Shown here: positions 1 to 64,000 of the stretch, piece by piece | Layout of the letters: every line of letters starts with the position of its first letter | How positions within the stretch are numbered: the first letter of the stretch is position 1 | NCBI GenBank assembly: GCA_017435365.1 | Contig: JAFSFD010000024.1 | Location: forward strand, 61,282 to 125,281 | Reading direction: 5' to 3' | Length of the DNA stretch: 64,000 nucleotides | DNA from: Akkermansia sp. | GTDB taxonomy: Bacteria; Verrucomicrobiota; Verrucomicrobiia; Verrucomicrobiales; Akkermansiaceae | Made by a program: the position numbers and the translations under genes | The notes under the pieces: generated by a model | What the model saw: the letters and a program-made list of their open reading frames with translations, nothing else | What the model was told of the DNA's origin: nothing | Database searches by the model: none

Positions 1-1276
1 GGGCAGCCCAGCGTTCATCGGCAATAGCCTTGATATCCTCCGGAACCTCAATGTCGGCATCCGGGTCGGGCAGTTGCAGGCCCAGGGCTTCCATGATGAA
101 GCGGAAGGCCTTCCAGGTCTTCTCGGCCTCGGCGGGTTCCAGTTCTGCAGGCTTGATACCCTTGATGGCGCTGAACACGTGGCCCAGGGCCTCCGGGCTG
201 TTCAGGTCATCTTCCAGACTGTCCCATGCAGGCTGGAAGGCGCCAAGGGCAGGGGCCTTCTTCACAAGGTCGCGGTAGGTGGGTTCCTTGGCACCGCTTG
301 CCTTGGCGAGCTCCTTATCGAAGCGGCCCAGCTTGTTGAGGGCGCTGGTGGCATCCTTCATGCCGGTGAGGGTGAAGTTCAGCGGGCGACGGTAGTAGGC
401 GCCGGCCAGCACATAGCGCAGGGCGGCGGGGGTGTAGCCCATTTCCTGCAGCTGGTCCAGGGTGTACATGTTGCCCAGGCTCTTGCTCATCTTGGCGCCA
501 TCCACCAGCAGGTGGGTCACGTGGAACCAGTGGCGGGCAAATTCACCGCCACAGGCGCAGCGGCTCTGGGCAATCTCGTTCTCATGGTGAGGAAACACGA
601 GGTCCACACCACCGGAGTGCAGGTCGAAGGTATCGCCGAGGTACTTGTGGCTCATGGCCGAGCACTCCAGGTGCCAGCCGGGGCGGCCCTCACCCCAGGG
701 AGATTGCCAGAAATTCGGGCCATCCTCCGGGCGGCGGGCTTTCCACAGCACGAAGTCGGCCACGCTGTCCTTTTCGTATTCGTCCGTATCGGCGCGGGTC
801 TGGGCAGTCTTGCCCAGGTCAAGCTCCTGGCGGTCCAGATGAGCCAGGCGGCCGTAGTCGGCATAGGAGGAAATGCGGAAGTAGATGGAGCCGTCCTCGC
901 TCTGGTAGGCATGGCCGGCGTCCATGAGCTTCTGCACGATATCGAGCTGCTCCTTGATGTGGCCCACGGCACTGGGCTCCACATGCGGGGAAAGGCAGTT
1001 GAGAGCCTTGCAGTCATCGTGGAACTTAGCCGTCCATTTGGCGGTGTATTCGCCCAGCGGCATACCCTGCGCCTGGGAGTTGCGAATCGTCTTGTCATCC
1101 ACATCCGTGAGGTTGCGCACATGCTTGGTGCGCAGCCCGCCGAGCTCCACCACGCGGCGGAACACGTCCTGCACCACGAAGGTGCGGAAGTTGCCGATGT
1201 GGGCAGCGGCATACACGGTGGGGCCGCAACAGTAGAAGCGCAGCTGCTTGCCGTCTTCTGCCTGCACGGGCTTCAT
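1..1276 (-). CDS. cysS: cysteine--tRNA ligase (N-terminal ~425 aa; 3' end runs off left edge of window)
   Basis: Own reverse translation from ATG at 1276: MKPVQAEDGKQLRFYCCGPTVYAAAHIGNFRTF... It has the class-I HIGN motif, GRPGWHLECSAM and GAKMSKSLGN (KMSKS). It is absent from the ORF track because it is open at the window edge. The 74..1300 + ORF is its antisense shadow. Confidence 0.92.
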   Translation of the reverse strand, partial: MKPVQAEDGKQLRFYCCGPTVYAAAHIGNFRTFVVQDVFRRVVELGGLRTKHVRNLTDVDDKTIRNSQAQGMPLGEYTAKWTAKFHDDCKALNCLSPHVEPSAVGHIKEQLDIVQKLMDAGHAYQSEDGSIYFRISSYADYGRLAHLDRQELDLGKTAQTRADTDEYEKDSVADFVLWKARRPEDGPNFWQSPWGEGRPGWHLECSAMSHKYLGDTFDLHSGGVDLVFPHHENEIAQSRCACGGEFARHWFHVTHLLVDGAKMSKSLGNMYTLDQLQEMGYTPAALRYVLAGAYYRRPLNFTLTGMKDATSALNKLGRFDKELAKASGAKEPTYRDLVKKAPALGAFQPAWDSLEDDLNSPEALGHVFSAIKGIKPAELEPAEAEKTWKAFRFIMEALGLQLPDPDADIEVPEDIKAIADERWAA

Positions 1277-1343
1277 TGCCCCCGACTGTGTATCGTGTAG
1301 ATGTAACATAACGCGGGAAGTATGCCCCTCCTGCCGCGATTTG

Positions 1344-2726
1344 TCAAGCCTGCGGGGTGTCAGCCGGCAGAGTTTCCCGGACGGGAGGCTCATAGGCCTG
1401 CACCTTGTAACAGCGGCGGAGCAGCATGCGGCGTCGCACTCGCACATCGGACGGTTTGAACCACACCTCGAAGGCTACGCCGAAGTATTGATGCTGAGGC
1501 CCGATGCGGATGGCGAAGAGCGGGGTGTTTTCCGGAAAGATGTTGGAAATATCTCCCTGGGTGGAGCTGCGGATCCAGTCCGGCATGGAGCCGGGGAGGT
1601 CGTGGCGGAAAAGCTCATCCGGGTTGGAGGAGAAGCGGGCCGGGCAGTTGAGCAGGCGCAAGGTCTCATCAGTGGCCAGGTCTTTGATATAGACAAGTAT
1701 CACGCCTGGTTCGCCGGGATTGGCATACAATTCAGCCTGGTAGGCGCCTTCCTGAGCAAGCGGCTCGCTCAGGCGCAGTTCAGGAGTGTTGCCCGGGTAG
1801 GAGTTGCGGCCATTGAGCATGCGCTGCACCGTCGCCGGAGTGGGAGCATCGAGCAGGGGCTGCATGCGGGCATCTGTGGCAGAGATGGCGGCGTTGATGG
1901 CGCTGAAAGCGGTTTCCCGATGCGCACTGCCGCGCCATGCCAGCAGCAGGAAGTGGTTCCGCCCCAGGTCAACGGCTATATCCGGAATCTGCGGGTTGTC
2001 CTTATCAATTTCGGGGAAGTCACCGCCCGGTTGCACAACGGAGTATCCCTGCGGCAGCGGGTCGCCCTCAATCAGCTGGCGGAAGCACACATGCACCAGC
2101 CCCGGTGCGCCGGAGGTAGAGGGGGGAACCATCACCAGGTGACCGGGTTTGGTGTAGAAGGTGTCATCGCCATCCTGCCCGCTCCATCGGGGGGAGAAAT
2201 CGATGTAGCTTTTGAATAACTCAGCGTGCTCCTTTTCCAGCGCCAGGAGGTTAGGCGCGCCGGCCACTTTGTCCGTGCTCTGCTCCTTCGTTTCGATGGG
2301 GATGACCAGGGAGGCGGGGCCATTCAGCTGGTCTCGCGGGCTGTGCAGTGTGTCGGAATCCTGAATAGGCTGATTTTCCTGTTCTGAGACAGGTGGCGGC
2401 ACATCCGCGGCAATGGCGAGCAGAATGTAGAGCGCGAGGCCGATTCCCCAGATGAACAACCATTTGAAGAACTGGGTAAAGGCGCGTGTGTTGCTCAGCC
2501 TCAGCATGTGGGTTGCTGCTGAGATAATCATCAGCAAGGCTGATACGCCCATGGAGGCAAGCAGAACCATGCCGCAGTATCGGTGAACCAGCCTCGCAGT
2601 GCCCGCCGGACTGAGCTCCGGGAAGATAATCGGAATGCAACTGCACAGCGCTACAAGAACACAGAGAATGTGTACCCGGGTGGGGTAGAGGATGAATCTC
2701 CAGAACGCGGCGGCAGCGTGGTTCAT
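1344..2726 (-). CDS. hypothetical polytopic membrane protein with large C-terminal soluble domain
   Basis: ORF 1344..2753. I prefer the ATG at 2726 (MNHAAAAFW...) because it overlaps the upstream stop as ATGA. There are about 4 hydrophobic helices in the first ~120 aa. No recognisable family motif. Confidence 0.6.
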   Translation of the reverse strand: MNHAAAAFWRFILYPTRVHILCVLVALCSCIPIIFPELSPAGTARLVHRYCGMVLLASMGVSALLMIISAATHMLRLSNTRAFTQFFKWLFIWGIGLALYILLAIAADVPPPVSEQENQPIQDSDTLHSPRDQLNGPASLVIPIETKEQSTDKVAGAPNLLALEKEHAELFKSYIDFSPRWSGQDGDDTFYTKPGHLVMVPPSTSGAPGLVHVCFRQLIEGDPLPQGYSVVQPGGDFPEIDKDNPQIPDIAVDLGRNHFLLLAWRGSAHRETAFSAINAAISATDARMQPLLDAPTPATVQRMLNGRNSYPGNTPELRLSEPLAQEGAYQAELYANPGEPGVILVYIKDLATDETLRLLNCPARFSSNPDELFRHDLPGSMPDWIRSSTQGDISNIFPENTPLFAIRIGPQHQYFGVAFEVWFKPSDVRVRRRMLLRRCYKVQAYEPPVRETLPADTPQA

Positions 2727-4000
2727 TTCTGTTCCTCCGAGGGTTTCAGCCATCCCTCATGAGCCATGAGGAAACGCAGGAGGACGACGTGCGGAGCGGC
2801 TTCGCGCAGCTCTTCGTAGCGGGTGCGGAAAGCCGGGCGGAGCTCGGGCCGGAGAATAATCCGGTCTTCTTCCACGATGCCTTCCAGCATATCAGCATGG
2901 CGGGGCATACCGTGCTTCCGGAGCACGGCCCCGGCAGCGGTCAACTGGGCTCCGGAGATGGAATCCATGCGCCCGTGACGGATGGCGGCATCTGCCAGCA
3001 GCGCCTCACGGATTTCCACCAGCTCCGGGGCAGTGAGCCGGGAGAAAGCAGCCTCCCAGGGGCGGGGCAGCCCTTTGAGCTTCATCTGGAGAGCAAGCGC
3101 TGTGTGTACAATTTCCGGGTCGAAGGCATCGGCATATTGCTGCAGCTCGGGCATGGCCCCCATGCCCTCGCGCTGGGTGAGCATTTCCAGAATCTTCGAC
3201 ATGGGTGCCGAGGCCGCGCATTCAATCATGTCGTCCTTGCTTACCGGAAGCAGGGTGCCCAGCTTGTGCAGGGCCTTGCGCAGCAGTGCGGGGTTCACAT
3301 TCCAGCCCATGCTGTGCAGGGTGCTCAGCAGGTGGGCCGGTATTTCCTCCAGAAAGTGTTCGCCGTGTTCCCAGAGAGTCAGGGAGTTAATAAAACCCTC
3401 AGCCGCCTGCGGGCTGGCCAGGTGCATGAAGGTGAGACAGTCAGAAAGAGCCCCGGCAGGAATGCGGGAAACGGACGTGGCGCCCAGATAATTCTGCACG
3501 AGGCGCTGTGCTCGTTCCAATGCAGGGGTGCAGTAGCGGCGGGTCAGGTACAGGTGGCTGCCGGCAGATTTGGAGAGCAGTGCCTGATTGTTGCGGAGTC
3601 GCATGTAGCGCAGCAGGGCGCCTTCGTCGTGGGGGATACGCAGAGCCAGCTCGCGGGGAAGGAGGTTTTCCGCGCAGAGCCGCTGGTAGAATTCCGGCAT
3701 GCCGGCCAGATAGAAAACCGCATTGCAGCCGGCACTGTTTTCGTGGAGCGGGTCGCAATCCAGCTTCAGCATATTGAGCAGCAGCGGCTCCATGAGCTGC
3801 ACCCTGGCGGCCGAGGGCATGCTGTAGGCCGCACGGGCGGTGGCAATGAGCAGAGTATCTCCCTGGGCATCCTCCTCCGGCAGATAGAGAGCATCCAGCA
3901 GCGTGGGGAGAAGCTCCACCGGAGCGGGTGACACGGGCTCCTGCGCTGCAGTGAAACCGGCAGTGCAGAGGGTGAGTAGTGCTGTTTGGCAAAATCTCAT
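2723..4000 (-). CDS. hypothetical exported protein
   Basis: 425-aa ORF with a signal-peptide-like N-terminus (MRFCQTALLTLCTAGFTAAQEP). Co-directional and translationally coupled with its neighbours. The antisense 2759..3931 ORF was rejected. Confidence 0.6.
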   Translation of the reverse strand: MRFCQTALLTLCTAGFTAAQEPVSPAPVELLPTLLDALYLPEEDAQGDTLLIATARAAYSMPSAARVQLMEPLLLNMLKLDCDPLHENSAGCNAVFYLAGMPEFYQRLCAENLLPRELALRIPHDEGALLRYMRLRNNQALLSKSAGSHLYLTRRYCTPALERAQRLVQNYLGATSVSRIPAGALSDCLTFMHLASPQAAEGFINSLTLWEHGEHFLEEIPAHLLSTLHSMGWNVNPALLRKALHKLGTLLPVSKDDMIECAASAPMSKILEMLTQREGMGAMPELQQYADAFDPEIVHTALALQMKLKGLPRPWEAAFSRLTAPELVEIREALLADAAIRHGRMDSISGAQLTAAGAVLRKHGMPRHADMLEGIVEEDRIILRPELRPAFRTRYEELREAAPHVVLLRFLMAHEGWLKPSEEQK

Positions 4001-4048
4001 TGCTTTCCTTGAATTTAAAGGAAATCAGCCCGTCTGTCAACCTGTAAA

Positions 4049-5875
4049 TTAGGGTGCCGGGGTGAGAAAAGCCGCAGAATGCTTGAGGATGAAGCGGGCA
4101 GTGGCAATTTCCAGCTCGAATTTCCAGGAATCGCTGTCTTCCGTGAGCTTATCCAGTGTTTCCGGATCATCCATGGCGGCGATAATGGCGCGGTAGCGTG
4201 CGGCGGCCTGAGTGGCGCCTGTCTCTTCCATGGCGGCGAGCATCTGCTCCTGCTCCGCCGGGAGCATATCACCATACCACAGACGGGAGAGCGAAGTGAG
4301 CAGCACTGCTTTCTGCAGCACGGGGGAATCTGCCTCGCGGCCATGGTTTTCCAGCCAGAGCTGCACATCGCCATCGCGGGGGGTGGGGAGCCCCGCCTGG
4401 CGGAGCCGGGCGCCGAGTGCGCCTGCCGCCATGGGGAGGGAAGCATGCTTGCAATATTGCTCAATTTCAGCAGCAGAATCCGGGCAGCGGGAGAGCAACT
4501 CAATCATGAACGCGGCTTCATCTGCCTTTTTTGCCTCGTTGAGATGCTCTGCGGCAGCGCAGATAATCTGCTTGGGGAGAACCAGGTTTTCACATTTGGT
4601 GAGGGCCGGCAGCAGGCAATCGCCGTGACCTTTGTTCCAGGCATCTGCGCCGCTCCAGATGGGCATGGCCGCCACGCATAGAGATGCTCTGGCCGCATCC
4701 ATGCTGTGCAGCAGTTCCACCGCCATGGGCAGCACATCATGATAACCGGGGTGCTGAAGCATCTCAGGCGTGGGTGCCAGGATGCCTGCAATGGCCTCGA
4801 ATGCCTCCATTGGAGGAATCTGCTCCAGCACCGCTGCCTTGCCCACTTCTTCCAGCAGCGCAATACCACCGGTGAATTTGATTTCAGCAGGTTTCAGTTC
4901 CACTCCGCGCCTGCTGAGCTCATCACGCACGGCTGAGTCCTTGGTAAGGATATCCACCGCGCGGAAAGCGGGAGAACCATCCTGCCGGATTTCGGCCAGC
5001 TCGGGGTCGGCCCCGCGCTGGATGAGCAGCGAGCAGACATCCAGAATGGCGCGGCGGTGCTCCGGCTCCTCCTCCTCAGCCGGGGAGAGCAGGTGCCCGG
5101 CGGCTTCCAGCAGGGGGGTGGTGCCGCTCAGTTGGTGCGCATTCACATCGGCTCCGGCATCCAGCAGCAGTTTAACAGTGTCGCAGTGCAGATTGGCCGC
5201 AGCCATGAGGAGCATGGTATCCATGGATTCCGGGGCCTTTCCGGCACCCATATCGAGCATGCGTTTCAGCGCGGTATTCCAGCCCATCATGGCCGGTGCC
5301 TGGCATGTGGTGTTATCCGGTTTGCAGCCTTTATCCATCAGGTGCAGGAACACTTTCTCGCTGTATGAATTGAGACCTGCGTAGTTCAACAGCGGCGTAT
5401 CTTCTGCCACATGCCGGTTCAGGTCTGCCCCGCCGGCTATCAGTACATCAATGAGCCGGATTGTCTCCTCATCGGTATGATTTTCTTCCTCCACCCCGCG
5501 GAGAGATACCGCCAGTGAAAGCGGAGTATCCCCGGCGGCGGTGGTGGCATTCGGGTCGGCGTTGTCAAGCAGAAGACACCGGGCCAGCTCTGCTTTCTTG
5601 AACAGACAGGCCAGATGCAGCATGCTGACACCGGAGACCGGCATGGTGCGTCCGGCATCCGGATGAGCGGAAAAATCCGCCATCAGGGTAAAAATTTCGT
5701 GAGCATCCGGAAGCTCCAGCACTTCTTCGATACCTACTTCGGGGATGTAAGCTGCAATCTGTGCAAGCTGCTCAGCGGCTTCCGGGGTGGCGTGCCCGCG
5801 TTCCGGTGGGCGACAGCCGGAAAGCAGGATACTACTGCCCAAACAAACCAGCATGAGTGCTCGAAGGATTCTCAT
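4049..5875 (-). CDS. ankyrin-repeat lipoprotein
   Basis: The internal ATG at 5875 gives MRILRALMLVCLGSSILLSGC (lipobox LSGC). Several ankyrin-type repeats are present (LLLDNADPNATTAAGDTPLSLAV; LIAGGADLNRHV..TPLL; LLLDAGADVNAHQLSGTTPLLEAA; LIQRGADPE). A promoter lies 6 nt upstream of this ATG. Confidence 0.78.
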   Translation of the reverse strand: MRILRALMLVCLGSSILLSGCRPPERGHATPEAAEQLAQIAAYIPEVGIEEVLELPDAHEIFTLMADFSAHPDAGRTMPVSGVSMLHLACLFKKAELARCLLLDNADPNATTAAGDTPLSLAVSLRGVEEENHTDEETIRLIDVLIAGGADLNRHVAEDTPLLNYAGLNSYSEKVFLHLMDKGCKPDNTTCQAPAMMGWNTALKRMLDMGAGKAPESMDTMLLMAAANLHCDTVKLLLDAGADVNAHQLSGTTPLLEAAGHLLSPAEEEEPEHRRAILDVCSLLIQRGADPELAEIRQDGSPAFRAVDILTKDSAVRDELSRRGVELKPAEIKFTGGIALLEEVGKAAVLEQIPPMEAFEAIAGILAPTPEMLQHPGYHDVLPMAVELLHSMDAARASLCVAAMPIWSGADAWNKGHGDCLLPALTKCENLVLPKQIICAAAEHLNEAKKADEAAFMIELLSRCPDSAAEIEQYCKHASLPMAAGALGARLRQAGLPTPRDGDVQLWLENHGREADSPVLQKAVLLTSLSRLWYGDMLPAEQEQMLAAMEETGATQAAARYRAIIAAMDDPETLDKLTEDSDSWKFELEIATARFILKHSAAFLTPAP

Positions 5876-5881
5876 GTGCGC

Positions 5882-5909
5882 ATTGTAGCATATTATGAGC
5901 TCCGCACAA
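5882..5909 (-). promoter_or_regulatory. sigma70-like promoter of ankyrin lipoprotein gene (TTGTGC-16-TACAAT, 6 nt before ATG)
   Basis: The minus strand reads TTGTGCggagctcataatatgcTACAATgcgcacATG. Confidence 0.45.
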
Positions 5910-5944
5910 GTCGTAAGTCTGCCCTGCAAGCTGTTATTTATATC

Positions 5945-5974
5945 TTGACGCAACAGGGGACTGAATGATAGAAT
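5945..5974 (+). promoter_or_regulatory. sigma70-like promoter of recJ (TTGACG-18-TAGAAT, 6 nt before ATG)
   Basis: TTGACGcaacaggggactgaatgaTAGAATcgggccATG read directly from the sequence. Confidence 0.5.
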
Positions 5975-5980
5975 CGGGCC

Positions 5981-7690
5981 ATGAGTACTAAGTTCAGTTG
6001 GGAATTACGCCCAATGGACGGAAGTGTGGACTTTGGAGAGGAACTGAATGCGCAGCTGCCGCTGCTTGTTCGCAAGTTGCTGGCCCAGAGGGGCATTTCC
6101 GGCCGGGATAGGGCACAACGATTCCTAAGACCCAGGCTAGCGGATCTGGGAGACCCTTTCGCCATGCGGGAGATGGATGCAGCCGTTGAGCGCATCTTCC
6201 GCGCGGCAGACAACGGCGAGCACGTCTGCATCTATGGTGACTACGATGTGGACGGCGTGAGCTCTGTCACGCTCCTGTATTCCATCCTGCAGGCCTATGG
6301 TATCCGCACCGATTTCTTCATTCCCGTGCGCACGCGCGAAGGCTACGGTCTGAGCGAGGAGGGCATGGCCAACGCTATCGCCAAATGCGGTGAAAAACCG
6401 GATTTGATTATTGCCGTGGACTGCGGCACCTCATCGGTGGAGGAAGTGGCCTGGCTCCAGGAGCAGGGGATTGATGTGGTGATTCTGGATCACCACGAAG
6501 CCAGCACTCACGGCCGCCCGCCTGCTGTGGCGGTGGTGAATGCCAAGCTGGAGGATGAAAGTCCCTTTACCTACCTGTGTAGTGCGGGCGTGGTGTTTAA
6601 GCTGGCACATGCCATGCTGAAGCTTAGGAGATTGCCGGATTTTGACCTGAAGCAGCATCTGGATGTGGTGGCCATTGCCACGGTGGCAGATATTGTGCCC
6701 CTCGTTGAGGAAAACCGCCTGCTCACCCGGCACGGCCTGCGTGTCATGGAAAGTGGCGGCAATATCGGCATTCAGGCGCTCAACCGGGTGACGAACCTGA
6801 ATCGCCGGCCTAGCGCCAGCCATGTTTCGTTCCGCATCGGGCCGCGTCTGAATGCTGCCGGGCGTATGGATAGCCCGCTGGATGCTCTCAATCTGCTCAT
6901 GACGAGGGACACGGCGGTGGCCATGGAGCTGGCTGAGAGGCTGGAGATGCATAACCGCGCACGCCAGCAGGAGGAAGAGAAAATCCGCCATGAGGCCATG
7001 GAGATGCTGGCGAAGAATTTCTCACCGAGCCGCGACAGCGTGATTGTGCTGGGGTCGCGGACATGGCATCCCGGTGTAGTGGGTATCGTGGCCTCGCTCC
7101 TCATGCGCCGTTACCACAAGCCTACCTTTGTCATCTCCCTGGATGAAAACGGCATAGGCAAGGGGAGCGGTCGCTCCATTCCCGGAGTATCACTTGTGCA
7201 GGCCATCCATGCCTGCGCCGATACGCTGATTTCCGGTGGCGGCCATGATATGGCTGCCGGCCTCGTGATTCATGAGGAAATGATAGATGCTTTCCGCGAG
7301 CGCTTCAATCGCTTTGTGCAGGAGAGTGTGGACCCGGACACCCTGACCCCCGTGCTGAAAGTGGACGCAGAGGTGACATTCCCGGAGCTCACGCTCGATT
7401 TGCTGGATAGCTACGAACTGCTGGAGCCCTTCGGTAATTCCAATCCGCAGCCCGTATTCATGAGCCGGAATGTGATGCTGACCGATGCGCCGCGCCACCT
7501 GCAGGGCAATCATCTGCGTCTGGGGCTGCGCCAGGGCACCTGCGAGTGCGATGCCATGTATTTCAACGGCGGGTCTGTGAAGCTGCCTGACCCGCCCTGG
7601 GATATTGCGTTCACTATTGACCGCAATGTCTGGCGGGGCCGCACTTCGCTTTCCATTTCTATTCAGGATATCCGCCCGGCTGTATTATGA
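5981..7690 (+). CDS. recJ: single-stranded-DNA-specific exonuclease RecJ
   Basis: DHH-family motifs are present: IYGDYDVDGVSS, AVDCGTSS, VILDHHE and the DHHA1 motif GGGHDMAAG. Length 569 aa is typical. Confidence 0.92.
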   Translation: MSTKFSWELRPMDGSVDFGEELNAQLPLLVRKLLAQRGISGRDRAQRFLRPRLADLGDPFAMREMDAAVERIFRAADNGEHVCIYGDYDVDGVSSVTLLYSILQAYGIRTDFFIPVRTREGYGLSEEGMANAIAKCGEKPDLIIAVDCGTSSVEEVAWLQEQGIDVVILDHHEASTHGRPPAVAVVNAKLEDESPFTYLCSAGVVFKLAHAMLKLRRLPDFDLKQHLDVVAIATVADIVPLVEENRLLTRHGLRVMESGGNIGIQALNRVTNLNRRPSASHVSFRIGPRLNAAGRMDSPLDALNLLMTRDTAVAMELAERLEMHNRARQQEEEKIRHEAMEMLAKNFSPSRDSVIVLGSRTWHPGVVGIVASLLMRRYHKPTFVISLDENGIGKGSGRSIPGVSLVQAIHACADTLISGGGHDMAAGLVIHEEMIDAFRERFNRFVQESVDPDTLTPVLKVDAEVTFPELTLDLLDSYELLEPFGNSNPQPVFMSRNVMLTDAPRHLQGNHLRLGLRQGTCECDAMYFNGGSVKLPDPPWDIAFTIDRNVWRGRTSLSISIQDIRPAVL

Positions 7691-8610
7691 GACCTTCGCA
7701 CCATACATCGCGCCGGAGCCGGAAAGCCGAGCCGGAGTTCGGAGATTGGCGCGTGCATGTGGAAAAGCCTCACGAGGCGGAGCACCTGCGCCCCACGCCG
7801 GTCAATGTGCTGCGCCGCATGCAGGTTCAGGCCGCCTACTGGCAGAACACAGACCCGCTATATGAACTGGAAGCCACGGATGACTGGCAACCCGTGCGCG
7901 GGTGGAACAAGGCAGTCCGTATCTTTATAGGCCTGTGTGTTTTGCTGCCGTTTTCGATTGTCATGGTGTATGCCATGATGCTGCAGTTGTATCATGCCGG
8001 CCCGATGGTGGGGAATATAGACTTCTGGCAGAGTCTGCCGGTGTGGTATTCAGTGCTGGGGGCCCTGTTATTTATGGCCGTGAAGTATTTCCGCCTGATA
8101 GACCCGATGCTCGTGTTCATCTATGTGGCCGGGCACGAGCTGACGCATGCACTTGCGGCGCTACTCTGTTTCGGGAAGGTGGTGAACATGCGTGTGGATA
8201 TTGATGGCGGGTACATTGACACGGATAAGGATAACCTCTTTATTTCCCTTTCTCCCTATTTTGTGCCTATCTGGATGCTGTGCTGGCTCGGCTGTTTTTA
8301 TGCCGTGAATTGGATTTGGCCATCCGATGCCTGCATGGCGTGGTTCTATGCCGGATTCGGGTTCTGGTGGACATTCCATATATACTGGACGCTGTGGGTT
8401 ATTCCCCGCGAACAACCCGACTTGCTGGAGAACGGTGTGGTGCTGTCGTTCATGATAATCATGCTGGCCAACATCAGTGCCTTGCTGCTGGTGCTGCGTG
8501 GCTTCGGTGTCATTTCTCTGAAGGGGTACGCCCAGGATTTTGTCCACTGCGCCGTTGAAATCTATACCACCTACCGTGAGCTGGCGCTATGGATTATTCG
8601 TTCCTTTTAA
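7687..8610 (+). CDS. membrane protein with HExxH motif (putative intramembrane zinc metallopeptidase)
   Basis: 307-aa ORF with an ATGA overlap with the recJ stop. It has multiple hydrophobic helices and AGHELTHALAA at the edge of a helix. The family was not identified. Confidence 0.55.
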   Translation: MRPSHHTSRRSRKAEPEFGDWRVHVEKPHEAEHLRPTPVNVLRRMQVQAAYWQNTDPLYELEATDDWQPVRGWNKAVRIFIGLCVLLPFSIVMVYAMMLQLYHAGPMVGNIDFWQSLPVWYSVLGALLFMAVKYFRLIDPMLVFIYVAGHELTHALAALLCFGKVVNMRVDIDGGYIDTDKDNLFISLSPYFVPIWMLCWLGCFYAVNWIWPSDACMAWFYAGFGFWWTFHIYWTLWVIPREQPDLLENGVVLSFMIIMLANISALLLVLRGFGVISLKGYAQDFVHCAVEIYTTYRELALWIIRSF

Positions 8611-8669
8611 GTCATCTTTCGAGTTTTGCCTTGCAAGCGCCGCGTTTTCTGCCATAATTGCCGAGCGCC

Positions 8670-9209
8670 ATGTTGAACCAGGAAGTGATAACCGAGGCAG
8701 AGACCGCTGCTATTCAGATTCCCGCAGGTAATGCTGTGTTGTTGCCGGAGGGCTCCCGCATCTATGTAACCCAGATGCTGGGGAACTCCATCACGGCTGC
8801 TACGGATGTAGGCCTGGTGCGCATTACCCGCGAGGAAGCCGCCCGCGCCGGTATCATTGCTCCTTCACAGGTTGTGCAGGAAAGTGATGAGAACCTCACT
8901 CTGGAGGAACGCGTGTGGAAGGTGCTCAGCAATATCTATGACCCGGAAATCCCGGTCGATATTGTAAACCTGGGGCTAATCTACGGTGTAGAGATTATTC
9001 CCCAGAAAGAAGGGGGAAGCCATGTGAGCGTTCAGATGACATTGACCGCTCCCGGGTGCGGCATGGGGCCTCACATCATGGCTGAGGCAGAGATGGGCAT
9101 TGCTGCCCTGGATGGTGTTCAGAATGTGGATGTGGAGTTCGTGTGGGATCCCCCGTGGAATCAGGGGATGATGACCGAGGAAGCCCGCATGCAGCTGGGG
9201 CTTGAATGA
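8670..9209 (+). CDS. sufT: SufT-like / DUF59 (MIP18 family) Fe-S cluster assembly protein
   Basis: DUF59 core: VWKVLSNIYDPEIPVDIVNLGLIYGV...VQMTLTAPGCGMG...VDVEFVWDPPWN. The track start at 8658 is TTG, so I prefer the ATG at 8670 (MLNQEV...). Confidence 0.8.
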   Translation: MLNQEVITEAETAAIQIPAGNAVLLPEGSRIYVTQMLGNSITAATDVGLVRITREEAARAGIIAPSQVVQESDENLTLEERVWKVLSNIYDPEIPVDIVNLGLIYGVEIIPQKEGGSHVSVQMTLTAPGCGMGPHIMAEAEMGIAALDGVQNVDVEFVWDPPWNQGMMTEEARMQLGLE

Positions 9210-9697
9210 ATTTTTTTGTTATGGGCAAGGTAACCCTGGAGCTGACAGAGAGTGAAATGCGCAATCTGACCGAGATTTGCGCCATGTCGCTCACGATGCT
9301 GGGCCAGGCCATGCCCGATGGAAGGAACCCGCGGGCAGACGCCTGGCACAAGTTGCTGGTCGAACTCATCAAGGCGGGACGCACCGTACCCTCCATTGCC
9401 CGGGATATGGAATTGAACCCGGATTGCGGATATTGGTTCTTCAAACGGCCCTATGTGGAGAATGCCTTTTATTCAGATGTGCTGGATGAATACCGGGATG
9501 CCGCTTTCTGGGAAGAGCTGGTGGCCCGCCTGGCAAATCGTTCACTTGTGGAATATTACGGGCAGGACGCCGTGGAAAGCATGAGCCCGGATGAAAGGGC
9601 ATCTCATGCAGCGGCCATGGAGAAAAGCCTGTGGAATGAGGTTACTCGCTACGGGGTGGACAGGTTGCTGTTCATGCTGGCCCCGGAAGACAGCTGA
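9206..9697 (+). CDS. hypothetical protein
   Basis: 163-aa ORF with an ATGA overlap with the sufT-like stop. No recognisable motifs. Confidence 0.5.
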   Translation: MNFFVMGKVTLELTESEMRNLTEICAMSLTMLGQAMPDGRNPRADAWHKLLVELIKAGRTVPSIARDMELNPDCGYWFFKRPYVENAFYSDVLDEYRDAAFWEELVARLANRSLVEYYGQDAVESMSPDERASHAAAMEKSLWNEVTRYGVDRLLFMLAPEDS

Positions 9698-9706
9698 TAG
9701 AAAGAA

Positions 9707-9736
9707 AAAGCCGCGCTTGCATTCAGGCGCGGCTTT
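9707..9736. terminator. bidirectional stem-loop between convergent genes
   Basis: aaagccgcgc-ttgcattcag-gcgcggcttt is a 10-bp perfect stem flanked by A/T runs. It sits between the 9697 (+) and 9740 (-) gene ends. Confidence 0.6.
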
Positions 9737-9739
9737 AGG

Positions 9740-11614
9740 TTATTCTGCCAGAAACTCATCTGCGGTTATACCTGCAGAGCAGGTGGCCGGCTGGTCGCAT
9801 TCTCGGCGGTAGCATGGGTGGCAGGGCACATGCTGCGTGACGGTCTTGTGACCCTCTCCCGGTGGCGCGTACACGGCGGCAAGGCGGCTTGCCATTATCA
9901 CGTTGCAACGGCAGCCTGCCAGCGCAGCCAGTTGCGGCATCAGTCCGTCCACTGCGTAGAGATGGCAGTTCGGGCCGAGCACCTCCGCCACTGTTTCCGG
10001 CTTTACCAGTACGCAGGGGATTCCGAGCTCGGAAGCCATTTTTTCAGCGGCTTCGCCATCGTGTTCAAAGGCAATCAATGAGGTATTGGCGCCCAGCCTC
10101 GAAACCGCTTCCTTCCATTTTTCCTGCGGCCAGCAATCAGCCGCCCCGAGTGATGAGAAGGGCGCAATGAAGTTACCCTCCGCCACGGCGTTGCCGGAGT
10201 CCGGAGCAGCATAAACAGCCTCGTCGGAGGAGATGGCATGCCATTTCAGCAGGGTCAGGAAATCTCTTGTTCTGTGGGCGGGGGCTTCACCTACTTTCAG
10301 AATGCACTTGGCTCGCAACTTCTTGCGGAACGGGCTGGTGGCGAATCCGCTGGCGTACATGGGCATGAGCTCCTGCATATCGCGGAAGACACGGCGGTTC
10401 TCGCTAAGCATGAAGAGTACATCGAATGGCCCGTCCTTGTATACTTCATCTGCATCCAGCTGCTGCAAGGTATTCTCTGTGCTCACGGCATTCGCTATGT
10501 ATTTCTGCGTTTGCCAGAATGCCTGCTGCTCTGCAGGACAGACGACGGTCAGCTGCATATCTTCACGGCTGGCCCGGAGTCCGCGCAGGAAAGGAATGGT
10601 AAGCACGGCTTCCTCGAATTCCTCTGGCAGGCAGATGATGCAGCGGAATGGCAGTTTGAAATTGCTGCGTATGAGTTCTTTCTGTTGCTCCGTCAGCACA
10701 GGGGCAAAGTGCCGGGTGCATTTCCAGCGGTGGTGCATCCAGAAGCCGTCAATGATACTCTCCTTCTGCACCTCTTCCAGCGCCTTGTTGACCTCCAGCG
10801 TGATTTCCGCCAGATCCAGGTCGCCGGCAGGCACTTGAATCTCTCTGCTCAGCACGGCCTCCCATTTGCCTAATCCGGTGTTGCGGGTGGAGACAGCAAA
10901 CAGATGCCCGGTTCCGCGGCAGCGTTTGTAGATGAGTGAGGGCAGAGGTGTGGTGCCTGTCACCTTGCCGAAATATGGCAGGAACAACCCTTGCTGGGTG
11001 AACTGGTCACTCAGCACCCCGAGCATGCCGCCATCCCTGGCAAGCCGGAATACTTCCTTGAGCCCTTTTTTGCTGCTGAACATTTCGCAGCCGAACCTGG
11101 TGCGGCTTTTGTAAACAATGTCCTCCAATACCGGATTATCCAACCGACGGTACATGGAACCAAAGCGCTTGACTCGCGGAAACAGGGGACGGATGCGGGC
11201 CAGTATCTCCCAGTTGCCGGCATGGGGGATGCACCCGATGACGCAGTCGCCACCGGCAGCCTTGTCTTCGAACGATTCGGCACCGACGAGTTTGACGGCA
11301 CGATCAAGTTCCTTATCAGTCATGAGACCGGTCTTGAAAGTGCATGCCATGTTCATCGTAGTACGCACAATGTTGCGGCGCACAAGTGCTGATAACTTGG
11401 CTCCCCGGAGCATCGGGTCAACAACGATGCGCATGTTGCGTGCCACAATGCGCCTGCGCCCGGGCATGACCGCCCAGACGATATAGCCGACACAGCGCCC
11501 GAATACTGCAACAACCCGTATATCCAGCACGCGGAGAATGCCGCAGAAAATCCGGTAGGCAAGGCCCCCCAGTTTCTGCGAGACAGTTGCTTCAGTGGGT
11601 GTATCGGAGCTCAT
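9740..11614 (-). CDS. fusion protein: LpxL/HtrB-type lipid A (Kdo2-lipid IVA) acyltransferase N-domain + GT9 heptosyltransferase-like C-domain
   Basis: N-half: ...RRRIVARNMRIV..., catalytic-type IPHAGNWE, and GVLSDQ (the expected late-acyltransferase motifs). C-half: GT9-like ...YAVDGLMPQLAALAGC..., ending in CHPCYRRECDQPATC. Confidence 0.72.
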   Translation of the reverse strand: MSSDTPTEATVSQKLGGLAYRIFCGILRVLDIRVVAVFGRCVGYIVWAVMPGRRRIVARNMRIVVDPMLRGAKLSALVRRNIVRTTMNMACTFKTGLMTDKELDRAVKLVGAESFEDKAAGGDCVIGCIPHAGNWEILARIRPLFPRVKRFGSMYRRLDNPVLEDIVYKSRTRFGCEMFSSKKGLKEVFRLARDGGMLGVLSDQFTQQGLFLPYFGKVTGTTPLPSLIYKRCRGTGHLFAVSTRNTGLGKWEAVLSREIQVPAGDLDLAEITLEVNKALEEVQKESIIDGFWMHHRWKCTRHFAPVLTEQQKELIRSNFKLPFRCIICLPEEFEEAVLTIPFLRGLRASREDMQLTVVCPAEQQAFWQTQKYIANAVSTENTLQQLDADEVYKDGPFDVLFMLSENRRVFRDMQELMPMYASGFATSPFRKKLRAKCILKVGEAPAHRTRDFLTLLKWHAISSDEAVYAAPDSGNAVAEGNFIAPFSSLGAADCWPQEKWKEAVSRLGANTSLIAFEHDGEAAEKMASELGIPCVLVKPETVAEVLGPNCHLYAVDGLMPQLAALAGCRCNVIMASRLAAVYAPPGEGHKTVTQHVPCHPCYRRECDQPATCSAGITADEFLAE

Positions 11615-11623
11615 GGGGAGACT

Positions 11624-12025
11624 TTAGTTGATAGTCAAGAAGCGGGGTACGTAAAACGGCTTGCGGGTGTAGGGATCCCATACCTTGTCGCCCACCTTGC
11701 TGTTCTTGTAATCAAGCTGGTAGTGCGGTTCGTACGGAGAGACCAGTATGTCTGCAAACTCACAGGGCAGACCGTAGGGCAGACCGTCATCGGCATATTC
11801 AACCCGTCCGTTCAGATGCCCTGAAGGCGGCAGGTCATAGGGGTTCACCTTAATCCACTTCTCACTGGCAGGCTTGCCATCAACATCCGCAATGACATGG
11901 GGTGGGCGTTCGCCGGGGTATGTGTCGCGGATGAAATTACTGGCTATCTGCTGGAAAATACAGGAGCTGAGACTCAGGGTGCAGAATGCTGCTGCGAGTG
12001 GCAGAATCAGGCGGCGTGCGTTCAT
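11624..12025 (-). CDS. hypothetical lipoprotein
   Basis: The internal ATG at 12025 gives MNARRLILPLAAAFCTLSLSSC (lipobox). The longer track ORF would overlap the upstream gene. Confidence 0.5.
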   Translation of the reverse strand: MNARRLILPLAAAFCTLSLSSCIFQQIASNFIRDTYPGERPPHVIADVDGKPASEKWIKVNPYDLPPSGHLNGRVEYADDGLPYGLPCEFADILVSPYEPHYQLDYKNSKVGDKVWDPYTRKPFYVPRFLTIN

Positions 12026-12050
12026 GATGATATAATAGTGGTGTTTTGAT

Positions 12051-12884
12051 TTAAGAATTCTGATAAGGGACGAGTCGCACACGGTTTTCGTTGCCATTTT
12101 GTCCCTTGGAGAAGTACGGGCAGTAACCGTGCTCCTCGATGAGAGAGGCTATTTCCGGATAACAGTCTATGAGCGTGCGCAGCGCAGGCGTCAGCATGCT
12201 GACATGGCGATCAGGAATACCGAATTGACCGATATTGCCACCGTGGGGGACATTCCCGCTCAACGGCGCAGCTCCTTTGTATTCCACTTTCAGCACAGGC
12301 CGACCGTGTTCTGTTTCCTGCCTGAATGTAAGGTTGACGGATGTGGTCTGGTGGATATTGGCCCCTATCATGCGGTCAATCACCAGCTCTGCATAACCAT
12401 CGTGAATGCGTAAACCAACGCCATGACCATGAGTGATGATGGAGAAAATCCCCGTCTGCCGTATGCGGCAGGTTTCTTTCAGATACCTGTTTAACTCAGC
12501 CTCTGTGAAGCTGATTTCCCGCCCATTGGCATTGCGGAGAAGGGCCGCTATATCGCGAGCGCTTCCGTTGTCCGAATAGCCGGCTATATCCCGCATGTTC
12601 TGAGGTGTCCACATGCGGATGACTGCGCTCACCAGCACTGCCGTAAAGCTCAGGAACACAATGACTGCGAGAATGCTCCAGAAATTGAACCGACGCCAGA
12701 GGTCCGACAGGAAATTCTGATGCTCCGGCTGCGTGCCTGTCTCTTCTTCCTCGCCGGGCTGACCAAAAAAGGCGCTTTTGGTCACATCCACGCTCTGTTC
12801 TTCATTGCTGAACAGAAACCCCCAGATGGAAGTGTCTTCCTCTGGTCGCTGTTTGGTCCGCTTTCTGTTGTTAGAGCCGGGCAT
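12051..12884 (-). CDS. hypothetical single-pass membrane protein
   Basis: 277-aa ORF with an acidic/basic N-tail and then one TM helix (FWSILAVIVFLSFTAVLVSAVI). No known motif. Confidence 0.5.
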   Translation of the reverse strand: MPGSNNRKRTKQRPEEDTSIWGFLFSNEEQSVDVTKSAFFGQPGEEEETGTQPEHQNFLSDLWRRFNFWSILAVIVFLSFTAVLVSAVIRMWTPQNMRDIAGYSDNGSARDIAALLRNANGREISFTEAELNRYLKETCRIRQTGIFSIITHGHGVGLRIHDGYAELVIDRMIGANIHQTTSVNLTFRQETEHGRPVLKVEYKGAAPLSGNVPHGGNIGQFGIPDRHVSMLTPALRTLIDCYPEIASLIEEHGYCPYFSKGQNGNENRVRLVPYQNS

Positions 12885-12966
12885 GCTGCACTACCGATGT
12901 ATTATAGCCCTTTTTCCCGTAAAGAAAAGGAAAAAACAAGATGCAGACACCAATTTATGAGCGCAA

Positions 12967-13902
12967 TCAGGCCTGCTGAAGGGCCCAGCGCAGGTATTTG
13001 AGCGATTCGCCCCAGATTTTGCGGCTGGTGCTGCCCAGCACCACCACAATGACGGCGCGACCATTGGCCGAGGCACAGGAAATAAGACATTTTCCTGCCA
13101 GATTTGTGTAGCCTGTCTTCATGCCTTGCACCCAGGGATGGGAGGTGAGCAGCCTGTTCGTGGAGCGAATCATGCGAACAGAACCGTTGTTCCGGCGGAA
13201 CTCATAGGCAGGTATGTTAATCATGCTGCGAATGGTTCGGTTATTATAGGCATAGCAGGCGGCCAGAGCCATATCATATGCAGTGGAATACTGCTGAGCA
13301 GGCAGGCCATTCGGATTTTCAAAGTGGGTATTGTACATGCGCATGCGTCTGGCGCGTGCGTTCATGCGGGCAACGAATGCCTCCACGCTGCCGGCACAAT
13401 CGCGCGCCAGTGAGACCGCAACGTCATTGTAACTGCCTGTGAGCATGGCCTGCAGCAGCTCCCTGCGCGTGTACTGCTCGCCGGCGCGCAGATTCAGGCG
13501 GATGGGGGGAGCCAGTCGGTCTGAGGCTTTGATGGTTACCATTTTGTCCAGGTCCCCGGTATCGCACACGCAGAGCGCCGTGATGATTTTCTGGGTGCTG
13601 GCCACCTGGCGGCGGGTGTTGGCATTGTAGCCGTAAAGAATATTGCCGTTGTATGGGTCAATCACGCAGACTGCGGCGCAATTGGGCTGGGGTGCCGGTG
13701 TGACTGGGGTGCGCAGGGGGCGCGAGGGATTGAGCTGGCTTGCATAGGGACGCCGCACGTAGCGTGCCTCGCTGGGAACAGGCGCAGGTCTGTGGCCGGA
13801 AACCGGCTGCTTCTGACTGAACGGAGACGAGAGCGCACCGGAAGCCGGCGCGGTGGTGAAAACGAGCGTGCAGAGCGTCAGTATGGCGGCAATAAAACGC
13901 AT
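12967..13902 (-). CDS. D-alanyl-D-alanine carboxypeptidase (S11 low-MW PBP)
   Basis: Signal peptide plus SxxK (ASTQKI), SxN (SYND) and KTG (MKTGYT) motifs in the canonical order. Confidence 0.85.
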   Translation of the reverse strand: MRFIAAILTLCTLVFTTAPASGALSSPFSQKQPVSGHRPAPVPSEARYVRRPYASQLNPSRPLRTPVTPAPQPNCAAVCVIDPYNGNILYGYNANTRRQVASTQKIITALCVCDTGDLDKMVTIKASDRLAPPIRLNLRAGEQYTRRELLQAMLTGSYNDVAVSLARDCAGSVEAFVARMNARARRMRMYNTHFENPNGLPAQQYSTAYDMALAACYAYNNRTIRSMINIPAYEFRRNNGSVRMIRSTNRLLTSHPWVQGMKTGYTNLAGKCLISCASANGRAVIVVVLGSTSRKIWGESLKYLRWALQQA

Positions 13903-13910
13903 GGCGCATG

Positions 13911-13939
13911 AGTCTATGCCACCCCCACTGCTTTTGCAA
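13911..13939 (-). promoter_or_regulatory. promoter of the carboxypeptidase gene (TTGCAA-17-TAGACT, 8 nt before ATG)
   Basis: The minus strand reads TTGCAAaagcagtgggggtggcaTAGACTcatgcgccATG. Confidence 0.4.
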
Positions 13940-13952
13940 GTCTAAAGTGCGT

Positions 13953-15083
13953 TCATACCCTGGTGCTGAAACGGCCGCCGGGCAGGGGGATGATGCGGCG
14001 TTCAATCTGTAAACGCATGAGCAGCGGGGTGATGGTGTGTGCACCTTTGCCCAGCACCGGACAGAGCTTATCCAGCGTGTCATGCCCGGCCTGGATGGCT
14101 TGCAACAGCTCCACCGCGTCATCACCTGATACGGGCTGACGCACGGGGGCTGCCTTTTCCTCTGCCGGTGCAGGGAATAATTCCATTTGCCGATGCGTTT
14201 GCAGCCACTGCATGTCGGCCATTAATTCCCGTGGAGAAGTGCAGAGGGTTGCGCCATCGCGTATCAGCTCGTGGCAACCACTGGAGCTGAATTGATTAAT
14301 GGGGCCGGGAATGGCGAACACGCTGTTGCCGTAGTCCGCGGCTGCCATGCTTGCCGTGTGTAAAGAACCGCTGCGTGTGGGAGCTTCCACTACCAGGGTG
14401 GCGCGGCTCCAGGCTGCCACAATCCGGTTCCGCTGGGGAAATGTGGTGCGGCTGGGCCGCATGTGCATGGGAAACTCGCTTACCACGGCACCGTGCCCGT
14501 CGCAGATACAGCGGGCGAGTTCGGCATTTTCCTCGGGGTACATCCCGGCCAGGCCGAATCCCAGCACGGCCAGGGTGCGGCCGCCGGCATCCAATGCGCC
14601 CCAGTGGGCTGCCGTGTCAATGCCTCTCGCGAGTCCGGAGATGATGGTGCAGCCTGCATCTGCCAGTTCGCGACCGAAGCGCCGGGCCGTGGTCATGCCA
14701 TATGGGGTTGCCTGGCGCGTACCGACAATGGCCACACTGCAATCACTGTCGGAGTTGAGCCAGTTGCCCCGTACATACAGGACGATGGGCGGGTCGCTCA
14801 TGCGGCGCAGAAAATCCGGGTAATCGGCGTCTGTGAGGGTGACTACCCGCACCCCGTAATCCGCTGCACATTGAAGTTCTGCCTGCACGTTGGTGCAGTT
14901 TCTCCAGTCTGCAATGGCAGCGGCCAGTTTGCTGCCGATGCGCGGCACCATGGCCAGCATCTTTTCCGGAGCACTGAGCACAAGCTCGGCACTGCCGAAA
15001 AATTCCAGCAGTGCCTGAATCCTCATTGAACCGAGGCCGGGAATGAGGTTGAGCGTGATAAGTGCTTCCTGGGGCGAGAGCAT
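13953..15083 (-). CDS. dprA: DNA-processing protein DprA (Smf)
   Basis: N-terminal SAM-like segment (LNLIPGLGSMRIQALLEFFGS) and a Rossmann core with GLARGIDTAAHWGAL. 376 aa. Confidence 0.9.
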   Translation of the reverse strand: MLSPQEALITLNLIPGLGSMRIQALLEFFGSAELVLSAPEKMLAMVPRIGSKLAAAIADWRNCTNVQAELQCAADYGVRVVTLTDADYPDFLRRMSDPPIVLYVRGNWLNSDSDCSVAIVGTRQATPYGMTTARRFGRELADAGCTIISGLARGIDTAAHWGALDAGGRTLAVLGFGLAGMYPEENAELARCICDGHGAVVSEFPMHMRPSRTTFPQRNRIVAAWSRATLVVEAPTRSGSLHTASMAAADYGNSVFAIPGPINQFSSSGCHELIRDGATLCTSPRELMADMQWLQTHRQMELFPAPAEEKAAPVRQPVSGDDAVELLQAIQAGHDTLDKLCPVLGKGAHTITPLLMRLQIERRIIPLPGGRFSTRV

Positions 15084-15093
15084 GCAGCGGGGG

Positions 15094-15987
15094 TTAGCGC
15101 TCTACCGTGAAGTCAAGCCCCAGATCCAGCGAGGGCACAGAGTGCGTGAGACAGCCGAAGCTCATGAAATCCACGCCGGTTTCAGCAGCGGCCGGAGCCG
15201 TGGCCAGGGTGAGCCCGCCGGAAGCCTCGAAGTAAGGCTTGCAGTTCTGGCCGCGCATTTCCACGGCCTTGCGCATGTCATCGTTGCTCATGTTGTCCAG
15301 CAGGATGTAGTCAACTCCTTCCAGCTTCAGGAAGGCTTCTACCTGCTGCAGGTTATCGGCTTCCAGCTGCACTTCCACGCCGGGGCGCTCGCTCTTGAGC
15401 TTGTCGATGCAGGCCTGGAGGTGGTCAGTATTGCCATCGGTCATCAGGTGGTTATCTTTGACCATGGCGCGGTCATAGAGACCGAGGCGGTGGTTGTTGC
15501 CGCCGCCGTGCACCACGGCTGCTTTCTCCAGCAGGCGGTAGCCGGGGGTGGTCTTGCGGGTGTCCAGCAGCTTGCACTCCGTGTGCGCAATGGCCTTCAC
15601 ATACTTGTGGGTCATGCTGGCCACACCGGAGAGACGCTGGATGAAATTCAAAGCGGTGCGCTCTGCTCCCAGAATGGACTGGGCCTTGCCCTCAATCATC
15701 ATGACCACGGCTCCGGGAGAAACTTCATCGCCGTCATTCAGATATACTTCAACCTTCAGCGTGGGGTCTACGGCCTTGAACACAGCTTTCGCCACGTTCA
15801 CGCCGGAAAGCACGCCCTGGGTGCGCGGGCGGAGCAGGGCACGCGCCTGCAGTTCTGCGGGTACGAAATAGAGAGAGGTTACGTCTCCATCGCCAAAATC
15901 TTCTTCCAGCGCCAGTTTGATAAGCGCTTCCATGTTGTCCGATACCTTAGTGTGGCTCATGCCGCCCATGATAGTACCCCCGCGCAT
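15094..15987 (-). CDS. nadC: nicotinate-nucleotide diphosphorylase (quinolinate phosphoribosyltransferase)
   Basis: LLDTRKTTPGYRLLEKAAVVHGGGNNHRLGLYDRAMVKDNH and LLDNM motifs. The exact start is uncertain (15987, 15969 or 15960). Confidence 0.9.
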   Translation of the reverse strand: MRGGTIMGGMSHTKVSDNMEALIKLALEEDFGDGDVTSLYFVPAELQARALLRPRTQGVLSGVNVAKAVFKAVDPTLKVEVYLNDGDEVSPGAVVMMIEGKAQSILGAERTALNFIQRLSGVASMTHKYVKAIAHTECKLLDTRKTTPGYRLLEKAAVVHGGGNNHRLGLYDRAMVKDNHLMTDGNTDHLQACIDKLKSERPGVEVQLEADNLQQVEAFLKLEGVDYILLDNMSNDDMRKAVEMRGQNCKPYFEASGGLTLATAPAAAETGVDFMSFGCLTHSVPSLDLGLDFTVER

Positions 15988-16052
15988 GATTGTAAAGGAT
16001 GAAATGCGTTATTTTGCAGACGGAAAAAGCGTGTCGGTTGCGTAAAAACAGC

Positions 16053-16081
16053 TTGCAAGGTCACTCCGGTAGACGTAGAAT
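16053..16081 (+). promoter_or_regulatory. promoter of Sel1-repeat gene (TTGCAA-17-TAGAAT, 6 nt before ATG)
   Basis: TTGCAAggtcactccggtagacgTAGAATgagtgaATG. Confidence 0.5.
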
Positions 16082-16087
16082 GAGTGA

Positions 16088-17449
16088 ATGAAGCCGTTCC
16101 TTTATTTCCTTCCCCTGGCCCTGTGCCCGCTTGCGCTCCACGCAGCAGATGCCGAATCCGCCTGCATGGCGGCGTTGGATGCCGTCAAAAGTTCACAGTC
16201 TGAGCATCTGGGGCCTGTTATCACGGCAGTGATGGAGGCCAGCGGTGGTGATGAGCGGATATACAGCAAAGTGATGAAGAAAGCGGCAGATGCTGGCCAC
16301 CCCGTTGCGCTCACCTGGCTGTCGCGGCAGTCGCTCCAGCAGCTGCGCTATCAGGGTGTCAATCCGGAAACTGCTCCGGAGGCTGTCCGTCTCCGCTCCG
16401 TCATGGAGCAGGCCGCCTCGCAGGGCTATATCCCGGCGGTGGTGGAGATGTCGCATTATTGCGGCAGTGGTGTGGGCGCCCCAGCCGATGAACAGGCCGG
16501 GATGAAGTACCTGATGCAGGCATGCAAAGCGAACAGCATGCGCGCCCGCGCTGCATATCTGCTGCTGTCCGGGCGTCTGGAGAAAGGCGGCGACAAGGAT
16601 GCCGCTGTGGCGGCTGAACTGAAACGCCGGAACTTTTATGTGGAAGAATTCCTGGCGGCTCTGACCGCTGCGACGGATGCCGCCAAAAGTCAGGAGTGGC
16701 TGCATCTGGCTGCTTCACACGGCAGCCCCGGCGCCGCTTGTACGCTCGGCCTGCACTACCTGCAGGAGGGAAAGGATGCCATGGGCTATGAGTTCCTGAA
16801 GCTGGCCGCAGACCGCGACCATCCGGAAGCGCTGGCGCAACTGGCAGCCCTCATGCTGCCGGATGCCGAGCTCAGCCCCGGCCTGCAGCCCCTGATTCAG
16901 AAGGATAATGAAGCCGCCATCCGCCTGTTCCGCAGGGCGGTTCTCCTGGGGTTCCCCCGCGCCCTGATTCCGCTTGCTGGCGAATACCACAAGCAGCCTG
17001 AGAAATACTCCGCCGACCGTGTTTTTGAGCTCTACCGCCAGGCTGCGGATGCTGGCGACCCGCGCGGCGGGGTGGCTTATGCCTATTGCCTGGTAGAGGG
17101 GCGTGGTTGTGCCCCTGAGACAGAACGCGGCCTGCGTATTCTGAATCAGCTGGTGGATGCCGGTGTGCCCTTTGCGAATATGGCTCTGGCAGATTTGTAT
17201 TTCAACGGTACCGGAGTGCCGGCGGATATGGGCAAGGCCATTCGTTGCCTGACGTCTGCCGCCAGTGTGGGGGTGCCGCAGTGTTACACGCTCATGGCTG
17301 TGATTTCCCAGCTTGGCAATGCTTCCAAACCTTCAGACCCCGCCCGCGCCAGAGTTTACCTGCGCATGGCGGAGGAACGTGGCGAACTGGCTGCGCAGCA
17401 GGCATTCGACACGATGGTGCAGGCCGGAGCCTGGAAGTTTATGCCTTGA
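16088..17449 (+). CDS. exported Sel1-like (SLR/TPR-family) repeat protein
   Basis: Signal peptide (LALCPLALHAADA) and repeated ~36-aa units of A..G...A...LG.cY..G type (AADAGHPVALTWL; AASQGYIPAVVEM; AASHGSPGAACTLGLHYLQG; AADAGDPRGGVAYAYCLVEGRG). Confidence 0.85.
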   Translation: MKPFLYFLPLALCPLALHAADAESACMAALDAVKSSQSEHLGPVITAVMEASGGDERIYSKVMKKAADAGHPVALTWLSRQSLQQLRYQGVNPETAPEAVRLRSVMEQAASQGYIPAVVEMSHYCGSGVGAPADEQAGMKYLMQACKANSMRARAAYLLLSGRLEKGGDKDAAVAAELKRRNFYVEEFLAALTAATDAAKSQEWLHLAASHGSPGAACTLGLHYLQEGKDAMGYEFLKLAADRDHPEALAQLAALMLPDAELSPGLQPLIQKDNEAAIRLFRRAVLLGFPRALIPLAGEYHKQPEKYSADRVFELYRQAADAGDPRGGVAYAYCLVEGRGCAPETERGLRILNQLVDAGVPFANMALADLYFNGTGVPADMGKAIRCLTSAASVGVPQCYTLMAVISQLGNASKPSDPARARVYLRMAEERGELAAQQAFDTMVQAGAWKFMP

Positions 17450-17510
17450 TTCCCGCTTGCAGGCGGTGTTAATGCGCCCGCTTGACATTTCCATAAACGG
17501 GCGCAGGCAT

Positions 17511-18917
17511 TCAGCAGCTCACAGTGGAGTTCAGCTTGGCCACGGATATCTCGCCCTGGTGGGTTTCCTGCAGGGCTTCGAGCATGGCGTCGGCGCATTC
17601 CTTTTCTCCATGCACCAGGTAGACCTTGGATTTGCGTCCGCCGGTGCGCTTGAAGTAGCCAAGCAGCTCATCATGATCGGCATGGCCGGAGAAGGAATCC
17701 AGCGACTCGATGCGGGCCCGCACCGGGTACAGGTCGCCCAGGATGCGAACCTCCAGTGCGCCGTTCAGGATGCGGCGTCCCAGGGTATTGGCAGCACAGT
17801 AGCCCACGAAGAGCACGGTGTTGTTCGGGCGGCCGATTCCGTTCTTGAGGTGGTGCAGAATGCGGCCGGCTTCGCACATGCCGGATGCGGAGATGATGAT
17901 GGCGTTCTCACGCAGGTTGTTCAACCTTTGTGATTCAGAGATGCTGCGCACCATGTGCAGCTGTTCGAACTGGAAGGGGTCGCGCTCTGCAAAGAGGAAA
18001 TCATATACCTCCTTGTTGAAGCATTCCGGGTGGATGCGGAAGATTTCCGTGGCACTCACCGCCATGGGGCTGTCCACATACACCTGGTAATTCGGCAGCC
18101 GGCCCTCCTTGTATGCCCGGTTCAGCAGATAGAGCAACTGCTGCGTGCGCTCAACCGCAAATGAGGGGATGTACACATTGCCGCCGCGCTTCAGAGCCTC
18201 GCGGATGGTGCGGCAGAACGTCTCATCATCGCGGCTGGGGGCTTCGTGGTAGCGCCCGCCGTAGGTGCATTCCATCAGCATGATATCCACGTCCGGCACC
18301 GGCACCGGATCCCGAAGCAATTCATTGTTGCCGCGTCCCACATCGCCCGAGAACAGCAGGCGTTTGTGCTGCCCGTCCTCCTCATCGTCAATATCCAGCA
18401 CTATCTGGGCGGCGCCCAGTATATGGCCGGCATCGTAGAAGGTGAGTGTTACCCCGGGCAGAATCGGGAAGGGGATTTCATAGCCGATATTGATGAATCT
18501 GCGCAGGCAGAGCTCGGCATCCTGTTCCGTGTAGATGACCTCTGCCACCTTGCCGCTGCCGCCTTTGCGTGCGCTCATCTTGTTCATGAACTTGCAGTCG
18601 CTCTCCTGGATGCGGGCGGAGTCTGCCAGCATCACCTGGCACAGGTCGCGTGTGGCGTGGGTGCTGTATATGAACCCCTCGTATCCCTTCTTCACCAGGT
18701 TCGGCAGGTTGCCGGAGTGGTCGATGTGGGCGTGCGAAAGCACCACGCAATCTATTTCAGCGGGGTTGAAGTAGGGGAACTCCCGGTTGATGCGAAGCTG
18801 ATCTTCGCGGTGGCCCTGGTACATGCCACAATCCAGGAGGATTTTCCTGCCGTTCACTTCCAGCAGATGCTGGGAACCGGTGGTCGTTTCAGCTGCTCCA
18901 CAAAAATGAATTTTCAT
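17511..18917 (-). CDS. MBL-fold / beta-CASP ribonuclease (RNA-specificity-domain family)
   Basis: HxHxDH motif (LSHAHIDHSGNL), a beta-CASP middle region and C-terminal SFSGHADHDEL. 468 aa. Confidence 0.85.
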   Translation of the reverse strand: MKIHFCGAAETTTGSQHLLEVNGRKILLDCGMYQGHREDQLRINREFPYFNPAEIDCVVLSHAHIDHSGNLPNLVKKGYEGFIYSTHATRDLCQVMLADSARIQESDCKFMNKMSARKGGSGKVAEVIYTEQDAELCLRRFINIGYEIPFPILPGVTLTFYDAGHILGAAQIVLDIDDEEDGQHKRLLFSGDVGRGNNELLRDPVPVPDVDIMLMECTYGGRYHEAPSRDDETFCRTIREALKRGGNVYIPSFAVERTQQLLYLLNRAYKEGRLPNYQVYVDSPMAVSATEIFRIHPECFNKEVYDFLFAERDPFQFEQLHMVRSISESQRLNNLRENAIIISASGMCEAGRILHHLKNGIGRPNNTVLFVGYCAANTLGRRILNGALEVRILGDLYPVRARIESLDSFSGHADHDELLGYFKRTGGRKSKVYLVHGEKECADAMLEALQETHQGEISVAKLNSTVSC

Positions 18918-18925
18918 TACTTTGT

Positions 18926-18954
18926 ACTATAACCCGAATATTCAAGATTTTCAA
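18926..18954 (-). promoter_or_regulatory. promoter of beta-CASP RNase gene (TTGAAA-17-TATAGT, 8 nt before ATG)
   Basis: The minus strand reads TTGAAAatcttgaatattcgggtTATAGTacaaagtaATG. Confidence 0.5.
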
Positions 18955-18977
18955 GCAAAAAGCACAAAATAATCATG

Positions 18978-19484
18978 TTATTCGCTTACCACTTCAAACG
19001 CCCTGTGTATGGTAGGCAGGGCAAAGAATTGCTGGTAGGCCTCATCCGGGAGAACGAAGGGAAAATCAGCGGCGGTGAGTTCACTGAACTGGGATTCCCG
19101 ATTCAGGCGGGTCAGATCAATTCCGCCTTTTGTGTTCCCTTGGGCATCAATCCACTCCAGTTCAATTACGTGCTTCGGATAGGCCTCCAGCGTGGCGGCC
19201 CGGCGCCGGCTCCAGGCGGTGTAGCCGTGGGTGATGACCAGGTAACGCGCGGTCTTGAACTCGTTTTCCGGCAGGGTGAATTTGTTTTCCTGCTCGCTGT
19301 GGATATACCAGCCCTGCTTGCTTTCCTTGCTGGTGTCTTTCCAGACGCGGATGCGGGCCGCCCTGGCATACAGCGCATTATCCATGCGCGCTTTCTGAAC
19401 GCGAGCGGCCACGCCCTCCATCTCCGGCGAGGTGGAGCAGGCAGTCAGCAGAATGGCAGCGCAGAGACAAAGCAGGCGGTTCAT
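18978..19484 (-). CDS. hypothetical lipoprotein
   Basis: MNRLLCLCAAILLTACS lipobox. 168 aa with no family motif. Confidence 0.5.
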   Translation of the reverse strand: MNRLLCLCAAILLTACSTSPEMEGVAARVQKARMDNALYARAARIRVWKDTSKESKQGWYIHSEQENKFTLPENEFKTARYLVITHGYTAWSRRRAATLEAYPKHVIELEWIDAQGNTKGGIDLTRLNRESQFSELTAADFPFVLPDEAYQQFFALPTIHRAFEVVSE

Positions 19485-19521
19485 GGCATTATTCTATGCT
19501 TTGCGCGGGTGTTAATCAAGC

Positions 19522-20226
19522 TTATTTCAGCGTATCATCCAGCGGAAAATCATATTGGTGGCAGGTGCCCAGGGGAGAGACGAAGTAGTGCCACCATTCC
19601 TTGCTGTAGTTTTTCATGCCGACAGAGGCCAGGGTGTCACGCAGGAGCAGGCGGTTTGCCTGCTGCTGCGGGGTGAGTCCGGCGTATTCCGTGGCGGAGC
19701 GGGCATCCAGCAGGTCGTGGCGCCCACCCATGTCCAGTTCCTTGCCGGTGCGCAGGTTGATGAGGGTGATATCCACCGCCACGCCCCAGCTGTGCTCTGA
19801 GGTGAGACCTATGTATTTGTTTTCGTAGATTCCGCGTTTGGTGATATTCGGGTAGAAGCGGGCGCGGGTGCTGTCATCATCGTTCATCGACCAGTTGTAG
19901 AAATCGCGCAGCGCGCGGTGGGGGCGGTAGGCATCCCAGACCAGCAGCCCGAGCCCTCTGGCCTCCAGTTTCTTCTGAGCTTTGGCAAGCGCCGCGGCGG
20001 CGTCCTTTCGCAGAATGGCGCGGCGGCCTGTGGTGTAGCCATCAATGGGTCGCCCCACAAAATTGTCGAAGCCGCAGTATTTCAAATCCACCTTGATGGT
20101 CGGCGCCACTTCGTCCAGATAGCAGAGTTCGTGCGGCATCCGGCCCGGGTAGACCATGAGCGCATTCTGAGCGCACTGGCAAAGCAGGAAGGGGAGAATC
20201 AGGAAGGTAAGGAATAGCTTGTTCAT
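19522..20226 (-). CDS. exported M15D (VanX/DdpX-type) D-alanyl-D-alanine dipeptidase, copy 1
   Basis: LVWDAYRPHRA, SEHSWGVAVDITL (SxHxxGxAxD zinc site) and EWWHY. The N-terminus is signal-peptide-like (LTFLILPFLLCQCAQNA). Confidence 0.85.
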   Translation of the reverse strand: MNKLFLTFLILPFLLCQCAQNALMVYPGRMPHELCYLDEVAPTIKVDLKYCGFDNFVGRPIDGYTTGRRAILRKDAAAALAKAQKKLEARGLGLLVWDAYRPHRALRDFYNWSMNDDDSTRARFYPNITKRGIYENKYIGLTSEHSWGVAVDITLINLRTGKELDMGGRHDLLDARSATEYAGLTPQQQANRLLLRDTLASVGMKNYSKEWWHYFVSPLGTCHQYDFPLDDTLK

Positions 20227-21023
20227 ATGCGGGGGATGAGGGTATCGCAGAGGGGAAAGTCGTAGCGGGTGGTATCACCTCGGTTTTTCAGGAAATAGTG
20301 CCACCATTCACGCTTGTAGTTGCGCATGCCGGCGCGGTCCATGGTGTCGCGCAGCAGCATGCGGTTGGCATGCTGTTCCGGGGTGATTCCGGTGTATCGC
20401 GTAGCGGAGCTGGGGTCGAGAAAATCGAATCCACTGCCCATATCCAGCTGGTTGCCGGTGTCCAGGTCGATGATGGTTACATCCACCGCCACGCCGAGGC
20501 TGTGTTCTGATGTGCGGCGGATATATTTTCCCTCGTAGATACCCTGCTTGGTGATATTCGGGTAGAACCGGGTTTTCATCCTTTCATCAGCCGTGAGCGA
20601 CCAGTCGAAGAAATCCTGCATGGCGCGGTGGGGGCGATACGCATCCCACACCAGCAGTCCCAGCCCCTTGGTGTTCAGCTCTGCCTGGGCGCGTCTGAGA
20701 CATTCTGCCGTGTCACGGCGCACAATGGCGCGGCGCCCTGTGGTGTATCCGGCAATAGGTCGTCCCACAAAATTATCATTCCCGCAGTAGCGCAAATCCA
20801 CCTTGATTCCCGGCACTGCTTCATCCAGGTAGCAGAGTTCGGCGGGCATGTAGAGGGAGCCTTCGCCATTCTCAATCCTGTGTACGCGGATTTTCCGGGC
20901 TGGTGGGGCCGGTCTGGCGTTGCCGGACGCGGCGGGTGCTGGCTGTGGCGGCACAGGTGCTTCCTGCCGGGCGCAATGGCTCAGCAGCGCAATCAGCACG
21001 AGAATCGGAAACAGCTTGCTCAC
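20223..21023 (-). CDS. exported M15D (VanX/DdpX-type) D-alanyl-D-alanine dipeptidase, copy 2
   Basis: Paralogue of the 19522..20226 gene with the same motifs (LVWDAYRPHRA, SEHSLGVAVDVTI, EWWHY). It has a signal peptide and a Pro/Ala-rich linker. Its stop overlaps the copy-1 start by 4 nt. Confidence 0.85.
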   Translation of the reverse strand: MSKLFPILVLIALLSHCARQEAPVPPQPAPAASGNARPAPPARKIRVHRIENGEGSLYMPAELCYLDEAVPGIKVDLRYCGNDNFVGRPIAGYTTGRRAIVRRDTAECLRRAQAELNTKGLGLLVWDAYRPHRAMQDFFDWSLTADERMKTRFYPNITKQGIYEGKYIRRTSEHSLGVAVDVTIIDLDTGNQLDMGSGFDFLDPSSATRYTGITPEQHANRMLLRDTMDRAGMRNYKREWWHYFLKNRGDTTRYDFPLCDTLIPRI

Positions 21024-21078
21024 AACCGCATTGTAACACGCTTTGGCGGTTTATCAAGCCTGACCGCGATTTTTCTGC

Positions 21079-21106
21079 TTGCCTGTTGTGCCCGCTGTGT
21101 TAGAAT
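21079..21106 (+). promoter_or_regulatory. promoter of cytochrome c peroxidase gene (TTGCCT-16-TAGAAT; ~30-nt leader)
   Basis: TTGCCTgttgtgcccgctgtgtTAGAAT. Unlike many others here, this one leaves a leader. Confidence 0.4.
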
Positions 21107-21136
21107 AGCAATGTTGACACCTTTCTCCAAGATAAA

Positions 21137-22582
21137 ATGAACAAGAAGTCTTCCATCTGGAAATACGTGCTGATTCTGGCCGCCACCGGCGTGGTGGCTA
21201 CGGTCGGCGGCAAAATCTCGCAGGGCATCGTGGATTCCATGCATGAATCCACCCAGCTGCCGCCCATGGAACCCGCCACGGCCGATGCCGTGGCCAGGGA
21301 GGTGCTGAATCTGAAGTGTGCAGCCTGTCATGCACAGGATGCCACCTACAGCAAGTTCCTCAACTTTTTCTCCTTGGGCCTCATGCGCGACCATGTGGAA
21401 GGAGCCAAGCGCTCCTTTACCCTGACGCCCGATAGCAGCATACGTTCCGGCAATGTAGACTACCTGAAGATGGACTATGTGCTGCGCACGCGCCGCATGC
21501 CTCCGGCATCGTACAGCGCTGTGCATTTCGGATCGCGCCTCACGCCGTTTGATGTAGCAGTGCTGCGCCAGAAGTACAAGGAAAGCGGAGCAGCGGCCCG
21601 CACCTTTGCTCCCATTGCTCCGGCGGTGGCTCCTGCTTCTGAACTGGAAGCTGCCCGCATCTATCTGGGGTATCTGCTGTACCATGATGGCCGGCTTTCC
21701 ACCAATAATCAGGTTTCCTGCTCCTCCTGCCACGACCTTACCCGGGGCGGCACGGATAATCTGCCCAAATCTGAAGGCGTACCCGGCCCGGATGGCCTGC
21801 CGCAGCTTGGCGGTGTGAATGCTCCCACCAACCTGAACGCAGCCGGCCACATCCGTCAGTTCTGGGATGGCCGTGCCGCAGACCTCAAGGAACAGGCCGG
21901 AGGTCCGCCCCTGAACCCTGTGGAAATGGGCTTCGCCTGTGTCGCAGACTGGGATATCATTGCCCACAAGCTTTCCAATGATCCGGAAATTGAAGCTCTC
22001 TTTGCCTATGTGTTCGGGGACCGTGGCATCAATGCTGATACTATCACTACCGCCATTGCTGCCTATGAGCAGACCCTCGTGACTCCGGATTCTGCATTTG
22101 ACCGCTACTTGAAAGGCGATGAGAAGGCCCTGACCGACACGCAGAAAGCCGGCATGAAGGCCTTTGTGGACCTGGGGTGCGCCACTTGCCACAGCGGCCC
22201 GGCGCTGGGCGGTATCAGCTTTGAGTATATCAACACGCATGCCGATCTGCGAGCCCTGGCCACCCCGTCCGATTACAAGGAAGGAGCCTTCGGCCTTCGT
22301 GATTTCACAAAGAAGGAAGAGCACAAGGATATGTTCCGCGTGCCCACCCTGCGCAATGTGGCCCTCACAGCGCCCTACTTCCATACCGGCTCCGTGAACA
22401 GCCTGCAGGAAGCCGTCAGCATCATGATGAAGACCCAGAACGGCGCCGGCCTGAACAACGAGGAAACGGCAAAGAATATCACGCGCTTCCTGGAAGCCCA
22501 GACCGGCAAGCTCTACGGTAAGCCCGCCAACGCCCTCCGGCCCGAGGACGTGAAGCTGAAGCCCGTGATTCCGCAGTCATGA
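21137..22582 (+). CDS. cytochrome c peroxidase (CCP/MauG family) with extra N-terminal haem c site
   Basis: Three CxxCH sites (CAACH, CSSCH, CATCH), an N-terminal TM anchor and FRVPTLRNVALTAPYFHTG, which is typical of bacterial di-haem CCPs. Confidence 0.87.
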   Translation: MNKKSSIWKYVLILAATGVVATVGGKISQGIVDSMHESTQLPPMEPATADAVAREVLNLKCAACHAQDATYSKFLNFFSLGLMRDHVEGAKRSFTLTPDSSIRSGNVDYLKMDYVLRTRRMPPASYSAVHFGSRLTPFDVAVLRQKYKESGAAARTFAPIAPAVAPASELEAARIYLGYLLYHDGRLSTNNQVSCSSCHDLTRGGTDNLPKSEGVPGPDGLPQLGGVNAPTNLNAAGHIRQFWDGRAADLKEQAGGPPLNPVEMGFACVADWDIIAHKLSNDPEIEALFAYVFGDRGINADTITTAIAAYEQTLVTPDSAFDRYLKGDEKALTDTQKAGMKAFVDLGCATCHSGPALGGISFEYINTHADLRALATPSDYKEGAFGLRDFTKKEEHKDMFRVPTLRNVALTAPYFHTGSVNSLQEAVSIMMKTQNGAGLNNEETAKNITRFLEAQTGKLYGKPANALRPEDVKLKPVIPQS

Positions 22583-23355
22583 TTCGCTTTTCCGTGCTGG
22601 CCAGCAGCAGCCGGGGCAATGCCACCGTCATTTCCGGCGGTGGCACCCACGTGCTGGTAGATACCGGCATCTCCGCTCTGCGCATCCGCAAGGGGCTGGT
22701 GGAGTGTGGTTTGCACGATTCGGAAATATCCGGCGTATTCTTCACGCACGAGCACCAGGACCATGTGTGCGGTCTCGGCGTGCTTTCCAAAAAACGTGCT
22801 CTCAACCTCTATTGCAGCCGTTATCTCGCCAGGGATTTGCGCGGCATGGCACCCAACGGTGTATTCACGTATCTGGAACCGGGGCAGACCGTGCAGGTGG
22901 GCGCCCTGAGCGTCACCCCCTTCTGCGTGAGTCACGATGCGGTGGACCCGCTGGGTTACGTCTTCGAATGCGAGGGGGTGCGGCTGGGCTATGTGACGGA
23001 CACCGGCATCATCATGCGCGAAATGCCCGCTATGCTGGCGGGGGTGCAGGGACTCTACCTTGAATCCAACTACGACCAGGAGATGCTGGATAACAGCGGC
23101 CGCACACCGGACCTCATCCGCCGCATCTCCGGCCGCTGGGGGCATCTTTCCAACGCGCAGGCCTGCGATTTCGTCCGCACCATCGGCCACCAGGGCTTGC
23201 AGCACCTCGTTCTGGCTCACATCAGCCCCGAGTGCAACACCCCCGCCAAGGCTACCGCAGCCATGCGCGCCACTCTCGATGAGCTTCAGCTCCCCACCAC
23301 CTTGCACTGCGCCGCCATGGCCACCCGCCTGGATTGGATTGAGCTCACCGCCTGA
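22579..23355 (+). CDS. MBL-fold metallo-hydrolase
   Basis: FTHEHQDHVCGL (HxHxDH). 258 aa. ATGA overlap with the ccp stop. Confidence 0.8.
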   Translation: MIRFSVLASSSRGNATVISGGGTHVLVDTGISALRIRKGLVECGLHDSEISGVFFTHEHQDHVCGLGVLSKKRALNLYCSRYLARDLRGMAPNGVFTYLEPGQTVQVGALSVTPFCVSHDAVDPLGYVFECEGVRLGYVTDTGIIMREMPAMLAGVQGLYLESNYDQEMLDNSGRTPDLIRRISGRWGHLSNAQACDFVRTIGHQGLQHLVLAHISPECNTPAKATAAMRATLDELQLPTTLHCAAMATRLDWIELTA

Positions 23356-23516
23356 CAAAGACCCCTTTTGCTCAGTATGTAATCCCTGACCGCTCAGCGC
23401 CATCCGAGTCGGCAGATCCAGATATTGTCTTCCTGACCACCTTCGCAGGTTATATCCCTGCGCAGCACCGCAGCGCGCTTACTTTAAATTACTTCGTAAT
23501 TCGTAACTCATAATTC

Positions 23517-23910
23517 GGGGACTTCTAAAAACTCACTAAATGGGAATTTGGCGAGCAGTTGGTGAGCCGCAGGCGAACGGAATTCCGAGCCCGTTTCACG
23601 GGCGACATATCCATAGCGAGTGGTGGAGCTGCGTCAGCAGCGAAACCACTTGTAAACGAAAAAACGATCAGAGCCCCGACGTCAGGAGTGAGCGGCAGAA
23701 GGCGTGGTATCAATATATTGCATCGCTTTCTGTCACCCCGACCTTCGTCGGGGTTCCGGTATCTTTTTGGGTTGTACGAGTGGTTCCGCCCGCCACGCTG
23801 ACGCGTGTCGCGCTCCACCACTCGCTATGGATATGTCGCCCTGACGGGCTCAAAATTCCTCGGGCTTTCAGCCCGCCAAATTCCAATTTAGTGAGTTTTT
23901 AGAAGTCCCC
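23517..23910. mobile_element. 394-bp MITE-like / long imperfect hairpin element
   Basis: The outer arms are ggggacttctaaaaactcactaaatgggaatttggcg (23517-) and its reverse complement cgccaaattccaatttagtgagtttttagaagtcccc (-23910). Pairing continues inward (gggcgacatatccatagcgagtggtggagc / gctccaccactcgctatggatatgtcgccc; gcgaaaccacttgtaaac / gttgtacgagtggttccgc). It shares the aaattccaattt / atttggcgagc motifs with the 35.1/38.3-kb repeats. Confidence 0.6.
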
Positions 23911-23928
23911 AATTCGTAATTCCAGATG

Positions 23929-24954
23929 CTACGCTGCCAATTGTCCCCGGCATTCCCAGAAAGCTTTCGCATTCATCACAGCCCTCTGGTCCACATAGCG
24001 CGTTCGCAGCAGCGTAGCATCCCGGTGTCCAATCTCCACCTGCAGCTCCGCATAGCTGCGGAAATGGCTCAGGTGATAACTCGCGTATGTATGCCTTAAC
24101 GCATCCTGCGGCCAGGGGTGAGCGGGGGAGTCCCACCCAGCTGCCCGGCGCAGCTCCCGCCAGTGCCACAGCCAGTTCGGCGGGCATATCCTTTCACCGT
24201 TTCCTCGCCGGTGTGCCCGCAGAATCCGCAGCAGGGGCTTGTGAATCGTCACCCGCCGCGCGCCGCCTGTCTTGCTATGCTGCGGCAGAATATAAATCGC
24301 CCGTTCTCGCAAATCCACCTGCGCCCAGGTGAGCCGCGCCACCTCGTGCGGGCGGATTCCGGCATAAAGCATCATCCCCACCGCCGCCGCGCAGCTGCCG
24401 TTCCGGTAGACCTCCGCCGACTGCCGCAAGTCCTTAATCTCCTGCGGCGAAAGAATCGGCACCTGCTTCTCCACCACTCGCGGGGCTTTCACCCGTGCCA
24501 CCGGATTTTCGCTGCACCAGCCCCGCTTCACTGCCGTGCCGAATACCCCGCTGAGGATTAAGCGCGCCTTCTGCCGCTGCCGTGGCGTGTCAAAGGCCAT
24601 CTCAATATACTGCGCACACTCCTGCGGCGTAATCGCCCGCACCCGCCGCCGCGCCAATCCCGGACACCGCTTCATAAACCTCTGCGTAAAATACCGGAAA
24701 TCATACACCGTCCGCGTCCGTCTGTCTTTCCGTGCTTCCAGCGCAGCTTTCACTGCTTTTTCAAATGTTACCGTTTTCTCCTGCTGCTGTAGGGCTTTTT
24801 CTCCTTCCTGCAGGCATCGGAGAGTCCTCTTTATTTTTCCGTGACCAGTTTTTAATGCCGTGCAAGTCAATTGCGCAGCTTCCAGAATCGGTACCCCGCA
24901 GTTTTTCAATAAGGTAAGTGCGGCGTTTTCGTTTTCGGATATTTCGATTTTCAT
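23929..24954 (-). CDS. tyrosine-type site-specific recombinase / integrase
   Basis: The C-terminal catalytic region has ...RRVTIH...LRHTYASYHL...GHRDATLLRTRYV (R..H-x-x-R..Y pattern). 341 aa. Confidence 0.9.
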   Translation of the reverse strand: MKIEISENENAALTLLKNCGVPILEAAQLTCTALKTGHGKIKRTLRCLQEGEKALQQQEKTVTFEKAVKAALEARKDRRTRTVYDFRYFTQRFMKRCPGLARRRVRAITPQECAQYIEMAFDTPRQRQKARLILSGVFGTAVKRGWCSENPVARVKAPRVVEKQVPILSPQEIKDLRQSAEVYRNGSCAAAVGMMLYAGIRPHEVARLTWAQVDLRERAIYILPQHSKTGGARRVTIHKPLLRILRAHRRGNGERICPPNWLWHWRELRRAAGWDSPAHPWPQDALRHTYASYHLSHFRSYAELQVEIGHRDATLLRTRYVDQRAVMNAKAFWECRGQLAA

Positions 24955-25071
24955 GCTTGACTTTTATGTAAATAGTTGCTTAAATGCCCTCAGACAAGCC
25001 TCCCCCGCTTAGGGTTGGAATCCGTTGATTCCTTCAACTGCGCACATGGGGAGGTGTTTTTGTGTTTACTT

Positions 25072-26052
25072 ATGCAATATTTCAAGCCTCATCTTTCGTA
25101 TGAACAGCAGGCGAACCTCTTGATATCCCGAGGTCTCGTTGCAGATTATGCTGAGCTGGTACAGAGGCTGCAAAACGTTGGTTATTACCGCCTGAGTGCT
25201 TATTGGCATCCGTTTCGTCAACGCGATGCTGCCGGAAATGTCCTTTCTTCGCTTGTGCCCGGAACCACTTTGGCCCGGGTCTGGCTTTTGTACCGTTTTG
25301 ACAGAGATTTGCGTTTGCTTATTCTGGATGCCATTGAGCGTATAGAGGTTGCTCTTCGTAGTCGCCTTGCCAATTCTCATACAAAAGGACAAAGCCCTTT
25401 TGCCTATGCTTCTGCATCTTACTTCCCTCATTGGCGGGATTATCTGCAAAAATGGGATCGCGTACGAATAAAGCGGGATCGTCAGGGCCGCGTTATCATG
25501 CGAGGAATTGAATTCCTTGATCATTTTTATAGTAAGTATGGGGATTGTCACGATTATCCTCCTCTCTGGATGTCGATAGCCTTGGCCGAAATGGGGTTTG
25601 TTGCCTATTTTTATGATTATTCTGATAAAAGTATCAGGGGCGCCATTGCCAAGGAATGGAAGTTGAAAGTGGCAACATTGTCCTCTTGGCTTCACTCGCT
25701 CAACATTGTCCGGAATGACTGTGCTCACCATGCCCGGGTTTGGAATAAAGAATATTACCTGAAGCCTCATCTTCCTTCGTATTCTGAAGATAAATTGTGG
25801 TATTACTTCTTTTCTCCTAAAATTAGCAAATGGGTGGCACCGCCATCTCCCGGAAAAGCGCAACTTATTCTCGCCCCCGGCAGCGTAGCAAGTATTCTCT
25901 TCATTTGTCGCCGTTTGCTTCGTTGCGTGGCTCCTACATCGCATTGGCATCAGCGTGTTGAAAAGATGCTTCATTCCTATGCTGCACAAGGTGTTGACCT
26001 TGCTAAAACAGGCCTTCCTGCATATTGGGAGCAACATCCCCTCTGGAAATAG
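25072..26052 (+). CDS. Abi_2 (AbiD/AbiF-like) abortive-infection family protein
   Basis: MQYFKPHLSYEQQANLLISRGL..., YYRLSAYWHPF and LNIVRNDCAHHARVWN are hallmarks of the Abi-like family as I recall it. The track start at 24976 is TTG, so I prefer the ATG at 25072. The gene is AT-richer than the flanks. Confidence 0.78.
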   Translation: MQYFKPHLSYEQQANLLISRGLVADYAELVQRLQNVGYYRLSAYWHPFRQRDAAGNVLSSLVPGTTLARVWLLYRFDRDLRLLILDAIERIEVALRSRLANSHTKGQSPFAYASASYFPHWRDYLQKWDRVRIKRDRQGRVIMRGIEFLDHFYSKYGDCHDYPPLWMSIALAEMGFVAYFYDYSDKSIRGAIAKEWKLKVATLSSWLHSLNIVRNDCAHHARVWNKEYYLKPHLPSYSEDKLWYYFFSPKISKWVAPPSPGKAQLILAPGSVASILFICRRLLRCVAPTSHWHQRVEKMLHSYAAQGVDLAKTGLPAYWEQHPLWK

Positions 26053-26056
26053 TTTC

Positions 26057-26271
26057 TCAGTGTGTGCTGACGCGCGCTTCAATGCCCTGAGCGCTGTAGT
26101 TTCGGAAGCGCGAACCTCGCCGTAGGCAGAAAGGTTTCCATTCTGACGATGCCGGGCGCCGCCTGCTTCCAACGCTGTTTTTGCAAGCATAGCTGCATCC
26201 AGGATAGATATTCCCGTACTTCGTAATATGGCCAGCGCCGCCTGTTCTATATTCTGTTCGTTGTTCATCAT
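26057..26271 (-). pseudogene. relic of a second integrase (N-terminal ~40-70 aa only)
   Basis: MMNNEQNIEQAALAILRSTGISILDAAMLAKTALEAGG aligns by eye with the integrase N-terminus ENENAALTLLKNCGVPILEAAQLTCTALKTGHG. Similarity is then lost and the frame simply reads through antisense to the Abi gene (track ORF 25066..26352). Confidence 0.45.
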
Positions 26272-26275
26272 TGCT

Positions 26276-26437
26276 CGCTTTCGGAATCCGTAAGTCAAGC
26301 ATACAAACTGTTTTATTTCGAGAAAATTGCGATACCCGGCACATCGTTTCATTATATGCTGGGGTTATAGTCTCATAAGCTGTTATTATCTGAACGTCAA
26401 ACCTAATCAAGGACACCTATTACGGATTCCGAAAGCG
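26276..26437. repeat. perfect 17-bp inverted repeat pair flanking an AT-rich 128-bp spacer
   Basis: cgctttcggaatccgta (26276-26292) and tacggattccgaaagcg (26421-26437). They lie in the divergent region between the integrase relic and the 26452 gene. Confidence 0.6.
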
Positions 26438-26451
26438 TAGAATGTCGGTGC

Positions 26452-27321
26452 ATGGATTCGTTTCTGCAAAAGTTCTCTCTCCAGAACCTACTACGCCAAT
26501 TTTTCTGCGGTGTGGTGTTCTTTGTTCCTTTGTGGCTGTTTACGCAAGACCCGGGACGCAAATGTTGCACCTACTCGGTTTTAGACATTACCCAGTGGGG
26601 AACGGGGACTTTTTTGCTTTTTGTAGCTCTCGCCTCCGTTATTGGTACTATTGTGTATCATGTTGAGAAAAATTTATATAGTTATTTGGTACAAACTCTG
26701 TTTGAATCATGTGCAAAATATAAAAATTGGCAGATGAGAGTTGTACCACTTCTCGTTGCAGGTGCTATTACGGTGATGATTTCTCCGCTCTTTCAAGTTT
26801 CTGAGGATAAAGGAGATGTTTTCAATTGTTACATGGTTGCGCTTTCATTTTTTGTTGTGATATGTATTTTTAATGTGCTATTTACTGAGTCTTTTTTTAA
26901 GGTGATGATTCGCACAAGAGCAAGCTGGATCATTGAAGAACAATTCTGTGATAAGATCTCTGAAGATAGGCTTGCCAGATGGGCGGTTGCAAAGCGCATA
27001 TCTTCCTGGTCTGATTTTATTCATTGCTCGCAATCCTGTTGTTTTGCATGGCTTCTTGGATGTTTATTGTGCAAGTTCGCAAACAATATCGAAGTTCAGA
27101 ATACTGAGTTCTTCGGATTGTCTATAGTTGTAGTTGCTTCCATTCTTTTTCTTGAAATAATTTTTGATTGGCATCGCTATCAACACGTTTTAGCCATGAC
27201 AGAAAGCGATTTGCTGGGTGATATTCAGAAGGAATATCCTCAAATGAAAATAAATAGCAATGTTGTTTCAAAACACTACGAGATAATTGTTAAAACTGTT
27301 GTGAAATCAAAGGAATTATAA
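26452..27321 (+). CDS. hypothetical polytopic membrane protein (AT-rich, island-borne)
   Basis: 289-aa ORF with about 6 hydrophobic helices and many Cys. Very AT-rich: a hand count of 26641-26700 gives 16 G+C of 60, against 40 of 60 for 22861-22920. No family motif recognised. Confidence 0.6.
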   Translation: MDSFLQKFSLQNLLRQFFCGVVFFVPLWLFTQDPGRKCCTYSVLDITQWGTGTFLLFVALASVIGTIVYHVEKNLYSYLVQTLFESCAKYKNWQMRVVPLLVAGAITVMISPLFQVSEDKGDVFNCYMVALSFFVVICIFNVLFTESFFKVMIRTRASWIIEEQFCDKISEDRLARWAVAKRISSWSDFIHCSQSCCFAWLLGCLLCKFANNIEVQNTEFFGLSIVVVASILFLEIIFDWHRYQHVLAMTESDLLGDIQKEYPQMKINSNVVSKHYEIIVKTVVKSKEL

Positions 27322-27366
27322 TTTTGTTTTGTAGATTAAGAACATCCATAATAACTGACGTTTTTT

Positions 27367-30300
27367 ATGAAACTTCATCTCCCTGTTATACTTCGCAAGG
27401 CTCTGTTGGCCTGTTTTGCCTTTACCTTCGCTTGTACCAAGACTGTCTTTGCTGCTGACCTTACGTTGGGTAGCACAGATTCTCTGACCATTGATTATGC
27501 CGGAGCTGATTCCATTCCCGACCTGGATGGCGGCGCACTTACGCTGAAAGGTGATACCCTCCTCCTTTTGTCCAACTGTAGCAGCGGCGATGGCAAGACC
27601 TACACCCTGCTGACCGGGGTGGGGGACTTGCAGGATGCCGAGGGGAACCCTCTGTCACTGACGGATGAAAACAATGCGGCTTTGCTGTATTTCGATACCA
27701 CCCAACCCGGCACCGGCTTCTGGGGCGGTGGTTGGTTGCAGCTCACTTCGGAGGGGCACGTGCAGCTCGTGCTACATGGAGGAGAGGTGCAGGAGGCATT
27801 GACCATTTCCACCCGTCAGACCGGTTCGAAGACGTACAACTACTACGAGGGTATCTGTTTCCGGGATATTACCTATACGCTTTCCGGCACATCCAGTGCC
27901 TTTGGCGGCACGATTTACGGGGAGAGTTACAGTACCGTTACTCTGAGCAACAACGGCAGCGTGGTGTTCAGCGGGAACTCGGCTTCCTTCTTCTCCACCT
28001 CCTCCACCTCTGCCTTTGGCGGCGCGATTTACGGGGACAGTTACAGTACCGTTACACTGAGCAACAACGGCAGCGTGACGTTCACCGGGAACGAGGCCTC
28101 CTCCTCCTCCTACAGAGGGGCCTACGGCGGCGCGATTTATGGGGGAAGCAACAGCACCATCACACTGAGCAACAACGGTAGCGTGGTGTTTGCGGGGAAC
28201 ACGGCTTCCTCCTGCGGCCAGATTAGTGGGGATACCGTCACCCTGAGCAACAACGGCATCGAGGTGCTTGAGCTGCTCTACGACATTGCCCGCGGCGGCG
28301 CGATTTATGGCGACTATGACAGCACCATCGCGCTGAGCAACAACGGCAGCGTGGTGTTTGAGGGGAACACGGCTTCCTCCTTCGACTATGCCTCCGGCGG
28401 CGCGATTGATGGCAGCACAATCGACTTGAACAACAATGCGAGCGTATCGTTTATTGAGAATACTGCTGGCGTCGGCGGCGCGATTTGTGGCGGCACGATA
28501 GAGCTGAGCGGAAATGGAAGCGTGGAGTTCAGCGGGAACTCGGCTTCCCTCGACTCAGGCATTGCCCGCGGCGGCGCGATTTATGGCGACTATGGCAGCA
28601 CCATCGCGCTGAGCAACAACGGCAGCGTGGTGTTTGAGGGGAACACGGCTTCCTCCCTCGGCTATACCTACGGCGGCGCGATTCATGGGGATACCATCAC
28701 GCTGAGCAACAACGGCAGCGTGACCTTCAGTGGGAACAATGCGTCCAGCGATTACGCCCGCGGCGGCGCAATTTATGCGGAGGGGGCGTTGCATATTCGC
28801 AATAATGATTCGGTGGAATTTGCCGGGAATGTAGAAAAGAGTGATTCTGCCTACCGCTTACGCAGTGTATATGCCTCCGTTGGTGGTAGTGAACTCAGCA
28901 TATCGGCGGCAGCGGGCAAGTCGGTTGCCTTCTATGACTCAATCTATGTGGGCGAAAACGCTACTGTGAATTTGAATGCGGACTACGAGGATGCAGAGGG
29001 CAACATCATCGAGCAGAAGGGTGATATTGTCTTTACCGGTGCTACCACGGTGGCGGATTTGTACAAGGCCAAGGGGAATGTAGACGGCACGGAGGAGGAA
29101 ATCCGCCTTTCCCGCACATCCGAGGTGCTGAGCATGGCGAATTTGTACAATGGTCGTCTCATTATCAAGGAGGGAGCCATCTGGTCTGGCTCTGGAATAA
29201 CAGTTGGTCCTGTGGCGGGAGCCACTGGTAAGCCGACGCTCTTGCTGCAGAATGGTATATTGACGCATGTTGCTTCCTCTGCGACGAACCACAATGTTGT
29301 TACCATCAAATCCGGTGGAGCTTTTGAAGTTGCTGGTAAGAGTCAGGCAGACTATACGAGCCTGAATATGGAAAGCGGCAGTATACTTACGTTCAATATT
29401 GCTCCGGAGAATGCTTCAACAGCAGCTCTGACTCTGGATAGCAATAGTTCACTGACGCAGGAAGGGGCGCTTACGCTGAAACTGAAAGGTGATTACAGGC
29501 TGGTCAAGGGACTATCTTACAAACTACTTACAGGTTTGGATCAACCTGACACATGGGACGAAACCAGCGTAACCGTGGAATCCGGTTCGCTTGGCTGGGA
29601 TGTCGATTATACCGACCTGACCTGGGAAGGAGATACCCTGTGGATATACTACAATGGTAACATTCTGCCGCCGGTGGAATTCCGCCCGAATCTGGACCGC
29701 AACCAGCAGGAGGTGTATGATACCATCAAGGATGTTATGGGCGAGGGAAATCCTGGTGGGGTGCTGGGCGCCCTGGGTAGGGAGATTCTTGACTCGCGGG
29801 ATGAGACCGCGCTGAAACGCGCGCTGGATGAACTGAGCGGCCGCGAGTATGCCACCATCATGAGCAGCCAGATGGAGGGTAGCCTGGGGCACCTGCGCCG
29901 CTTGCGTGCGGCGGCAGGGGCTGGTACTCCGCTGGGTGAGTATGTGACATTTGGTTGCTGCTACCCGTCAAACAAGGGTGTGGATAAGAGCGATAACAAG
30001 GGCTCGAGTGTGATGATTGCACCAAGCCCGGTGATTGATTCCCGTCGTATCCGCGCAGGTGTGTCGGCTTTCCACGAGCAGGCTGAGCTGGATGCTGATG
30101 CCAATGGCGACGGCTTTGATCGCTCTGAAACCGGTGCGCAGCTGACGATGGAGTATCTGGTGAGCAATGATTTTGTGCTGGGTATGGGGCTTTCCCACAG
30201 CCGTACGAAGCTGAGCCCGACCTATGGTAAGCGCCGCCATGAGGACAATACACACTTTGACCTCTTCGGCGTGTACCGCAGCGGACGCTGGAGCAGCACC

Positions 30301-30870
30301 ACCGCACTGGGTGTGGGCTTGCACCAGCATGAGCTGGGCCGCACGGTGGCTGGTATGCAGACTGAGGCGGAGGCTGATGGCCTTTCTGTGAACTTTCTGC
30401 AGGATGTGGCCTATACAGTATGGGCTGATGAGCAGCATGGTGTGCAGGTGTTCGGTTCTGTGGAGAGCTCGTTCAACATGATTGATGAGTTCTCTGAAAG
30501 TGGTGCGGGTAATGCCTCTCTGCTGGTGGATGAGCAGGAAGCCTGGGCTACGGATGTAACGCTGGGTATGCGTTATAACCGCGCTCTGCCTGCGCTGGGT
30601 AAGGCTCTGCCAGGCACGCTGACGGTGCAGGCCGGTGTGGTAGCCAGTCTGGGTGACCGGGAACACGATGTCAGTATGCGCTTTGCCGGGGCCGAAGCCC
30701 ATGGTTATAAGCAGCATGCAGCCGAGCGCAACCGCTGGGGCTACAACGTAGGCATATCGGTGAATCTGCCGGTGACTGCCGAAACGGCGCTGTATGGCTC
30801 TGCCGAAGCGGTGATTCGCAATGCCTCCACCAGCGTGGATGCCCAGTTGGGTGTGAAGATGGCATTCTGA
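27367..30870 (+). CDS. Pmp-like (polymorphic outer membrane protein repeat) autotransporter
   Basis: Signal peptide, nine GGA[IL]x motifs (GGAIYG...) alternating with nine FxxN motifs (FSGN/FTGN/FAGN/FEGN), and a C-terminal ~280-aa beta-barrel-like domain ending in ...GVKMAF (terminal Phe). Confidence 0.85.
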   Translation: MKLHLPVILRKALLACFAFTFACTKTVFAADLTLGSTDSLTIDYAGADSIPDLDGGALTLKGDTLLLLSNCSSGDGKTYTLLTGVGDLQDAEGNPLSLTDENNAALLYFDTTQPGTGFWGGGWLQLTSEGHVQLVLHGGEVQEALTISTRQTGSKTYNYYEGICFRDITYTLSGTSSAFGGTIYGESYSTVTLSNNGSVVFSGNSASFFSTSSTSAFGGAIYGDSYSTVTLSNNGSVTFTGNEASSSSYRGAYGGAIYGGSNSTITLSNNGSVVFAGNTASSCGQISGDTVTLSNNGIEVLELLYDIARGGAIYGDYDSTIALSNNGSVVFEGNTASSFDYASGGAIDGSTIDLNNNASVSFIENTAGVGGAICGGTIELSGNGSVEFSGNSASLDSGIARGGAIYGDYGSTIALSNNGSVVFEGNTASSLGYTYGGAIHGDTITLSNNGSVTFSGNNASSDYARGGAIYAEGALHIRNNDSVEFAGNVEKSDSAYRLRSVYASVGGSELSISAAAGKSVAFYDSIYVGENATVNLNADYEDAEGNIIEQKGDIVFTGATTVADLYKAKGNVDGTEEEIRLSRTSEVLSMANLYNGRLIIKEGAIWSGSGITVGPVAGATGKPTLLLQNGILTHVASSATNHNVVTIKSGGAFEVAGKSQADYTSLNMESGSILTFNIAPENASTAALTLDSNSSLTQEGALTLKLKGDYRLVKGLSYKLLTGLDQPDTWDETSVTVESGSLGWDVDYTDLTWEGDTLWIYYNGNILPPVEFRPNLDRNQQEVYDTIKDVMGEGNPGGVLGALGREILDSRDETALKRALDELSGREYATIMSSQMEGSLGHLRRLRAAAGAGTPLGEYVTFGCCYPSNKGVDKSDNKGSSVMIAPSPVIDSRRIRAGVSAFHEQAELDADANGDGFDRSETGAQLTMEYLVSNDFVLGMGLSHSRTKLSPTYGKRRHEDNTHFDLFGVYRSGRWSSTTALGVGLHQHELGRTVAGMQTEAEADGLSVNFLQDVAYTVWADEQHGVQVFGSVESSFNMIDEFSESGAGNASLLVDEQEAWATDVTLGMRYNRALPALGKALPGTLTVQAGVVASLGDREHDVSMRFAGAEAHGYKQHAAERNRWGYNVGISVNLPVTAETALYGSAEAVIRNASTSVDAQLGVKMAF
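27880..28800 (+). repeat. intragenic tandem repeats (~120-140 nt units) of the Pmp passenger domain
   Basis: Units ...TLSNNGSVVF(S/E/A)GN(S/T)AS...GGAIYG... recur. 28285-28380 and 28561-28656 are 96 nt long with a single mismatch. Confidence 0.85.
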
Positions 30871-30952
30871 TTCCTCAAGACCAGGATATCTTCAACAACC
30901 AGCTGCCGCGCTGCGGTGGCTGGTTGTTTTGGTAAAATCTGCAAATTGTAAA

Positions 30953-30981
30953 TTGCCAAATTGCCCGGATGGGTGTAGTAT
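30953..30981 (+). promoter_or_regulatory. promoter of glgB (TTGCCA-17-TAGTAT, 6 nt before ATG)
   Basis: TTGCCAaattgcccggatgggtgTAGTATaggtgcATG. Confidence 0.5.
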
Positions 30982-30987
30982 AGGTGC

Positions 30988-33009
30988 ATGAGACGCTCCC
31001 CAATACCTGGATTAGTGCTGGCAGATGGCTGGCTGGCTCCCTTTGAACGCGAAATCAAGGGGCGTATGAGGCTGTATGATGCTCAGTTGGAGCGCATCTG
31101 CCGCCGCCATGGCTCGCTGATGGATTTTGCCCATGCCTACACCCGCATGGGATTCAACCGCGATGCCGCCACCGGCGAGTGGGCCTACCGCGAGTGGGCT
31201 CCGGGGGCGCGGGCTATGTACCTGATAGGCGATTTTAATTTCTGGAACCGCGAGGCTGCGCCCATGACCCGCGATGCAAATGGCGTGTGGGAGTTGCGTC
31301 TGCCGGCAGATGCACTGAAGCACGGGCAGCACGTGAAGGTTCACGTGGTGGGCGCTGATAATGAGCACCACGACCGCATGCCCGCCTGGATTCGCTACAC
31401 GGAGCAGGATGCCGCCACCTTTGATTACAGCGGCATCATCTGGGAACCCACCGAGCCGTACAAATGGAAGAATACCCGCTGGAATCCGGCCAATATCAAG
31501 ACGCCTTTCATCTATGAGACTCATGTGGGCATGGCGGGCGAGGAGGGGCGCATCCACAGTTACCGCGAGTTTGCGGATGAGGTGCTGCCCCGCGTGGCAA
31601 AGCTGGGGTACAACGTGGTGCAGATTATGGCCATTCAGGAGCACCCGTACTACGGCTCTTTCGGCTACCATGTTTCCTCCTTCTTTGCGCCCTGCAACCG
31701 CTTCGGCACGCCGGAGGATTTGAAGTACCTCATCGATACGGCGCATGGTCTTGGAATTGCCGTGCTGCTGGATGTGGTGCACTCCCATGCGGTCAAGAAT
31801 ATGGCCGAAGGACTGAACAATTTTGACGGTTCCGGTGGTCAGTATTTCTGCGCCGGCGAGCGCGACAGCATGCACCCGGACTGGGACAGCTGCCTTTTCG
31901 ACTACGGCAAGGAGGAAGTGCTGCAATTCCTGCTCAGCAACCTGCGCTGGTGGCTGGAGGAATTCCGCTTCGATGGTTTCCGCTTCGATGGGGTGACCAG
32001 CATGCTCTATCTGCACCACGGTCACGAACCTTTCACCGACCTGGGCTGCTATTTCAATACGCAGGTGAACCTGAGTGCGGTGACCTACCTGCAGCTGGCG
32101 GCCACGCTCGTGCAGCAGGTGCGTCCCGGTGCCTTCGCCATTGCGGAGGACATGAGCGGCATGCCGGGCCTCTGCCGCCCGGTGGACGAGGGCGGTTTCG
32201 GCTTCACCCACCGTCTGGCCATGGGTCTGCCGGATTACTGGATCAAGCTGCTCAAGGAGAAGAAAGATGAGGAATGGAGTGTGGGCGATATCTGGTATAC
32301 CCTCATCAACCGCCGCTATGGCGAAGCCAATATCGCCTATGCCGAAAGCCATGACCAGGCCCTGGTGGGTGATAAAACGATTGCCTTCCGCCTGATGGAC
32401 GCCGAGATGTACACCCATATGAGCTGCGATACGCCCAGTCTCATCATCGACCGCGGCATGGCGCTGCACAAGATGATTCGCCTGGCCACCATGGCCGCCG
32501 GTGGCGAGGGCTGGCTCAACTTCATGGGCAATGAATTCGGCCACCCGGAGTGGATTGACTTCCCCCGCGAGGGCAATGGCAATTCCTACCAGTACTGCCG
32601 CCGCCAGTGGAGCCTGGTGGATAATAAGCTGCTGCGCTACCGTTTTCTGAATGAGTTTGACCGCGCCATGGTGGAGCTCGCCAAACGCTGCGATTTGCTT
32701 GCCGCCCGCCCGGCCCGCCCGCTGAATATGGACGAGGAGAACCAGGTGATGGCTTTCGAGCGCAGCGGCCTCCTCTTCGTGTTCAACTGGAGCGGTACCC
32801 GTGCCATACCGGATTACAAGCTGCCAGCCCCCACGGGTGGGGAATGGAAAGTGGTGCTGGATTCGGATGAGGCCCGCTTCGGCGGCTTTGCCCGCCAGGA
32901 CCACAGCGTGCATCATTTTACGGACAAGGCCCAGCAGCTCTCCCTCTACCTGCTGCCTCGCACCGTCATGGTGCTGGCCCCCGCTTTCCGCGGCGGCAGA
33001 CCGTTCTGA
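30988..33009 (+). CDS. glgB: 1,4-alpha-glucan branching enzyme (GH13, eukaryote-like subtype)
   Basis: GH13 regions: VLLDVVHSH, FRFDGVTSMLY, IAEDMSG, YAESHDQ and GNEFGHPEWIDFPR. 673 aa. Confidence 0.9.
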   Translation: MRRSPIPGLVLADGWLAPFEREIKGRMRLYDAQLERICRRHGSLMDFAHAYTRMGFNRDAATGEWAYREWAPGARAMYLIGDFNFWNREAAPMTRDANGVWELRLPADALKHGQHVKVHVVGADNEHHDRMPAWIRYTEQDAATFDYSGIIWEPTEPYKWKNTRWNPANIKTPFIYETHVGMAGEEGRIHSYREFADEVLPRVAKLGYNVVQIMAIQEHPYYGSFGYHVSSFFAPCNRFGTPEDLKYLIDTAHGLGIAVLLDVVHSHAVKNMAEGLNNFDGSGGQYFCAGERDSMHPDWDSCLFDYGKEEVLQFLLSNLRWWLEEFRFDGFRFDGVTSMLYLHHGHEPFTDLGCYFNTQVNLSAVTYLQLAATLVQQVRPGAFAIAEDMSGMPGLCRPVDEGGFGFTHRLAMGLPDYWIKLLKEKKDEEWSVGDIWYTLINRRYGEANIAYAESHDQALVGDKTIAFRLMDAEMYTHMSCDTPSLIIDRGMALHKMIRLATMAAGGEGWLNFMGNEFGHPEWIDFPREGNGNSYQYCRRQWSLVDNKLLRYRFLNEFDRAMVELAKRCDLLAARPARPLNMDEENQVMAFERSGLLFVFNWSGTRAIPDYKLPAPTGGEWKVVLDSDEARFGGFARQDHSVHHFTDKAQQLSLYLLPRTVMVLAPAFRGGRPF

Positions 33010-33021
33010 AATGAGAAAAGT

Positions 33022-33153
33022 ATGCTAGACTGGATTTTTGATGTGTTGGGTGAATTGCTTGCAGCTGCTCTCGGTAAGCTTGGCATCCGGGGATGGGTGG
33101 TTCTGGTTCTGGTTGTCGTGCTTATCGTTTGTGTGTGCATTTACCTGCATTGA
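33022..33153 (+). CDS. possible small hydrophobic peptide (43 aa)
   Basis: Own translation: MLDWIFDVLGELLAAALGKLGIRGWVVLVLVVVLIVCVCIYLH*. One TM helix. Below the track length cut-off. No strong RBS. Confidence 0.2.
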   Translation: MLDWIFDVLGELLAAALGKLGIRGWVVLVLVVVLIVCVCIYLH

Positions 33154-33156
33154 CGT

Positions 33157-33312
33157 ATGGTGCCGCCTCTCATCATCTGTGTGTTCATGGGTACGCTCGC
33201 TCTTGCCTGTGTGGGGTCGGTGGTGTGGCAGGTGTCCCTGCTGCTGGCGGGGGTTGCGTGGGCGGAAGCGCAGACTCAAACCGAGTTACCGGAACTGACT
33301 GGTCAGAAATAA
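33157..33312 (+). CDS. possible small hydrophobic peptide (51 aa)
   Basis: Own translation: MVPPLIICVFMGTLALACVGSVVWQVSLLLAGVAWAEAQTQTELPELTGQK*. It starts 3 nt after the previous small ORF's stop. Confidence 0.2.
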   Translation: MVPPLIICVFMGTLALACVGSVVWQVSLLLAGVAWAEAQTQTELPELTGQK

Positions 33313-33320
33313 ATAACTCG

Positions 33321-33374
33321 GAAAATTGGAGTTTGCGGGGGGCTCCGACAACGACAAACATTAATTTATCGAGC
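33321..33374. repeat. truncated copy of the ~125-bp palindromic repeat family (central hairpin deleted)
   Basis: gaaaattggagtttgcgggggg|ctccgacaacgacaaacattaatttatcgagc matches both ends of the 38285..38408 copy. Confidence 0.6.
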
Positions 33375-33422
33375 AGCGGCCCTATTAATGTAATTCCCAT
33401 AAAAACCAAGGAATAAAATAAG

Positions 33423-33451
33423 TTGACATGTCGGAGCGTCTTTGTTAACAT
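33423..33451 (+). promoter_or_regulatory. promoter of thioredoxin-like gene (TTGACA-17-TAACAT, 6 nt before ATG)
   Basis: TTGACAtgtcggagcgtctttgtTAACATgagcacATG. Confidence 0.5.
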
Positions 33452-33457
33452 GAGCAC

Positions 33458-34087
33458 ATGAAGTTACGTTCCCTTTTCTATACGTTCTGGCTGCTGCTTT
33501 CCGGTTTTTGCCTGATGGGCCTTCCTGTTCATGCTGATGACGATGCAGCGGAAGAGCAGGTGGAGTCCGATGAGGATAAGCCGCGCAAGAAAGGCAAGAA
33601 GAAGGGAAAAAAGAAGAGCAAGGCGTCCAAGTCCGAAGCGGCTGAGAAAGGTGATGCCAAGCCGGCAGTGCTGGCAGCGCTCGAGAATTTCAAGGTACAC
33701 AATGCCAAGGTGAACCCCAGGGCTGAGATTTACATTTACCTGTATTCTGCCAGCTGGTGTGGTTTCTGCCGTGAGTGTATGCCCGTGGCGGTGGAACAGT
33801 ATAAGAAGATGAAATCCAGCCGCAAGGCAGAGATTATCCTCGTCGGTGGTGATAAGACGGAAAATGAAGCCATTCAGTACCTCAAATCATATAAGCTGAA
33901 GGCACCCGGCATCATGTTCGATGCCTTGAAGGCCACCAACTTCCAGGGGCTTCCTTCCTGTGGCATGCCCGGTTTTCCCGCCGTTACCGTGGTGACCAAG
34001 GACGGCAAGATGCTGGCGAATGTGATTGGCGCATCTCAGGTGAAAGAGGTGCTCGCCAACTGGAAACAGTACGCCGGTGTCAAGTGA
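33458..34087 (+). CDS. exported thioredoxin-fold protein (TlpA-like) with Lys-rich linker
   Basis: Signal peptide, acidic then KKGKKKGKKKSK segment, and a WCGFC redox motif within IYIYLYSASWCGFCRECMP. Paralogue of 57355..57861. Confidence 0.75.
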   Translation: MKLRSLFYTFWLLLSGFCLMGLPVHADDDAAEEQVESDEDKPRKKGKKKGKKKSKASKSEAAEKGDAKPAVLAALENFKVHNAKVNPRAEIYIYLYSASWCGFCRECMPVAVEQYKKMKSSRKAEIILVGGDKTENEAIQYLKSYKLKAPGIMFDALKATNFQGLPSCGMPGFPAVTVVTKDGKMLANVIGASQVKEVLANWKQYAGVK

Positions 34088-34166
34088 TTGAGCCGCTTTC
34101 GATTTCAGCATAGCTGCAATCACAGGGAGTTCTGGCACGCCTGCGCATTACAGTCCGCAGCATGAG

Positions 34167-34195
34167 TTGATTTTGAGCTCCCTGTAAGCCATATT
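34167..34195 (+). promoter_or_regulatory. promoter of 34202 gene (TTGATT-17-CATATT, 6 nt before ATG)
   Basis: TTGATTttgagctccctgtaagcCATATTgattccATG. Confidence 0.45.
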
Positions 34196-34201
34196 GATTC
34201 C

Positions 34202-35086
34202 ATGGAGGCGAAAGCGGGAAAGAAGAAGCGCAGCCGGGCAGTGCGTTGCTTGTACTGGGCCTTTGTTTCGGTGGTCGGGGTGCTGGGTGCGCTGCTGCTG
34301 GCGGCGGTGGTGTTCTGGAATTGGGTAAATGCGTGGCAGAAAGTAGAGCCACCGGCTTTCCACCCGAGCTGGACGGAGAGCCAGCAGGCGGATTTACGGG
34401 AGCTCGACCAATTCTACACTTCCAATCCGATGTGCGCCGCGATACTCTACATGCTGCAATCCGGCCGGCAGGAAGAGGTGGAGAAATGGAAGATAAATCG
34501 TCTGACGGCCCCCTTTGCGGCGATGATAAACCGCAGAAACGTATTCAAGCCGCTGCGTGAAGCTCTGCATGAAACAATGGCTACCGGCAAGGGGGATATC
34601 TGCACGCCGGATGGCATGCCCGTGGCGGCCTATGCACTCCGCCTCCACAAACTCGATTTACTCCGCGAGATGGTGAAGCGCGGGTGCCATCCCGGCAGAA
34701 CCTACGTTCCCTGGTATGCTCCGTCTTTCCATGACGAGCCGATGAAGTCCAACCTGCTGGTGGATGCCCTTGTTTCCCACGACTTGCTGTTGGAACATTA
34801 CTTGCCGGCGGAAGAACATATTGCCCTGCTGGAGTTTCTCTGCGAGCATGGTGCCCAGGTGCCGCAGGTACCGGATGCGCAATTGGCCCGCATCAATGGC
34901 TCTCTCTGCCTGATAGCGAAACAGAGCGACAAGGGCGCCGTCCTGGCCTGGCTGCTGCGCAAGGGCTTACCGATGTCTGATGCCGATAAGCAGGATACTG
35001 TCGGTTTCCTCTTGCACCAGGACCGCGGTCGCGATATTTGCGAAGCCCTGCAGGCAGAAGGTCTGCTGCCCCCGGCAGGGAAATAG
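34202..35086 (+). CDS. hypothetical membrane-anchored protein (degenerate ankyrin-like repeats)
   Basis: 294 aa with an N-terminal TM anchor (YWAFVSVVGVLGALLLAAVVFW). Weak ANK-like segments (MPVAAYALRLHKLDLLREMVKRGCHP; LLEFLCEHGAQVP). Confidence 0.55.
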   Translation: MEAKAGKKKRSRAVRCLYWAFVSVVGVLGALLLAAVVFWNWVNAWQKVEPPAFHPSWTESQQADLRELDQFYTSNPMCAAILYMLQSGRQEEVEKWKINRLTAPFAAMINRRNVFKPLREALHETMATGKGDICTPDGMPVAAYALRLHKLDLLREMVKRGCHPGRTYVPWYAPSFHDEPMKSNLLVDALVSHDLLLEHYLPAEEHIALLEFLCEHGAQVPQVPDAQLARINGSLCLIAKQSDKGAVLAWLLRKGLPMSDADKQDTVGFLLHQDRGRDICEALQAEGLLPPAGK

Positions 35087-35102
35087 AGGTTGAAAAGGAG
35101 TC

Positions 35103-35226
35103 CTCGATAAATTGATGTTTGTCGTTGTCGGGGCACGGGACTTCAGTCCCGAAATAACGGTGCTTCCAATCGGGACTGAAGTCCCGTGCTCCGACAGAGT
35201 TCCCCCACAAATTCCAATTTATCGGG
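35103..35226. repeat. ~125-bp palindromic (ERIC/MITE-like) intergenic repeat, copy A
   Basis: Terminal inverted repeats cgataaattgatgtttgtcg / ccacaaattccaatttatcg. The central hairpin is gcacgggacttcagtcccg-N19-cgggactgaagtcccgtgc. The copy produces the spurious ORF MMFVVVGARDFSPEITVLPIGTEVPCSDRVPPQIPIYRA, which appears at both loci. Confidence 0.8.
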
Positions 35227-35401
35227 CAGAGGGGGGCTTCTTCCAAAATGTTGCCGATATTACAAAATCATTGGGATATGTGGAAAAAAGCAGGGAAAAG
35301 CCCTTTAGACTTGTATTTCAGGGCAGATTATGGCAGTATAGGTCAACGGCGCGCGTGGGTGCCGGTAAAGAGAGACGAAATCGCAACCCCTCAGAGGAGC
35401 C

Positions 35402-36391
35402 ATGATTCGCATATACACGCAGACGGAGAATGGGATTTCCCGCACGGTGGGCCTGGAAGAGCAGGAGAACCGCCGCGGGGATGTGTTCTGGATTGACCTC
35501 TTAACACCGAATGCAGATGAACTAAGGTATGCGGAATCGCTTTGCAGTATTGAGATGCCCACGAAGGATGAGATGCGCGAAATTGAGGCTACCTCGCGTC
35601 TGTATTGCGAGGACGGCGGCCGTTTCATGACCACCACGGTGCTCTCCCGAGTGGAGACGGATGAACCCATCATCTCGGAAATCACCTTCATTCTGAAGAG
35701 CAAGCTGCTCATCACCATCCGCCACACAGATTCGTACTCCTTCCGCATGTTCTCGCAGCAGCTGCTGCGCATGAGCCAGACAAACCGCGACCTGGTGTTC
35801 ATCGGGCTTCTGGAAACACTGGTTGACCGCCAGGCCGACGTGCTGGAACGCTTCGGTGCCGACCTTGATACGCTTTCCAAAAAGGTATTCGGCACGCACC
35901 ACACCCGCCGCAAGCAGAAGAAGGAAGACCCGGATACTGATGACCTTCGCGACGCTCTGGAAGAGCTGGGCCGAGTGGGTGACCTCATCACCCGCCAGCG
36001 CGATGCCCTGGTGAACCTCCTGCGCCTCATCACCTACGCCGGTAACGAGGAAAGCTGCGTGAGCGATGATAACCTGTACATGCCGCTGCGCTCCGTCTCC
36101 CGAGACGTGAACTCGCTTTCCGAATATGCGGCCTTCCTTTCCAACAAGATCAACTTCATGCTCGATGCCGTGCTCGGGCTTATTAACATCGAGCAGAACG
36201 ATATCTTCAAGGTGTTCACCATCATGAGCGTGGTGTTCCTGCCGCCCACGCTGATTGCCAGCATCTTCGGCATGAATTTCAAGTTCATTCCCTTCCTGCA
36301 GACGGACTGGGGCGTGTGGGTATCGCTGGTGCTCATGGTGCTTTCCGGTGCGCTGCCCCTCATCATCTTCAAAATCAAACGCTATATCTGA
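35402..36391 (+). CDS. corA: magnesium/cobalt transporter CorA
   Basis: C-terminal two TM helices with the GMNF signature (ASIFGMNFKFIP). AGGAG lies 5 nt upstream of the ATG. Confidence 0.9.
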   Translation: MIRIYTQTENGISRTVGLEEQENRRGDVFWIDLLTPNADELRYAESLCSIEMPTKDEMREIEATSRLYCEDGGRFMTTTVLSRVETDEPIISEITFILKSKLLITIRHTDSYSFRMFSQQLLRMSQTNRDLVFIGLLETLVDRQADVLERFGADLDTLSKKVFGTHHTRRKQKKEDPDTDDLRDALEELGRVGDLITRQRDALVNLLRLITYAGNEESCVSDDNLYMPLRSVSRDVNSLSEYAAFLSNKINFMLDAVLGLINIEQNDIFKVFTIMSVVFLPPTLIASIFGMNFKFIPFLQTDWGVWVSLVLMVLSGALPLIIFKIKRYI

Positions 36392-36393
36392 CC

Positions 36394-37302
36394 ATGATAC
36401 CCATTCGCAAGGTTGTTACCCCGGACCAGGAGATTTACAAGGCCGATATTCTCATTGAAGCTCTGCCGTACCTGCAGGCATACCGTGACCAGACCATCCT
36501 CATCAAGTTCGGTGGTTCTGCCATGGATAATCCTGACCTGGTGAAGTCGCTCATGCGTGATATCGTGGTGATGGAGACCATGGGACTGAACCCCGTGGTG
36601 GTGCATGGCGGCGGCAAGGCCATCTCCAAGGCTATGGCCGATGCCGGGCTGGAAGCGCGCTTCGTGAATGGGCTCCGTGTGACCACGCCCGAGGCCATTG
36701 ACATTGTGGAGCGCACGCTCAGCGGCACCATCAACCCCGGCCTGGTGGAGATGATGCGCGGCCACGGCGGCAAGGCCGTGGGCATCCCCGGCACCAACGT
36801 GTTTGTGGGTGAGAAAATCATGGAGAAGGATGCCGAGGGCAACCCGGTGGATATCGGTATGGTTGGCAACGTCATCGGGTGCCAGCTTTCCCGCGTGAAA
36901 GAGGCTCTTTCCCTCCAGCTCACCCCGGTGATTTCTCCGCTGGCCCGCGAGCTGGGCACCAATCATTCCCTGAATGTGAATGCCGACCTGGCCGCCGCTG
37001 CGCTGGCCCGCGAGCTGAAGCCTGTGAAGCTGGTGTACATTTCCGATGTGCCCGGTCTGATGAATGACCCGGGCGACCCGAGTACCATCATCCAGAGTAT
37101 CAACCGCAAGGAAGCTTTCGAGCTCATCGAGAAGGGCATTATCTCCGGCGGCATGATTCCCAAGGTGAAGAGCGCTGTGGATGCGCTGAACGCCGGTGTG
37201 CGCAAGGTTCACTTCATTGATGGTCGCCTGCGCCACACGCTGCTTCTGGAAATCTTCACCCCTGAGGGTATCGGCACCGAGATTGTCCGCGAACAACGCT
37301 GA
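36394..37302 (+). CDS. argB: acetylglutamate kinase
   Basis: ILIEALPYLQAYRDQTILIKFGGSAM, VVVHGGG and the NVNADLAA motif. The ATG at 36394 was chosen because the track start at 36316 overlaps corA. Confidence 0.92.
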   Translation: MIPIRKVVTPDQEIYKADILIEALPYLQAYRDQTILIKFGGSAMDNPDLVKSLMRDIVVMETMGLNPVVVHGGGKAISKAMADAGLEARFVNGLRVTTPEAIDIVERTLSGTINPGLVEMMRGHGGKAVGIPGTNVFVGEKIMEKDAEGNPVDIGMVGNVIGCQLSRVKEALSLQLTPVISPLARELGTNHSLNVNADLAAAALARELKPVKLVYISDVPGLMNDPGDPSTIIQSINRKEAFELIEKGIISGGMIPKVKSAVDALNAGVRKVHFIDGRLRHTLLLEIFTPEGIGTEIVREQR

Positions 37303-37314
37303 TTTAATTCTGCA

Positions 37315-38160
37315 GTGAAAACGCCCGCTTCCATTGGTATTTTTTCACCTGCTCGCTCTACGGCGTGCCAGATGGCTCTGCAGCAGCTTATGGATGCCTG
37401 CTCAGCGGCCGGACTGAATGCCTACGAAATGGGCAAGAACACGGTGAACGACCCGGTGCTCGGACATCCTGAGCTGATTCTCTGCCTCGGGGGCGATGGC
37501 ACCATGCTCTCCGTTGCCCTGGCAGCCAGCAGCACCGGCACCATCATCGGCGGTATCAATATGGGGCACCTCGGTTTCTTGAGCGCCTGCGGCCGCGATG
37601 AGATGGAACAGCTGGTGAGTGCCCTGGCCGAGGGAACCTACGAGGTGGATGAACGCGCCATGCTCGAAGTCCGCAAGTTCGATGCTGCGGGCGAGGAGAC
37701 AAATCGCCGTTTCTATGCGCTCAATGAGCTTTCCCTAACGCGCGCCAAGACCGGCAAGATGATTGACGTGGATGTGGAGCTGGACGGCAAGCTTCTCAAC
37801 CGTTACCATGCAGACGGAATTCTGGTGGCCACGCCCACCGGCTCTACGGCTTATTCCATGTCGGCAGGCGGCCCGCTCATGTGGCCGACAGCCGGGGTGA
37901 CCTGCCTGACCCCCATCTGCCCGCACAGCCTCACAAGCCGCCCGATTGTGCTGCCGGATTCGGTGGAAATCACCCTGCGCCCGCGCGAGCGCCGCGGCCG
38001 CGCCGAAGAATCGCTCATTTTCTCGCTGGACGGACGAAATATCTACCCCATCGCGCTCAATGAGACCCTGCGCGTGCGCAAGGCCCCGAACCCGCTCCGC
38101 CTGCTGAACCTGCCCGGCAGCGACTACGCCGCCCGCCTGCGCGCCAAGCTCCGCTGGTAA
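37315..38160 (+). CDS. nadK: NAD kinase
   Basis: GGDGTML and NRYHADGILVATPTGSTAYSMSAGGP motifs. GTG start. Confidence 0.9.
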   Translation: MKTPASIGIFSPARSTACQMALQQLMDACSAAGLNAYEMGKNTVNDPVLGHPELILCLGGDGTMLSVALAASSTGTIIGGINMGHLGFLSACGRDEMEQLVSALAEGTYEVDERAMLEVRKFDAAGEETNRRFYALNELSLTRAKTGKMIDVDVELDGKLLNRYHADGILVATPTGSTAYSMSAGGPLMWPTAGVTCLTPICPHSLTSRPIVLPDSVEITLRPRERRGRAEESLIFSLDGRNIYPIALNETLRVRKAPNPLRLLNLPGSDYAARLRAKLRW

Positions 38161-38284
38161 AACAATTGAAGAAAGTTATTCCGCGCGCGTGCCCCAGGGA
38201 TTGTGTGAGGTATTGAAATATCCATAACATTTTGGAAGAAGCCTCCTTACTTCTCGAAAATGGGGAATCTCCTTCACCTGCGGC

Positions 38285-38408
38285 CCGGTAAATTGGAATT
38301 TGTGGGGGAACTCTGTCGGAGCACGGGACTTCAGTCCCGATTGGAAGCACCGTTATTTCGGGACTGAAATCCCGTGCCCCGACAACGACAAACATCAATT
38401 TGGCGAGC
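38285..38408. repeat. ~125-bp palindromic intergenic repeat, copy B (inverted relative to copy A)
   Basis: Its reverse complement matches 35103..35226 with only a handful of substitutions. Extra shared flank: ggcttcttccaaaatgtt (35.24 kb / 38.23 kb). Confidence 0.8.
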
Positions 38409-38472
38409 CGACTTAAATTTTTAAGAGCTGCGCGGTTAATGCTTAGGGTGCCGCGAGCGAAATTCCCCGTCG

Positions 38473-38838
38473 TCAGCGTTCACGGCGGGGGAGGAGGAGC
38501 ATGATGAGCTGCAGAATCCAGCCGTATGGCGGGAACAGGAACATGAGGCCGAAGATGAGCAGCTTGGGGTACAGGGCAAAGCCGATATCATTCAGACGCC
38601 GCCAGATGGCACCCAGAAAGAATGAAATGAGCAGCAGGTGCACCAGGGCAGAACCGACAATACTCCCGGCTATGCCGGCATTCCCCACCTCGGTGCCGAG
38701 AACCAGGTAGCTGATACCGCCACCGGCCAGTGCAAACCAGACTTTCGGCAGCAGATAGACCCAGAGCCAGTAAACGAGGAAATCGTGGCGGCTGAGTCTG
38801 CCGTGGAAATTGTAGAGTCTGGCAAGGGGATTTTTCAT
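38473..38838 (-). CDS. DUF805-family inner membrane protein
   Basis: N-terminal FHGRLSRHDFLVYWL motif, ~4 TM helices, and WRRLNDIG. 121 aa. Confidence 0.72.
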   Translation of the reverse strand: MKNPLARLYNFHGRLSRHDFLVYWLWVYLLPKVWFALAGGGISYLVLGTEVGNAGIAGSIVGSALVHLLLISFFLGAIWRRLNDIGFALYPKLLIFGLMFLFPPYGWILQLIMLLLPRRER

Positions 38839-39816
38839 TTATACGATGAGCATGCAATCGCCGTAGGAGAAGAAGCGGTAGCGCTGCTCCACGGCCTGGC
38901 GGTAGGCTTCCATGATGAGCTCCTTGCCGGCAAAGGCGCACACCAGCATGATGAGGGTGCTCTGCGGCAGGTGGAAGTTGGTGAGCAGAGCCCCCACGGT
39001 CTTGAATTCGTAGCCGGGGTAGATGAAGATATCCGTATCGCCGCTGGTGGCGGGCAGGGGGGAGCCGTGGCGTGTGGCCAGTGTTTCCAGCACGCGCACG
39101 CTGGTGGTGCCCACGGCTACCACGCGTTTTGCAGCGGCTATGGCATCGGCCGTTTCCTGCGGCATTACGAAGCTCTCGCGGTGCATGTGGTGGTCGGCCA
39201 CATTCTCCACCTTCACCGGGCGGAAGGTGCCCACGCCCACGTGCAGGGTCACGAAGCTGTGCGGCAGCTGAGCGAGAATCTCCGGGGTGAAGTGCAGCCC
39301 TGCCGTGGGGGCGGCAATGGCGCCCTCGTGTTCGGCGTAAACGGTCTGGTAGCGTTCCTTGTCCGCAGGTTCGCTTTCACGGTTCATGTAGTGCGGCAGC
39401 GCCAGACGCCCGTATACCTCCGGGTCCACAAACTTATCCCAGCGGATATAGCGGTAGCCTTCGTCATCGATGCTTTCGACAGTGCCTGTGGCATCGCCCA
39501 CCTGCACGGTGCGGCCCACCTTCATCTTCTTGCCGGGGCGCACCAGGCATTTCCAGACCAGTTCCTGGGCCAGCCCGGCGCGCACGAGTTCGATACCACC
39601 ATCGTTGCTGAAGTAGCGGGCGGGCACCACCTTGGTGTTGTTCAGCACAAAGTGGTCACCGGGCTGCACGTATTCCAGGATATCGTGGAAATGGCGGTGC
39701 TCGATGAGCCCGGTATCGCGGTGCACGACCAGCATGCGGCTCGCGGCGCGATCCGGCAGCGGGCGGTCGGCAATCAGCTCTTCAGGCAGGTGGTAATCGA
39801 AATCGATGGTACGCAT
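38839..39816 (-). CDS. queA: S-adenosylmethionine:tRNA ribosyltransferase-isomerase
   Basis: MRTIDFDYHLPEELIADRPLPDRAASRMLVV..., AAPTAGLHFT and VGTTSVR motifs. Confidence 0.92.
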   Translation of the reverse strand: MRTIDFDYHLPEELIADRPLPDRAASRMLVVHRDTGLIEHRHFHDILEYVQPGDHFVLNNTKVVPARYFSNDGGIELVRAGLAQELVWKCLVRPGKKMKVGRTVQVGDATGTVESIDDEGYRYIRWDKFVDPEVYGRLALPHYMNRESEPADKERYQTVYAEHEGAIAAPTAGLHFTPEILAQLPHSFVTLHVGVGTFRPVKVENVADHHMHRESFVMPQETADAIAAAKRVVAVGTTSVRVLETLATRHGSPLPATSGDTDIFIYPGYEFKTVGALLTNFHLPQSTLIMLVCAFAGKELIMEAYRQAVEQRYRFFSYGDCMLIV

Positions 39817-39833
39817 GGGCGGCCTGGCAGGAA

Positions 39834-41189
39834 TCAGCAGGGGAAGATTTCGATGCGGCGCAGCACTTCATCGCGGCCGAGGGCCTGCATGACCACATCG
39901 ATACCGGGGCCGGCGTGGCAGCCGGTCAGAGCCATGCGCAGGGGGAACATCATGGCGCCCACCTTCACACCATTGGCCTTGGCCAGCGGCTTCACAATCT
40001 GGAAGGCAGCCTCACCGCTCCATTCCTCGATGCCCTTGGCAGCCTCCACAAAGAGGTTCAGCATCTCGCGGGCGTTCTCCTGCAGCTTGGCCATGGATTC
40101 AGCCTCGTATTCGAGCGTCTGCACCCACTTCACCCAGGCGGGCGTTTCACTGAGCAGCTGCACCTTGGTCTGCACGGCGGGGAGCAGCTCGCGCAGCTGG
40201 GCGGTGTCCTCCAGCCCGGCCTTGGTGCAGAAGGGCATGGCGAGCTCCACGAACTTTCCGGGCTCCAGGCGCATGATGTGCTGCTGGTTCATCCACTTGC
40301 ACTTGGTGATATCGAACTTGGCGGCAGCGCGGTTCACATTCTCCAGGGAGAATAGGTTGATGAGCTCCTCCTTGGTGAATACCTCGTCATCGCTCTTGGG
40401 GCTCCAGCCAAGCAGGGCAATGAAGTTCACCACGGCATCCGGCAGGAAGCCTTCCTCCGGGTAGTTGCCGAGCTGGGCGCCCACGTCGCGTTTGCTCATC
40501 TTGGAACCGTCCGGGTTCTGGATGAGCGGGATGTGGGCGTACACAGGCGGCTCCACACCGAAGGCATCGAAGAGCTGCAGATGCTTGAAGGTGTTCATGA
40601 TGTGGTCCTCACCGCGGATGACGTGGGTAATCTTCATCTCGATATCGTCCACCACGTTCACCAGGTGGAAGATGTAGGAACCATCCGTGCGCTTCACCAC
40701 CATGTCCGGGGTGTTGTCCACGTTGTTATAGTCCACGGAAATATCGCCGCAGACCATGTCGTGCAGGGTCATCACGCCCTCGCGCTTGAAGCGGAAGCGC
40801 CACACCGTGCCTTCGCTGGTGCCGGGGATTTCATCGCCGTTCTTGTCGCGCTTGTTGGGGGCGGGGCATTCGTACACGCGGCCCATCTCCACGAGCTTCT
40901 GGAAATAGCGGTCGTAGATATCCTTGCGCTGGCTCTGGAAATATGGGGCGTAGTCGCCGCCCTTGCCTTCGCCTTCATCCCAGTCGAGACCCAGCCAGCT
41001 CATGCCGGTGAAGATAGCCTTCATAGCGTCTTCCACGTGGCGTTCCTGGTCGGTGTCTTCGATGCGGAGCACGAAGGTGCCACCCATCTTGCGGGTGAAA
41101 AGGTAGTTGAACAGAGCGGTACGGGCACCACCGATATGCAGGTAGCCGGTGGGCGAAGGGGCAAAGCGTGTGCGTACGTGCGTTGACAT
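39834..41189 (-). CDS. gltX: glutamate--tRNA ligase
   Basis: MSTHVRTRFAPSPTGYLHIGGARTALFNY (HIGH) and KMSKR. The ATG at 41189 is preferred over the GTG at 41204 because a -10 box sits 6 nt upstream. Confidence 0.92.
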   Translation of the reverse strand: MSTHVRTRFAPSPTGYLHIGGARTALFNYLFTRKMGGTFVLRIEDTDQERHVEDAMKAIFTGMSWLGLDWDEGEGKGGDYAPYFQSQRKDIYDRYFQKLVEMGRVYECPAPNKRDKNGDEIPGTSEGTVWRFRFKREGVMTLHDMVCGDISVDYNNVDNTPDMVVKRTDGSYIFHLVNVVDDIEMKITHVIRGEDHIMNTFKHLQLFDAFGVEPPVYAHIPLIQNPDGSKMSKRDVGAQLGNYPEEGFLPDAVVNFIALLGWSPKSDDEVFTKEELINLFSLENVNRAAAKFDITKCKWMNQQHIMRLEPGKFVELAMPFCTKAGLEDTAQLRELLPAVQTKVQLLSETPAWVKWVQTLEYEAESMAKLQENAREMLNLFVEAAKGIEEWSGEAAFQIVKPLAKANGVKVGAMMFPLRMALTGCHAGPGIDVVMQALGRDEVLRRIEIFPC

Positions 41190-41195
41190 GCGCGC

Positions 41196-41224
41196 CTTAT
41201 ACACCTAATCACCCGAATTTTCAA
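41196..41224 (-). promoter_or_regulatory. promoter of gltX (TTGAAA-17-TATAAG, 6 nt before ATG)
   Basis: The minus strand reads TTGAAAattcgggtgattaggtgTATAAGgcgcgcATG. Confidence 0.5.
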
Positions 41225-41259
41225 GTACAATCGACCACAATGACGACAATATGGTGGAT

Positions 41260-41751
41260 TTATTGTGCCCGGAATCGCAGGATGCACCAGATGACCAGGC
41301 AGGGAATGGTTACGAAAAGAAGGTTGACTGAATAGCTGCTCCCGTAGAAAAACAGCAGGGCTGTGCCGATGAGCAGGGTGGAAAGCAGACTGCGGATGCG
41401 GTGGTGAATGGGGCGGTTCTTCCATTTCCGCCAGAAGGCACGCCGGCTCAGCACGGCAGTCCAGAGCGACATGAGCGCCGATGCAAAACAGAAGATGCCG
41501 CCGAAGATACTGCGTTCCTCGACATAAAACAACTGGACGACAGCCATTGCAGTCTGGATAAGTGAGTTGAGGGTGAACTCCAGGCATATCAGCGCATAGC
41601 CTGCGAGGCATAGCCAGCGGGGGCATCCATCTTCGAGCAGGAGCAGAGATTCCCGCACTCCCTGGCGGTTGAAGATATAGGCCGGCAACAGGCAGAAAAA
41701 GGCAATGGCGAAGACCGGAATCGTAACTGCAGATAACAGGAAAAGTATCAT
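41260..41751 (-). CDS. hypothetical polytopic membrane protein
   Basis: 163 aa, about 5 TM helices, 3-nt gap to the upstream gene. Confidence 0.5.
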   Translation of the reverse strand: MILFLLSAVTIPVFAIAFFCLLPAYIFNRQGVRESLLLLEDGCPRWLCLAGYALICLEFTLNSLIQTAMAVVQLFYVEERSIFGGIFCFASALMSLWTAVLSRRAFWRKWKNRPIHHRIRSLLSTLLIGTALLFFYGSSYSVNLLFVTIPCLVIWCILRFRAQ

Positions 41752-41754
41752 AGC

Positions 41755-42156
41755 TCAGGCTGAATAGAGGACAGCGGGAATCAAAGCGAGAAAATAGAGA
41801 ATCAGCAAGATGAAATCCGCCTCCTTGCGTGCATAGGCATAGCCGATGCCCAGCGGCAGCAGCACCGGCAGACTCAGGGGAAGAAGGATGAGCGCATAGC
41901 TTTCGTGCCCGCAAATGGCGTGCCACCCCACGCTGAGGGGGTACCAGAGCGCAAGCCCTGCCAACAGGACCAGAAAGGAGGATTTCTTTCTGACTGCCGC
42001 CAGCAGGAGAATGGCGAACAGGACAGCGCACCAGGGGTACAGTTGCTTCAGCTCAGCGATACCCTCCGGGTGACAGGATTCGTCAGGTGATGCCACCAGG
42101 AGCCATGCCCCGGTGACCGCCAGAATCGCCACGGTGATGCCGCTGAACCACTTCAT
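41755..42156 (-). CDS. hypothetical polytopic membrane protein
   Basis: 133 aa, about 4 TM helices, 3-nt gap to the upstream gene. Confidence 0.5.
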   Translation of the reverse strand: MKWFSGITVAILAVTGAWLLVASPDESCHPEGIAELKQLYPWCAVLFAILLLAAVRKKSSFLVLLAGLALWYPLSVGWHAICGHESYALILLPLSLPVLLPLGIGYAYARKEADFILLILYFLALIPAVLYSA

Positions 42157-42159
42157 CCC

Positions 42160-43893
42160 TCATTCCACAGGTTGGAGCTCGAAATCGCTGCCGGAGTGGC
42201 GGATGTTGTAGGGAACACCGCCCTTGATGGTGGGGTAGATGTCGTTTCGTTCGATGGTGTTTCCGGAGAAGGTGACATCATCTGCCGAGATGGCAGAGAG
42301 CAGGGGGACACGGTGGGTGATGAACTCATTATCCACGATGCGGACGTTGGTATGATAGCGCTGCTTCTGATTGCCGGGCTGGCGCACCTCCGGGCAGATG
42401 GAGATGATGGCATCGGTGAACTGGTAGAGCGCGGTGAGCCCGTGGCGGAAGGTGTTGCCCTTGATAAGCACATCCTTGCAGGCGCCGCTTTCGTACCAGC
42501 CCTGTGCATCACCGGCCAGGAGAATGGCCGAGCCGTGGGTGTGGTCGAAGTGGTTGCCGATGACCCGCACCTGTTCCGGCGTGGTGAAGAGGGCACCGCG
42601 GGCGCGGTTGTGGCGGATGAGGTTGTGGCTGAAATCCACGCTGGGGTGCCAGTCGGCATTTTCAATGGCATCCCCCTCACCGATGTCGGCGGGCAGGTCC
42701 TCCGCGAGCGTCACGCGCACGTGGCGCGGGTCGATGATTTCCACGGAATCCACCTCAATCTGCTTTTCGTCCACCTCCAGGGTCGGGCCGTGGATGAAGC
42801 CCAGCTTCTCGCCGGGAGTCACCACTTCAAAGCCGTAGGCCTGGCCGTGCATGTAGCGGGCGATGAAGGTGCGCGGGGACTCCACCTTGGTGATGCCCAG
42901 GCAAGTGGCGTGCACGTTGATGGCGTCGTCCATCATGGCCTCGTAGGTAGCTCCCTGTACGCTGATGTGGCCGCGGCAGTTGGAGAAGTGGGTGGCATCG
43001 GCCGCAGTGGTGTGCATGCGGCCAGCTGCGCGCAGGCAACCGCCGCCGCGGATGGTGATATTCTCGCTGCGCTGGGCAATGAGGGCCATACCCTGGCTGT
43101 CGTGGAAGACCACGTTGTTCAGCGTGGTATCCTTGGCGCGGTAAAGCAGCATGCCGGGATGCGGGCGGAAGTAGCTGCGCAGCACCAGAGTCTGCCCGAC
43201 GGAAAGCCCCTTGGCCGCGGCATCCTCTGCAAACCTCACCCGGTTGCCGGTGAGGTCCTCAGCCTTGGCATACCAGGCCATGTCGCCACTGCGGCCAGTG
43301 GGCACCATGCGGCCATCCTGCTCGAAGGCGAGAATGCAGTGAATGTTATCCTTGCGGCCATTATTGGTAAGGAGAAATTTGCCGTTTTCCACAGTGTAGC
43401 GGCTGGCCTGGCTCATCTGCAGCGTGGTGTGCCCATCCTTTATTTCGATGATGCAGCCTTCGGCAGAAAATGGTTCCGCAAAGTCGATGCTGATATCATT
43501 CACGGTGACATCTTCGCTATCCATGAGGACGACCGGCAGCATCATGCCGTGGAAAATGAACTTCGCGCCATTGCCGTAGAGCTGCACATCTTTCAACCCC
43601 ACCAGCGGCAGGGCTACCGGATGCACCGCCTGCTGGTCGTGGTTGGAGATGAACATCTGCATGGGCTGGGCACTGCTGCGGTGAAAATGGTATTCACCGG
43701 GTGCAAAGTTGATGCGGCTCGCGCCCTTGGCACGTGCATCATTTATCAGCAGCCGCACCGCAGCGCCGCAGTCCTTGCCGCCGGGGTGTACGCCGTAGTC
43801 CGATGCGTTCAGTTCCATGGCCGTAACAGAACTAAGTGCCATAGTGGTGACTATGGCACTTGCTGCAAAAAAGGGGATGTCGGGGATTCCCAT
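42160..43893 (-). CDS. exported right-handed parallel beta-helix glycosidase-like protein (possibly GH110-type alpha-galactosidase)
   Basis: Signal peptide. Pectate-lyase-fold N-cap (NASDYGVHPGGKDCGAAVRLLINDA...INFAPGEYHF). Repeated beta-helix rungs (NVVFHDSQGMALIAQRSENITIRGG; ...MDDAINVH...; NLIRHNRARGALF). The GH110 assignment is from memory of that family's size and fold and is not verified. Confidence 0.55.
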   Translation of the reverse strand: MGIPDIPFFAASAIVTTMALSSVTAMELNASDYGVHPGGKDCGAAVRLLINDARAKGASRINFAPGEYHFHRSSAQPMQMFISNHDQQAVHPVALPLVGLKDVQLYGNGAKFIFHGMMLPVVLMDSEDVTVNDISIDFAEPFSAEGCIIEIKDGHTTLQMSQASRYTVENGKFLLTNNGRKDNIHCILAFEQDGRMVPTGRSGDMAWYAKAEDLTGNRVRFAEDAAAKGLSVGQTLVLRSYFRPHPGMLLYRAKDTTLNNVVFHDSQGMALIAQRSENITIRGGGCLRAAGRMHTTAADATHFSNCRGHISVQGATYEAMMDDAINVHATCLGITKVESPRTFIARYMHGQAYGFEVVTPGEKLGFIHGPTLEVDEKQIEVDSVEIIDPRHVRVTLAEDLPADIGEGDAIENADWHPSVDFSHNLIRHNRARGALFTTPEQVRVIGNHFDHTHGSAILLAGDAQGWYESGACKDVLIKGNTFRHGLTALYQFTDAIISICPEVRQPGNQKQRYHTNVRIVDNEFITHRVPLLSAISADDVTFSGNTIERNDIYPTIKGGVPYNIRHSGSDFELQPVE

Positions 43894-43894
43894 A

Positions 43895-44314
43895 TTACAA
43901 ACAGGTGATGCCCTGGTTTTTCAATTCTTCCAGAGAAATCCCGGAGAGGTAGTCCTTGATTGCGTTGTGCAGACCAACCCACACCGGAATGGTGAGGCAG
44001 CTATCATGCAGCGGGCATTCATTCTCATCCATGGAAAGGCAGTGCACCGGTGCCAGCCCACCCTCAGCAGTGCTGAGTATTTCATATAACGGGTATTCCG
44101 CAGGCTTGCGGGTGAGCATGTAGCCGCCGGCCTTGCCGCGAAGGCTCTGGACCAGATTGTCGCGCAGAAGCAGCGCCATGATACTCTCCATGTACTTGGG
44201 CGTGATATTCTGACGCTCTGAAATTTCGCGAAGAGCCACGGGGCTGTCCTCACCATTCTGAGCCAGATCCAGCATAATGCGAAGGGCGTAACGACCCTTT
44301 GTAGATATCCTCAT
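43895..44314 (-). CDS. Rrf2-family transcriptional regulator
   Basis: MRISTKGRYALRIMLDLA... wHTH domain plus a Cys cluster (CLSMDENECPLHDSC) compatible with Fe-S binding. The start is at 44314 or 44317. Confidence 0.85.
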   Translation of the reverse strand: MRISTKGRYALRIMLDLAQNGEDSPVALREISERQNITPKYMESIMALLLRDNLVQSLRGKAGGYMLTRKPAEYPLYEILSTAEGGLAPVHCLSMDENECPLHDSCLTIPVWVGLHNAIKDYLSGISLEELKNQGITCL

Positions 44315-44319
44315 CATAA

Positions 44320-44359
44320 ACGTGCTGTTATTATAGAATAACAGCACGTCTCACGTCAA
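44320..44359 (-). promoter_or_regulatory. Rrf2 gene promoter (TTGACG-18-TATAAT) with overlapping 12-bp perfect inverted repeat (candidate operator)
   Basis: acgtgctgttat-N6-ataacagcacgt (44320-44349) overlaps the -10 box (44330-44335). The -35 box is at 44354-44359. Confidence 0.5.
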
Positions 44360-44395
44360 GAGAAAAGATACTTTTCCTATAGGAAAAACGCAGAA

Positions 44396-45799
44396 TCAGG
44401 CCAGAGCCTCTTCGAAACGTCCCATCATGTCGCGCAGGGCGGCATCTGAGCTGAGTTTGGATTCCACATTGCGCAGGGCGTGCAACACGGTGGAATGGTC
44501 GCGGCCGAAAGCGGCGCCGATATCCTGAAGCGAGCAGGAGGTATGGCGGCGCGCCAGGAACATGGCAACCTGTCGCGGATGAGCGAGTGAAGCCAGGCGC
44601 CGGCGGCTGTCCAGATCCTCCACACGGAGGCCGAACTCGTTTGCCACGCGTTGCTTGATATCGGCAATCGTTATACCGGAAGCGGCAGCCTGCTGCACCA
44701 TGAGGTCAGCCAGGTTTGTACGCAGAAAGGCGATGGACGGGCAGCTGTTGCTGAAGGAGGCGATGGTACTGGTGCGGACCAACGCCCCTTCCAGGGCGCG
44801 CACAGACTGGGTGATGTTGCGAGCGAGGAATTCGATTACCTCATTGCTGAGCAAGTTGGTCTTCCAGCGCTGCATTTTCTGCCGCAGAATGGCCATGCGC
44901 ATCTCGTAGCAGGGTGCGGTAAGCTCCACGGTCATACCCTGGGAGAAACGGGTCTTGAGGCGGTCGTCCATCCTGGTGATGCGGGAGGCCGGACAATCGG
45001 CAGAGAGCACAATCTGTTTGCCGCTTTCGAACAGTGCGTTGAAGGTATGGAAAAACTCCTCCTGCGTCTTGTCTGCTCTGGCCATGAACTGCACGTCATC
45101 GATAAGCAGCACATCTACCTTGCGGAACTTTTTGCGGAAAAGTTCCAGTGCATCGCCGCGCTTGCGTATGGCCTCAATGTAGGCGTTGGTAAATTGCTCA
45201 CTGGTCACGTACAGCACGCGCACATTCTCGCGGCGCGCACGCAGGGCGTTGCCTATGGCGTGCATCAGGTGGGTCTTGCCCATGCCTGAGTTCCCATAGA
45301 TGAAAAGGGGGTTGAAAATGCGTTCCTGGGTGTTGACCAGTGCCTGGGCCGCAGCGTAGGCAAGCTGGTTATTGGCACCGACCACGTAATTATCGAACGT
45401 ATAGTCAGCGTTCAACTGAGTCTGCATTTTGCCGGCGGCGCTGCTGCGCTGTCTGGTCGCGGTGCGGCGCTGCGGTGCTTCCTTCACCATTTCCTCCGGT
45501 GCAGGGCAGGGCTCTTCCGCTTTTTCCTCAGGCATACTGCCTGCTTCTATGTATTCCAGCTCGCGGGTCCCCTTCAGAACACGTGATGCAGAAAGGGCGA
45601 TACTATCACTGTAGTTCATCTCCAGCCAGATGAAAGGCATGTCCGACGGGTACTCGATGATGAGCTTGCTGCCGGTGTCCTCTATCAGGCGCAGTTTGGA
45701 AACAAAATCGCTAGCGTATCCCCCCGCCTGACCCTGGGTGCACATATCTTCCACGATATGCTCCCAGATGGTCTCATTCTCCTGTCGCTTTCTCTCCAT
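44396..45799 (-). CDS. dnaA: chromosomal replication initiator protein DnaA
   Basis: AAA+ Walker A GNSGMGKTHL, LLIDDVQF and C-terminal DNA-binding domain ...HPRQVAMFLARRHTSCSLQDIGAAFGRDHSTVLHA. The ATG at 45799 (MERKRQ...) is preferred over the TTG at 45868. Confidence 0.93.
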   Translation of the reverse strand: MERKRQENETIWEHIVEDMCTQGQAGGYASDFVSKLRLIEDTGSKLIIEYPSDMPFIWLEMNYSDSIALSASRVLKGTRELEYIEAGSMPEEKAEEPCPAPEEMVKEAPQRRTATRQRSSAAGKMQTQLNADYTFDNYVVGANNQLAYAAAQALVNTQERIFNPLFIYGNSGMGKTHLMHAIGNALRARRENVRVLYVTSEQFTNAYIEAIRKRGDALELFRKKFRKVDVLLIDDVQFMARADKTQEEFFHTFNALFESGKQIVLSADCPASRITRMDDRLKTRFSQGMTVELTAPCYEMRMAILRQKMQRWKTNLLSNEVIEFLARNITQSVRALEGALVRTSTIASFSNSCPSIAFLRTNLADLMVQQAAASGITIADIKQRVANEFGLRVEDLDSRRRLASLAHPRQVAMFLARRHTSCSLQDIGAAFGRDHSTVLHALRNVESKLSSDAALRDMMGRFEEALA

Positions 45800-45902
45800 C
45801 GTTTTTGTTTCCGTCTCGTTTCGTAGGTTTCGGTCTGTGGCCTCCCGCTCGGGGAGTGCGGGGTGCAATATGCCACGAGCTTGCGTTCAGAAAAAGATTT
45901 TT

Positions 45903-45960
45903 TTCCGCATGCGGTCATCCGTTCCGTGCGGAAAGCTGTGTTCCATGCGGGTTCCACAGG
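45903..45960. promoter_or_regulatory. four tandem TTCC(R)(Y)..CGG boxes upstream of dnaA (candidate initiator/regulator sites)
   Basis: ttccgcatgcgg (45903), ttccgtgcgg (45922), ttccatgcgg (45941), ttccacagg (45952). The last resembles a degenerate DnaA box (TTATCCACA). Confidence 0.3.
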
Positions 45961-46122
45961 GAAAATATTTTTTTGTCACGCCCTGTCTGTTCGTTTAACT
46001 TTTCCTGATATTTTTGCGTTCCCTTGATTTGCTGCCGCTGGGATTGTAGAACACAGGTGTCTAAAATTCACAATACACAGAAGCATAAGGTGTTGCAGGA
46101 TTATAAAATAATTAAGGAAGCC

Positions 46123-46149
46123 AAAAAAAGAGGGCATGAGGAGCCCTCT
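46123..46149 (-). terminator. rho-independent terminator after thiL (end of the long minus-strand unit)
   Basis: The minus strand reads agagggc-tcctcat-gccctct followed by TTTTTTT. Confidence 0.7.
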
Positions 46150-46171
46150 TTAATGTTTAGAAACTAGGCTT

Positions 46172-47053
46172 TTACGAACAAAAATGCTGCCAACCGGAAG
46201 CGATTTCCGGGGTGGGATGAGGGGTCAGACAGCCGATGTTATGCAAGGCTTTTGCAAATGATGAAGTTGCGAGAATTTCGACCTGCGAAGGAGGGAGCGC
46301 GATGAGTAATTCGTAGTCCTCGCCGTGTGAAACAGCATCGGCAGGAGAAAAACCGGGGCGGCAGGGGAGATCCTGCTCACGGATTTCAAAACCGCAGCCG
46401 GAAGCCGCAGCAAGGCGCGGGAGGTCGCTGCCGAGCCCATCGGAAAGGTCCATCATGGCAGAAGGGCGTATACCGGCCTTCAGGAGCCCTCTGGCGAGCT
46501 CAACGCGGGGTTCAAAATCAAGGTGCCACTCAGAGGGGAAAGAGCCGCCCAGCACGCCTGAGACAAAGAGCAGGTCGCCGGGAGCACCGCCGGAGCGCAG
46601 CACGGCATTTCCATGCTCCACGCGGCCAGTGAGCGCCACATTGATGACAAGGCCATCATACGGCAGGCCGGACGTTTCACCACCGGCGAGGGAAATGCCG
46701 AATTGAGCAGCCAGAGAGTTCAAGCCGCGGTAGATACCTTCCAGCAGCGCAACCGGGCGAGAGGGGTGGCACAGGATAGTGATAAGGGCGTGTTCCGGGA
46801 TTCCGCCCATGGCCGCAATGTCCGATACGGCACGCGCCAGTGCTTTGCGGCCGATGCGTTCGGGGCTGGTTTCGGGGGTGAAATGGAGCTTCTCCACAAC
46901 CACGTCCGTCTTGAGCAGGGTGTCCCACTCATCATTTCGTGCCACCACGGCGCAATCATCACCGGGGCCGGTAATGAGAGCAGCGTTTACCGGAATATCG
47001 GAAAGCAGGCGTTGGAGAATGGCATTTTCCCCTAGTTCAGAAAGAGCAGGCAT
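46172..47053 (-). CDS. thiL: thiamine-monophosphate kinase
   Basis: AIR-synthase-related fold: LGENAILQRLL, GPGDDCAVV, ...DVVVEKLHF... Confidence 0.87.
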   Translation of the reverse strand: MPALSELGENAILQRLLSDIPVNAALITGPGDDCAVVARNDEWDTLLKTDVVVEKLHFTPETSPERIGRKALARAVSDIAAMGGIPEHALITILCHPSRPVALLEGIYRGLNSLAAQFGISLAGGETSGLPYDGLVINVALTGRVEHGNAVLRSGGAPGDLLFVSGVLGGSFPSEWHLDFEPRVELARGLLKAGIRPSAMMDLSDGLGSDLPRLAAASGCGFEIREQDLPCRPGFSPADAVSHGEDYELLIALPPSQVEILATSSFAKALHNIGCLTPHPTPEIASGWQHFCS

Positions 47054-47059
47054 AGTAAT

Positions 47060-47854
47060 TTACATAGTGAGCAGAAACACAGAGCTGATTGCATTAAAGA
47101 GCATGTGCAGAATAATGGGAATCAGGAGTGAACGCGTTTTCTCATACAGAAGGCACTGGACCAGGCCAAAAATGAAGAGTTGGACGAACTGGGCCAATGA
47201 AGCGTGCACCGCGCTGAAGAGAAGGGCGGATGCGAAAGCGGCAAGGATGGGACTGCTATACTGTTTGAGGATATTATACACAAATCCCCGGAAGCAGCAT
47301 TCCTCCGTGACCGGCGCTACAATGACCGCCATGACCAGCATGCCTATCTTGACTCCGGGAGAGCCGGACATCAGGGTTTCCACCACGTCCTGATTCTCCG
47401 GGCAGCCCGTTTCTCTGACCAGATATTGAGTGAAGCCCGCGGAATCAAGAATCAGCGCGGGGATGAACATCAGAAACAGACCGGCCACCATCCAGGACAG
47501 GCAGTCCAGGACTCGCATGCGTGGCAATCCCCGACCGGGCAGGGTAAAATAAATAATCAGGAATGGAAGGTACAGCGCTATCTGAATAAAGCCGTTAATG
47601 ATGAGGCTGAACACATCCGGCTGCTCCGTTTCAGGGGCCCGCAAGCCCGCAATGGAGGCCATGGCGAAGGTAATAATGACGAAGGCGGTATAGAACTGCG
47701 AGAAAAAGCCGGGGAAATTGCTGCCCGGAAAAAGCGGCACCGGCGGAATAGTTCCGCTGCGGCGCCTGCGCAGCGCGCCGGTAAGTGCCAGAGCCAGGCA
47801 GAACACCGTGCTGCCCGTAATCAGAAGAATCGTGATATCAGTATAAGTCGGCAT
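47060..47854 (-). CDS. CPBP-family intramembrane glutamic endopeptidase (CAAX protease/Abi-type)
   Basis: Motif 1 APVTEECCFRGFVY (EExxxR), motif 2 SALLFSAVH, motif 3 ILHMLFN. Polytopic. Confidence 0.85.
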   Translation of the reverse strand: MPTYTDITILLITGSTVFCLALALTGALRRRRSGTIPPVPLFPGSNFPGFFSQFYTAFVIITFAMASIAGLRAPETEQPDVFSLIINGFIQIALYLPFLIIYFTLPGRGLPRMRVLDCLSWMVAGLFLMFIPALILDSAGFTQYLVRETGCPENQDVVETLMSGSPGVKIGMLVMAVIVAPVTEECCFRGFVYNILKQYSSPILAAFASALLFSAVHASLAQFVQLFIFGLVQCLLYEKTRSLLIPIILHMLFNAISSVFLLTM

Positions 47855-47860
47855 GGTAAA

Positions 47861-48439
47861 TTAACAATGAGTGTACGCTACGGCTCCACAATAGCCCGTT
47901 TCCGGGGAAAACAACTCCACGACCGGAGCAGGCTCGAAGAGACAGGAAATGCGCCCGTGCCGGTAGATGAAGGGATAATTCCTTGCATTCCACATGGTGT
48001 CCCCAGCGTGTTTCACCAGGGCCTCAGCTGCACACCAGCAGGCAAAGAATTCGTCCTGCGGACAATCGCGGGATTTGAATGCCGCCAGCTGCTCATCGCA
48101 CATGAAGCGCCCGGCAAGCGTTTCGAACCGGCGAGGGCGTATCTGCTCTATATCAACCCCGATGGGCTTATCGTGAAAGGCGAGGCACAGGCAATCTCCC
48201 GAATGGCTGATGTTGAAGTGCTGGATATTACACTCTGGCTTGCCGTGCGGCCCGTAGGAAAAAGAGGCATCTGCCGGTGCGATTCCATGCCTGCGTGCAA
48301 TTTCGTGGCGCAAGAGTGCGCGCACAAGCGCGTAGCTGCCGCCACGTCTCCGGGCTTCCTGGAGTTCAGCGGCAGATAACACAGAAGTATCCACCACCGT
48401 GTCATTCAGGGAAGAAATGCTGTATATCAGGTAATCCAT
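47861..48439 (-). CDS. Sfp-type 4'-phosphopantetheinyl transferase
   Basis: GPHGKPE, FNISHSG, IGVDIEQIR and WCAAEALVKH motifs. Confidence 0.8.
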   Translation of the reverse strand: MDYLIYSISSLNDTVVDTSVLSAAELQEARRRGGSYALVRALLRHEIARRHGIAPADASFSYGPHGKPECNIQHFNISHSGDCLCLAFHDKPIGVDIEQIRPRRFETLAGRFMCDEQLAAFKSRDCPQDEFFACWCAAEALVKHAGDTMWNARNYPFIYRHGRISCLFEPAPVVELFSPETGYCGAVAYTHC

Positions 48440-48930
48440 CAGATATTGACTATGCGGACAGAGTTTGTTTCTGTATCATATATGCCGATAGTCGGCTTAC
48501 CCTGGCGGCCGTAAACTTCTCCGGGGTTGGCGACCAGGGTGCTGCCATTCATGCGGACCTCGGGAATATGCGTGTGCCCGTAGAACACCGCATCATATCT
48601 GCCGCTTTCAGCTGCTTTGGCGGCGGTCCAGGGCAGGTGGCAGAAGTAGATGCGCCGGCCATCCAGCGTGATATCGGCATATTCACCGTGGAAACTCACC
48701 CGGTGCCACTGCCGGGCTGCGCGCTGAAATGCGGTTATCTCGTATTCATTATTGCCGAAAACCAGGTCGATATGGTGCCCCCATTCTTCCCGGAGTGTTC
48801 GGAAGGTGGAAAATCCGGCCATGTCGCCCATAAAAAGCAGGTGAGAGCAACGTTCCAGCTTTGCAGCGCAGAGAGCCAGCAGCAGGTGGGTGGTGTGGTC
48901 GTGAATATCAGAGAGCAGGGCAACAAGCAT
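48439..48930 (-). CDS. YfcE/MJ0936-type metallophosphoesterase
   Basis: LSDIHDH, FMGDM, GNNE and GHTHIPE metal-ligand motifs. 163 aa. Confidence 0.8.
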   Translation of the reverse strand: MLVALLSDIHDHTTHLLLALCAAKLERCSHLLFMGDMAGFSTFRTLREEWGHHIDLVFGNNEYEITAFQRAARQWHRVSFHGEYADITLDGRRIYFCHLPWTAAKAAESGRYDAVFYGHTHIPEVRMNGSTLVANPGEVYGRQGKPTIGIYDTETNSVRIVNI

Positions 48931-48935
48931 GGGTT

Positions 48936-51059
48936 TCAGCGCGTTTTTTTCATGATGAATACCGGCGAGAGCCGCACAGGCTCCTGCAAGGGCTCACCCC
49001 ATGCAGAGGTGGTCATGGCCGCCGGTGATAAATACCAGATTACCTGGCCGTCTGGCACCGTTTCGAAGAAAACGGCCTCACTCTTCTCATTGATATATCC
49101 GCAGAACTGAGGGGTGACACTCAGAAGAGCGCGTAGATTCTTCTGCAGTTCCGCAACAAAATCCACGTGCCGGTGCTTGTTGAACCAACGCAGGAACTTG
49201 CGCTCTGCCTCCGCGTGTGCCGGGGTGCGGCGAAGCCAGCAGTTGCCATCGAGCCGGATTCCACATGACTCCCGCAGCTTTTCGAAACTGCGCACAGCGC
49301 ATCTCATTTCCGGGGCATACCGCAGCCCGCAGAGCACTGGATGCTGCCCGGAGTTGTTGATTCGGAGCAAATGGTCGAATACATACGCCTTCGCAAGGGG
49401 TGGCACGTCCGGATGCTGATGGCGGAGAAGTCGCGAGATGGCGAGCGGCAAGTTCACCACGCTGCTGTATCCGCTCTTGTCATCCAGCCCGAGCTCGCGG
49501 TATAATGGGCGGGGATCCAGCGTGCGGCTGACCACTGAGGTCGGGTTCTGCCACTCGATGTATTTATCCTCGCTTATTTCGCGCTCCGGGTCCAGAGACG
49601 AACGGTGGAAGCAGGCCCGCCCGTACCGCAGCACCGGCAGTTCTTCTGAGTAGGCACAGAGATTGTCTGCTGTGTTGGTCAGCTCAAACAAGCGCGTGTT
49701 CAGAGCAGAGTTTGTCAGCAGCTCCCGGAGGAGATGCATCTGCTCCTGAGTCGCAGGGAACTGCGCTGAGAAAGAGGGTTTGCCATCCACCAGACTGGCT
49801 TTGGCGGCCAGCAGCAGCCCGGGCGGCAGCTCCTGCCCACGCTCCTGCATCATTCCGCGGAGGCTTGCCACGCTGGGCATGAATTTTACCACCCCCATGA
49901 GTTCAATCGCCGGCAGATAATGCTCTGGCTTGAACGAATGCAGCAGCTCTGTATAGCGCTCGTAACTATGGGCTGTCGGCAGCAGGCTGAGCAGGTGCTG
50001 AAATGCAGAGATTTCTGCTATCAGCCGATTGTGTGCCTGCATCTCCTGTCTGACGGTGGCGATGATGGATTCAGGCAATTTCAGAGCCTCTGCCGCATCT
50101 TCGTAGATAAGGACTCTCTGCCGGAGTGTATTCACTCTGTCGTTCAGGAGACGGAGGTCGTCCTCCGGGTTTCCTTTCAAGCCATTCCACTCCGGAAGCG
50201 GAGATATCAGTTCTTCCACCAGGGAAAGGCGCTGCTGATTAAGGGCCTCCTGTTCTTTTTCGCAAAGCGCGGCCCATCGCAGCTTCAGGGCAGCGGCATC
50301 TTCCCCCAGTTCTTTGAGTCTGCGTTCGATGAGAGCACGGCGGCGCACCCCCTGGCTGACCACACTCTGGGTTCCGTTTTCAATGGAACGGAGGATTTCA
50401 TCCAGTTCGCGGGCATGTTGTTCAGAAAGCCGGATGAGGCGCCTGAGTTTATCCGCCTGTTCGCTGACGCGCCGGTTCAAGGTGCGGTTCAACCCGGTAT
50501 CATGCACATGCAGGAGGGTGATGGCCTTGCTGCGTTGAAAGTTTGCAGAAGCGGCTTCACCCAGGACATCCGCCGCCTGGGCAGCCCGCTGCCACAGCAG
50601 ATAGCAGCCCGCCCCGCACGGAAGAAGCACTGCCAGGAGCGCGGCAATCCCCAGGGAAAGCTTGCCGAGCGGTTTTCTCCGCCGCTGACGTTCGCGGGCA
50701 ATGGCCGCCCGAAGTTGATTCAGCGTTTTGAGTTCACCGGCAGAAAGCATGTGGGAAAGAGCTTGCTCCAGGTAATATGCCCGATGCTTCAGTTTCTTAA
50801 GCCCGCTCCTGCCCATGCTGCTGAGTCTTTGCGGCTCAGTCAGGAACTCGTTGATAATGGTCTGCAGCTCCTTATATTCTGTTTCTTCAAATGAAAATGG
50901 CTTACCCGTCAGGTAGCGTGCGAGTTCATCCCTGGCCTTGGCGTGCTTCGGGTTCGACAGTATAGCCTGCTCCAGCATGTCTGCAGCCTCCTGTCGCCGT
51001 CCGGCGCGGGCAAGGCGGCGCAGCTTCTGCAACACAGGGTCTGATTTCCGGCGGGCCAT
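48936..51059 (-). CDS. hypothetical 707-aa single-pass membrane protein with long coiled-coil region (third gene of GTPase module)
   Basis: TPR-like N-terminal helix pair (RRQEAADMLEQAILSNPKHAKARDELARYL), a TM helix (LSLGIAALLAVLLPCGAGCYLLW), ~200 aa of heptad-rich helical sequence, then a globular C-terminal half. No family recognised. Confidence 0.6.
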   Translation of the reverse strand: MARRKSDPVLQKLRRLARAGRRQEAADMLEQAILSNPKHAKARDELARYLTGKPFSFEETEYKELQTIINEFLTEPQRLSSMGRSGLKKLKHRAYYLEQALSHMLSAGELKTLNQLRAAIARERQRRRKPLGKLSLGIAALLAVLLPCGAGCYLLWQRAAQAADVLGEAASANFQRSKAITLLHVHDTGLNRTLNRRVSEQADKLRRLIRLSEQHARELDEILRSIENGTQSVVSQGVRRRALIERRLKELGEDAAALKLRWAALCEKEQEALNQQRLSLVEELISPLPEWNGLKGNPEDDLRLLNDRVNTLRQRVLIYEDAAEALKLPESIIATVRQEMQAHNRLIAEISAFQHLLSLLPTAHSYERYTELLHSFKPEHYLPAIELMGVVKFMPSVASLRGMMQERGQELPPGLLLAAKASLVDGKPSFSAQFPATQEQMHLLRELLTNSALNTRLFELTNTADNLCAYSEELPVLRYGRACFHRSSLDPEREISEDKYIEWQNPTSVVSRTLDPRPLYRELGLDDKSGYSSVVNLPLAISRLLRHQHPDVPPLAKAYVFDHLLRINNSGQHPVLCGLRYAPEMRCAVRSFEKLRESCGIRLDGNCWLRRTPAHAEAERKFLRWFNKHRHVDFVAELQKNLRALLSVTPQFCGYINEKSEAVFFETVPDGQVIWYLSPAAMTTSAWGEPLQEPVRLSPVFIMKKTR

Positions 51060-51062
51060 AGG

Positions 51063-53861
51063 TTAGCGCTCCTCCTCCTGCAGGTTGAATTGCCAGAGCA
51101 ACTCGACATGACTCCCGAAGGAAATTCCCCGGAGCATGAGCACAGGAGAATGCTTCTGCTGCTCTTCCCATGTTTTCTGCTCCTCAGTATAGGCAGCGTA
51201 CATTGTGCGCGTGAGCACCTCGCAGACGCGCTGGCGGATAAGGTCACGCGTATTTCTGTTGTCCAGGAGCCGGGTGATGTTGTTGCGCGTCTGAATGGCT
51301 TTGAATTTGTTGGCCGATGCCTGCTCAGGGGTGATGTGAAGGATGGAATCCTGCGCGAGAATCCGCATAAGCACCTTATTGAACTGCTTATTGGCAAACA
51401 GTCGGAAATACGATTTGTGCAACTGGCGCTTTTCGCTGCGGCTGAGATTCTCGTTTGCCAGGGCGCAGCATATGTAGTACAGATGCCCCAGCGTCATCGA
51501 TTTATCTTTCAGAGCAACTTCTCCACAGCATGGCGTGTTCATGACCCGCTCAAAGGCTCGGTTCAGGCGTCCGGGTAAATCCGGCCTGTGTTCAAGCTCG
51601 CACCGCACGGTCGTGATGGAATCGGTTTCCTTCGTGACTTTTTCTCCCTGCCATTCGAAAGTTCCGGTTTTTTTGCCGGTGAATTGCAGGCCGTTGTGTC
51701 CGGCCAGAACCGGCAATTTGACCGAGAAGTGCACCTTATTTATATCGCTGCGGCTCAAAGTCCAGGGGAAATTCTGCTTTGGGCGCAAAGTGATGCGTGG
51801 AGCCGGGCGCTCGTTGGTTGCGGCCACGATTTCGAGGTCATCCGGGCTGATGGTCAGGTCTGCCATGGCCGCGGGGGGGAGGGCTTTCACCTTCCCGCCG
51901 GGAACGGGAATCCCGAAAGAAGAGGCCAATACTACGTTGGTATGGAAATCTTCCTGAGTCGGCACCGGAAAACTGACAACGGCTTCTGAGCCTTCACACC
52001 GGATGTGTTGCAGGCGCCCGGCTCTCACCGTGAAACGAACCTCCGGCACAGCCGCGGGCTGACCGTTCCTGTGCTCCGGTTTCAGCAGGAACTCACCTGC
52101 ATTTTCCGTCGGGGTGATGTAAAGATGATACCCATCCGGGCTGAGTTCGAGTCGCTGCGGGGCTTGCAGCTCGCCCCCTTTTGCGAAAGCCGAAACAACA
52201 TAGCTGCCCGTGTGAATGGAAAGCGGAAGTGCCGGGATGATGTTCTCCAGTTCTGCCGGCAGCGCATTACCACTTACCGCAGCAGAGGGGATAAGCGAAA
52301 CCCGGCCCGATACCGGAACGGCATCCGCTTCAGTTTCCTCCTCGGGCGTGCCGGAATCGGCAGTGGCCAGGATAGTAGGAGGGGGAGTCTGCCCGGAATC
52401 GGCAATCATGTACGGTTTTAATCGCTCACTCTGCATCAGCCCCATTACCTGGGGCTCCTTCTGTTTTAATTTTAACCAGTCGGCAATCTGCTGGCCATCA
52501 AATTGTTGTTTCCATTCCTCAGGGGTGGTGCCGTGAGTGGCCTCATAGAGGTAGAGGCGCACCATATCCGAATCCTGCAAGCCCAGCAGGCGGGCGCATT
52601 CGCACAATCGGCTGGCAGAGACCGCATGCCGCGCCCCTTTCTGCCTGGCATTCAAGATGAGCGAGGCCGCTTCCAGCAGCAAGGCATCCTCCGGATTGGC
52701 CACCGGGAGGGCAGCGAGGGTCCTGAGTAACTGATCTGCCGAATCGTGGTCATATTCTGCCCTCAATAAGGCTGCAAGCTGCTGGATGTTGTCTGTGCCG
52801 CTATGGGTCTGCACCGGGGCCGGTTCCTGTTTTGGCGAGTCGCAGTTGCCCGCAAGGTAGTGCCAGCCGGTCAGGGTGAGACACGCCGCAGCCCCCAGGG
52901 TGATAACCGTACCGGGAATGAACCGGGGCCTGGCGGGCTTCACATCATACAACAACCAATCCGGCTCTTCCGTGTAATGATAATGCGAAACGCTCCGTGA
53001 CAGAGTGCGCACAATGTTGACTTGCGGCGGCTGATGGCTCTGTGCCTGAACCGGCAGGCTGCCCGGTGGGGGCACAGGGGCTTCCACCTGGGGAATCTCC
53101 ATATCATCCGCTATTTCGAGAACCGGGTGTCCGGTGCGCACTGCCCGCTGTATCAGAGGTGAACCGGGGGCAGTCACCATGCGGAGCGTCTCGGCATAGC
53201 TATCGGCCTCATCTGCCACGGTGGTGTAGCTCACGCCCCAACCGCGGGTGGGCGTGAGCCAATCGCTTTCATGAAAAAGCAGCAGGATATCGGTGGACGG
53301 TGTGCCGGGCGCAATGGTGATGAGGCAATCGCGCTCAAACGGGCTTGTAAAGAATGCGCGGGCATTGGCCTTGTGGCCGGTAAGCCTTTTCCAGGTCGGC
53401 TGGGTAGAGGCATCCGGCAGGTACTCCGGAGTGGGGTCCGGTTCCTGCGTGATAAACCGGGGCTCCCCCTGCCACCGGCTAAGCCAGAACCCGCATTTCA
53501 GCAGGGCCAGGGTTACACCTGCCGGGGTGGGACGGAGTTTGTTCTGCAGCAGTTCCCGGACTTCCTCCGGGGCAAGGATTAAATGGTGGGCTATATAGCA
53601 GCCACGCCCGCTGTAATCGGCACCAGCCTGCTGCACGCAGCTGAGCACATGCCAGGAGATTCCGGCGTGGTCGAGAATATGATAACTGAATTGCGGACCG
53701 GTGGTCACGCTTCCCCCGCGTGGGTCACGATAAACACTGAGCGCCGAAAGCCGGGCGCACAGCGCCTTCGGGAGCTTCTCTGAACGCGCCACGATACCGT
53801 ACCCCGCCGCATGGGAATCCAGCAGCTGCAGTGCGCTCGTGTAGATGAGCTGGTACGACAT
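51063..53861 (-). CDS. hypothetical 932-aa protein with GAP1-like (GTPase-associated protein) N-terminal domain and central TM helix
   Basis: It starts MSYQLIYTSALQLLDSHAAGYGIVARSEKLP... It has a Pro-rich linker, a TM helix (FIPGTVITLGAAACLTLTGWHYL), a helical region, a beta-rich region and a helical C-terminal domain. The GAP1-like call is recollection-based only. Confidence 0.6.
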   Translation of the reverse strand: MSYQLIYTSALQLLDSHAAGYGIVARSEKLPKALCARLSALSVYRDPRGGSVTTGPQFSYHILDHAGISWHVLSCVQQAGADYSGRGCYIAHHLILAPEEVRELLQNKLRPTPAGVTLALLKCGFWLSRWQGEPRFITQEPDPTPEYLPDASTQPTWKRLTGHKANARAFFTSPFERDCLITIAPGTPSTDILLLFHESDWLTPTRGWGVSYTTVADEADSYAETLRMVTAPGSPLIQRAVRTGHPVLEIADDMEIPQVEAPVPPPGSLPVQAQSHQPPQVNIVRTLSRSVSHYHYTEEPDWLLYDVKPARPRFIPGTVITLGAAACLTLTGWHYLAGNCDSPKQEPAPVQTHSGTDNIQQLAALLRAEYDHDSADQLLRTLAALPVANPEDALLLEAASLILNARQKGARHAVSASRLCECARLLGLQDSDMVRLYLYEATHGTTPEEWKQQFDGQQIADWLKLKQKEPQVMGLMQSERLKPYMIADSGQTPPPTILATADSGTPEEETEADAVPVSGRVSLIPSAAVSGNALPAELENIIPALPLSIHTGSYVVSAFAKGGELQAPQRLELSPDGYHLYITPTENAGEFLLKPEHRNGQPAAVPEVRFTVRAGRLQHIRCEGSEAVVSFPVPTQEDFHTNVVLASSFGIPVPGGKVKALPPAAMADLTISPDDLEIVAATNERPAPRITLRPKQNFPWTLSRSDINKVHFSVKLPVLAGHNGLQFTGKKTGTFEWQGEKVTKETDSITTVRCELEHRPDLPGRLNRAFERVMNTPCCGEVALKDKSMTLGHLYYICCALANENLSRSEKRQLHKSYFRLFANKQFNKVLMRILAQDSILHITPEQASANKFKAIQTRNNITRLLDNRNTRDLIRQRVCEVLTRTMYAAYTEEQKTWEEQQKHSPVLMLRGISFGSHVELLWQFNLQEEER

Positions 53862-53863
53862 AC

Positions 53864-55606
53864 TCAGTATTGCGAACTGGGGATAAGGGAAGGTGCGACA
53901 TTGTGCATAGCCCAGAGCAGGGGCTCGGTCACGCGTACCGGATGCACCTGCCCGGAAGCCGGGCCGATGAGAGTGGAGCCGCTCCTTTCATCGTGGAACT
54001 CAACGGGAGATTCGCCCAGAGCACTGGCGGCAAAATAGCGTACGTTGGAGGATATGGCCTCCGCATTGGTGCAGATGTGCGGGGCGATATTGAAGATGAA
54101 TTGGCGCAGACGCGTGGAATTGACATTCACATGCTCAGCCATGAACATGCCATTGCGGCAGGCCGGCAGCAGCGGCTCCGGCCCCAGCAGGTGAATCCAG
54201 GTATCGCTCTTGCCGATGATGATGGCCAGTGGCACATCCAGCTTTTCAGACGGCGGCAGGTTGAGCCTGGTACGAAGCCTCATCTCAGACTCGGCAAGCA
54301 GCATGGCCTGCCGACCGGGGCGATACAGAGAATTGCGCAGCTGCGGGTCGGTGCTCTCCTGGAGCAGCTGGCGGAACCCGGGATTGGCGGTCGGGTCGAA
54401 CAGAAAGAGAATAGCCGATGCCACGCTCAGATGATGGCTGCCGGGGGTGAGTATATTGTCGCGCCCGGGCTGGAAATCCTCACCGGCGTTGTCATACAAC
54501 ACCAGGGAATGAGTTTCAGCCCCTTTGTTCAGGTTGTAGATGAAGGGCCGCGGCATGTTGGCGTAGACCCCCTGGCGCCATACCTTGTGGTACAAGCGCC
54601 CCTGCATCTGGGTCTTGGCAATGTAGGCCTCCTGCGGGGTACGGGCCGAGAACAATCGCATACGCATCTCATTGAGCGGCTCGTTCATCTCGGGATCCGA
54701 ATCACGGAACGGCATGCCGAAATCACGGGGGAACATCGTCTCCAGCTCATGCACAAGCGCAGTAAGGTAATAACTCTTGCCGGCAGCAGGCACCCCCACC
54801 AGTGAGATGATGTGTTGCTGTGTCTGGGTAAAGAAAGGCGGCAGCTTGCTGTGGCAGTGCGGGCAGGCAAACTCGCTGCATGGCACTCCCTCTGCATCCA
54901 GCGGGAGCCCCTGTGCGCTCGTGTATTCCGCGCGGAAGCGCAGCATGGCATCCTGCCCCAGAATCGGGTCACCAGTCAGGTTCGGGTGAGTCGCGATGCT
55001 CAGAATTTCATCAGGCGTGAAAAACTCCCAGCAACAAGGGCAGCGGAGCGCTTCCTGGTGTTCTTGTGTTGCAGGCTCCGGAATCATGGTTTCTCCGCTC
55101 CGGCTACCGGCGAAATTGGCCACATGCACTATATCCCGCAGGTAGAAGGCGCAATGCTCCAACCCTTGAAACGAGGCCAGCACATCCCCGGGTAACTCAG
55201 GTGCCACAAGCGGCAAATCTTCAAGCGCATACGGCCCGTACCACTCTTCCTGCGATGGGTTGAACAGAAACCACACTGTCGGATCATACTGGCTGAAATC
55301 CGGTCGGGAGGCATCATTCCCGTACCAGCAGATAAAACAGCCATTTTCCAGCACAAAGAGATACATTGTCTCCGGTCGGATGACCACATCCGACTTAAGC
55401 GAGGCCCCATTCAGCGAGTATCGGGAAACTTTGCCATGCGGAAAGAATCGACACACTGAGTCACGCTGGGCAAAAGACCCACCGTTTTCCGCGCTCATTT
55501 TAACGCGGAATGTGTTTTTTTCACCAGCCCCGACTGTCATGAACGCACCATCGGAGGCTCTCAGCTTGGCGGCCAGGCAATCGTAGATGTAGAGTTGTTT
55601 GTTCAT
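53864..55606 (-). CDS. FHA-like domain / split zinc-ribbon / TRAFAC-type P-loop GTPase
   Basis: Residues ~20-95 are FHA-like (...TVGAGEKNTFRV...RYSLNGASL...). CxxC pairs are RCPCCW (189-192) and CPHC (248-251). Walker A is GVPAAGKS (271-278; nt 54773-54796), the G3-like motif is YDNAGE (371-376) and the G4-like motif is IIGKSD (463-468). Confidence 0.72.
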   Translation of the reverse strand: MNKQLYIYDCLAAKLRASDGAFMTVGAGEKNTFRVKMSAENGGSFAQRDSVCRFFPHGKVSRYSLNGASLKSDVVIRPETMYLFVLENGCFICWYGNDASRPDFSQYDPTVWFLFNPSQEEWYGPYALEDLPLVAPELPGDVLASFQGLEHCAFYLRDIVHVANFAGSRSGETMIPEPATQEHQEALRCPCCWEFFTPDEILSIATHPNLTGDPILGQDAMLRFRAEYTSAQGLPLDAEGVPCSEFACPHCHSKLPPFFTQTQQHIISLVGVPAAGKSYYLTALVHELETMFPRDFGMPFRDSDPEMNEPLNEMRMRLFSARTPQEAYIAKTQMQGRLYHKVWRQGVYANMPRPFIYNLNKGAETHSLVLYDNAGEDFQPGRDNILTPGSHHLSVASAILFLFDPTANPGFRQLLQESTDPQLRNSLYRPGRQAMLLAESEMRLRTRLNLPPSEKLDVPLAIIIGKSDTWIHLLGPEPLLPACRNGMFMAEHVNVNSTRLRQFIFNIAPHICTNAEAISSNVRYFAASALGESPVEFHDERSGSTLIGPASGQVHPVRVTEPLLWAMHNVAPSLIPSSQY

Positions 55607-55624
55607 TGGGGTCTTCTTGCGCTC

Positions 55625-55653
55625 ATTATAACGGCTGAATCAGGCAGAGTCAA
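55625..55653 (-). promoter_or_regulatory. near-consensus sigma70 promoter of the GTPase module (TTGACT-17-TATAAT, 18-nt leader)
   Basis: The minus strand reads TTGACTctgcctgattcagccgtTATAATgagcgcaagaagaccccaATG. Confidence 0.6.
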
Positions 55654-55702
55654 GAAAAGAGCAGCATGCTGCCGGAGGTCAACGAATCCTTGTCATGATG
55701 GG

Positions 55703-55731
55703 TTGATGCTCCGGCTGCTTTGTGTTAGTAT
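55703..55731 (+). promoter_or_regulatory. promoter of panC (TTGATG-17-TAGTAT, 6 nt before ATG)
   Basis: TTGATGctccggctgctttgtgtTAGTATaccggcATG. Confidence 0.5.
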
Positions 55732-55737
55732 ACCGGC

Positions 55738-56586
55738 ATGCAAACTGCACACACGAAGGAAGAACTCCGCTCGCTCCTGGCTCCGCACCGCGGGAGCCGT
55801 ATCGTACTGGTTCCCACCATGGGAGCCCTGCATGCCGGGCACGCCTCTCTGCTGACCCAGGCCAGGGAACTGGCCGGCGAAACCGGCACGGTGGTGGCCA
55901 GTGTATTCCTGAACCCGGTGCAGTTTGATAATGCGGGAGATCTGGCCACGTATCCCAAGACCCCCATGCAGGATCTGGAGACATGCGATAAATGCGGGGT
56001 GGATATCGTATTCATGCCCTCGGCCGATACCATGTATTGCAGTGACCGTTCCATCACGATGGAGGAAACTCACCTCTCCACGGTGCTGTGCGGCGCCAGC
56101 CGTCCCGGCCACTTCGCCGGGGTCTGCCTGGTGGTGAACAAGCTTTTCAACCTGGTGCAGCCGACAGATGCCATCTTCGGCAAGAAAGATTACCAGCAAC
56201 TGGCCATTCTGCGCCGCATGGTGCGCGACCTGGATATGCCCATCACGCTGCACGGTGCGGAAATTGTCCGCGAGGATGATGGCCTGGCCCTTTCCAGCCG
56301 CAATGTGCGGCTGACCCCGGAGCACCGCGCGGCAGCCCCTGCGATTCGCCGTTCGCTGCTGGCCGCCGGGAAAGCCTATGGAGAAGGCGCTTCCATCGCG
56401 GATATATGTTCACAGGTCCGGGCTGAGCTGGAGTCAATCCCCGGCGTGCGCTGCGATTATGTGGAACTGGTGGATGCCGTGACACTGCATGAGGTGACCG
56501 CGCCGCATCGCCTGGCATTATTGGCCGTGGCTGCCTGGTTTGGCGATGTGCGACTTATCGACAACATTGAACTTTCACGCTCATGA
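55738..56586 (+). CDS. panC: pantoate--beta-alanine ligase
   Basis: VPTMGALHAGHASLL (HxGH), SVFLNPVQF and FGKKDYQQL motifs. 282 aa. Confidence 0.92.
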   Translation: MQTAHTKEELRSLLAPHRGSRIVLVPTMGALHAGHASLLTQARELAGETGTVVASVFLNPVQFDNAGDLATYPKTPMQDLETCDKCGVDIVFMPSADTMYCSDRSITMEETHLSTVLCGASRPGHFAGVCLVVNKLFNLVQPTDAIFGKKDYQQLAILRRMVRDLDMPITLHGAEIVREDDGLALSSRNVRLTPEHRAAAPAIRRSLLAAGKAYGEGASIADICSQVRAELESIPGVRCDYVELVDAVTLHEVTAPHRLALLAVAAWFGDVRLIDNIELSRS

Positions 56587-57242
56587 TTCAGGCTACAAAT
56601 CTGCACCGCTCGTACAGCATTGCCCGGAAACAGATTGAGGTGCTGCATGGTCTCGACCTGCACATTCGCCGTGGCGAAAAGGTCTTTCTCTGTGGTCCCA
56701 GCGGAGCCGGTAAAACCACGCTCATGTATACACTGGCAGGGCTGGAGCCGCCACAGCAGGGGAAGGTTGTTGTAGACGGAGAGGATATATACGCACTTTC
56801 ACTCCGCAAGCGAGCCTTGTTCCGCAACAAGATGATGGGCTTCATCTTCCAGAACTACATGCTCATGCCGGAACTCACCGCGCTTGAAAATGCATCCCTG
56901 GCCACGGCGGTGGCCGGAACGGAAGCTACCGAGCGGGTCAAATCCCTGCTGGAGCGCGTGGGCCTGGCAGACCGCATGGACCACCTCCCCAATGAGCTTT
57001 CCGGTGGCGAGCAGCAGCGCGTGGCCATTGCCCGTGCTCTGGCGCACGACCCCGCCATCATCTTTGCAGATGAGCCGACCGGCAATCTGGATTCCCGGAA
57101 TGGCGGCCAGATTCTCGAACTCCTCTTCGGGCTGGCTGAGGAAGGGGGCAAGACTCTTGTGACGGTGACACACGATGCTTCCATTGCCGCCCTCGGGGAT
57201 CGCACACTTATCATCCGCGATGGCGTTGTGGCGAATACCTGA
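56583..57242 (+). CDS. ABC transporter ATP-binding protein (LolD/MacB/FtsE-type)
   Basis: Walker A GPSGAGKTTL, signature LSGGEQQRVAIARAL, Walker B IIFADEPT and H-loop THD. No permease gene is adjacent in the window. Confidence 0.85.
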   Translation: MIQATNLHRSYSIARKQIEVLHGLDLHIRRGEKVFLCGPSGAGKTTLMYTLAGLEPPQQGKVVVDGEDIYALSLRKRALFRNKMMGFIFQNYMLMPELTALENASLATAVAGTEATERVKSLLERVGLADRMDHLPNELSGGEQQRVAIARALAHDPAIIFADEPTGNLDSRNGGQILELLFGLAEEGGKTLVTVTHDASIAALGDRTLIIRDGVVANT

Positions 57243-57301
57243 GCCCATCCTGACTGCTCCGGCTCTGTATCGTTCGCATCGGCGGAGCACCAATTTCAAA
57301 T

Positions 57302-57337
57302 AAAACAAGCCGCAGATTTATATCTGCGGCTTGTTTT
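57302..57337. terminator. bidirectional rho-independent terminator
   Basis: aaaacaagccgcagat-ttat-atctgcggcttgtttt is a 16-bp perfect stem with A/T runs on both sides, between convergent genes. Confidence 0.75.
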
Positions 57338-57354
57338 ATCATCAGTCTACTGAT

Positions 57355-57861
57355 TTATCTGGCTAAGATTTCACGCCAGCCGAGCAGGGAAACGCCGCTG
57401 CCGGCGTGCATCACCTTCCCCTCGGGGGTCACAAATGTCACGTGAGGAATACCACGGGGCGGGGTGAATCCAGGCAGCCCGGTCTTGCCGACGGATTGGA
57501 AATCGACCATGACGGCCGGGAACTTGGCTCCATATTTCTTCACATAAGCTGTGCCGGCTTGCGGTGTGCTGTCGAAGCAGAGGAGGATAATTTCACCGCC
57601 GGCGGCGCGCACGGCGTCGTACTCCGCTACAATCTTAGGCATGATGGCGCGGCAGGGAGGGCACCAGGAGGCTGAGCAGAGGTACACGTAAAACTTGGCA
57701 TCGGCTGCGGGGCGAGCCTCAGAAATGTACTTCATAGTGTCCAGCTTTGCGGGCACAGCTGCGGTTGAGACAGCGGCTGCGGCTGTTGTGGGCTCCTGTG
57801 CAGAGGCACTGCCGCACAGGGTAGCGGCAGCCAGCGCGAGTGTCAGAAATGCGGTTTTCAT
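57355..57861 (-). CDS. exported thioredoxin-fold protein (TlpA-like)
   Basis: Signal peptide. The WCPPC motif sits in FYVYLCSASWCPPCRAIMP. Paralogue of 33458..34087. Confidence 0.78.
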   Translation of the reverse strand: MKTAFLTLALAAATLCGSASAQEPTTAAAAVSTAAVPAKLDTMKYISEARPAADAKFYVYLCSASWCPPCRAIMPKIVAEYDAVRAAGGEIILLCFDSTPQAGTAYVKKYGAKFPAVMVDFQSVGKTGLPGFTPPRGIPHVTFVTPEGKVMHAGSGVSLLGWREILAR

Positions 57862-57899
57862 ATGTCTAGTGAGATGAAGTATTTTGTTATTCCGTTGAA

Positions 57900-58421
57900 T
57901 CAGGCGCGAATAATGTAGCCATCCTTGCGCGGTTTTGGCTCAACTATACCGCCTTCAGCGGCGTAGCCGAGAATACAGACGGCAAGACCGGCCATCTGAC
58001 TGCCGAGCCCCCAGGAGGCTTTGATTTCAGCCCCTTCGGGGAGTTCAAACATCTGGCGGCCGCGGTTAATCCAGCAGGAACCGAGCCCTACCGCGTGAGC
58101 TGCGTTGAGCAGGTTGGCCATCACCATACAGGCATCCTCGTGGCCGGTGCTGTTGCTCGTGTCCTCGAACACAACCACGGCTGTGGGGGCTCCATAGAAC
58201 GGGTCCCGCGTTGTGTTCATAATCTGAGCGTTGAGTCTGGAAAGCCGGGCAACAAGGGCGGAATCCTGAACCACGACCATGACCGGGCTCTGCTGTCCGT
58301 GTCCGGTGGGGGCATAGGTGGCGGCTTCGAGCACAGCATTCAGTTCTTCCTCCGAAACCTGTTCTGCCTTGTATTTGCGGCAGCTGCGGCGTTCCTTCAA
58401 ATCGATGAGTGTTTCTTTCAT
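57900..58421 (-). CDS. nitroreductase-family protein
   Basis: RRSCRKYK N-terminal motif, 173 aa. -10 TAGAAT lies 7 nt upstream of the ATG. Confidence 0.85.
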   Translation of the reverse strand: MKETLIDLKERRSCRKYKAEQVSEEELNAVLEAATYAPTGHGQQSPVMVVVQDSALVARLSRLNAQIMNTTRDPFYGAPTAVVVFEDTSNSTGHEDACMVMANLLNAAHAVGLGSCWINRGRQMFELPEGAEIKASWGLGSQMAGLAVCILGYAAEGGIVEPKPRKDGYIIRA

Positions 58422-58535
58422 GTCTTTTATTCTACCTTTTCAGATTTTTCTCAGCCTCTTTTATCTGTCTTGCCTGTTTTTTGTCGTCGCGTCATTCTAG
58501 CATTCCGGCTGCGGGGAGTCAATGCAATCTGACGG

Positions 58536-58566
58536 AAAAAAACAACGACCCGGAAATTTCTCCGGG
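58536..58566 (-). terminator. rho-independent terminator after TPR gene
   Basis: The minus strand reads cccgga-gaaatt-tccggg followed by tcgttgTTTTTTT. Confidence 0.6.
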
Positions 58567-58596
58567 CCGTTGAATAAGTCAGGCGGAATAAATGCT

Positions 58597-59970
58597 TCAG
58601 CTGTAGGCGGATTCCACGCGGGCGGCCACATCCTTGTAGCCGTAGTCCACTTCGTAGATAGCCTTGAGCGTTTCGATGCTCTTTTCCTTGTTGCCGGCCT
58701 CTTCGTAGAGCACGCCAATCATGTAGAGCACTTCCTTCTTGGTGTCGTCCATGGTGAGCAGCTCCTTGTCGGCATCCAGCAGCTGGCGGATTGCCATATC
58801 CACCATCTTCTTGGCGTGGTAGCACTTGCCGAGCATGAGCATGGACTTGATGCGGATATTCGGGTTGGTGCGGGCGCGCTGCAGGGCAGGAATGGCCTCG
58901 GTGTATTCGCCGGCATCGAACAGAGCCTGACCAAGCTTGAACTGCAGCTGGGCATCCGTCGGGTTGGCTTCCACGCGGGCGCGGGCATCGGCCACCACGG
59001 CGGCGGCAATCTCGGCCTTCCGCTGAGCCAGGGTAGCGGCGGCTTCCTCGTTGGTCGGGTCAGCGGCGAGCACCTGCTCATAGTAGGCGATTTCAGCCTG
59101 CATGGCCTTCTCGTGCATGGCCATGGCCTTGTCGTTCAGGGCCACGTCGGCAGAGCCGCCGAGCTGGTATGCATAGGCATAGAAGGAGTAGGCATTGGCG
59201 TAGTCTTCCATCTGCTCGTAAACGGAGGCAATGTCCTTCACCACGGGCAGGTTGGCGGAATCGGCGGCATACTGCTCGGAAAGCTGGGCCAGGCGGGCTT
59301 CGAGTTCGGCGCGGGTCAGGCCCATCTTGTCGCCGCTCTCCAGGTCAGCCGTAGCGTTAGCGTTCTTCATCTTGGTGCGGAAGTCACCCTTGCCTTCCCA
59401 GTTGCCCTGCTTCATGGTAGCACGGGCGGAGCAGTCCTTCTCACCTCGCATGGCCACGGGGTCGGTCGGGTCAGCCTTCAGCACGCGGCGGTATGTCTCG
59501 GCAGCTTCGGCAAACTGTTCGTTCTTGATGTAGTGGTTAGCCAGCAGGTGCAGGTGCTTCTTGTCGTTCGGCATGCCCTGGCAGATGGTCTCCAGTGCGA
59601 AAGCGGCAATTTCGGGCAGGCCCAGGTCATTGGCGGCGGCAAAGAGGGCTTCATTGGCAGAGACTGAATAGGGGTCGCGCTCCAGCTCATCTTCAATGTT
59701 CACCAGCACAGATTCCGGGTCCTTGCGGGAGGTAGTGACGCGCAATCCACCGAAAAGGGAAGCCTTGCGGCCAGCCTCGGGCGTGCTCTTCACCTCGCAG
59801 GCGCGAAGCAGTTTGCGGCCTTCCAGGAAACCGGGAGTGCGCTTCACCAAGGTCTTGAGAATGGTTACGGCGTACTTGTAATTCTTCGTCTGCACAGCCT
59901 GCAGAGCCTTTTTCCACAGACCCTGCTGGTCAGCAGCGAGCTGACGTTCAGTAATGATGGTAATTGCCAT
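58597..59970 (-). CDS. tetratricopeptide-repeat protein
   Basis: 457 aa of repeated 34-aa TPR-like units (e.g. AYSFYAYAYQLGGSADVALNDKAMAM; LGQALFDAGEYTEAIPALQRA; LGKCYHAKKMVDMAIRQL). Confidence 0.8.
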   Translation of the reverse strand: MAITIITERQLAADQQGLWKKALQAVQTKNYKYAVTILKTLVKRTPGFLEGRKLLRACEVKSTPEAGRKASLFGGLRVTTSRKDPESVLVNIEDELERDPYSVSANEALFAAANDLGLPEIAAFALETICQGMPNDKKHLHLLANHYIKNEQFAEAAETYRRVLKADPTDPVAMRGEKDCSARATMKQGNWEGKGDFRTKMKNANATADLESGDKMGLTRAELEARLAQLSEQYAADSANLPVVKDIASVYEQMEDYANAYSFYAYAYQLGGSADVALNDKAMAMHEKAMQAEIAYYEQVLAADPTNEEAAATLAQRKAEIAAAVVADARARVEANPTDAQLQFKLGQALFDAGEYTEAIPALQRARTNPNIRIKSMLMLGKCYHAKKMVDMAIRQLLDADKELLTMDDTKKEVLYMIGVLYEEAGNKEKSIETLKAIYEVDYGYKDVAARVESAYS

Positions 59971-60112
59971 AAGAGAAGATAGAGAGATAGAATGTTACCA
60001 GGGCGCGCCCATGCGGGGCATTGGCGGCCAATGCTTCTTCACTAGTTCTACCACAAAGGCCTTGTGATTTCAACCTTGTTTTTTCAAAAAAGTGTGGCAA
60101 AATGCTTCCGGC

Positions 60113-60805
60113 ATGAGAACAGACGCACTTTTGAGCCGATTCGGATATTGCAGCAGACGCGAAGTGGCGCAGTGGCTGAAACGCGGCCGCGTGACGCGCG
60201 GGGGCTTGCCTGTAAAGTCCCCCAATGAAAAAGTGGAACCGGACGAGGTGCTTATCGATGGGGAGCCGGTGGAGTTTCCTCATGGCTTGTATGTGGCGCT
60301 GAATAAACCACTTGGCTGCACATGCAGCCACAAGGAAGAAGGAGAATTGGTGTATGACCTCCTGCCGCCGCAGTGGTTGCGCCGGAATCCGGCGGTGAAC
60401 ACCGTGGGCCGCCTGGATAAGGAGACAAGTGGGCTTTTGTTACTTACTGATGATGGCGCATTCGAACACGCCCAGACCAGCCCGAAACGCCACGTGCCGA
60501 AGGTGTATGCCTTCACCACTGCCGCCCCGGTGCCACAGGAAACCGTAGAATTGTTTGCCAGTGGGGAATTTATGTTGCAAGGGGAACGTACGCCATGCCT
60601 GCCTGCCGAACTGGTACTGACCGGTGAATGCTCCGGGCGCCTCACCCTGCACGAAGGACGCTACCACCAGGTGCGCCGCATGCTCGCAGCCGCAGGAGCG
60701 CCGGTGGAGACGCTGGAGCGCATAGAAATAGGTCCGTTGAAGCTGGCAGAGCTCGGGCTGGAGCCCGGCGAGTGGGTGGAGATTGACCCCGCCATCTTTT
60801 CCTGA
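60113..60805 (+). CDS. RsuA/RluB-family pseudouridine synthase (S4 domain + catalytic domain)
   Basis: MRTDALLSRFGYCSRREV (S4) and the catalytic GRLDKETSGLLLLTDDG. The track start at 60092 is GTG, so I prefer the ATG at 60113. Confidence 0.85.
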   Translation: MRTDALLSRFGYCSRREVAQWLKRGRVTRGGLPVKSPNEKVEPDEVLIDGEPVEFPHGLYVALNKPLGCTCSHKEEGELVYDLLPPQWLRRNPAVNTVGRLDKETSGLLLLTDDGAFEHAQTSPKRHVPKVYAFTTAAPVPQETVELFASGEFMLQGERTPCLPAELVLTGECSGRLTLHEGRYHQVRRMLAAAGAPVETLERIEIGPLKLAELGLEPGEWVEIDPAIFS

Positions 60806-61554
60806 TGATGAGCTACGATATGCCCATCGCCGTGTGCCCTGAGTTCCGCGTTCTCTACGAGGACGACGGGGTTCTGGTGGTGGATAAAGCGGCTCCCTTG
60901 CTCACGCACCCCACAGGTGAGAAGAATGAGCCCACACTATGGCACGGGCTTCATGAGTTGCTGGCATATGAAGTAGCCACCGGCGGACAGGTCTCGCTCA
61001 TCAACCGTCTGGATCGGGAGACCAGTGGTATCACCCTGGTGGCAAAGACGGCAGAGGCGGCCCGGGAACTGGGCAAGGCCATGCAGGCCCGCTTGCTGCA
61101 CAAGGAATATTTTGCCGTGGTGCAGGGGAGCCCCTTGTGGAACTCGGCCTGCTGTGCCGAACCGATTCTGCGCATGGAAGAAGTGGCGGAAACCCGCGTT
61201 CATGTGCGCCAATGCTGCCACCCTGCCGGGAAGTCCTGCCGCACCTGTTTCGAGGTAATCATCCGCCATGGCCATAGGGCGCTGCTGCGCTGTCGGCCCC
61301 ACACCGGGCGCATGCATCAGATCCGCGTCCATGCTGCCTATATGGGGTACCCCCTCATCGGTGATAAGATATACGGTGGAGATGAATCCTGCTACCTCGA
61401 TTTCATAGCCACCGGCTGGACCTCAGATTTAGCGCGGCGCCTCATACTGCCGCGCCACGCGCTGCACGCCTGCCGCCTTTCCTTCCCCTGGCAGGGGCGC
61501 ACCATCACCGTCGAGAGCCCTCTTCCGCAGGATATGGCAGCTTTATTGCCGTAG
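60805..61554 (+). CDS. RluA-family pseudouridine synthase (no S4 domain)
   Basis: NRLDRETSGITLVAK and GRMHQIRVH motifs. The start overlaps the previous stop. Confidence 0.85.
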   Translation: MMSYDMPIAVCPEFRVLYEDDGVLVVDKAAPLLTHPTGEKNEPTLWHGLHELLAYEVATGGQVSLINRLDRETSGITLVAKTAEAARELGKAMQARLLHKEYFAVVQGSPLWNSACCAEPILRMEEVAETRVHVRQCCHPAGKSCRTCFEVIIRHGHRALLRCRPHTGRMHQIRVHAAYMGYPLIGDKIYGGDESCYLDFIATGWTSDLARRLILPRHALHACRLSFPWQGRTITVESPLPQDMAALLP

Positions 61555-61590
61555 CAGTTTGTCATTTCTTCTTGAAATAAAGAGCGAAGC

Positions 61591-63342
61591 ATGGTACTGT
61601 TCAGAAATAACACCATGCGACCTGTCATTTACCAATTGTTCGTGCGCCATTTTTCGAATTTTACCACAGGAGGAACTCCCTGGGGGGATAAGGAAACAAA
61701 TGGCTGCGGCTCCTTTAATGGAGTGACAGATACCGCGCTGGAACAGATTGCCCGCATGGGGGTGACCCACGTGTGGTTCACCGGTGTGCTGAGGCACGCA
61801 ACACAGACTGCGTACGAGGGGCTTCCGGCAGACCCGCCCTGCATCGTGAAAGGCAAGGCCGGCAGCCCGTATGCCGTGACAGATTATTTCGATGTAGACC
61901 CCGATTTAGCAGAGAACCCGGAGAAACGCCTGGATGAATTTGCAGCTCTGCTGGTGCGCTGCCGCCGCTGGGGCATGATTCCCCTCATCGACTTTGTGCC
62001 GAATCACGTCTCGCGGAATTACCATTCGACGGTACGCCCTGAGCATAGTTTCGGGGCGCATGATGATAGGCGATGCTTCTTTTCCCGGGACAACGCGTTT
62101 TATTACCTGGAACCGCATGGTACAGATACCCCGATGCAACTGCCCGGGGGAGAGTTCCTGCCGGAACGGGGGCAGGGGCGTGTAACCGGTAACAACGTGG
62201 CCAGCTGGACTCCCGGCGCGTACGATTGGTATGAAACAGCCAAGCTGAACTACGGAACAGATTACCGCCACGGCAACCACGCTGCCGCCATGCTGCCGAG
62301 CCTGCTGGCGCCGGAGTACGCTTTACCCCGCACCTGGCAGCTCATGAATGAAGTGCTTGCCTACTGGCAGGATATGGGTGTGGGTGGATTCCGTTGCGAT
62401 ATGGCCCACATGGTGCCTCTGCCATTCTGGCGCTGGATTATTGCGCACGCCCGCCTGCGCGACCGAGCTGCCTTTTTCATAGCCGAGGGATATGATGACC
62501 ACATGAAGCTGGTGGAAGGCCCGGTACATGAGGCTCTGCTTTCTGTAGGGTTTGACGGAGTGTACGATAGTGGCGCCTATGATTCACTGCGCAAGGTGTA
62601 CGAGAGCGGCGCATCTGTTCACCTGCTCGATAAGTATCACGCACCAGGTTCACCATTGTTCCGCGGCGGCGTGCGGTATATCGAGAATCATGATGAACCG
62701 CGCATTGCCTCCCCCTTGTACTGGGGTGGCGCAGGCTCCATTGTCTGCCCGGCGGTTATGGTGGCTCAGTATGCCACCACGGCAGGCCCGGTTCTGGTAT
62801 ACAATGGGCAGGAGACAGCAGAATGCGCAGATGGCCCCGGCGGCTACGGTGGAGACAACGGCCGCACCAGCATCTTCGATTACACAAATCTGCCACACTT
62901 CCTCCATTGGACTAACGGGGGAAGGTATGACGGCGCCTTGCTGACGCCGGAAGAAAAGGAGCTCCGCCGTTTCACCTCGCACCTGCTCACCCTTCTGCAG
63001 CATCCAGCGCTTTCCAAAGGCGATTTTTACGGATTGAACTGGGCGAACATGCAGACCCCCGGGTTCAGAAACGGGGTATATGCCTTCCTCCGCCATTATC
63101 GCAAGACAAAATCCACGCTCCTCGTGGTTTGCAACCTCAGCGCGGAAAAGGCCATGGAAACCCGCATCCATATTCCTCAGAACGCTATGGACTGGGCCGC
63201 CATGAAACCGGGCTCCTATTGTTTTGTACCTCTGCTGGAAACGGCTTCAGCCATAGTCGGAATTGATTCAGAAGAAGTGCAGACAGCCGGAGTGCCCGTG
63301 AGCCTGCCACCCGGTCGCGCTCATATTTTTGAATGGTGCTGA
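61591..63342 (+). CDS. GH13 alpha-amylase-family protein
   Basis: DFVPNHVS, GGFRCDMAHMVP (nucleophile Asp), FFIAEGYD and YIENHDEPR regions. The start could alternatively be 61615. Confidence 0.85.
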   Translation: MVLFRNNTMRPVIYQLFVRHFSNFTTGGTPWGDKETNGCGSFNGVTDTALEQIARMGVTHVWFTGVLRHATQTAYEGLPADPPCIVKGKAGSPYAVTDYFDVDPDLAENPEKRLDEFAALLVRCRRWGMIPLIDFVPNHVSRNYHSTVRPEHSFGAHDDRRCFFSRDNAFYYLEPHGTDTPMQLPGGEFLPERGQGRVTGNNVASWTPGAYDWYETAKLNYGTDYRHGNHAAAMLPSLLAPEYALPRTWQLMNEVLAYWQDMGVGGFRCDMAHMVPLPFWRWIIAHARLRDRAAFFIAEGYDDHMKLVEGPVHEALLSVGFDGVYDSGAYDSLRKVYESGASVHLLDKYHAPGSPLFRGGVRYIENHDEPRIASPLYWGGAGSIVCPAVMVAQYATTAGPVLVYNGQETAECADGPGGYGGDNGRTSIFDYTNLPHFLHWTNGGRYDGALLTPEEKELRRFTSHLLTLLQHPALSKGDFYGLNWANMQTPGFRNGVYAFLRHYRKTKSTLLVVCNLSAEKAMETRIHIPQNAMDWAAMKPGSYCFVPLLETASAIVGIDSEEVQTAGVPVSLPPGRAHIFEWC

Positions 63343-63411
63343 GCAAATCCTGTTAGCAGCAGGCCTTTTGTGCTTGCTACGGGGGGTAAATTATGGCAGA
63401 ATGGGTGGACA

Positions 63412-64000
63412 ATGTACGGGCATGTCATTATAACAGGTGCTTCTTCAGGCTTTGGTATGGCGTTTGCGCGTCGGCTGGTGGGCGAGTGTGCGCATATGGT
63501 GCTGGTGGCTCGCCGCAAAGAGGTGCTTATGGAACTTTCGGATGAACTCCGCTCAGCCAATCCTTCGCTCAAAGTAACGGTGCTGGCACATGATCTTGCT
63601 ACTGAGACCGGGCGGGCTCGTGTGATTCAGCACCTGGACGAATTGCCCGCCGGTAAGACTCTGCTTATCAACAATGCCGGCCTCGGTGACTATGGTGAAT
63701 ACCAGAGCAGTGCTCCTGAGCGCAATCACCAGATGCTGCATGTGAATGTGCTGGCCGTGGCAGAACTCACCCGTGCGCTGTTGCCGCGCATGGTGGAACA
63801 GGGCGGCGGTATCATCAATATTGCATCCCTGGCCGCCGATTTGTTCATACCCGACTTTGCCATTTACGCAGCTTCCAAAGCCTTCGTTGCTTCTTTCTCC
63901 GAGGCAATCCGTCTTGAAGTCCGCAAGGCCGGGGTGCCTGTCGTGGCTGTCTGCCCCGGCCCGGTGCATACCGGGTTCGGAGATGTGGCCCGCCGCTCCG
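63412..64000 (+). CDS. SDR-family oxidoreductase (N-terminal ~196 aa; runs off right edge)
   Basis: Own translation: MYGHVIITGASSGFGMAFARRL... (TGxxxGxG), NNAG, and the catalytic-type YAASK. Open at the window end, so absent from the track. Confidence 0.85.
   Translation, partial: MYGHVIITGASSGFGMAFARRLVGECAHMVLVARRKEVLMELSDELRSANPSLKVTVLAHDLATETGRARVIQHLDELPAGKTLLINNAGLGDYGEYQSSAPERNHQMLHVNVLAVAELTRALLPRMVEQGGGIINIASLAADLFIPDFAIYAASKAFVASFSEAIRLEVRKAGVPVVAVCPGPVHTGFGDVARRS

What the first reader, a model, noticed from the sequence alone, without database searches (positions are those of the whole stretch)
48936..55653. Candidate novel system: FHA/Zn-ribbon GTPase plus two giant uncharacterised membrane-anchored partners
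Seen: three tightly packed genes (580, 932 and 707 aa; 2- and 3-nt gaps) lie behind the best promoter in the window (TTGACT-17-TATAAT). Gene 1 combines an FHA-like phosphopeptide-binding module, two CxxC pairs and a P-loop NTPase with G1/G3/G4-like motifs. Gene 2 opens with MSYQLIYTSA...GYGIVARS and has a mid-protein TM helix and large helical and beta-rich regions. Gene 3 has one TM helix, a long coiled coil and a globular C-terminus. Neither partner shows a recognisable catalytic motif. Recollection (unverified): the gene-2 N-terminus and the overall GTPase + huge partner + helical partner layout resemble the computationally predicted 'GTPase-centric' conflict systems (GAP1 and GASH proteins) described by comparative genomics. 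As far as I know these have not been characterised experimentally. The FHA fusion and membrane anchoring would be a distinct variant. Caveat: base composition matches the flanks and the neighbours are housekeeping genes, so a lineage-specific cell-biology role (envelope or division signalling) is equally possible.
Basis: partly seen in the sequence, partly recalled or inferred. Interest (0 to 1): 0.85.

Follow-up and report, generated by a model that had tools for sequence, protein, structure and literature searches.

The report
Akkermansia membrane-anchored GTPase–GAP1 switch module
The three genes are a real, genus-wide Akkermansia version of a GTPase system that has been predicted by computer but never tested (DO-GTPase plus GAP1-N2 partner); it is inherited like a housekeeping module rather than a mobile defence island, so it is a new variant of a known kind, not a new system.

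Summary
Three tightly packed minus-strand genes (580, 932 and 707 aa) follow a TTGACT-17-TATAAT site.

- **Gene 2:** it opens with a Pfam GAP1-N2 domain (61.9 bits, cutoff 24).
- **Gene 1:** it is a divergent DO-GTPase2 (25.5 bits in the window; 34 of 48 homologues hit at E<=0.01). Its layout is degenerate FHA, GYF_2-like module, one 4-Cys zinc ribbon, then a TRAFAC GTPase. This rests on an AlphaFold model (pLDDT 86.8), Foldseek hits to FHA domains, and a distant relative that passes Pfam FHA.
- **What it is:** a GAP1-N2-type "GTPase-centric" system (Kaur et al. 2020, eLife). It is not the GASH/GAP1-N1 type.

New findings:
- The GTPase-GAP1 pair occurs in all 78 of 80 Akkermansia/Akkermansiaceae species loci that extend past the GTPase gene.
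- The GTPase is as conserved as thiL and diverges in step with housekeeping genes.
- The system sits among housekeeping genes, not in a mobile island.
- GAP1 keeps a constant ~300-aa cytoplasmic head and, in all but three species, one TM. Its outer part ranges from about 50 to 850 aa.
- Gene 3 is missing in one clade.
- A YfcE-type phosphoesterase and a PPTase travel with the block.
- Distant verrucomicrobial relatives add a MotA/ExbB proton-channel gene.

Most likely function: a transmembrane GTPase switch for an envelope process. A defence role is not excluded. No experimental data exist.

The parts
55625..55653 (-). sigma-70-like promoter candidate TTGACT-17-TATAAT, 18 nt upstream of the g1 start and divergent from panC
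   Evidence: 11/12 match with an optimal spacer, one of three such sites in the window. A consensus match only; transcription was not tested.
53864..55606 (-). g1: FHA(degenerate)-GYF_2-like-ZnR-DO-GTPase2, 580 aa, predicted cytoplasmic
   Evidence: 34/48 homologues hit DO-GTPase2; AF2 pLDDT 86.8
55319..55606 (-). g1 aa 1-96: FHA-fold beta-sandwich lacking the canonical Arg and SxxH phosphothreonine-binding residues
   Evidence: Foldseek hits to FhaA 3po8, GarA 7rj3, OdhI 4qcj, EmbR 2ff4 and Ki67; residue mapping against P0410, which passes Pfam FHA at 51.5 bits. No direct Pfam hit in the window copy.
55097..55285 (-). g1 aa 108-170: small beta-beta-alpha-beta module plus helix, GYF_2-like
   Evidence: secondary structure; collinear with the GYF_2 hit of relative P0410 (23.8 bits, just under the 25.8 cutoff). 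The assignment is inferred by transitivity.
54827..55051 (-). g1 aa 186-260: one 4-Cys zinc ribbon (C189, C192, C248, C251) with an inserted beta-rich loop
   Evidence: all four Cys invariant in 48 sequences; model.
53867..54826 (-). g1 aa 261-580: TRAFAC-type GTPase domain (G1 GxxxxGKS 271-278; Walker B DxxGE 372-376; G4 GKxD 465-468; G5-like SAL 528-530)
   Evidence: motif conservation. Foldseek hits to EF-Tu, eRF3, GBP1 and Ras/Rab. Pfam DO-GTPase2/1.
51063..53861 (-). g2: GAP1-N2-type GTPase-associated protein, 932 aa, bitopic membrane protein
53112..53861 (-). g2 aa 1-250: conserved cytoplasmic head, made of GAP1-N2 (1-100) plus a region collinear with GAP1-M
   Evidence: GAP1-N2 at 61.9 bits; invariant residues are concentrated here; 57% mean identity here vs 32-34% after the TM. 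BLASTP against L085 GAP1, which carries GAP1-N2 and GAP1-M, aligns residues 3-210 with 4-214 (E 2.4e-11); weak Foldseek similarity to TagF.
52926..53111 (-). g2 aa 251-312: disordered Pro-rich juxtamembrane linker ending in the conserved YxYxEExD motif (Y294, E298, D301)
   Evidence: pLDDT below 50; invariant columns; 14% Pro vs a 7% background; no conserved PPG motif.
52851..52925 (-). g2 aa 313-337: transmembrane helix, predicted N-in
   Evidence: hydrophobic in 48/48 homologues although only 15% identical, with basic residues on the N side; a TM at the same place in 74 of the 78 Akkermansia loci that carry g2 and in all 5 distant relatives.
51066..52850 (-). g2 aa 338-932: fast-evolving, length-variable predicted periplasmic part (helical bundle 358-476, beta-sandwich-rich 520-760, helical 762-901, beta-hairpin 907-928)
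   Evidence: AF2 model; 32-34% identity; whole-protein length ranges from 266 to 1174 aa across species; only weak Ig-like Foldseek hits. Periplasmic location is inferred from topology.
48936..51059 (-). g3: 707-aa bitopic partner with a TPR-like cytoplasmic N-terminus (aa 10-50), a TM (131-157), and a helical/coiled-coil plus globular predicted periplasmic part
   Evidence: TM KD 2.11. TM conserved in 37/37, with RRRKP on the N side. TPR_14; coiled-coil chain hits; weak similarity to the 1017-aa third protein of a Methylacidiphilales locus; absent in the L038-L042/L052 clade.
48439..48930 (-). Metallophos_2 / YfcE-family phosphoesterase, 163 aa, 5 nt after g3; a possible accessory or output component
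   Evidence: 90.5 bits. YfcE subfamily at 50.6 bits, below the cutoff; follows the system in about 66 of 80 Akkermansia loci, including those with different outer flanks and the clade without g3. Absent next to distant relatives. Functional linkage is inferred, not shown.
47861..48439 (-). Sfp/AcpT-type 4'-phosphopantetheinyl transferase, overlapping the phosphoesterase stop by 1 nt; co-travels with the block
   Evidence: present after the block in 72 loci. May be plain conserved synteny.

Best explanation
**What it is (shown).** This is the Akkermansia form of a GAP1-N2-type DO-GTPase system. A cytoplasmic GTPase (g1) carries a degenerate FHA domain, a GYF_2-like module and one zinc ribbon. 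It is encoded immediately upstream of its cognate GAP1 protein (g2).

**How it most likely works (inferred).**
- g2 is a single-pass inner-membrane protein. Its conserved ~300-aa cytoplasmic head (GAP1-N2 plus a GAP1-M-like region) docks the GTPase.
- The docking possibly uses the FHA and GYF-like modules, which may bind the Pro-rich juxtamembrane linker or its YxYxEExD motif.
- g2's long, fast-evolving, length-variable C-terminal part faces the periplasm.
- g3 is a second single-pass protein with a TPR-like cytoplasmic N-terminus and a helical/globular periplasmic part. It joins the complex.
- The GTP/GDP cycle of g1 then acts as a switch. It couples events at the envelope, sensed or scaffolded by the periplasmic domains, to a cytoplasmic state, or the reverse.

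**Biological role (inferred).** The module is present throughout the genus, diverges in step with housekeeping genes and always sits among housekeeping genes. I therefore favour a resident envelope or cell-surface control function over a mobile immunity cassette. In other Verrucomicrobiota the same GTPase-GAP1-third-protein set is followed by MotA/ExbB-type proton-channel genes, which suggests the ancestral machine used proton-motive force. Akkermansia keeps the switch/sensor half and has a YfcE-type phosphoesterase directly downstream as a possible output.
For: **Family identity**
- g2 matches GAP1-N2 at 61.9 bits, and 46/48 homologues do too.
- 34/48 g1 homologues hit DO-GTPase2. Distant relatives P0313, P0328 and P0331 pass the cutoff.
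- The Walker-B Glu, the zinc ribbon and the gene order GTPase then GAP1 all match the published definition.

**Domain structure**
- Both AF2 models are confident: pLDDT 86.8 and 83.2.
- The FHA fold comes from Foldseek. P0410 gives FHA at 51.5 bits and GYF_2 at 23.8 bits, and it aligns collinearly with g1.

**Topology**
- TM hydrophobicity is conserved in 48/48 (g2) and 37/37 (g3) homologues, with basic N-flanks.
- The same single-TM layout occurs in 5 distant loci.

**Constant head, variable outer part**
- The head averages 57% identity against 32-34% for the outer domains.
- g2 length ranges from 266 to 1174 aa, while g1 stays at 569-588 aa.

**Core status and vertical descent**
- 237 species-level genomes encode a relative. 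The best 80 are all Akkermansia or Akkermansiaceae.
- The pair is present in all 78 loci that extend past the g1 gene.
- g1 identity correlates with thiL, dnaA and panC (rho 0.78-0.86), and its mean identity equals thiL's.
- The flanks are panC, thiL and dnaA, or tig-clpP-clpX in L073.
- GC matches the flanks. There are no PADLOC hits.

**MotA/ExbB link**
- It is present in 4 of 4 distant loci with enough downstream sequence.
Against: - There is no experimental evidence for any member of this class (literature searches).
- The only published interpretation is a conflict/immunity system (PMC7159879).
- A fast-evolving, size-polymorphic outward-facing domain is also what an arms race would produce.
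- The g1-g2 contact, the periplasmic location and the GTPase activity are all inferred.
- No complex prediction was possible, and g3 was not modelled.
- No MotA/ExbB gene lies within 10 kb in 80 Akkermansia loci or elsewhere in the window. The proton-motive-force link may therefore not apply here.
- The phosphoesterase and PPTase adjacency may be simple synteny within one genus.
- The FHA and GYF assignments for the window copy rest on a model and on transitive homology.
Confidence: 0.55

Rival explanations
1. It is a conflict (anti-phage or anti-invader) system, as proposed for the whole class by Kaur et al. 2020. The variable outward-facing domains of g2/g3 sense an invader at the envelope. 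The GTPase-GAP1 pair sets a threshold. An effector, here possibly the YfcE-type phosphoesterase, limits infection or triggers dormancy or suicide.
For: - It belongs to the GAP1-N2/DO-GTPase class, which its discoverers interpret this way.
- g2/g3 evolve much faster than g1: 45% and 42% mean identity against 70-75%.
- g2's outer part is strongly length-polymorphic, and g3 is lost in one clade.
- Calcineurin-type phosphoesterases are the commonest effectors of the sister GAP1-N1 systems.
- One distant relative sits next to a ubiquitin-like conjugation gene set, a typical conflict-system neighbour (L088).
Against: - The published definition says these are mobile neighbourhoods. Here the block is fixed and vertically inherited in all 78 of 80 sampled species loci that extend past g1, and it is flanked by housekeeping genes.
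- No PADLOC model hits.
- There is no recognisable toxin or effector domain in g2/g3.
- The neighbouring CPBP protease and PPTase evolve about as fast as g2/g3 (47% and 54%), so the rate alone is not diagnostic.
- The phosphoesterase is absent next to distant relatives.
Confidence: 0.25
2. The trio is the regulatory front end of the seven-gene operon. Its real output is metabolic or biosynthetic, for example controlling phosphopantetheinylation of a carrier protein (PPTase) or a phosphodiester turnover step (YfcE-like) linked to envelope lipid or surface-polymer synthesis.
For: - Tight packing continues from g1 through Metallophos_2, PPTase, CPBP protease and thiL, with gaps of 5, -1, 6 and 6 nt.
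- The order g1-g2-g3-mpe-ppt is kept even where both outer flanks differ.
- The phosphoesterase abuts g2 directly in the clade that lacks g3.
Against: - The association is confined to Akkermansia. L073 and five distant relatives lack both genes next to the pair.
- Six Akkermansia loci have no detectable phosphoesterase even though sequence continues past g3.
- thiL and the PPTase are ordinary housekeeping enzymes with no known GTPase control.
- Conserved order within one genus is weak evidence.
Confidence: 0.1
3. The three genes are merely neighbours without a shared function.
For: Only gene order and spacing link them directly in this window.
Against: - Divergence co-varies with rho 0.97 (g1 vs g2) and 0.92 (g1 vs g3).
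- The pair is adjacent in all 78 Akkermansia loci that extend past g1 and in 5 distant loci with unrelated flanks.
- The GTPase-GAP1 pairing is the defining feature of the published class.
Confidence: 0.03

Closest known systems
GAP1-N2-type DO-GTPase ('GTPase-centric') systems, Kaur, Burroughs, Iyer & Aravind 2020, eLife 9:e52696 (Pfam PF19993 DO-GTPase2, PF20013 GAP1-N2, PF20014 GAP1-M)
   Same: - A TRAFAC GTPase with a Walker-B Glu and an N-terminal zinc ribbon.
- The GAP1-N2 protein is encoded immediately downstream.
- GAP1 carries a TM segment.
- The remaining parts are variable.
- Verrucomicrobia are listed among the host phyla.
   Different: - There is a single GTPase with one zinc ribbon, not two.
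- FHA and GYF_2-like modules sit in front of the zinc ribbon. The paper's main text does not describe this for DO-GTPases.
- No FNIII-repeat protein, tubulin, HSP70 or kinase/PP2C theme is present.
- GAP1-M is only inferred, and GAP1-C is not detected.
- The system is not mobile; it is fixed and vertically inherited across a genus.
- Relatives carry MotA/ExbB genes, which the paper does not mention.
GAP1-N1 / GASH-type DO-GTPase systems (same paper)
   Same: - The same overall logic: a DO-GTPase plus a GAP1.
- Calcineurin-type phosphoesterase is their commonest effector, and one lies 5 nt downstream here.
   Different: - g2 carries N2, not N1.
- No GASH signal appears in g3 or its homologues.
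- Those systems usually have two GTPase genes.
TagF-Fha checkpoint of type VI secretion (Lin et al. 2018, PMC5995506; A. baylyi TagF/TagZ, bioRxiv 10.64898/2025.12.08.692957)
   Same: - The best PDB fold match of g2 is TagF 9t0n (probability 0.97, 249 columns).
- TagF binds an FHA-domain protein through its N-domain.
- TagF works with TagZ, a single-pass membrane protein with a short cytoplasmic N-terminus and a variable periplasmic domain. That layout recalls the g2 head, the g1 FHA and g3.
   Different: - The similarity is weak: E 0.03, target TM 0.32, rmsd 8.2.
- There is no sequence or profile link.
- No T6SS genes are nearby.
- TagF is not known to partner a GTPase.
- This is a lead, not a membership claim.
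FHA-fold domains that bind without phosphothreonine, e.g. the cytoplasmic domain of T3SS YscD/EscD (Pfam PF16697 Yop-YscD_cpl)
   Same: - An FHA beta-sandwich that lacks the canonical Arg/Ser/His pocket.
- Relative P0410 passes both PF00498 and PF16697.
- It is a membrane-proximal scaffold domain.
   Different: - Here the domain is fused to a soluble GTPase rather than to an inner-membrane ring protein.
- That YscD-type FHA domains are phospho-independent is from my own knowledge, not tested here.
Small-GTPase-controlled, MotA/ExbB/TolQ-powered envelope machines (Myxococcus MglA-MglB with AglRQS; Tol-Pal; TonB-ExbBD)
   Same: Distant relatives combine the GTPase-GAP1 pair with a 4-TM MotA_ExbB protein and two N-terminally anchored proteins that have ExbD/TolR-like topology.
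   Different: - No homology of g1 to MglA or of g2 to MglB was shown.
- No stator genes lie near the Akkermansia block.
- This is an analogy from general knowledge only.

Membership tests
GAP1-N2-type DO-GTPase system (Kaur et al. 2020) | A GAP1 protein with a GAP1-N2 N-terminal domain | tested here: met
   PF20013 at 61.9 bits vs cutoff 24, E 8.6e-17, aa 1-100. 46/48 homologues also hit.
GAP1-N2-type DO-GTPase system (Kaur et al. 2020) | A DO-GTPase: a TRAFAC-clade GTPase of the DO-GTPase family with a conserved Glu in Walker B | tested here: met
   - The window copy scores 25.5 bits against PF19993, just under the cutoff of 27.
- 34/48 homologues hit at E<=0.01, and relatives P0313, P0328 and P0331 pass the cutoff.
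- D372xxG375-E376 is present, with E in 34/48.
- Foldseek hits TRAFAC GTPases.
- Membership is as a divergent subfamily.
GAP1-N2-type DO-GTPase system (Kaur et al. 2020) | The GAP1 gene lies immediately downstream of the DO-GTPase gene | tested here: met
   A 2-nt gap in the window. The same order holds in all 78 Akkermansia loci that extend past g1 and in 5 distant loci.
GAP1-N2-type DO-GTPase system (Kaur et al. 2020) | N-terminal zinc ribbon(s) on the GTPase (usually two in N2 systems) | tested here: met
   One 4-Cys ribbon, with C189, C192, C248 and C251 invariant. One ribbon rather than two.
GAP1-N2-type DO-GTPase system (Kaur et al. 2020) | GAP1-M and GAP1-C domains following GAP1-N | tested here: inconclusive
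   - No Pfam GAP1-M or GAP1-C hit in g2, its sub-domains or 48 homologues.
- g2 aa 4-214 aligns collinearly with L085 GAP1, which carries GAP1-N2 plus GAP1-M at 37.4 bits. A divergent GAP1-M is therefore likely.
- GAP1-C was not detected.
GAP1-N2-type DO-GTPase system (Kaur et al. 2020) | An accompanying protein with rapidly evolving FNIII repeats | tested here: inconclusive
   - No fn3 Pfam hit in g2, g3 or their homologues.
- The g2 model has a beta-sandwich-rich region at 520-760, with only low-probability Ig-like Foldseek hits.
GAP1-N2-type DO-GTPase system (Kaur et al. 2020) | A mobile gene neighbourhood with variable effector components | tested here: not met
   - The block is fixed and vertically inherited, with housekeeping flanks.
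- No recognisable effector is present. The only variable parts are the outer domains of g2 and the presence of g3.
- This concerns the proposed biology (conflict) rather than the molecular family.
GAP1-N1 / GASH-type system | A GAP1-N1 domain and a GASH-domain helical protein | tested here: not met
   g2 hits N2, not N1. g3 and its homologues show no GASH hit, even at E<=10 on sub-domains.
Canonical phosphothreonine-binding FHA domain (PF00498) | The FHA beta-sandwich fold | tested here: met
   AF2 model plus Foldseek: rmsd 2.1-2.7 A, target TM 0.7-0.77 to FhaA, GarA, OdhI, EmbR and Ki67. Homologous relative P0410 scores 51.5 bits on PF00498.
Canonical phosphothreonine-binding FHA domain (PF00498) | The conserved Gly-Arg, Ser-x-x-His and Asn pocket residues | tested here: not met
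   - G26 is invariant, but the next residue is Ala or variable.
- The SxxH loop is deleted or altered relative to P0410's IGR...SQLH.
- N66-G67 is kept.
- There is no Pfam hit in the window copy.
Known anti-phage defence systems (PADLOC-DB v2) | A match to any defence-system protein model | tested here: not met
   No meaningful hit for g1, g2 or g3 at E<=0.1. The only line is PycC at E 0.04 on a coiled-coil stretch of g3.
TagF (T6SS accessory, DUF2094) | Sequence or profile membership and a T6SS gene context | tested here: not met
   Only a weak fold match. No Pfam or PDB-profile hit. No T6SS genes are nearby.

The most novel reading that the evidence does not exclude
In Verrucomicrobiota the GAP1-N2/DO-GTPase module is not an immunity cassette. 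It is the GTPase control unit of a previously unrecognised trans-envelope machine powered by proton-motive force. The machine would comprise two bitopic scaffold/sensor proteins, a MotA/ExbB-type stator and two ExbD-like partners. Its FHA-fold/TagF-like pairing would be evolutionarily related to the TagF-Fha checkpoint of type VI secretion. Akkermansia would retain a streamlined, genus-core version. Its rapidly diversifying periplasmic domain would tune a surface or envelope process relevant to life in the mucus layer.
Probability: 0.2. Interest if true: 0.8.

Novelty: new variant of a known kind. Interest (0 to 1): 0.55.

Why it matters
- **An untested class.** DO-GTPase/GAP1 systems are a large family: 3,087 clusters at 50% identity match the g1 profile. 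They are known only from one comparative-genomics paper, and no member has been tested.
- **A good experimental entry point.** Akkermansia is a prominent, now genetically tractable gut commensal. It carries one compact copy that appears fixed in the genus.
- **A test of the published interpretation.** The data challenge the general reading of the class as mobile conflict systems, because this lineage inherits the module like a housekeeping gene set.
- **Concrete experiments.** The constant cytoplasmic head paired with a hyper-variable outer domain, together with the MotA/ExbB link in relatives, points to specific tests of whether the class does envelope signalling or immunity.

Tried and rejected
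- **PADLOC and NCBIfam on the trio:** nothing.
- **PDB sequence or profile searches with g1, g1 N-terminus, g2 and g3:** no informative relatives. Only zinc-finger, coiled-coil and TPR noise turned up.
- **Pfam on isolated sub-domains at E<=10:** no GAP1-M, GAP1-C, fn3, GASH, FHA or GYF_2 in the window copies.
- **GYF ligand idea:** the g2 linker is Pro-rich, but a PPG motif is present in only 5/48 homologues. A specific GYF-PPG interaction is not supported.
- **TagF homology:** it rests on a single weak Foldseek hit and is not corroborated by sequence. I kept it as a lead only.
- **g3 as homologue of the ~1010-aa third proteins of distant loci:** only one of four shows weak similarity, at E about 1e-4 in a tiny database. 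It is treated as a topological analogue and a possible remote homologue.
- **Mapping to A. muciniphila type-strain locus tags, to use published transposon or expression data:** cluster look-ups returned only MAG accessions. Literature searches found no mention of these genes.
- **The supplementary file of the eLife paper held as text:** it has no Akkermansia entry.
- **Rfam scan of the window:** no RNA families.
- **Terminator-like sites in the region:** not above chance (12 found vs 9.3 expected), so operon boundaries could not be set.

Full report
**1. Observation**

The three ORFs are real and lie on the minus strand: g1 55606..53864 (580 aa), g2 53861..51063 (932 aa) and g3 51059..48936 (707 aa). 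The gaps are 2 and 3 nt.

TTGACT-17-TATAAT lies at 55653..55625(-), 18 nt upstream of the g1 start and divergent from panC. It scores 11/12. It is one of three such sites in the 64-kb window, so it is tied for best.

Tight packing does not end at g3. Four more genes follow, with gaps of 5, -1, 6 and 6 nt:
- a Metallophos_2/YfcE-like phosphoesterase (48930..48439);
- an Sfp/AcpT-type PPTase (48439..47861);
- a CPBP protease;
- thiL.

dnaA lies after a ~300-nt gap. GC content (0.56-0.60) matches the flanks.

**2. Family identity**

- **g2:** residues 1-100 match Pfam GAP1-N2 at 61.9 bits (cutoff 24). 46 of 48 homologues do the same.
- **g1:** it matches DO-GTPase2 at 25.5 bits, just under the cutoff of 27. 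34 of 48 homologues hit it at E<=0.01. More distant relatives pass the cutoff.

Kaur et al. 2020 (PMC7159879) define "GTPase-centric" systems by three features. There is a TRAFAC GTPase with a Walker-B Glu. It often has N-terminal zinc ribbons. A GAP1 gene follows it. GAP1-N2 systems are reported from Verrucomicrobia among other phyla, and their GAP1 proteins are often TM-anchored.

It is wrong for GASH, which belongs to the GAP1-N1 subtype and gives no signal here. PADLOC and NCBIfam give nothing. The literature library holds no experimental work on the class.

**3. Anatomy of g1**

The AF2 model is confident (pLDDT 86.8). The domains in order:

| Residues | Feature | Evidence |
|---|---|---|
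| 1-96 | All-beta sandwich with FHA fold. Foldseek matches FhaA, GarA, OdhI, EmbR and Ki67 FHA domains at rmsd 2.1-2.7 A, target TM 0.7-0.77 | |
| 108-170 | Beta-beta-alpha-beta unit plus a helix, GYF_2-like | |
| 186-260 | One zinc ribbon; four Cys invariant in 48 sequences | |
| 261-580 | GTPase with G1 (GxxxxGK277S), DxxGE, GKxD and an SAL G5-like motif. Foldseek hits EF-Tu, eRF3, GBP and Ras | |

Pfam does not see FHA or GYF_2 in the window copy. The exhaustive profile search, however, aligns g1 collinearly with P0410 (profile 23-568, E 1e-82). P0410 scores FHA at 51.5 bits, Yop-YscD_cpl at 33.3 bits and GYF_2 at 23.8 bits at the matching positions.

Aligned to P0410's canonical IGR...SQLH, g1 has VGA and lacks the SxxH loop. 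The FHA is therefore degenerate and probably binds independently of phosphorylation (inference). The paper's main text does not describe an FHA or GYF fusion to DO-GTPases.

**4. Anatomy of g2 and g3**

The g2 model (pLDDT 83.2) shows these parts:
- a globular alpha/beta head (1-250);
- a disordered Pro-rich linker (14% Pro vs 7% background), ending in an invariant YxYxEExD motif;
- one long helix at 316-337;
- a helical bundle (358-476);
- a second linker;
- a beta-sandwich-rich region (520-760);
- a helical C-terminus ending in a beta-hairpin.

The helix is only marginally hydrophobic in this copy (KD 1.56). It is hydrophobic in 48/48 homologues despite 15% sequence identity, and it has basic residues on its N side. 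I treat it as a real TM with N-in orientation.

BLASTP aligns g2 residues 4-214 with residues 3-210 of L085's GAP1, which carries GAP1-N2 plus GAP1-M (E 2.4e-11). A divergent GAP1-M is therefore likely. GAP1-C and FNIII are not detected.

The best fold match of g2 is the T6SS regulator TagF (9t0n: probability 0.97, E 0.03, target TM 0.32). TagF binds the FHA protein Fha and, in A. baylyi, works with the single-pass protein TagZ. No sequence-level support exists, so this is an attractive parallel and a lead only.

g3 has a TPR-like N-terminus. It has a strong TM at 134-152, preceded by RRRKP. Its helical/coiled-coil region gives only generic hits. g3 was not folded.

**5. Distribution and evolution**

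A scan of one genome per species found relatives in 237 genomes. The best 80 are all Akkermansia or Akkermansiaceae.

A tblastn and ORF census shows the following:
- g1 is constant at 569-588 aa.
- g2 always follows g1 wherever the contig extends past the g1 gene. It keeps its head and, nearly always, a TM at about 290-330.
- g2's total length ranges from 266 to 1174 aa.
- g3 is 648-716 aa and is absent in one clade (L038-L042, L052).
- The phosphoesterase and PPTase follow the block in most loci, even where both outer flanks differ.
- In L073, a more distant Akkermansiaceae genome, only the pair remains, followed by tig-clpP-clpX-tsaD-tmk.

g1 identity tracks thiL, dnaA and panC (rho 0.78-0.86). 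Its mean identity (75%) equals thiL's. g2 and g3 average 45% and 42%, and they co-vary tightly with g1 (rho 0.97 and 0.92). The neighbouring CPBP protease and PPTase evolve at broadly similar rates (47% and 54%). Within g2 the head averages 57% identity and the post-TM domains 32-34%.

This pattern indicates vertical inheritance of a genus-core module with a constant cytoplasmic engine and a plastic outward-facing part. It does not fit the "mobile neighbourhood" part of the published description.

**6. Wider family**

The g1 profile finds 3,087 clusters at 50% identity (468 at E<=1e-30). Most share only the zinc ribbon plus GTPase. Full-length FHA-bearing relatives come from Verrucomicrobiae and Methylacidiphilales.

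Their neighbourhoods repeat one pattern:
1. GTPase;
2. GAP1-N2 protein with one TM at 300-347;
3. a ~1010-aa protein with one TM;
4. a small gene;
5. MotA_ExbB with 4 TMs;
6. two N-terminally anchored proteins of ~260-300 aa.

MotA_ExbB is present in 4 of 4 loci with enough downstream sequence. The paper's main text does not mention it. No homologue lies within 10 kb of the 80 Akkermansia loci or anywhere in the window. Only one of the ~1010-aa proteins shows weak similarity to g3.

**7. Interpretation**

**Shown:**
- family membership of g1 and g2;
- domain architecture;
- conserved pairing;
- conserved single-TM layout;
- vertical inheritance;
- housekeeping context.

**Inferred:**
- g1 docks on the g2 cytoplasmic head;
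- the large C-terminal parts of g2 and g3 are periplasmic;
- the GTPase cycle couples envelope events to a cytoplasmic state.

I favour a resident envelope-control switch (confidence 0.55) over the published conflict reading (0.25). The fast-evolving, size-polymorphic outer domain keeps the conflict reading alive. Control of the downstream phosphoesterase and PPTase is a minor rival (0.1).

**8. Novelty and score**

The class is known and modelled in Pfam, so this is not a new system. Four features make the Akkermansia/Verrucomicrobiota form a new variant of a known kind:
- the FHA(degenerate)-GYF-ZnR-GTPase architecture;
- the bitopic third partner;
- genus-core vertical inheritance;
- the MotA/ExbB association in relatives.

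The interest score is 0.55, for three reasons:
- the class is untested;
- the host is prominent;
- the evidence cuts against the only published functional interpretation.

The score is limited because the mechanism remains inferential.

Noticed in passing
window 23929-27321 (and 27367-30870): A low-GC patch (GC 0.45-0.53) holds a phage-integrase-family gene (23929-24954, minus strand) and two ORFs with no Pfam hit. Next to it is a 1167-aa autotransporter with Chlamydia-PMP repeats. It looks like a small integrated islet, about 22 kb from the finding and unrelated to it.
   Followed up: partly
window 52959-52982 (g2 aa 294-301): An invariant or near-invariant YxYxEExD motif sits at the end of an otherwise disordered, Pro-rich juxtamembrane linker of g2. 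It is a candidate docking peptide for g1's degenerate FHA or GYF-like module.
   Followed up: partly
L085 5768-6655; L087 17781-end; L088 17111-19767; L089 8019-10701: MotA/ExbB-family proton-channel genes follow the GTPase-GAP1 system in all four distant verrucomicrobial loci with enough downstream sequence. In L088 and L089 two N-terminally anchored ~260-300-aa proteins with ExbD/TolR-like topology come next. This association is not mentioned in the eLife 2020 main text. It is absent near the Akkermansia blocks.
   Followed up: partly
L088 426-8967: Directly upstream of one distant GTPase-GAP1 system, and co-oriented with it, lies a ubiquitin-like conjugation gene set. It comprises YukD, ThiF/E1, JAB, UQ_con/E2, Prok-RING/TM2, an FHA/YscD-like membrane protein, trypsin and ankyrin.
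   Followed up: no
L034-L036 (g2 ~266 aa), L075/L078 (~380 aa), L042 (1174 aa), L038-L042/L052 (no g3): g2 shows extreme length polymorphism between Akkermansia species, including forms with no TM and no outer part. One clade has lost g3 completely, while g1 stays constant.
   Followed up: yes
window 49477-49506 (+) and 44359-44330 (-): Two further 11/12 sigma-70-like sites occur in the window. One is antisense inside g3. The other is just upstream of the Rrf2-family gene after dnaA.
   Followed up: no
window 44396-45868 (-): dnaA lies only about 300 nt downstream of the operon-like array, so the system sits close to the probable replication origin region. In several Akkermansia species the block is elsewhere, with no dnaA within 10 kb.
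   Followed up: partly
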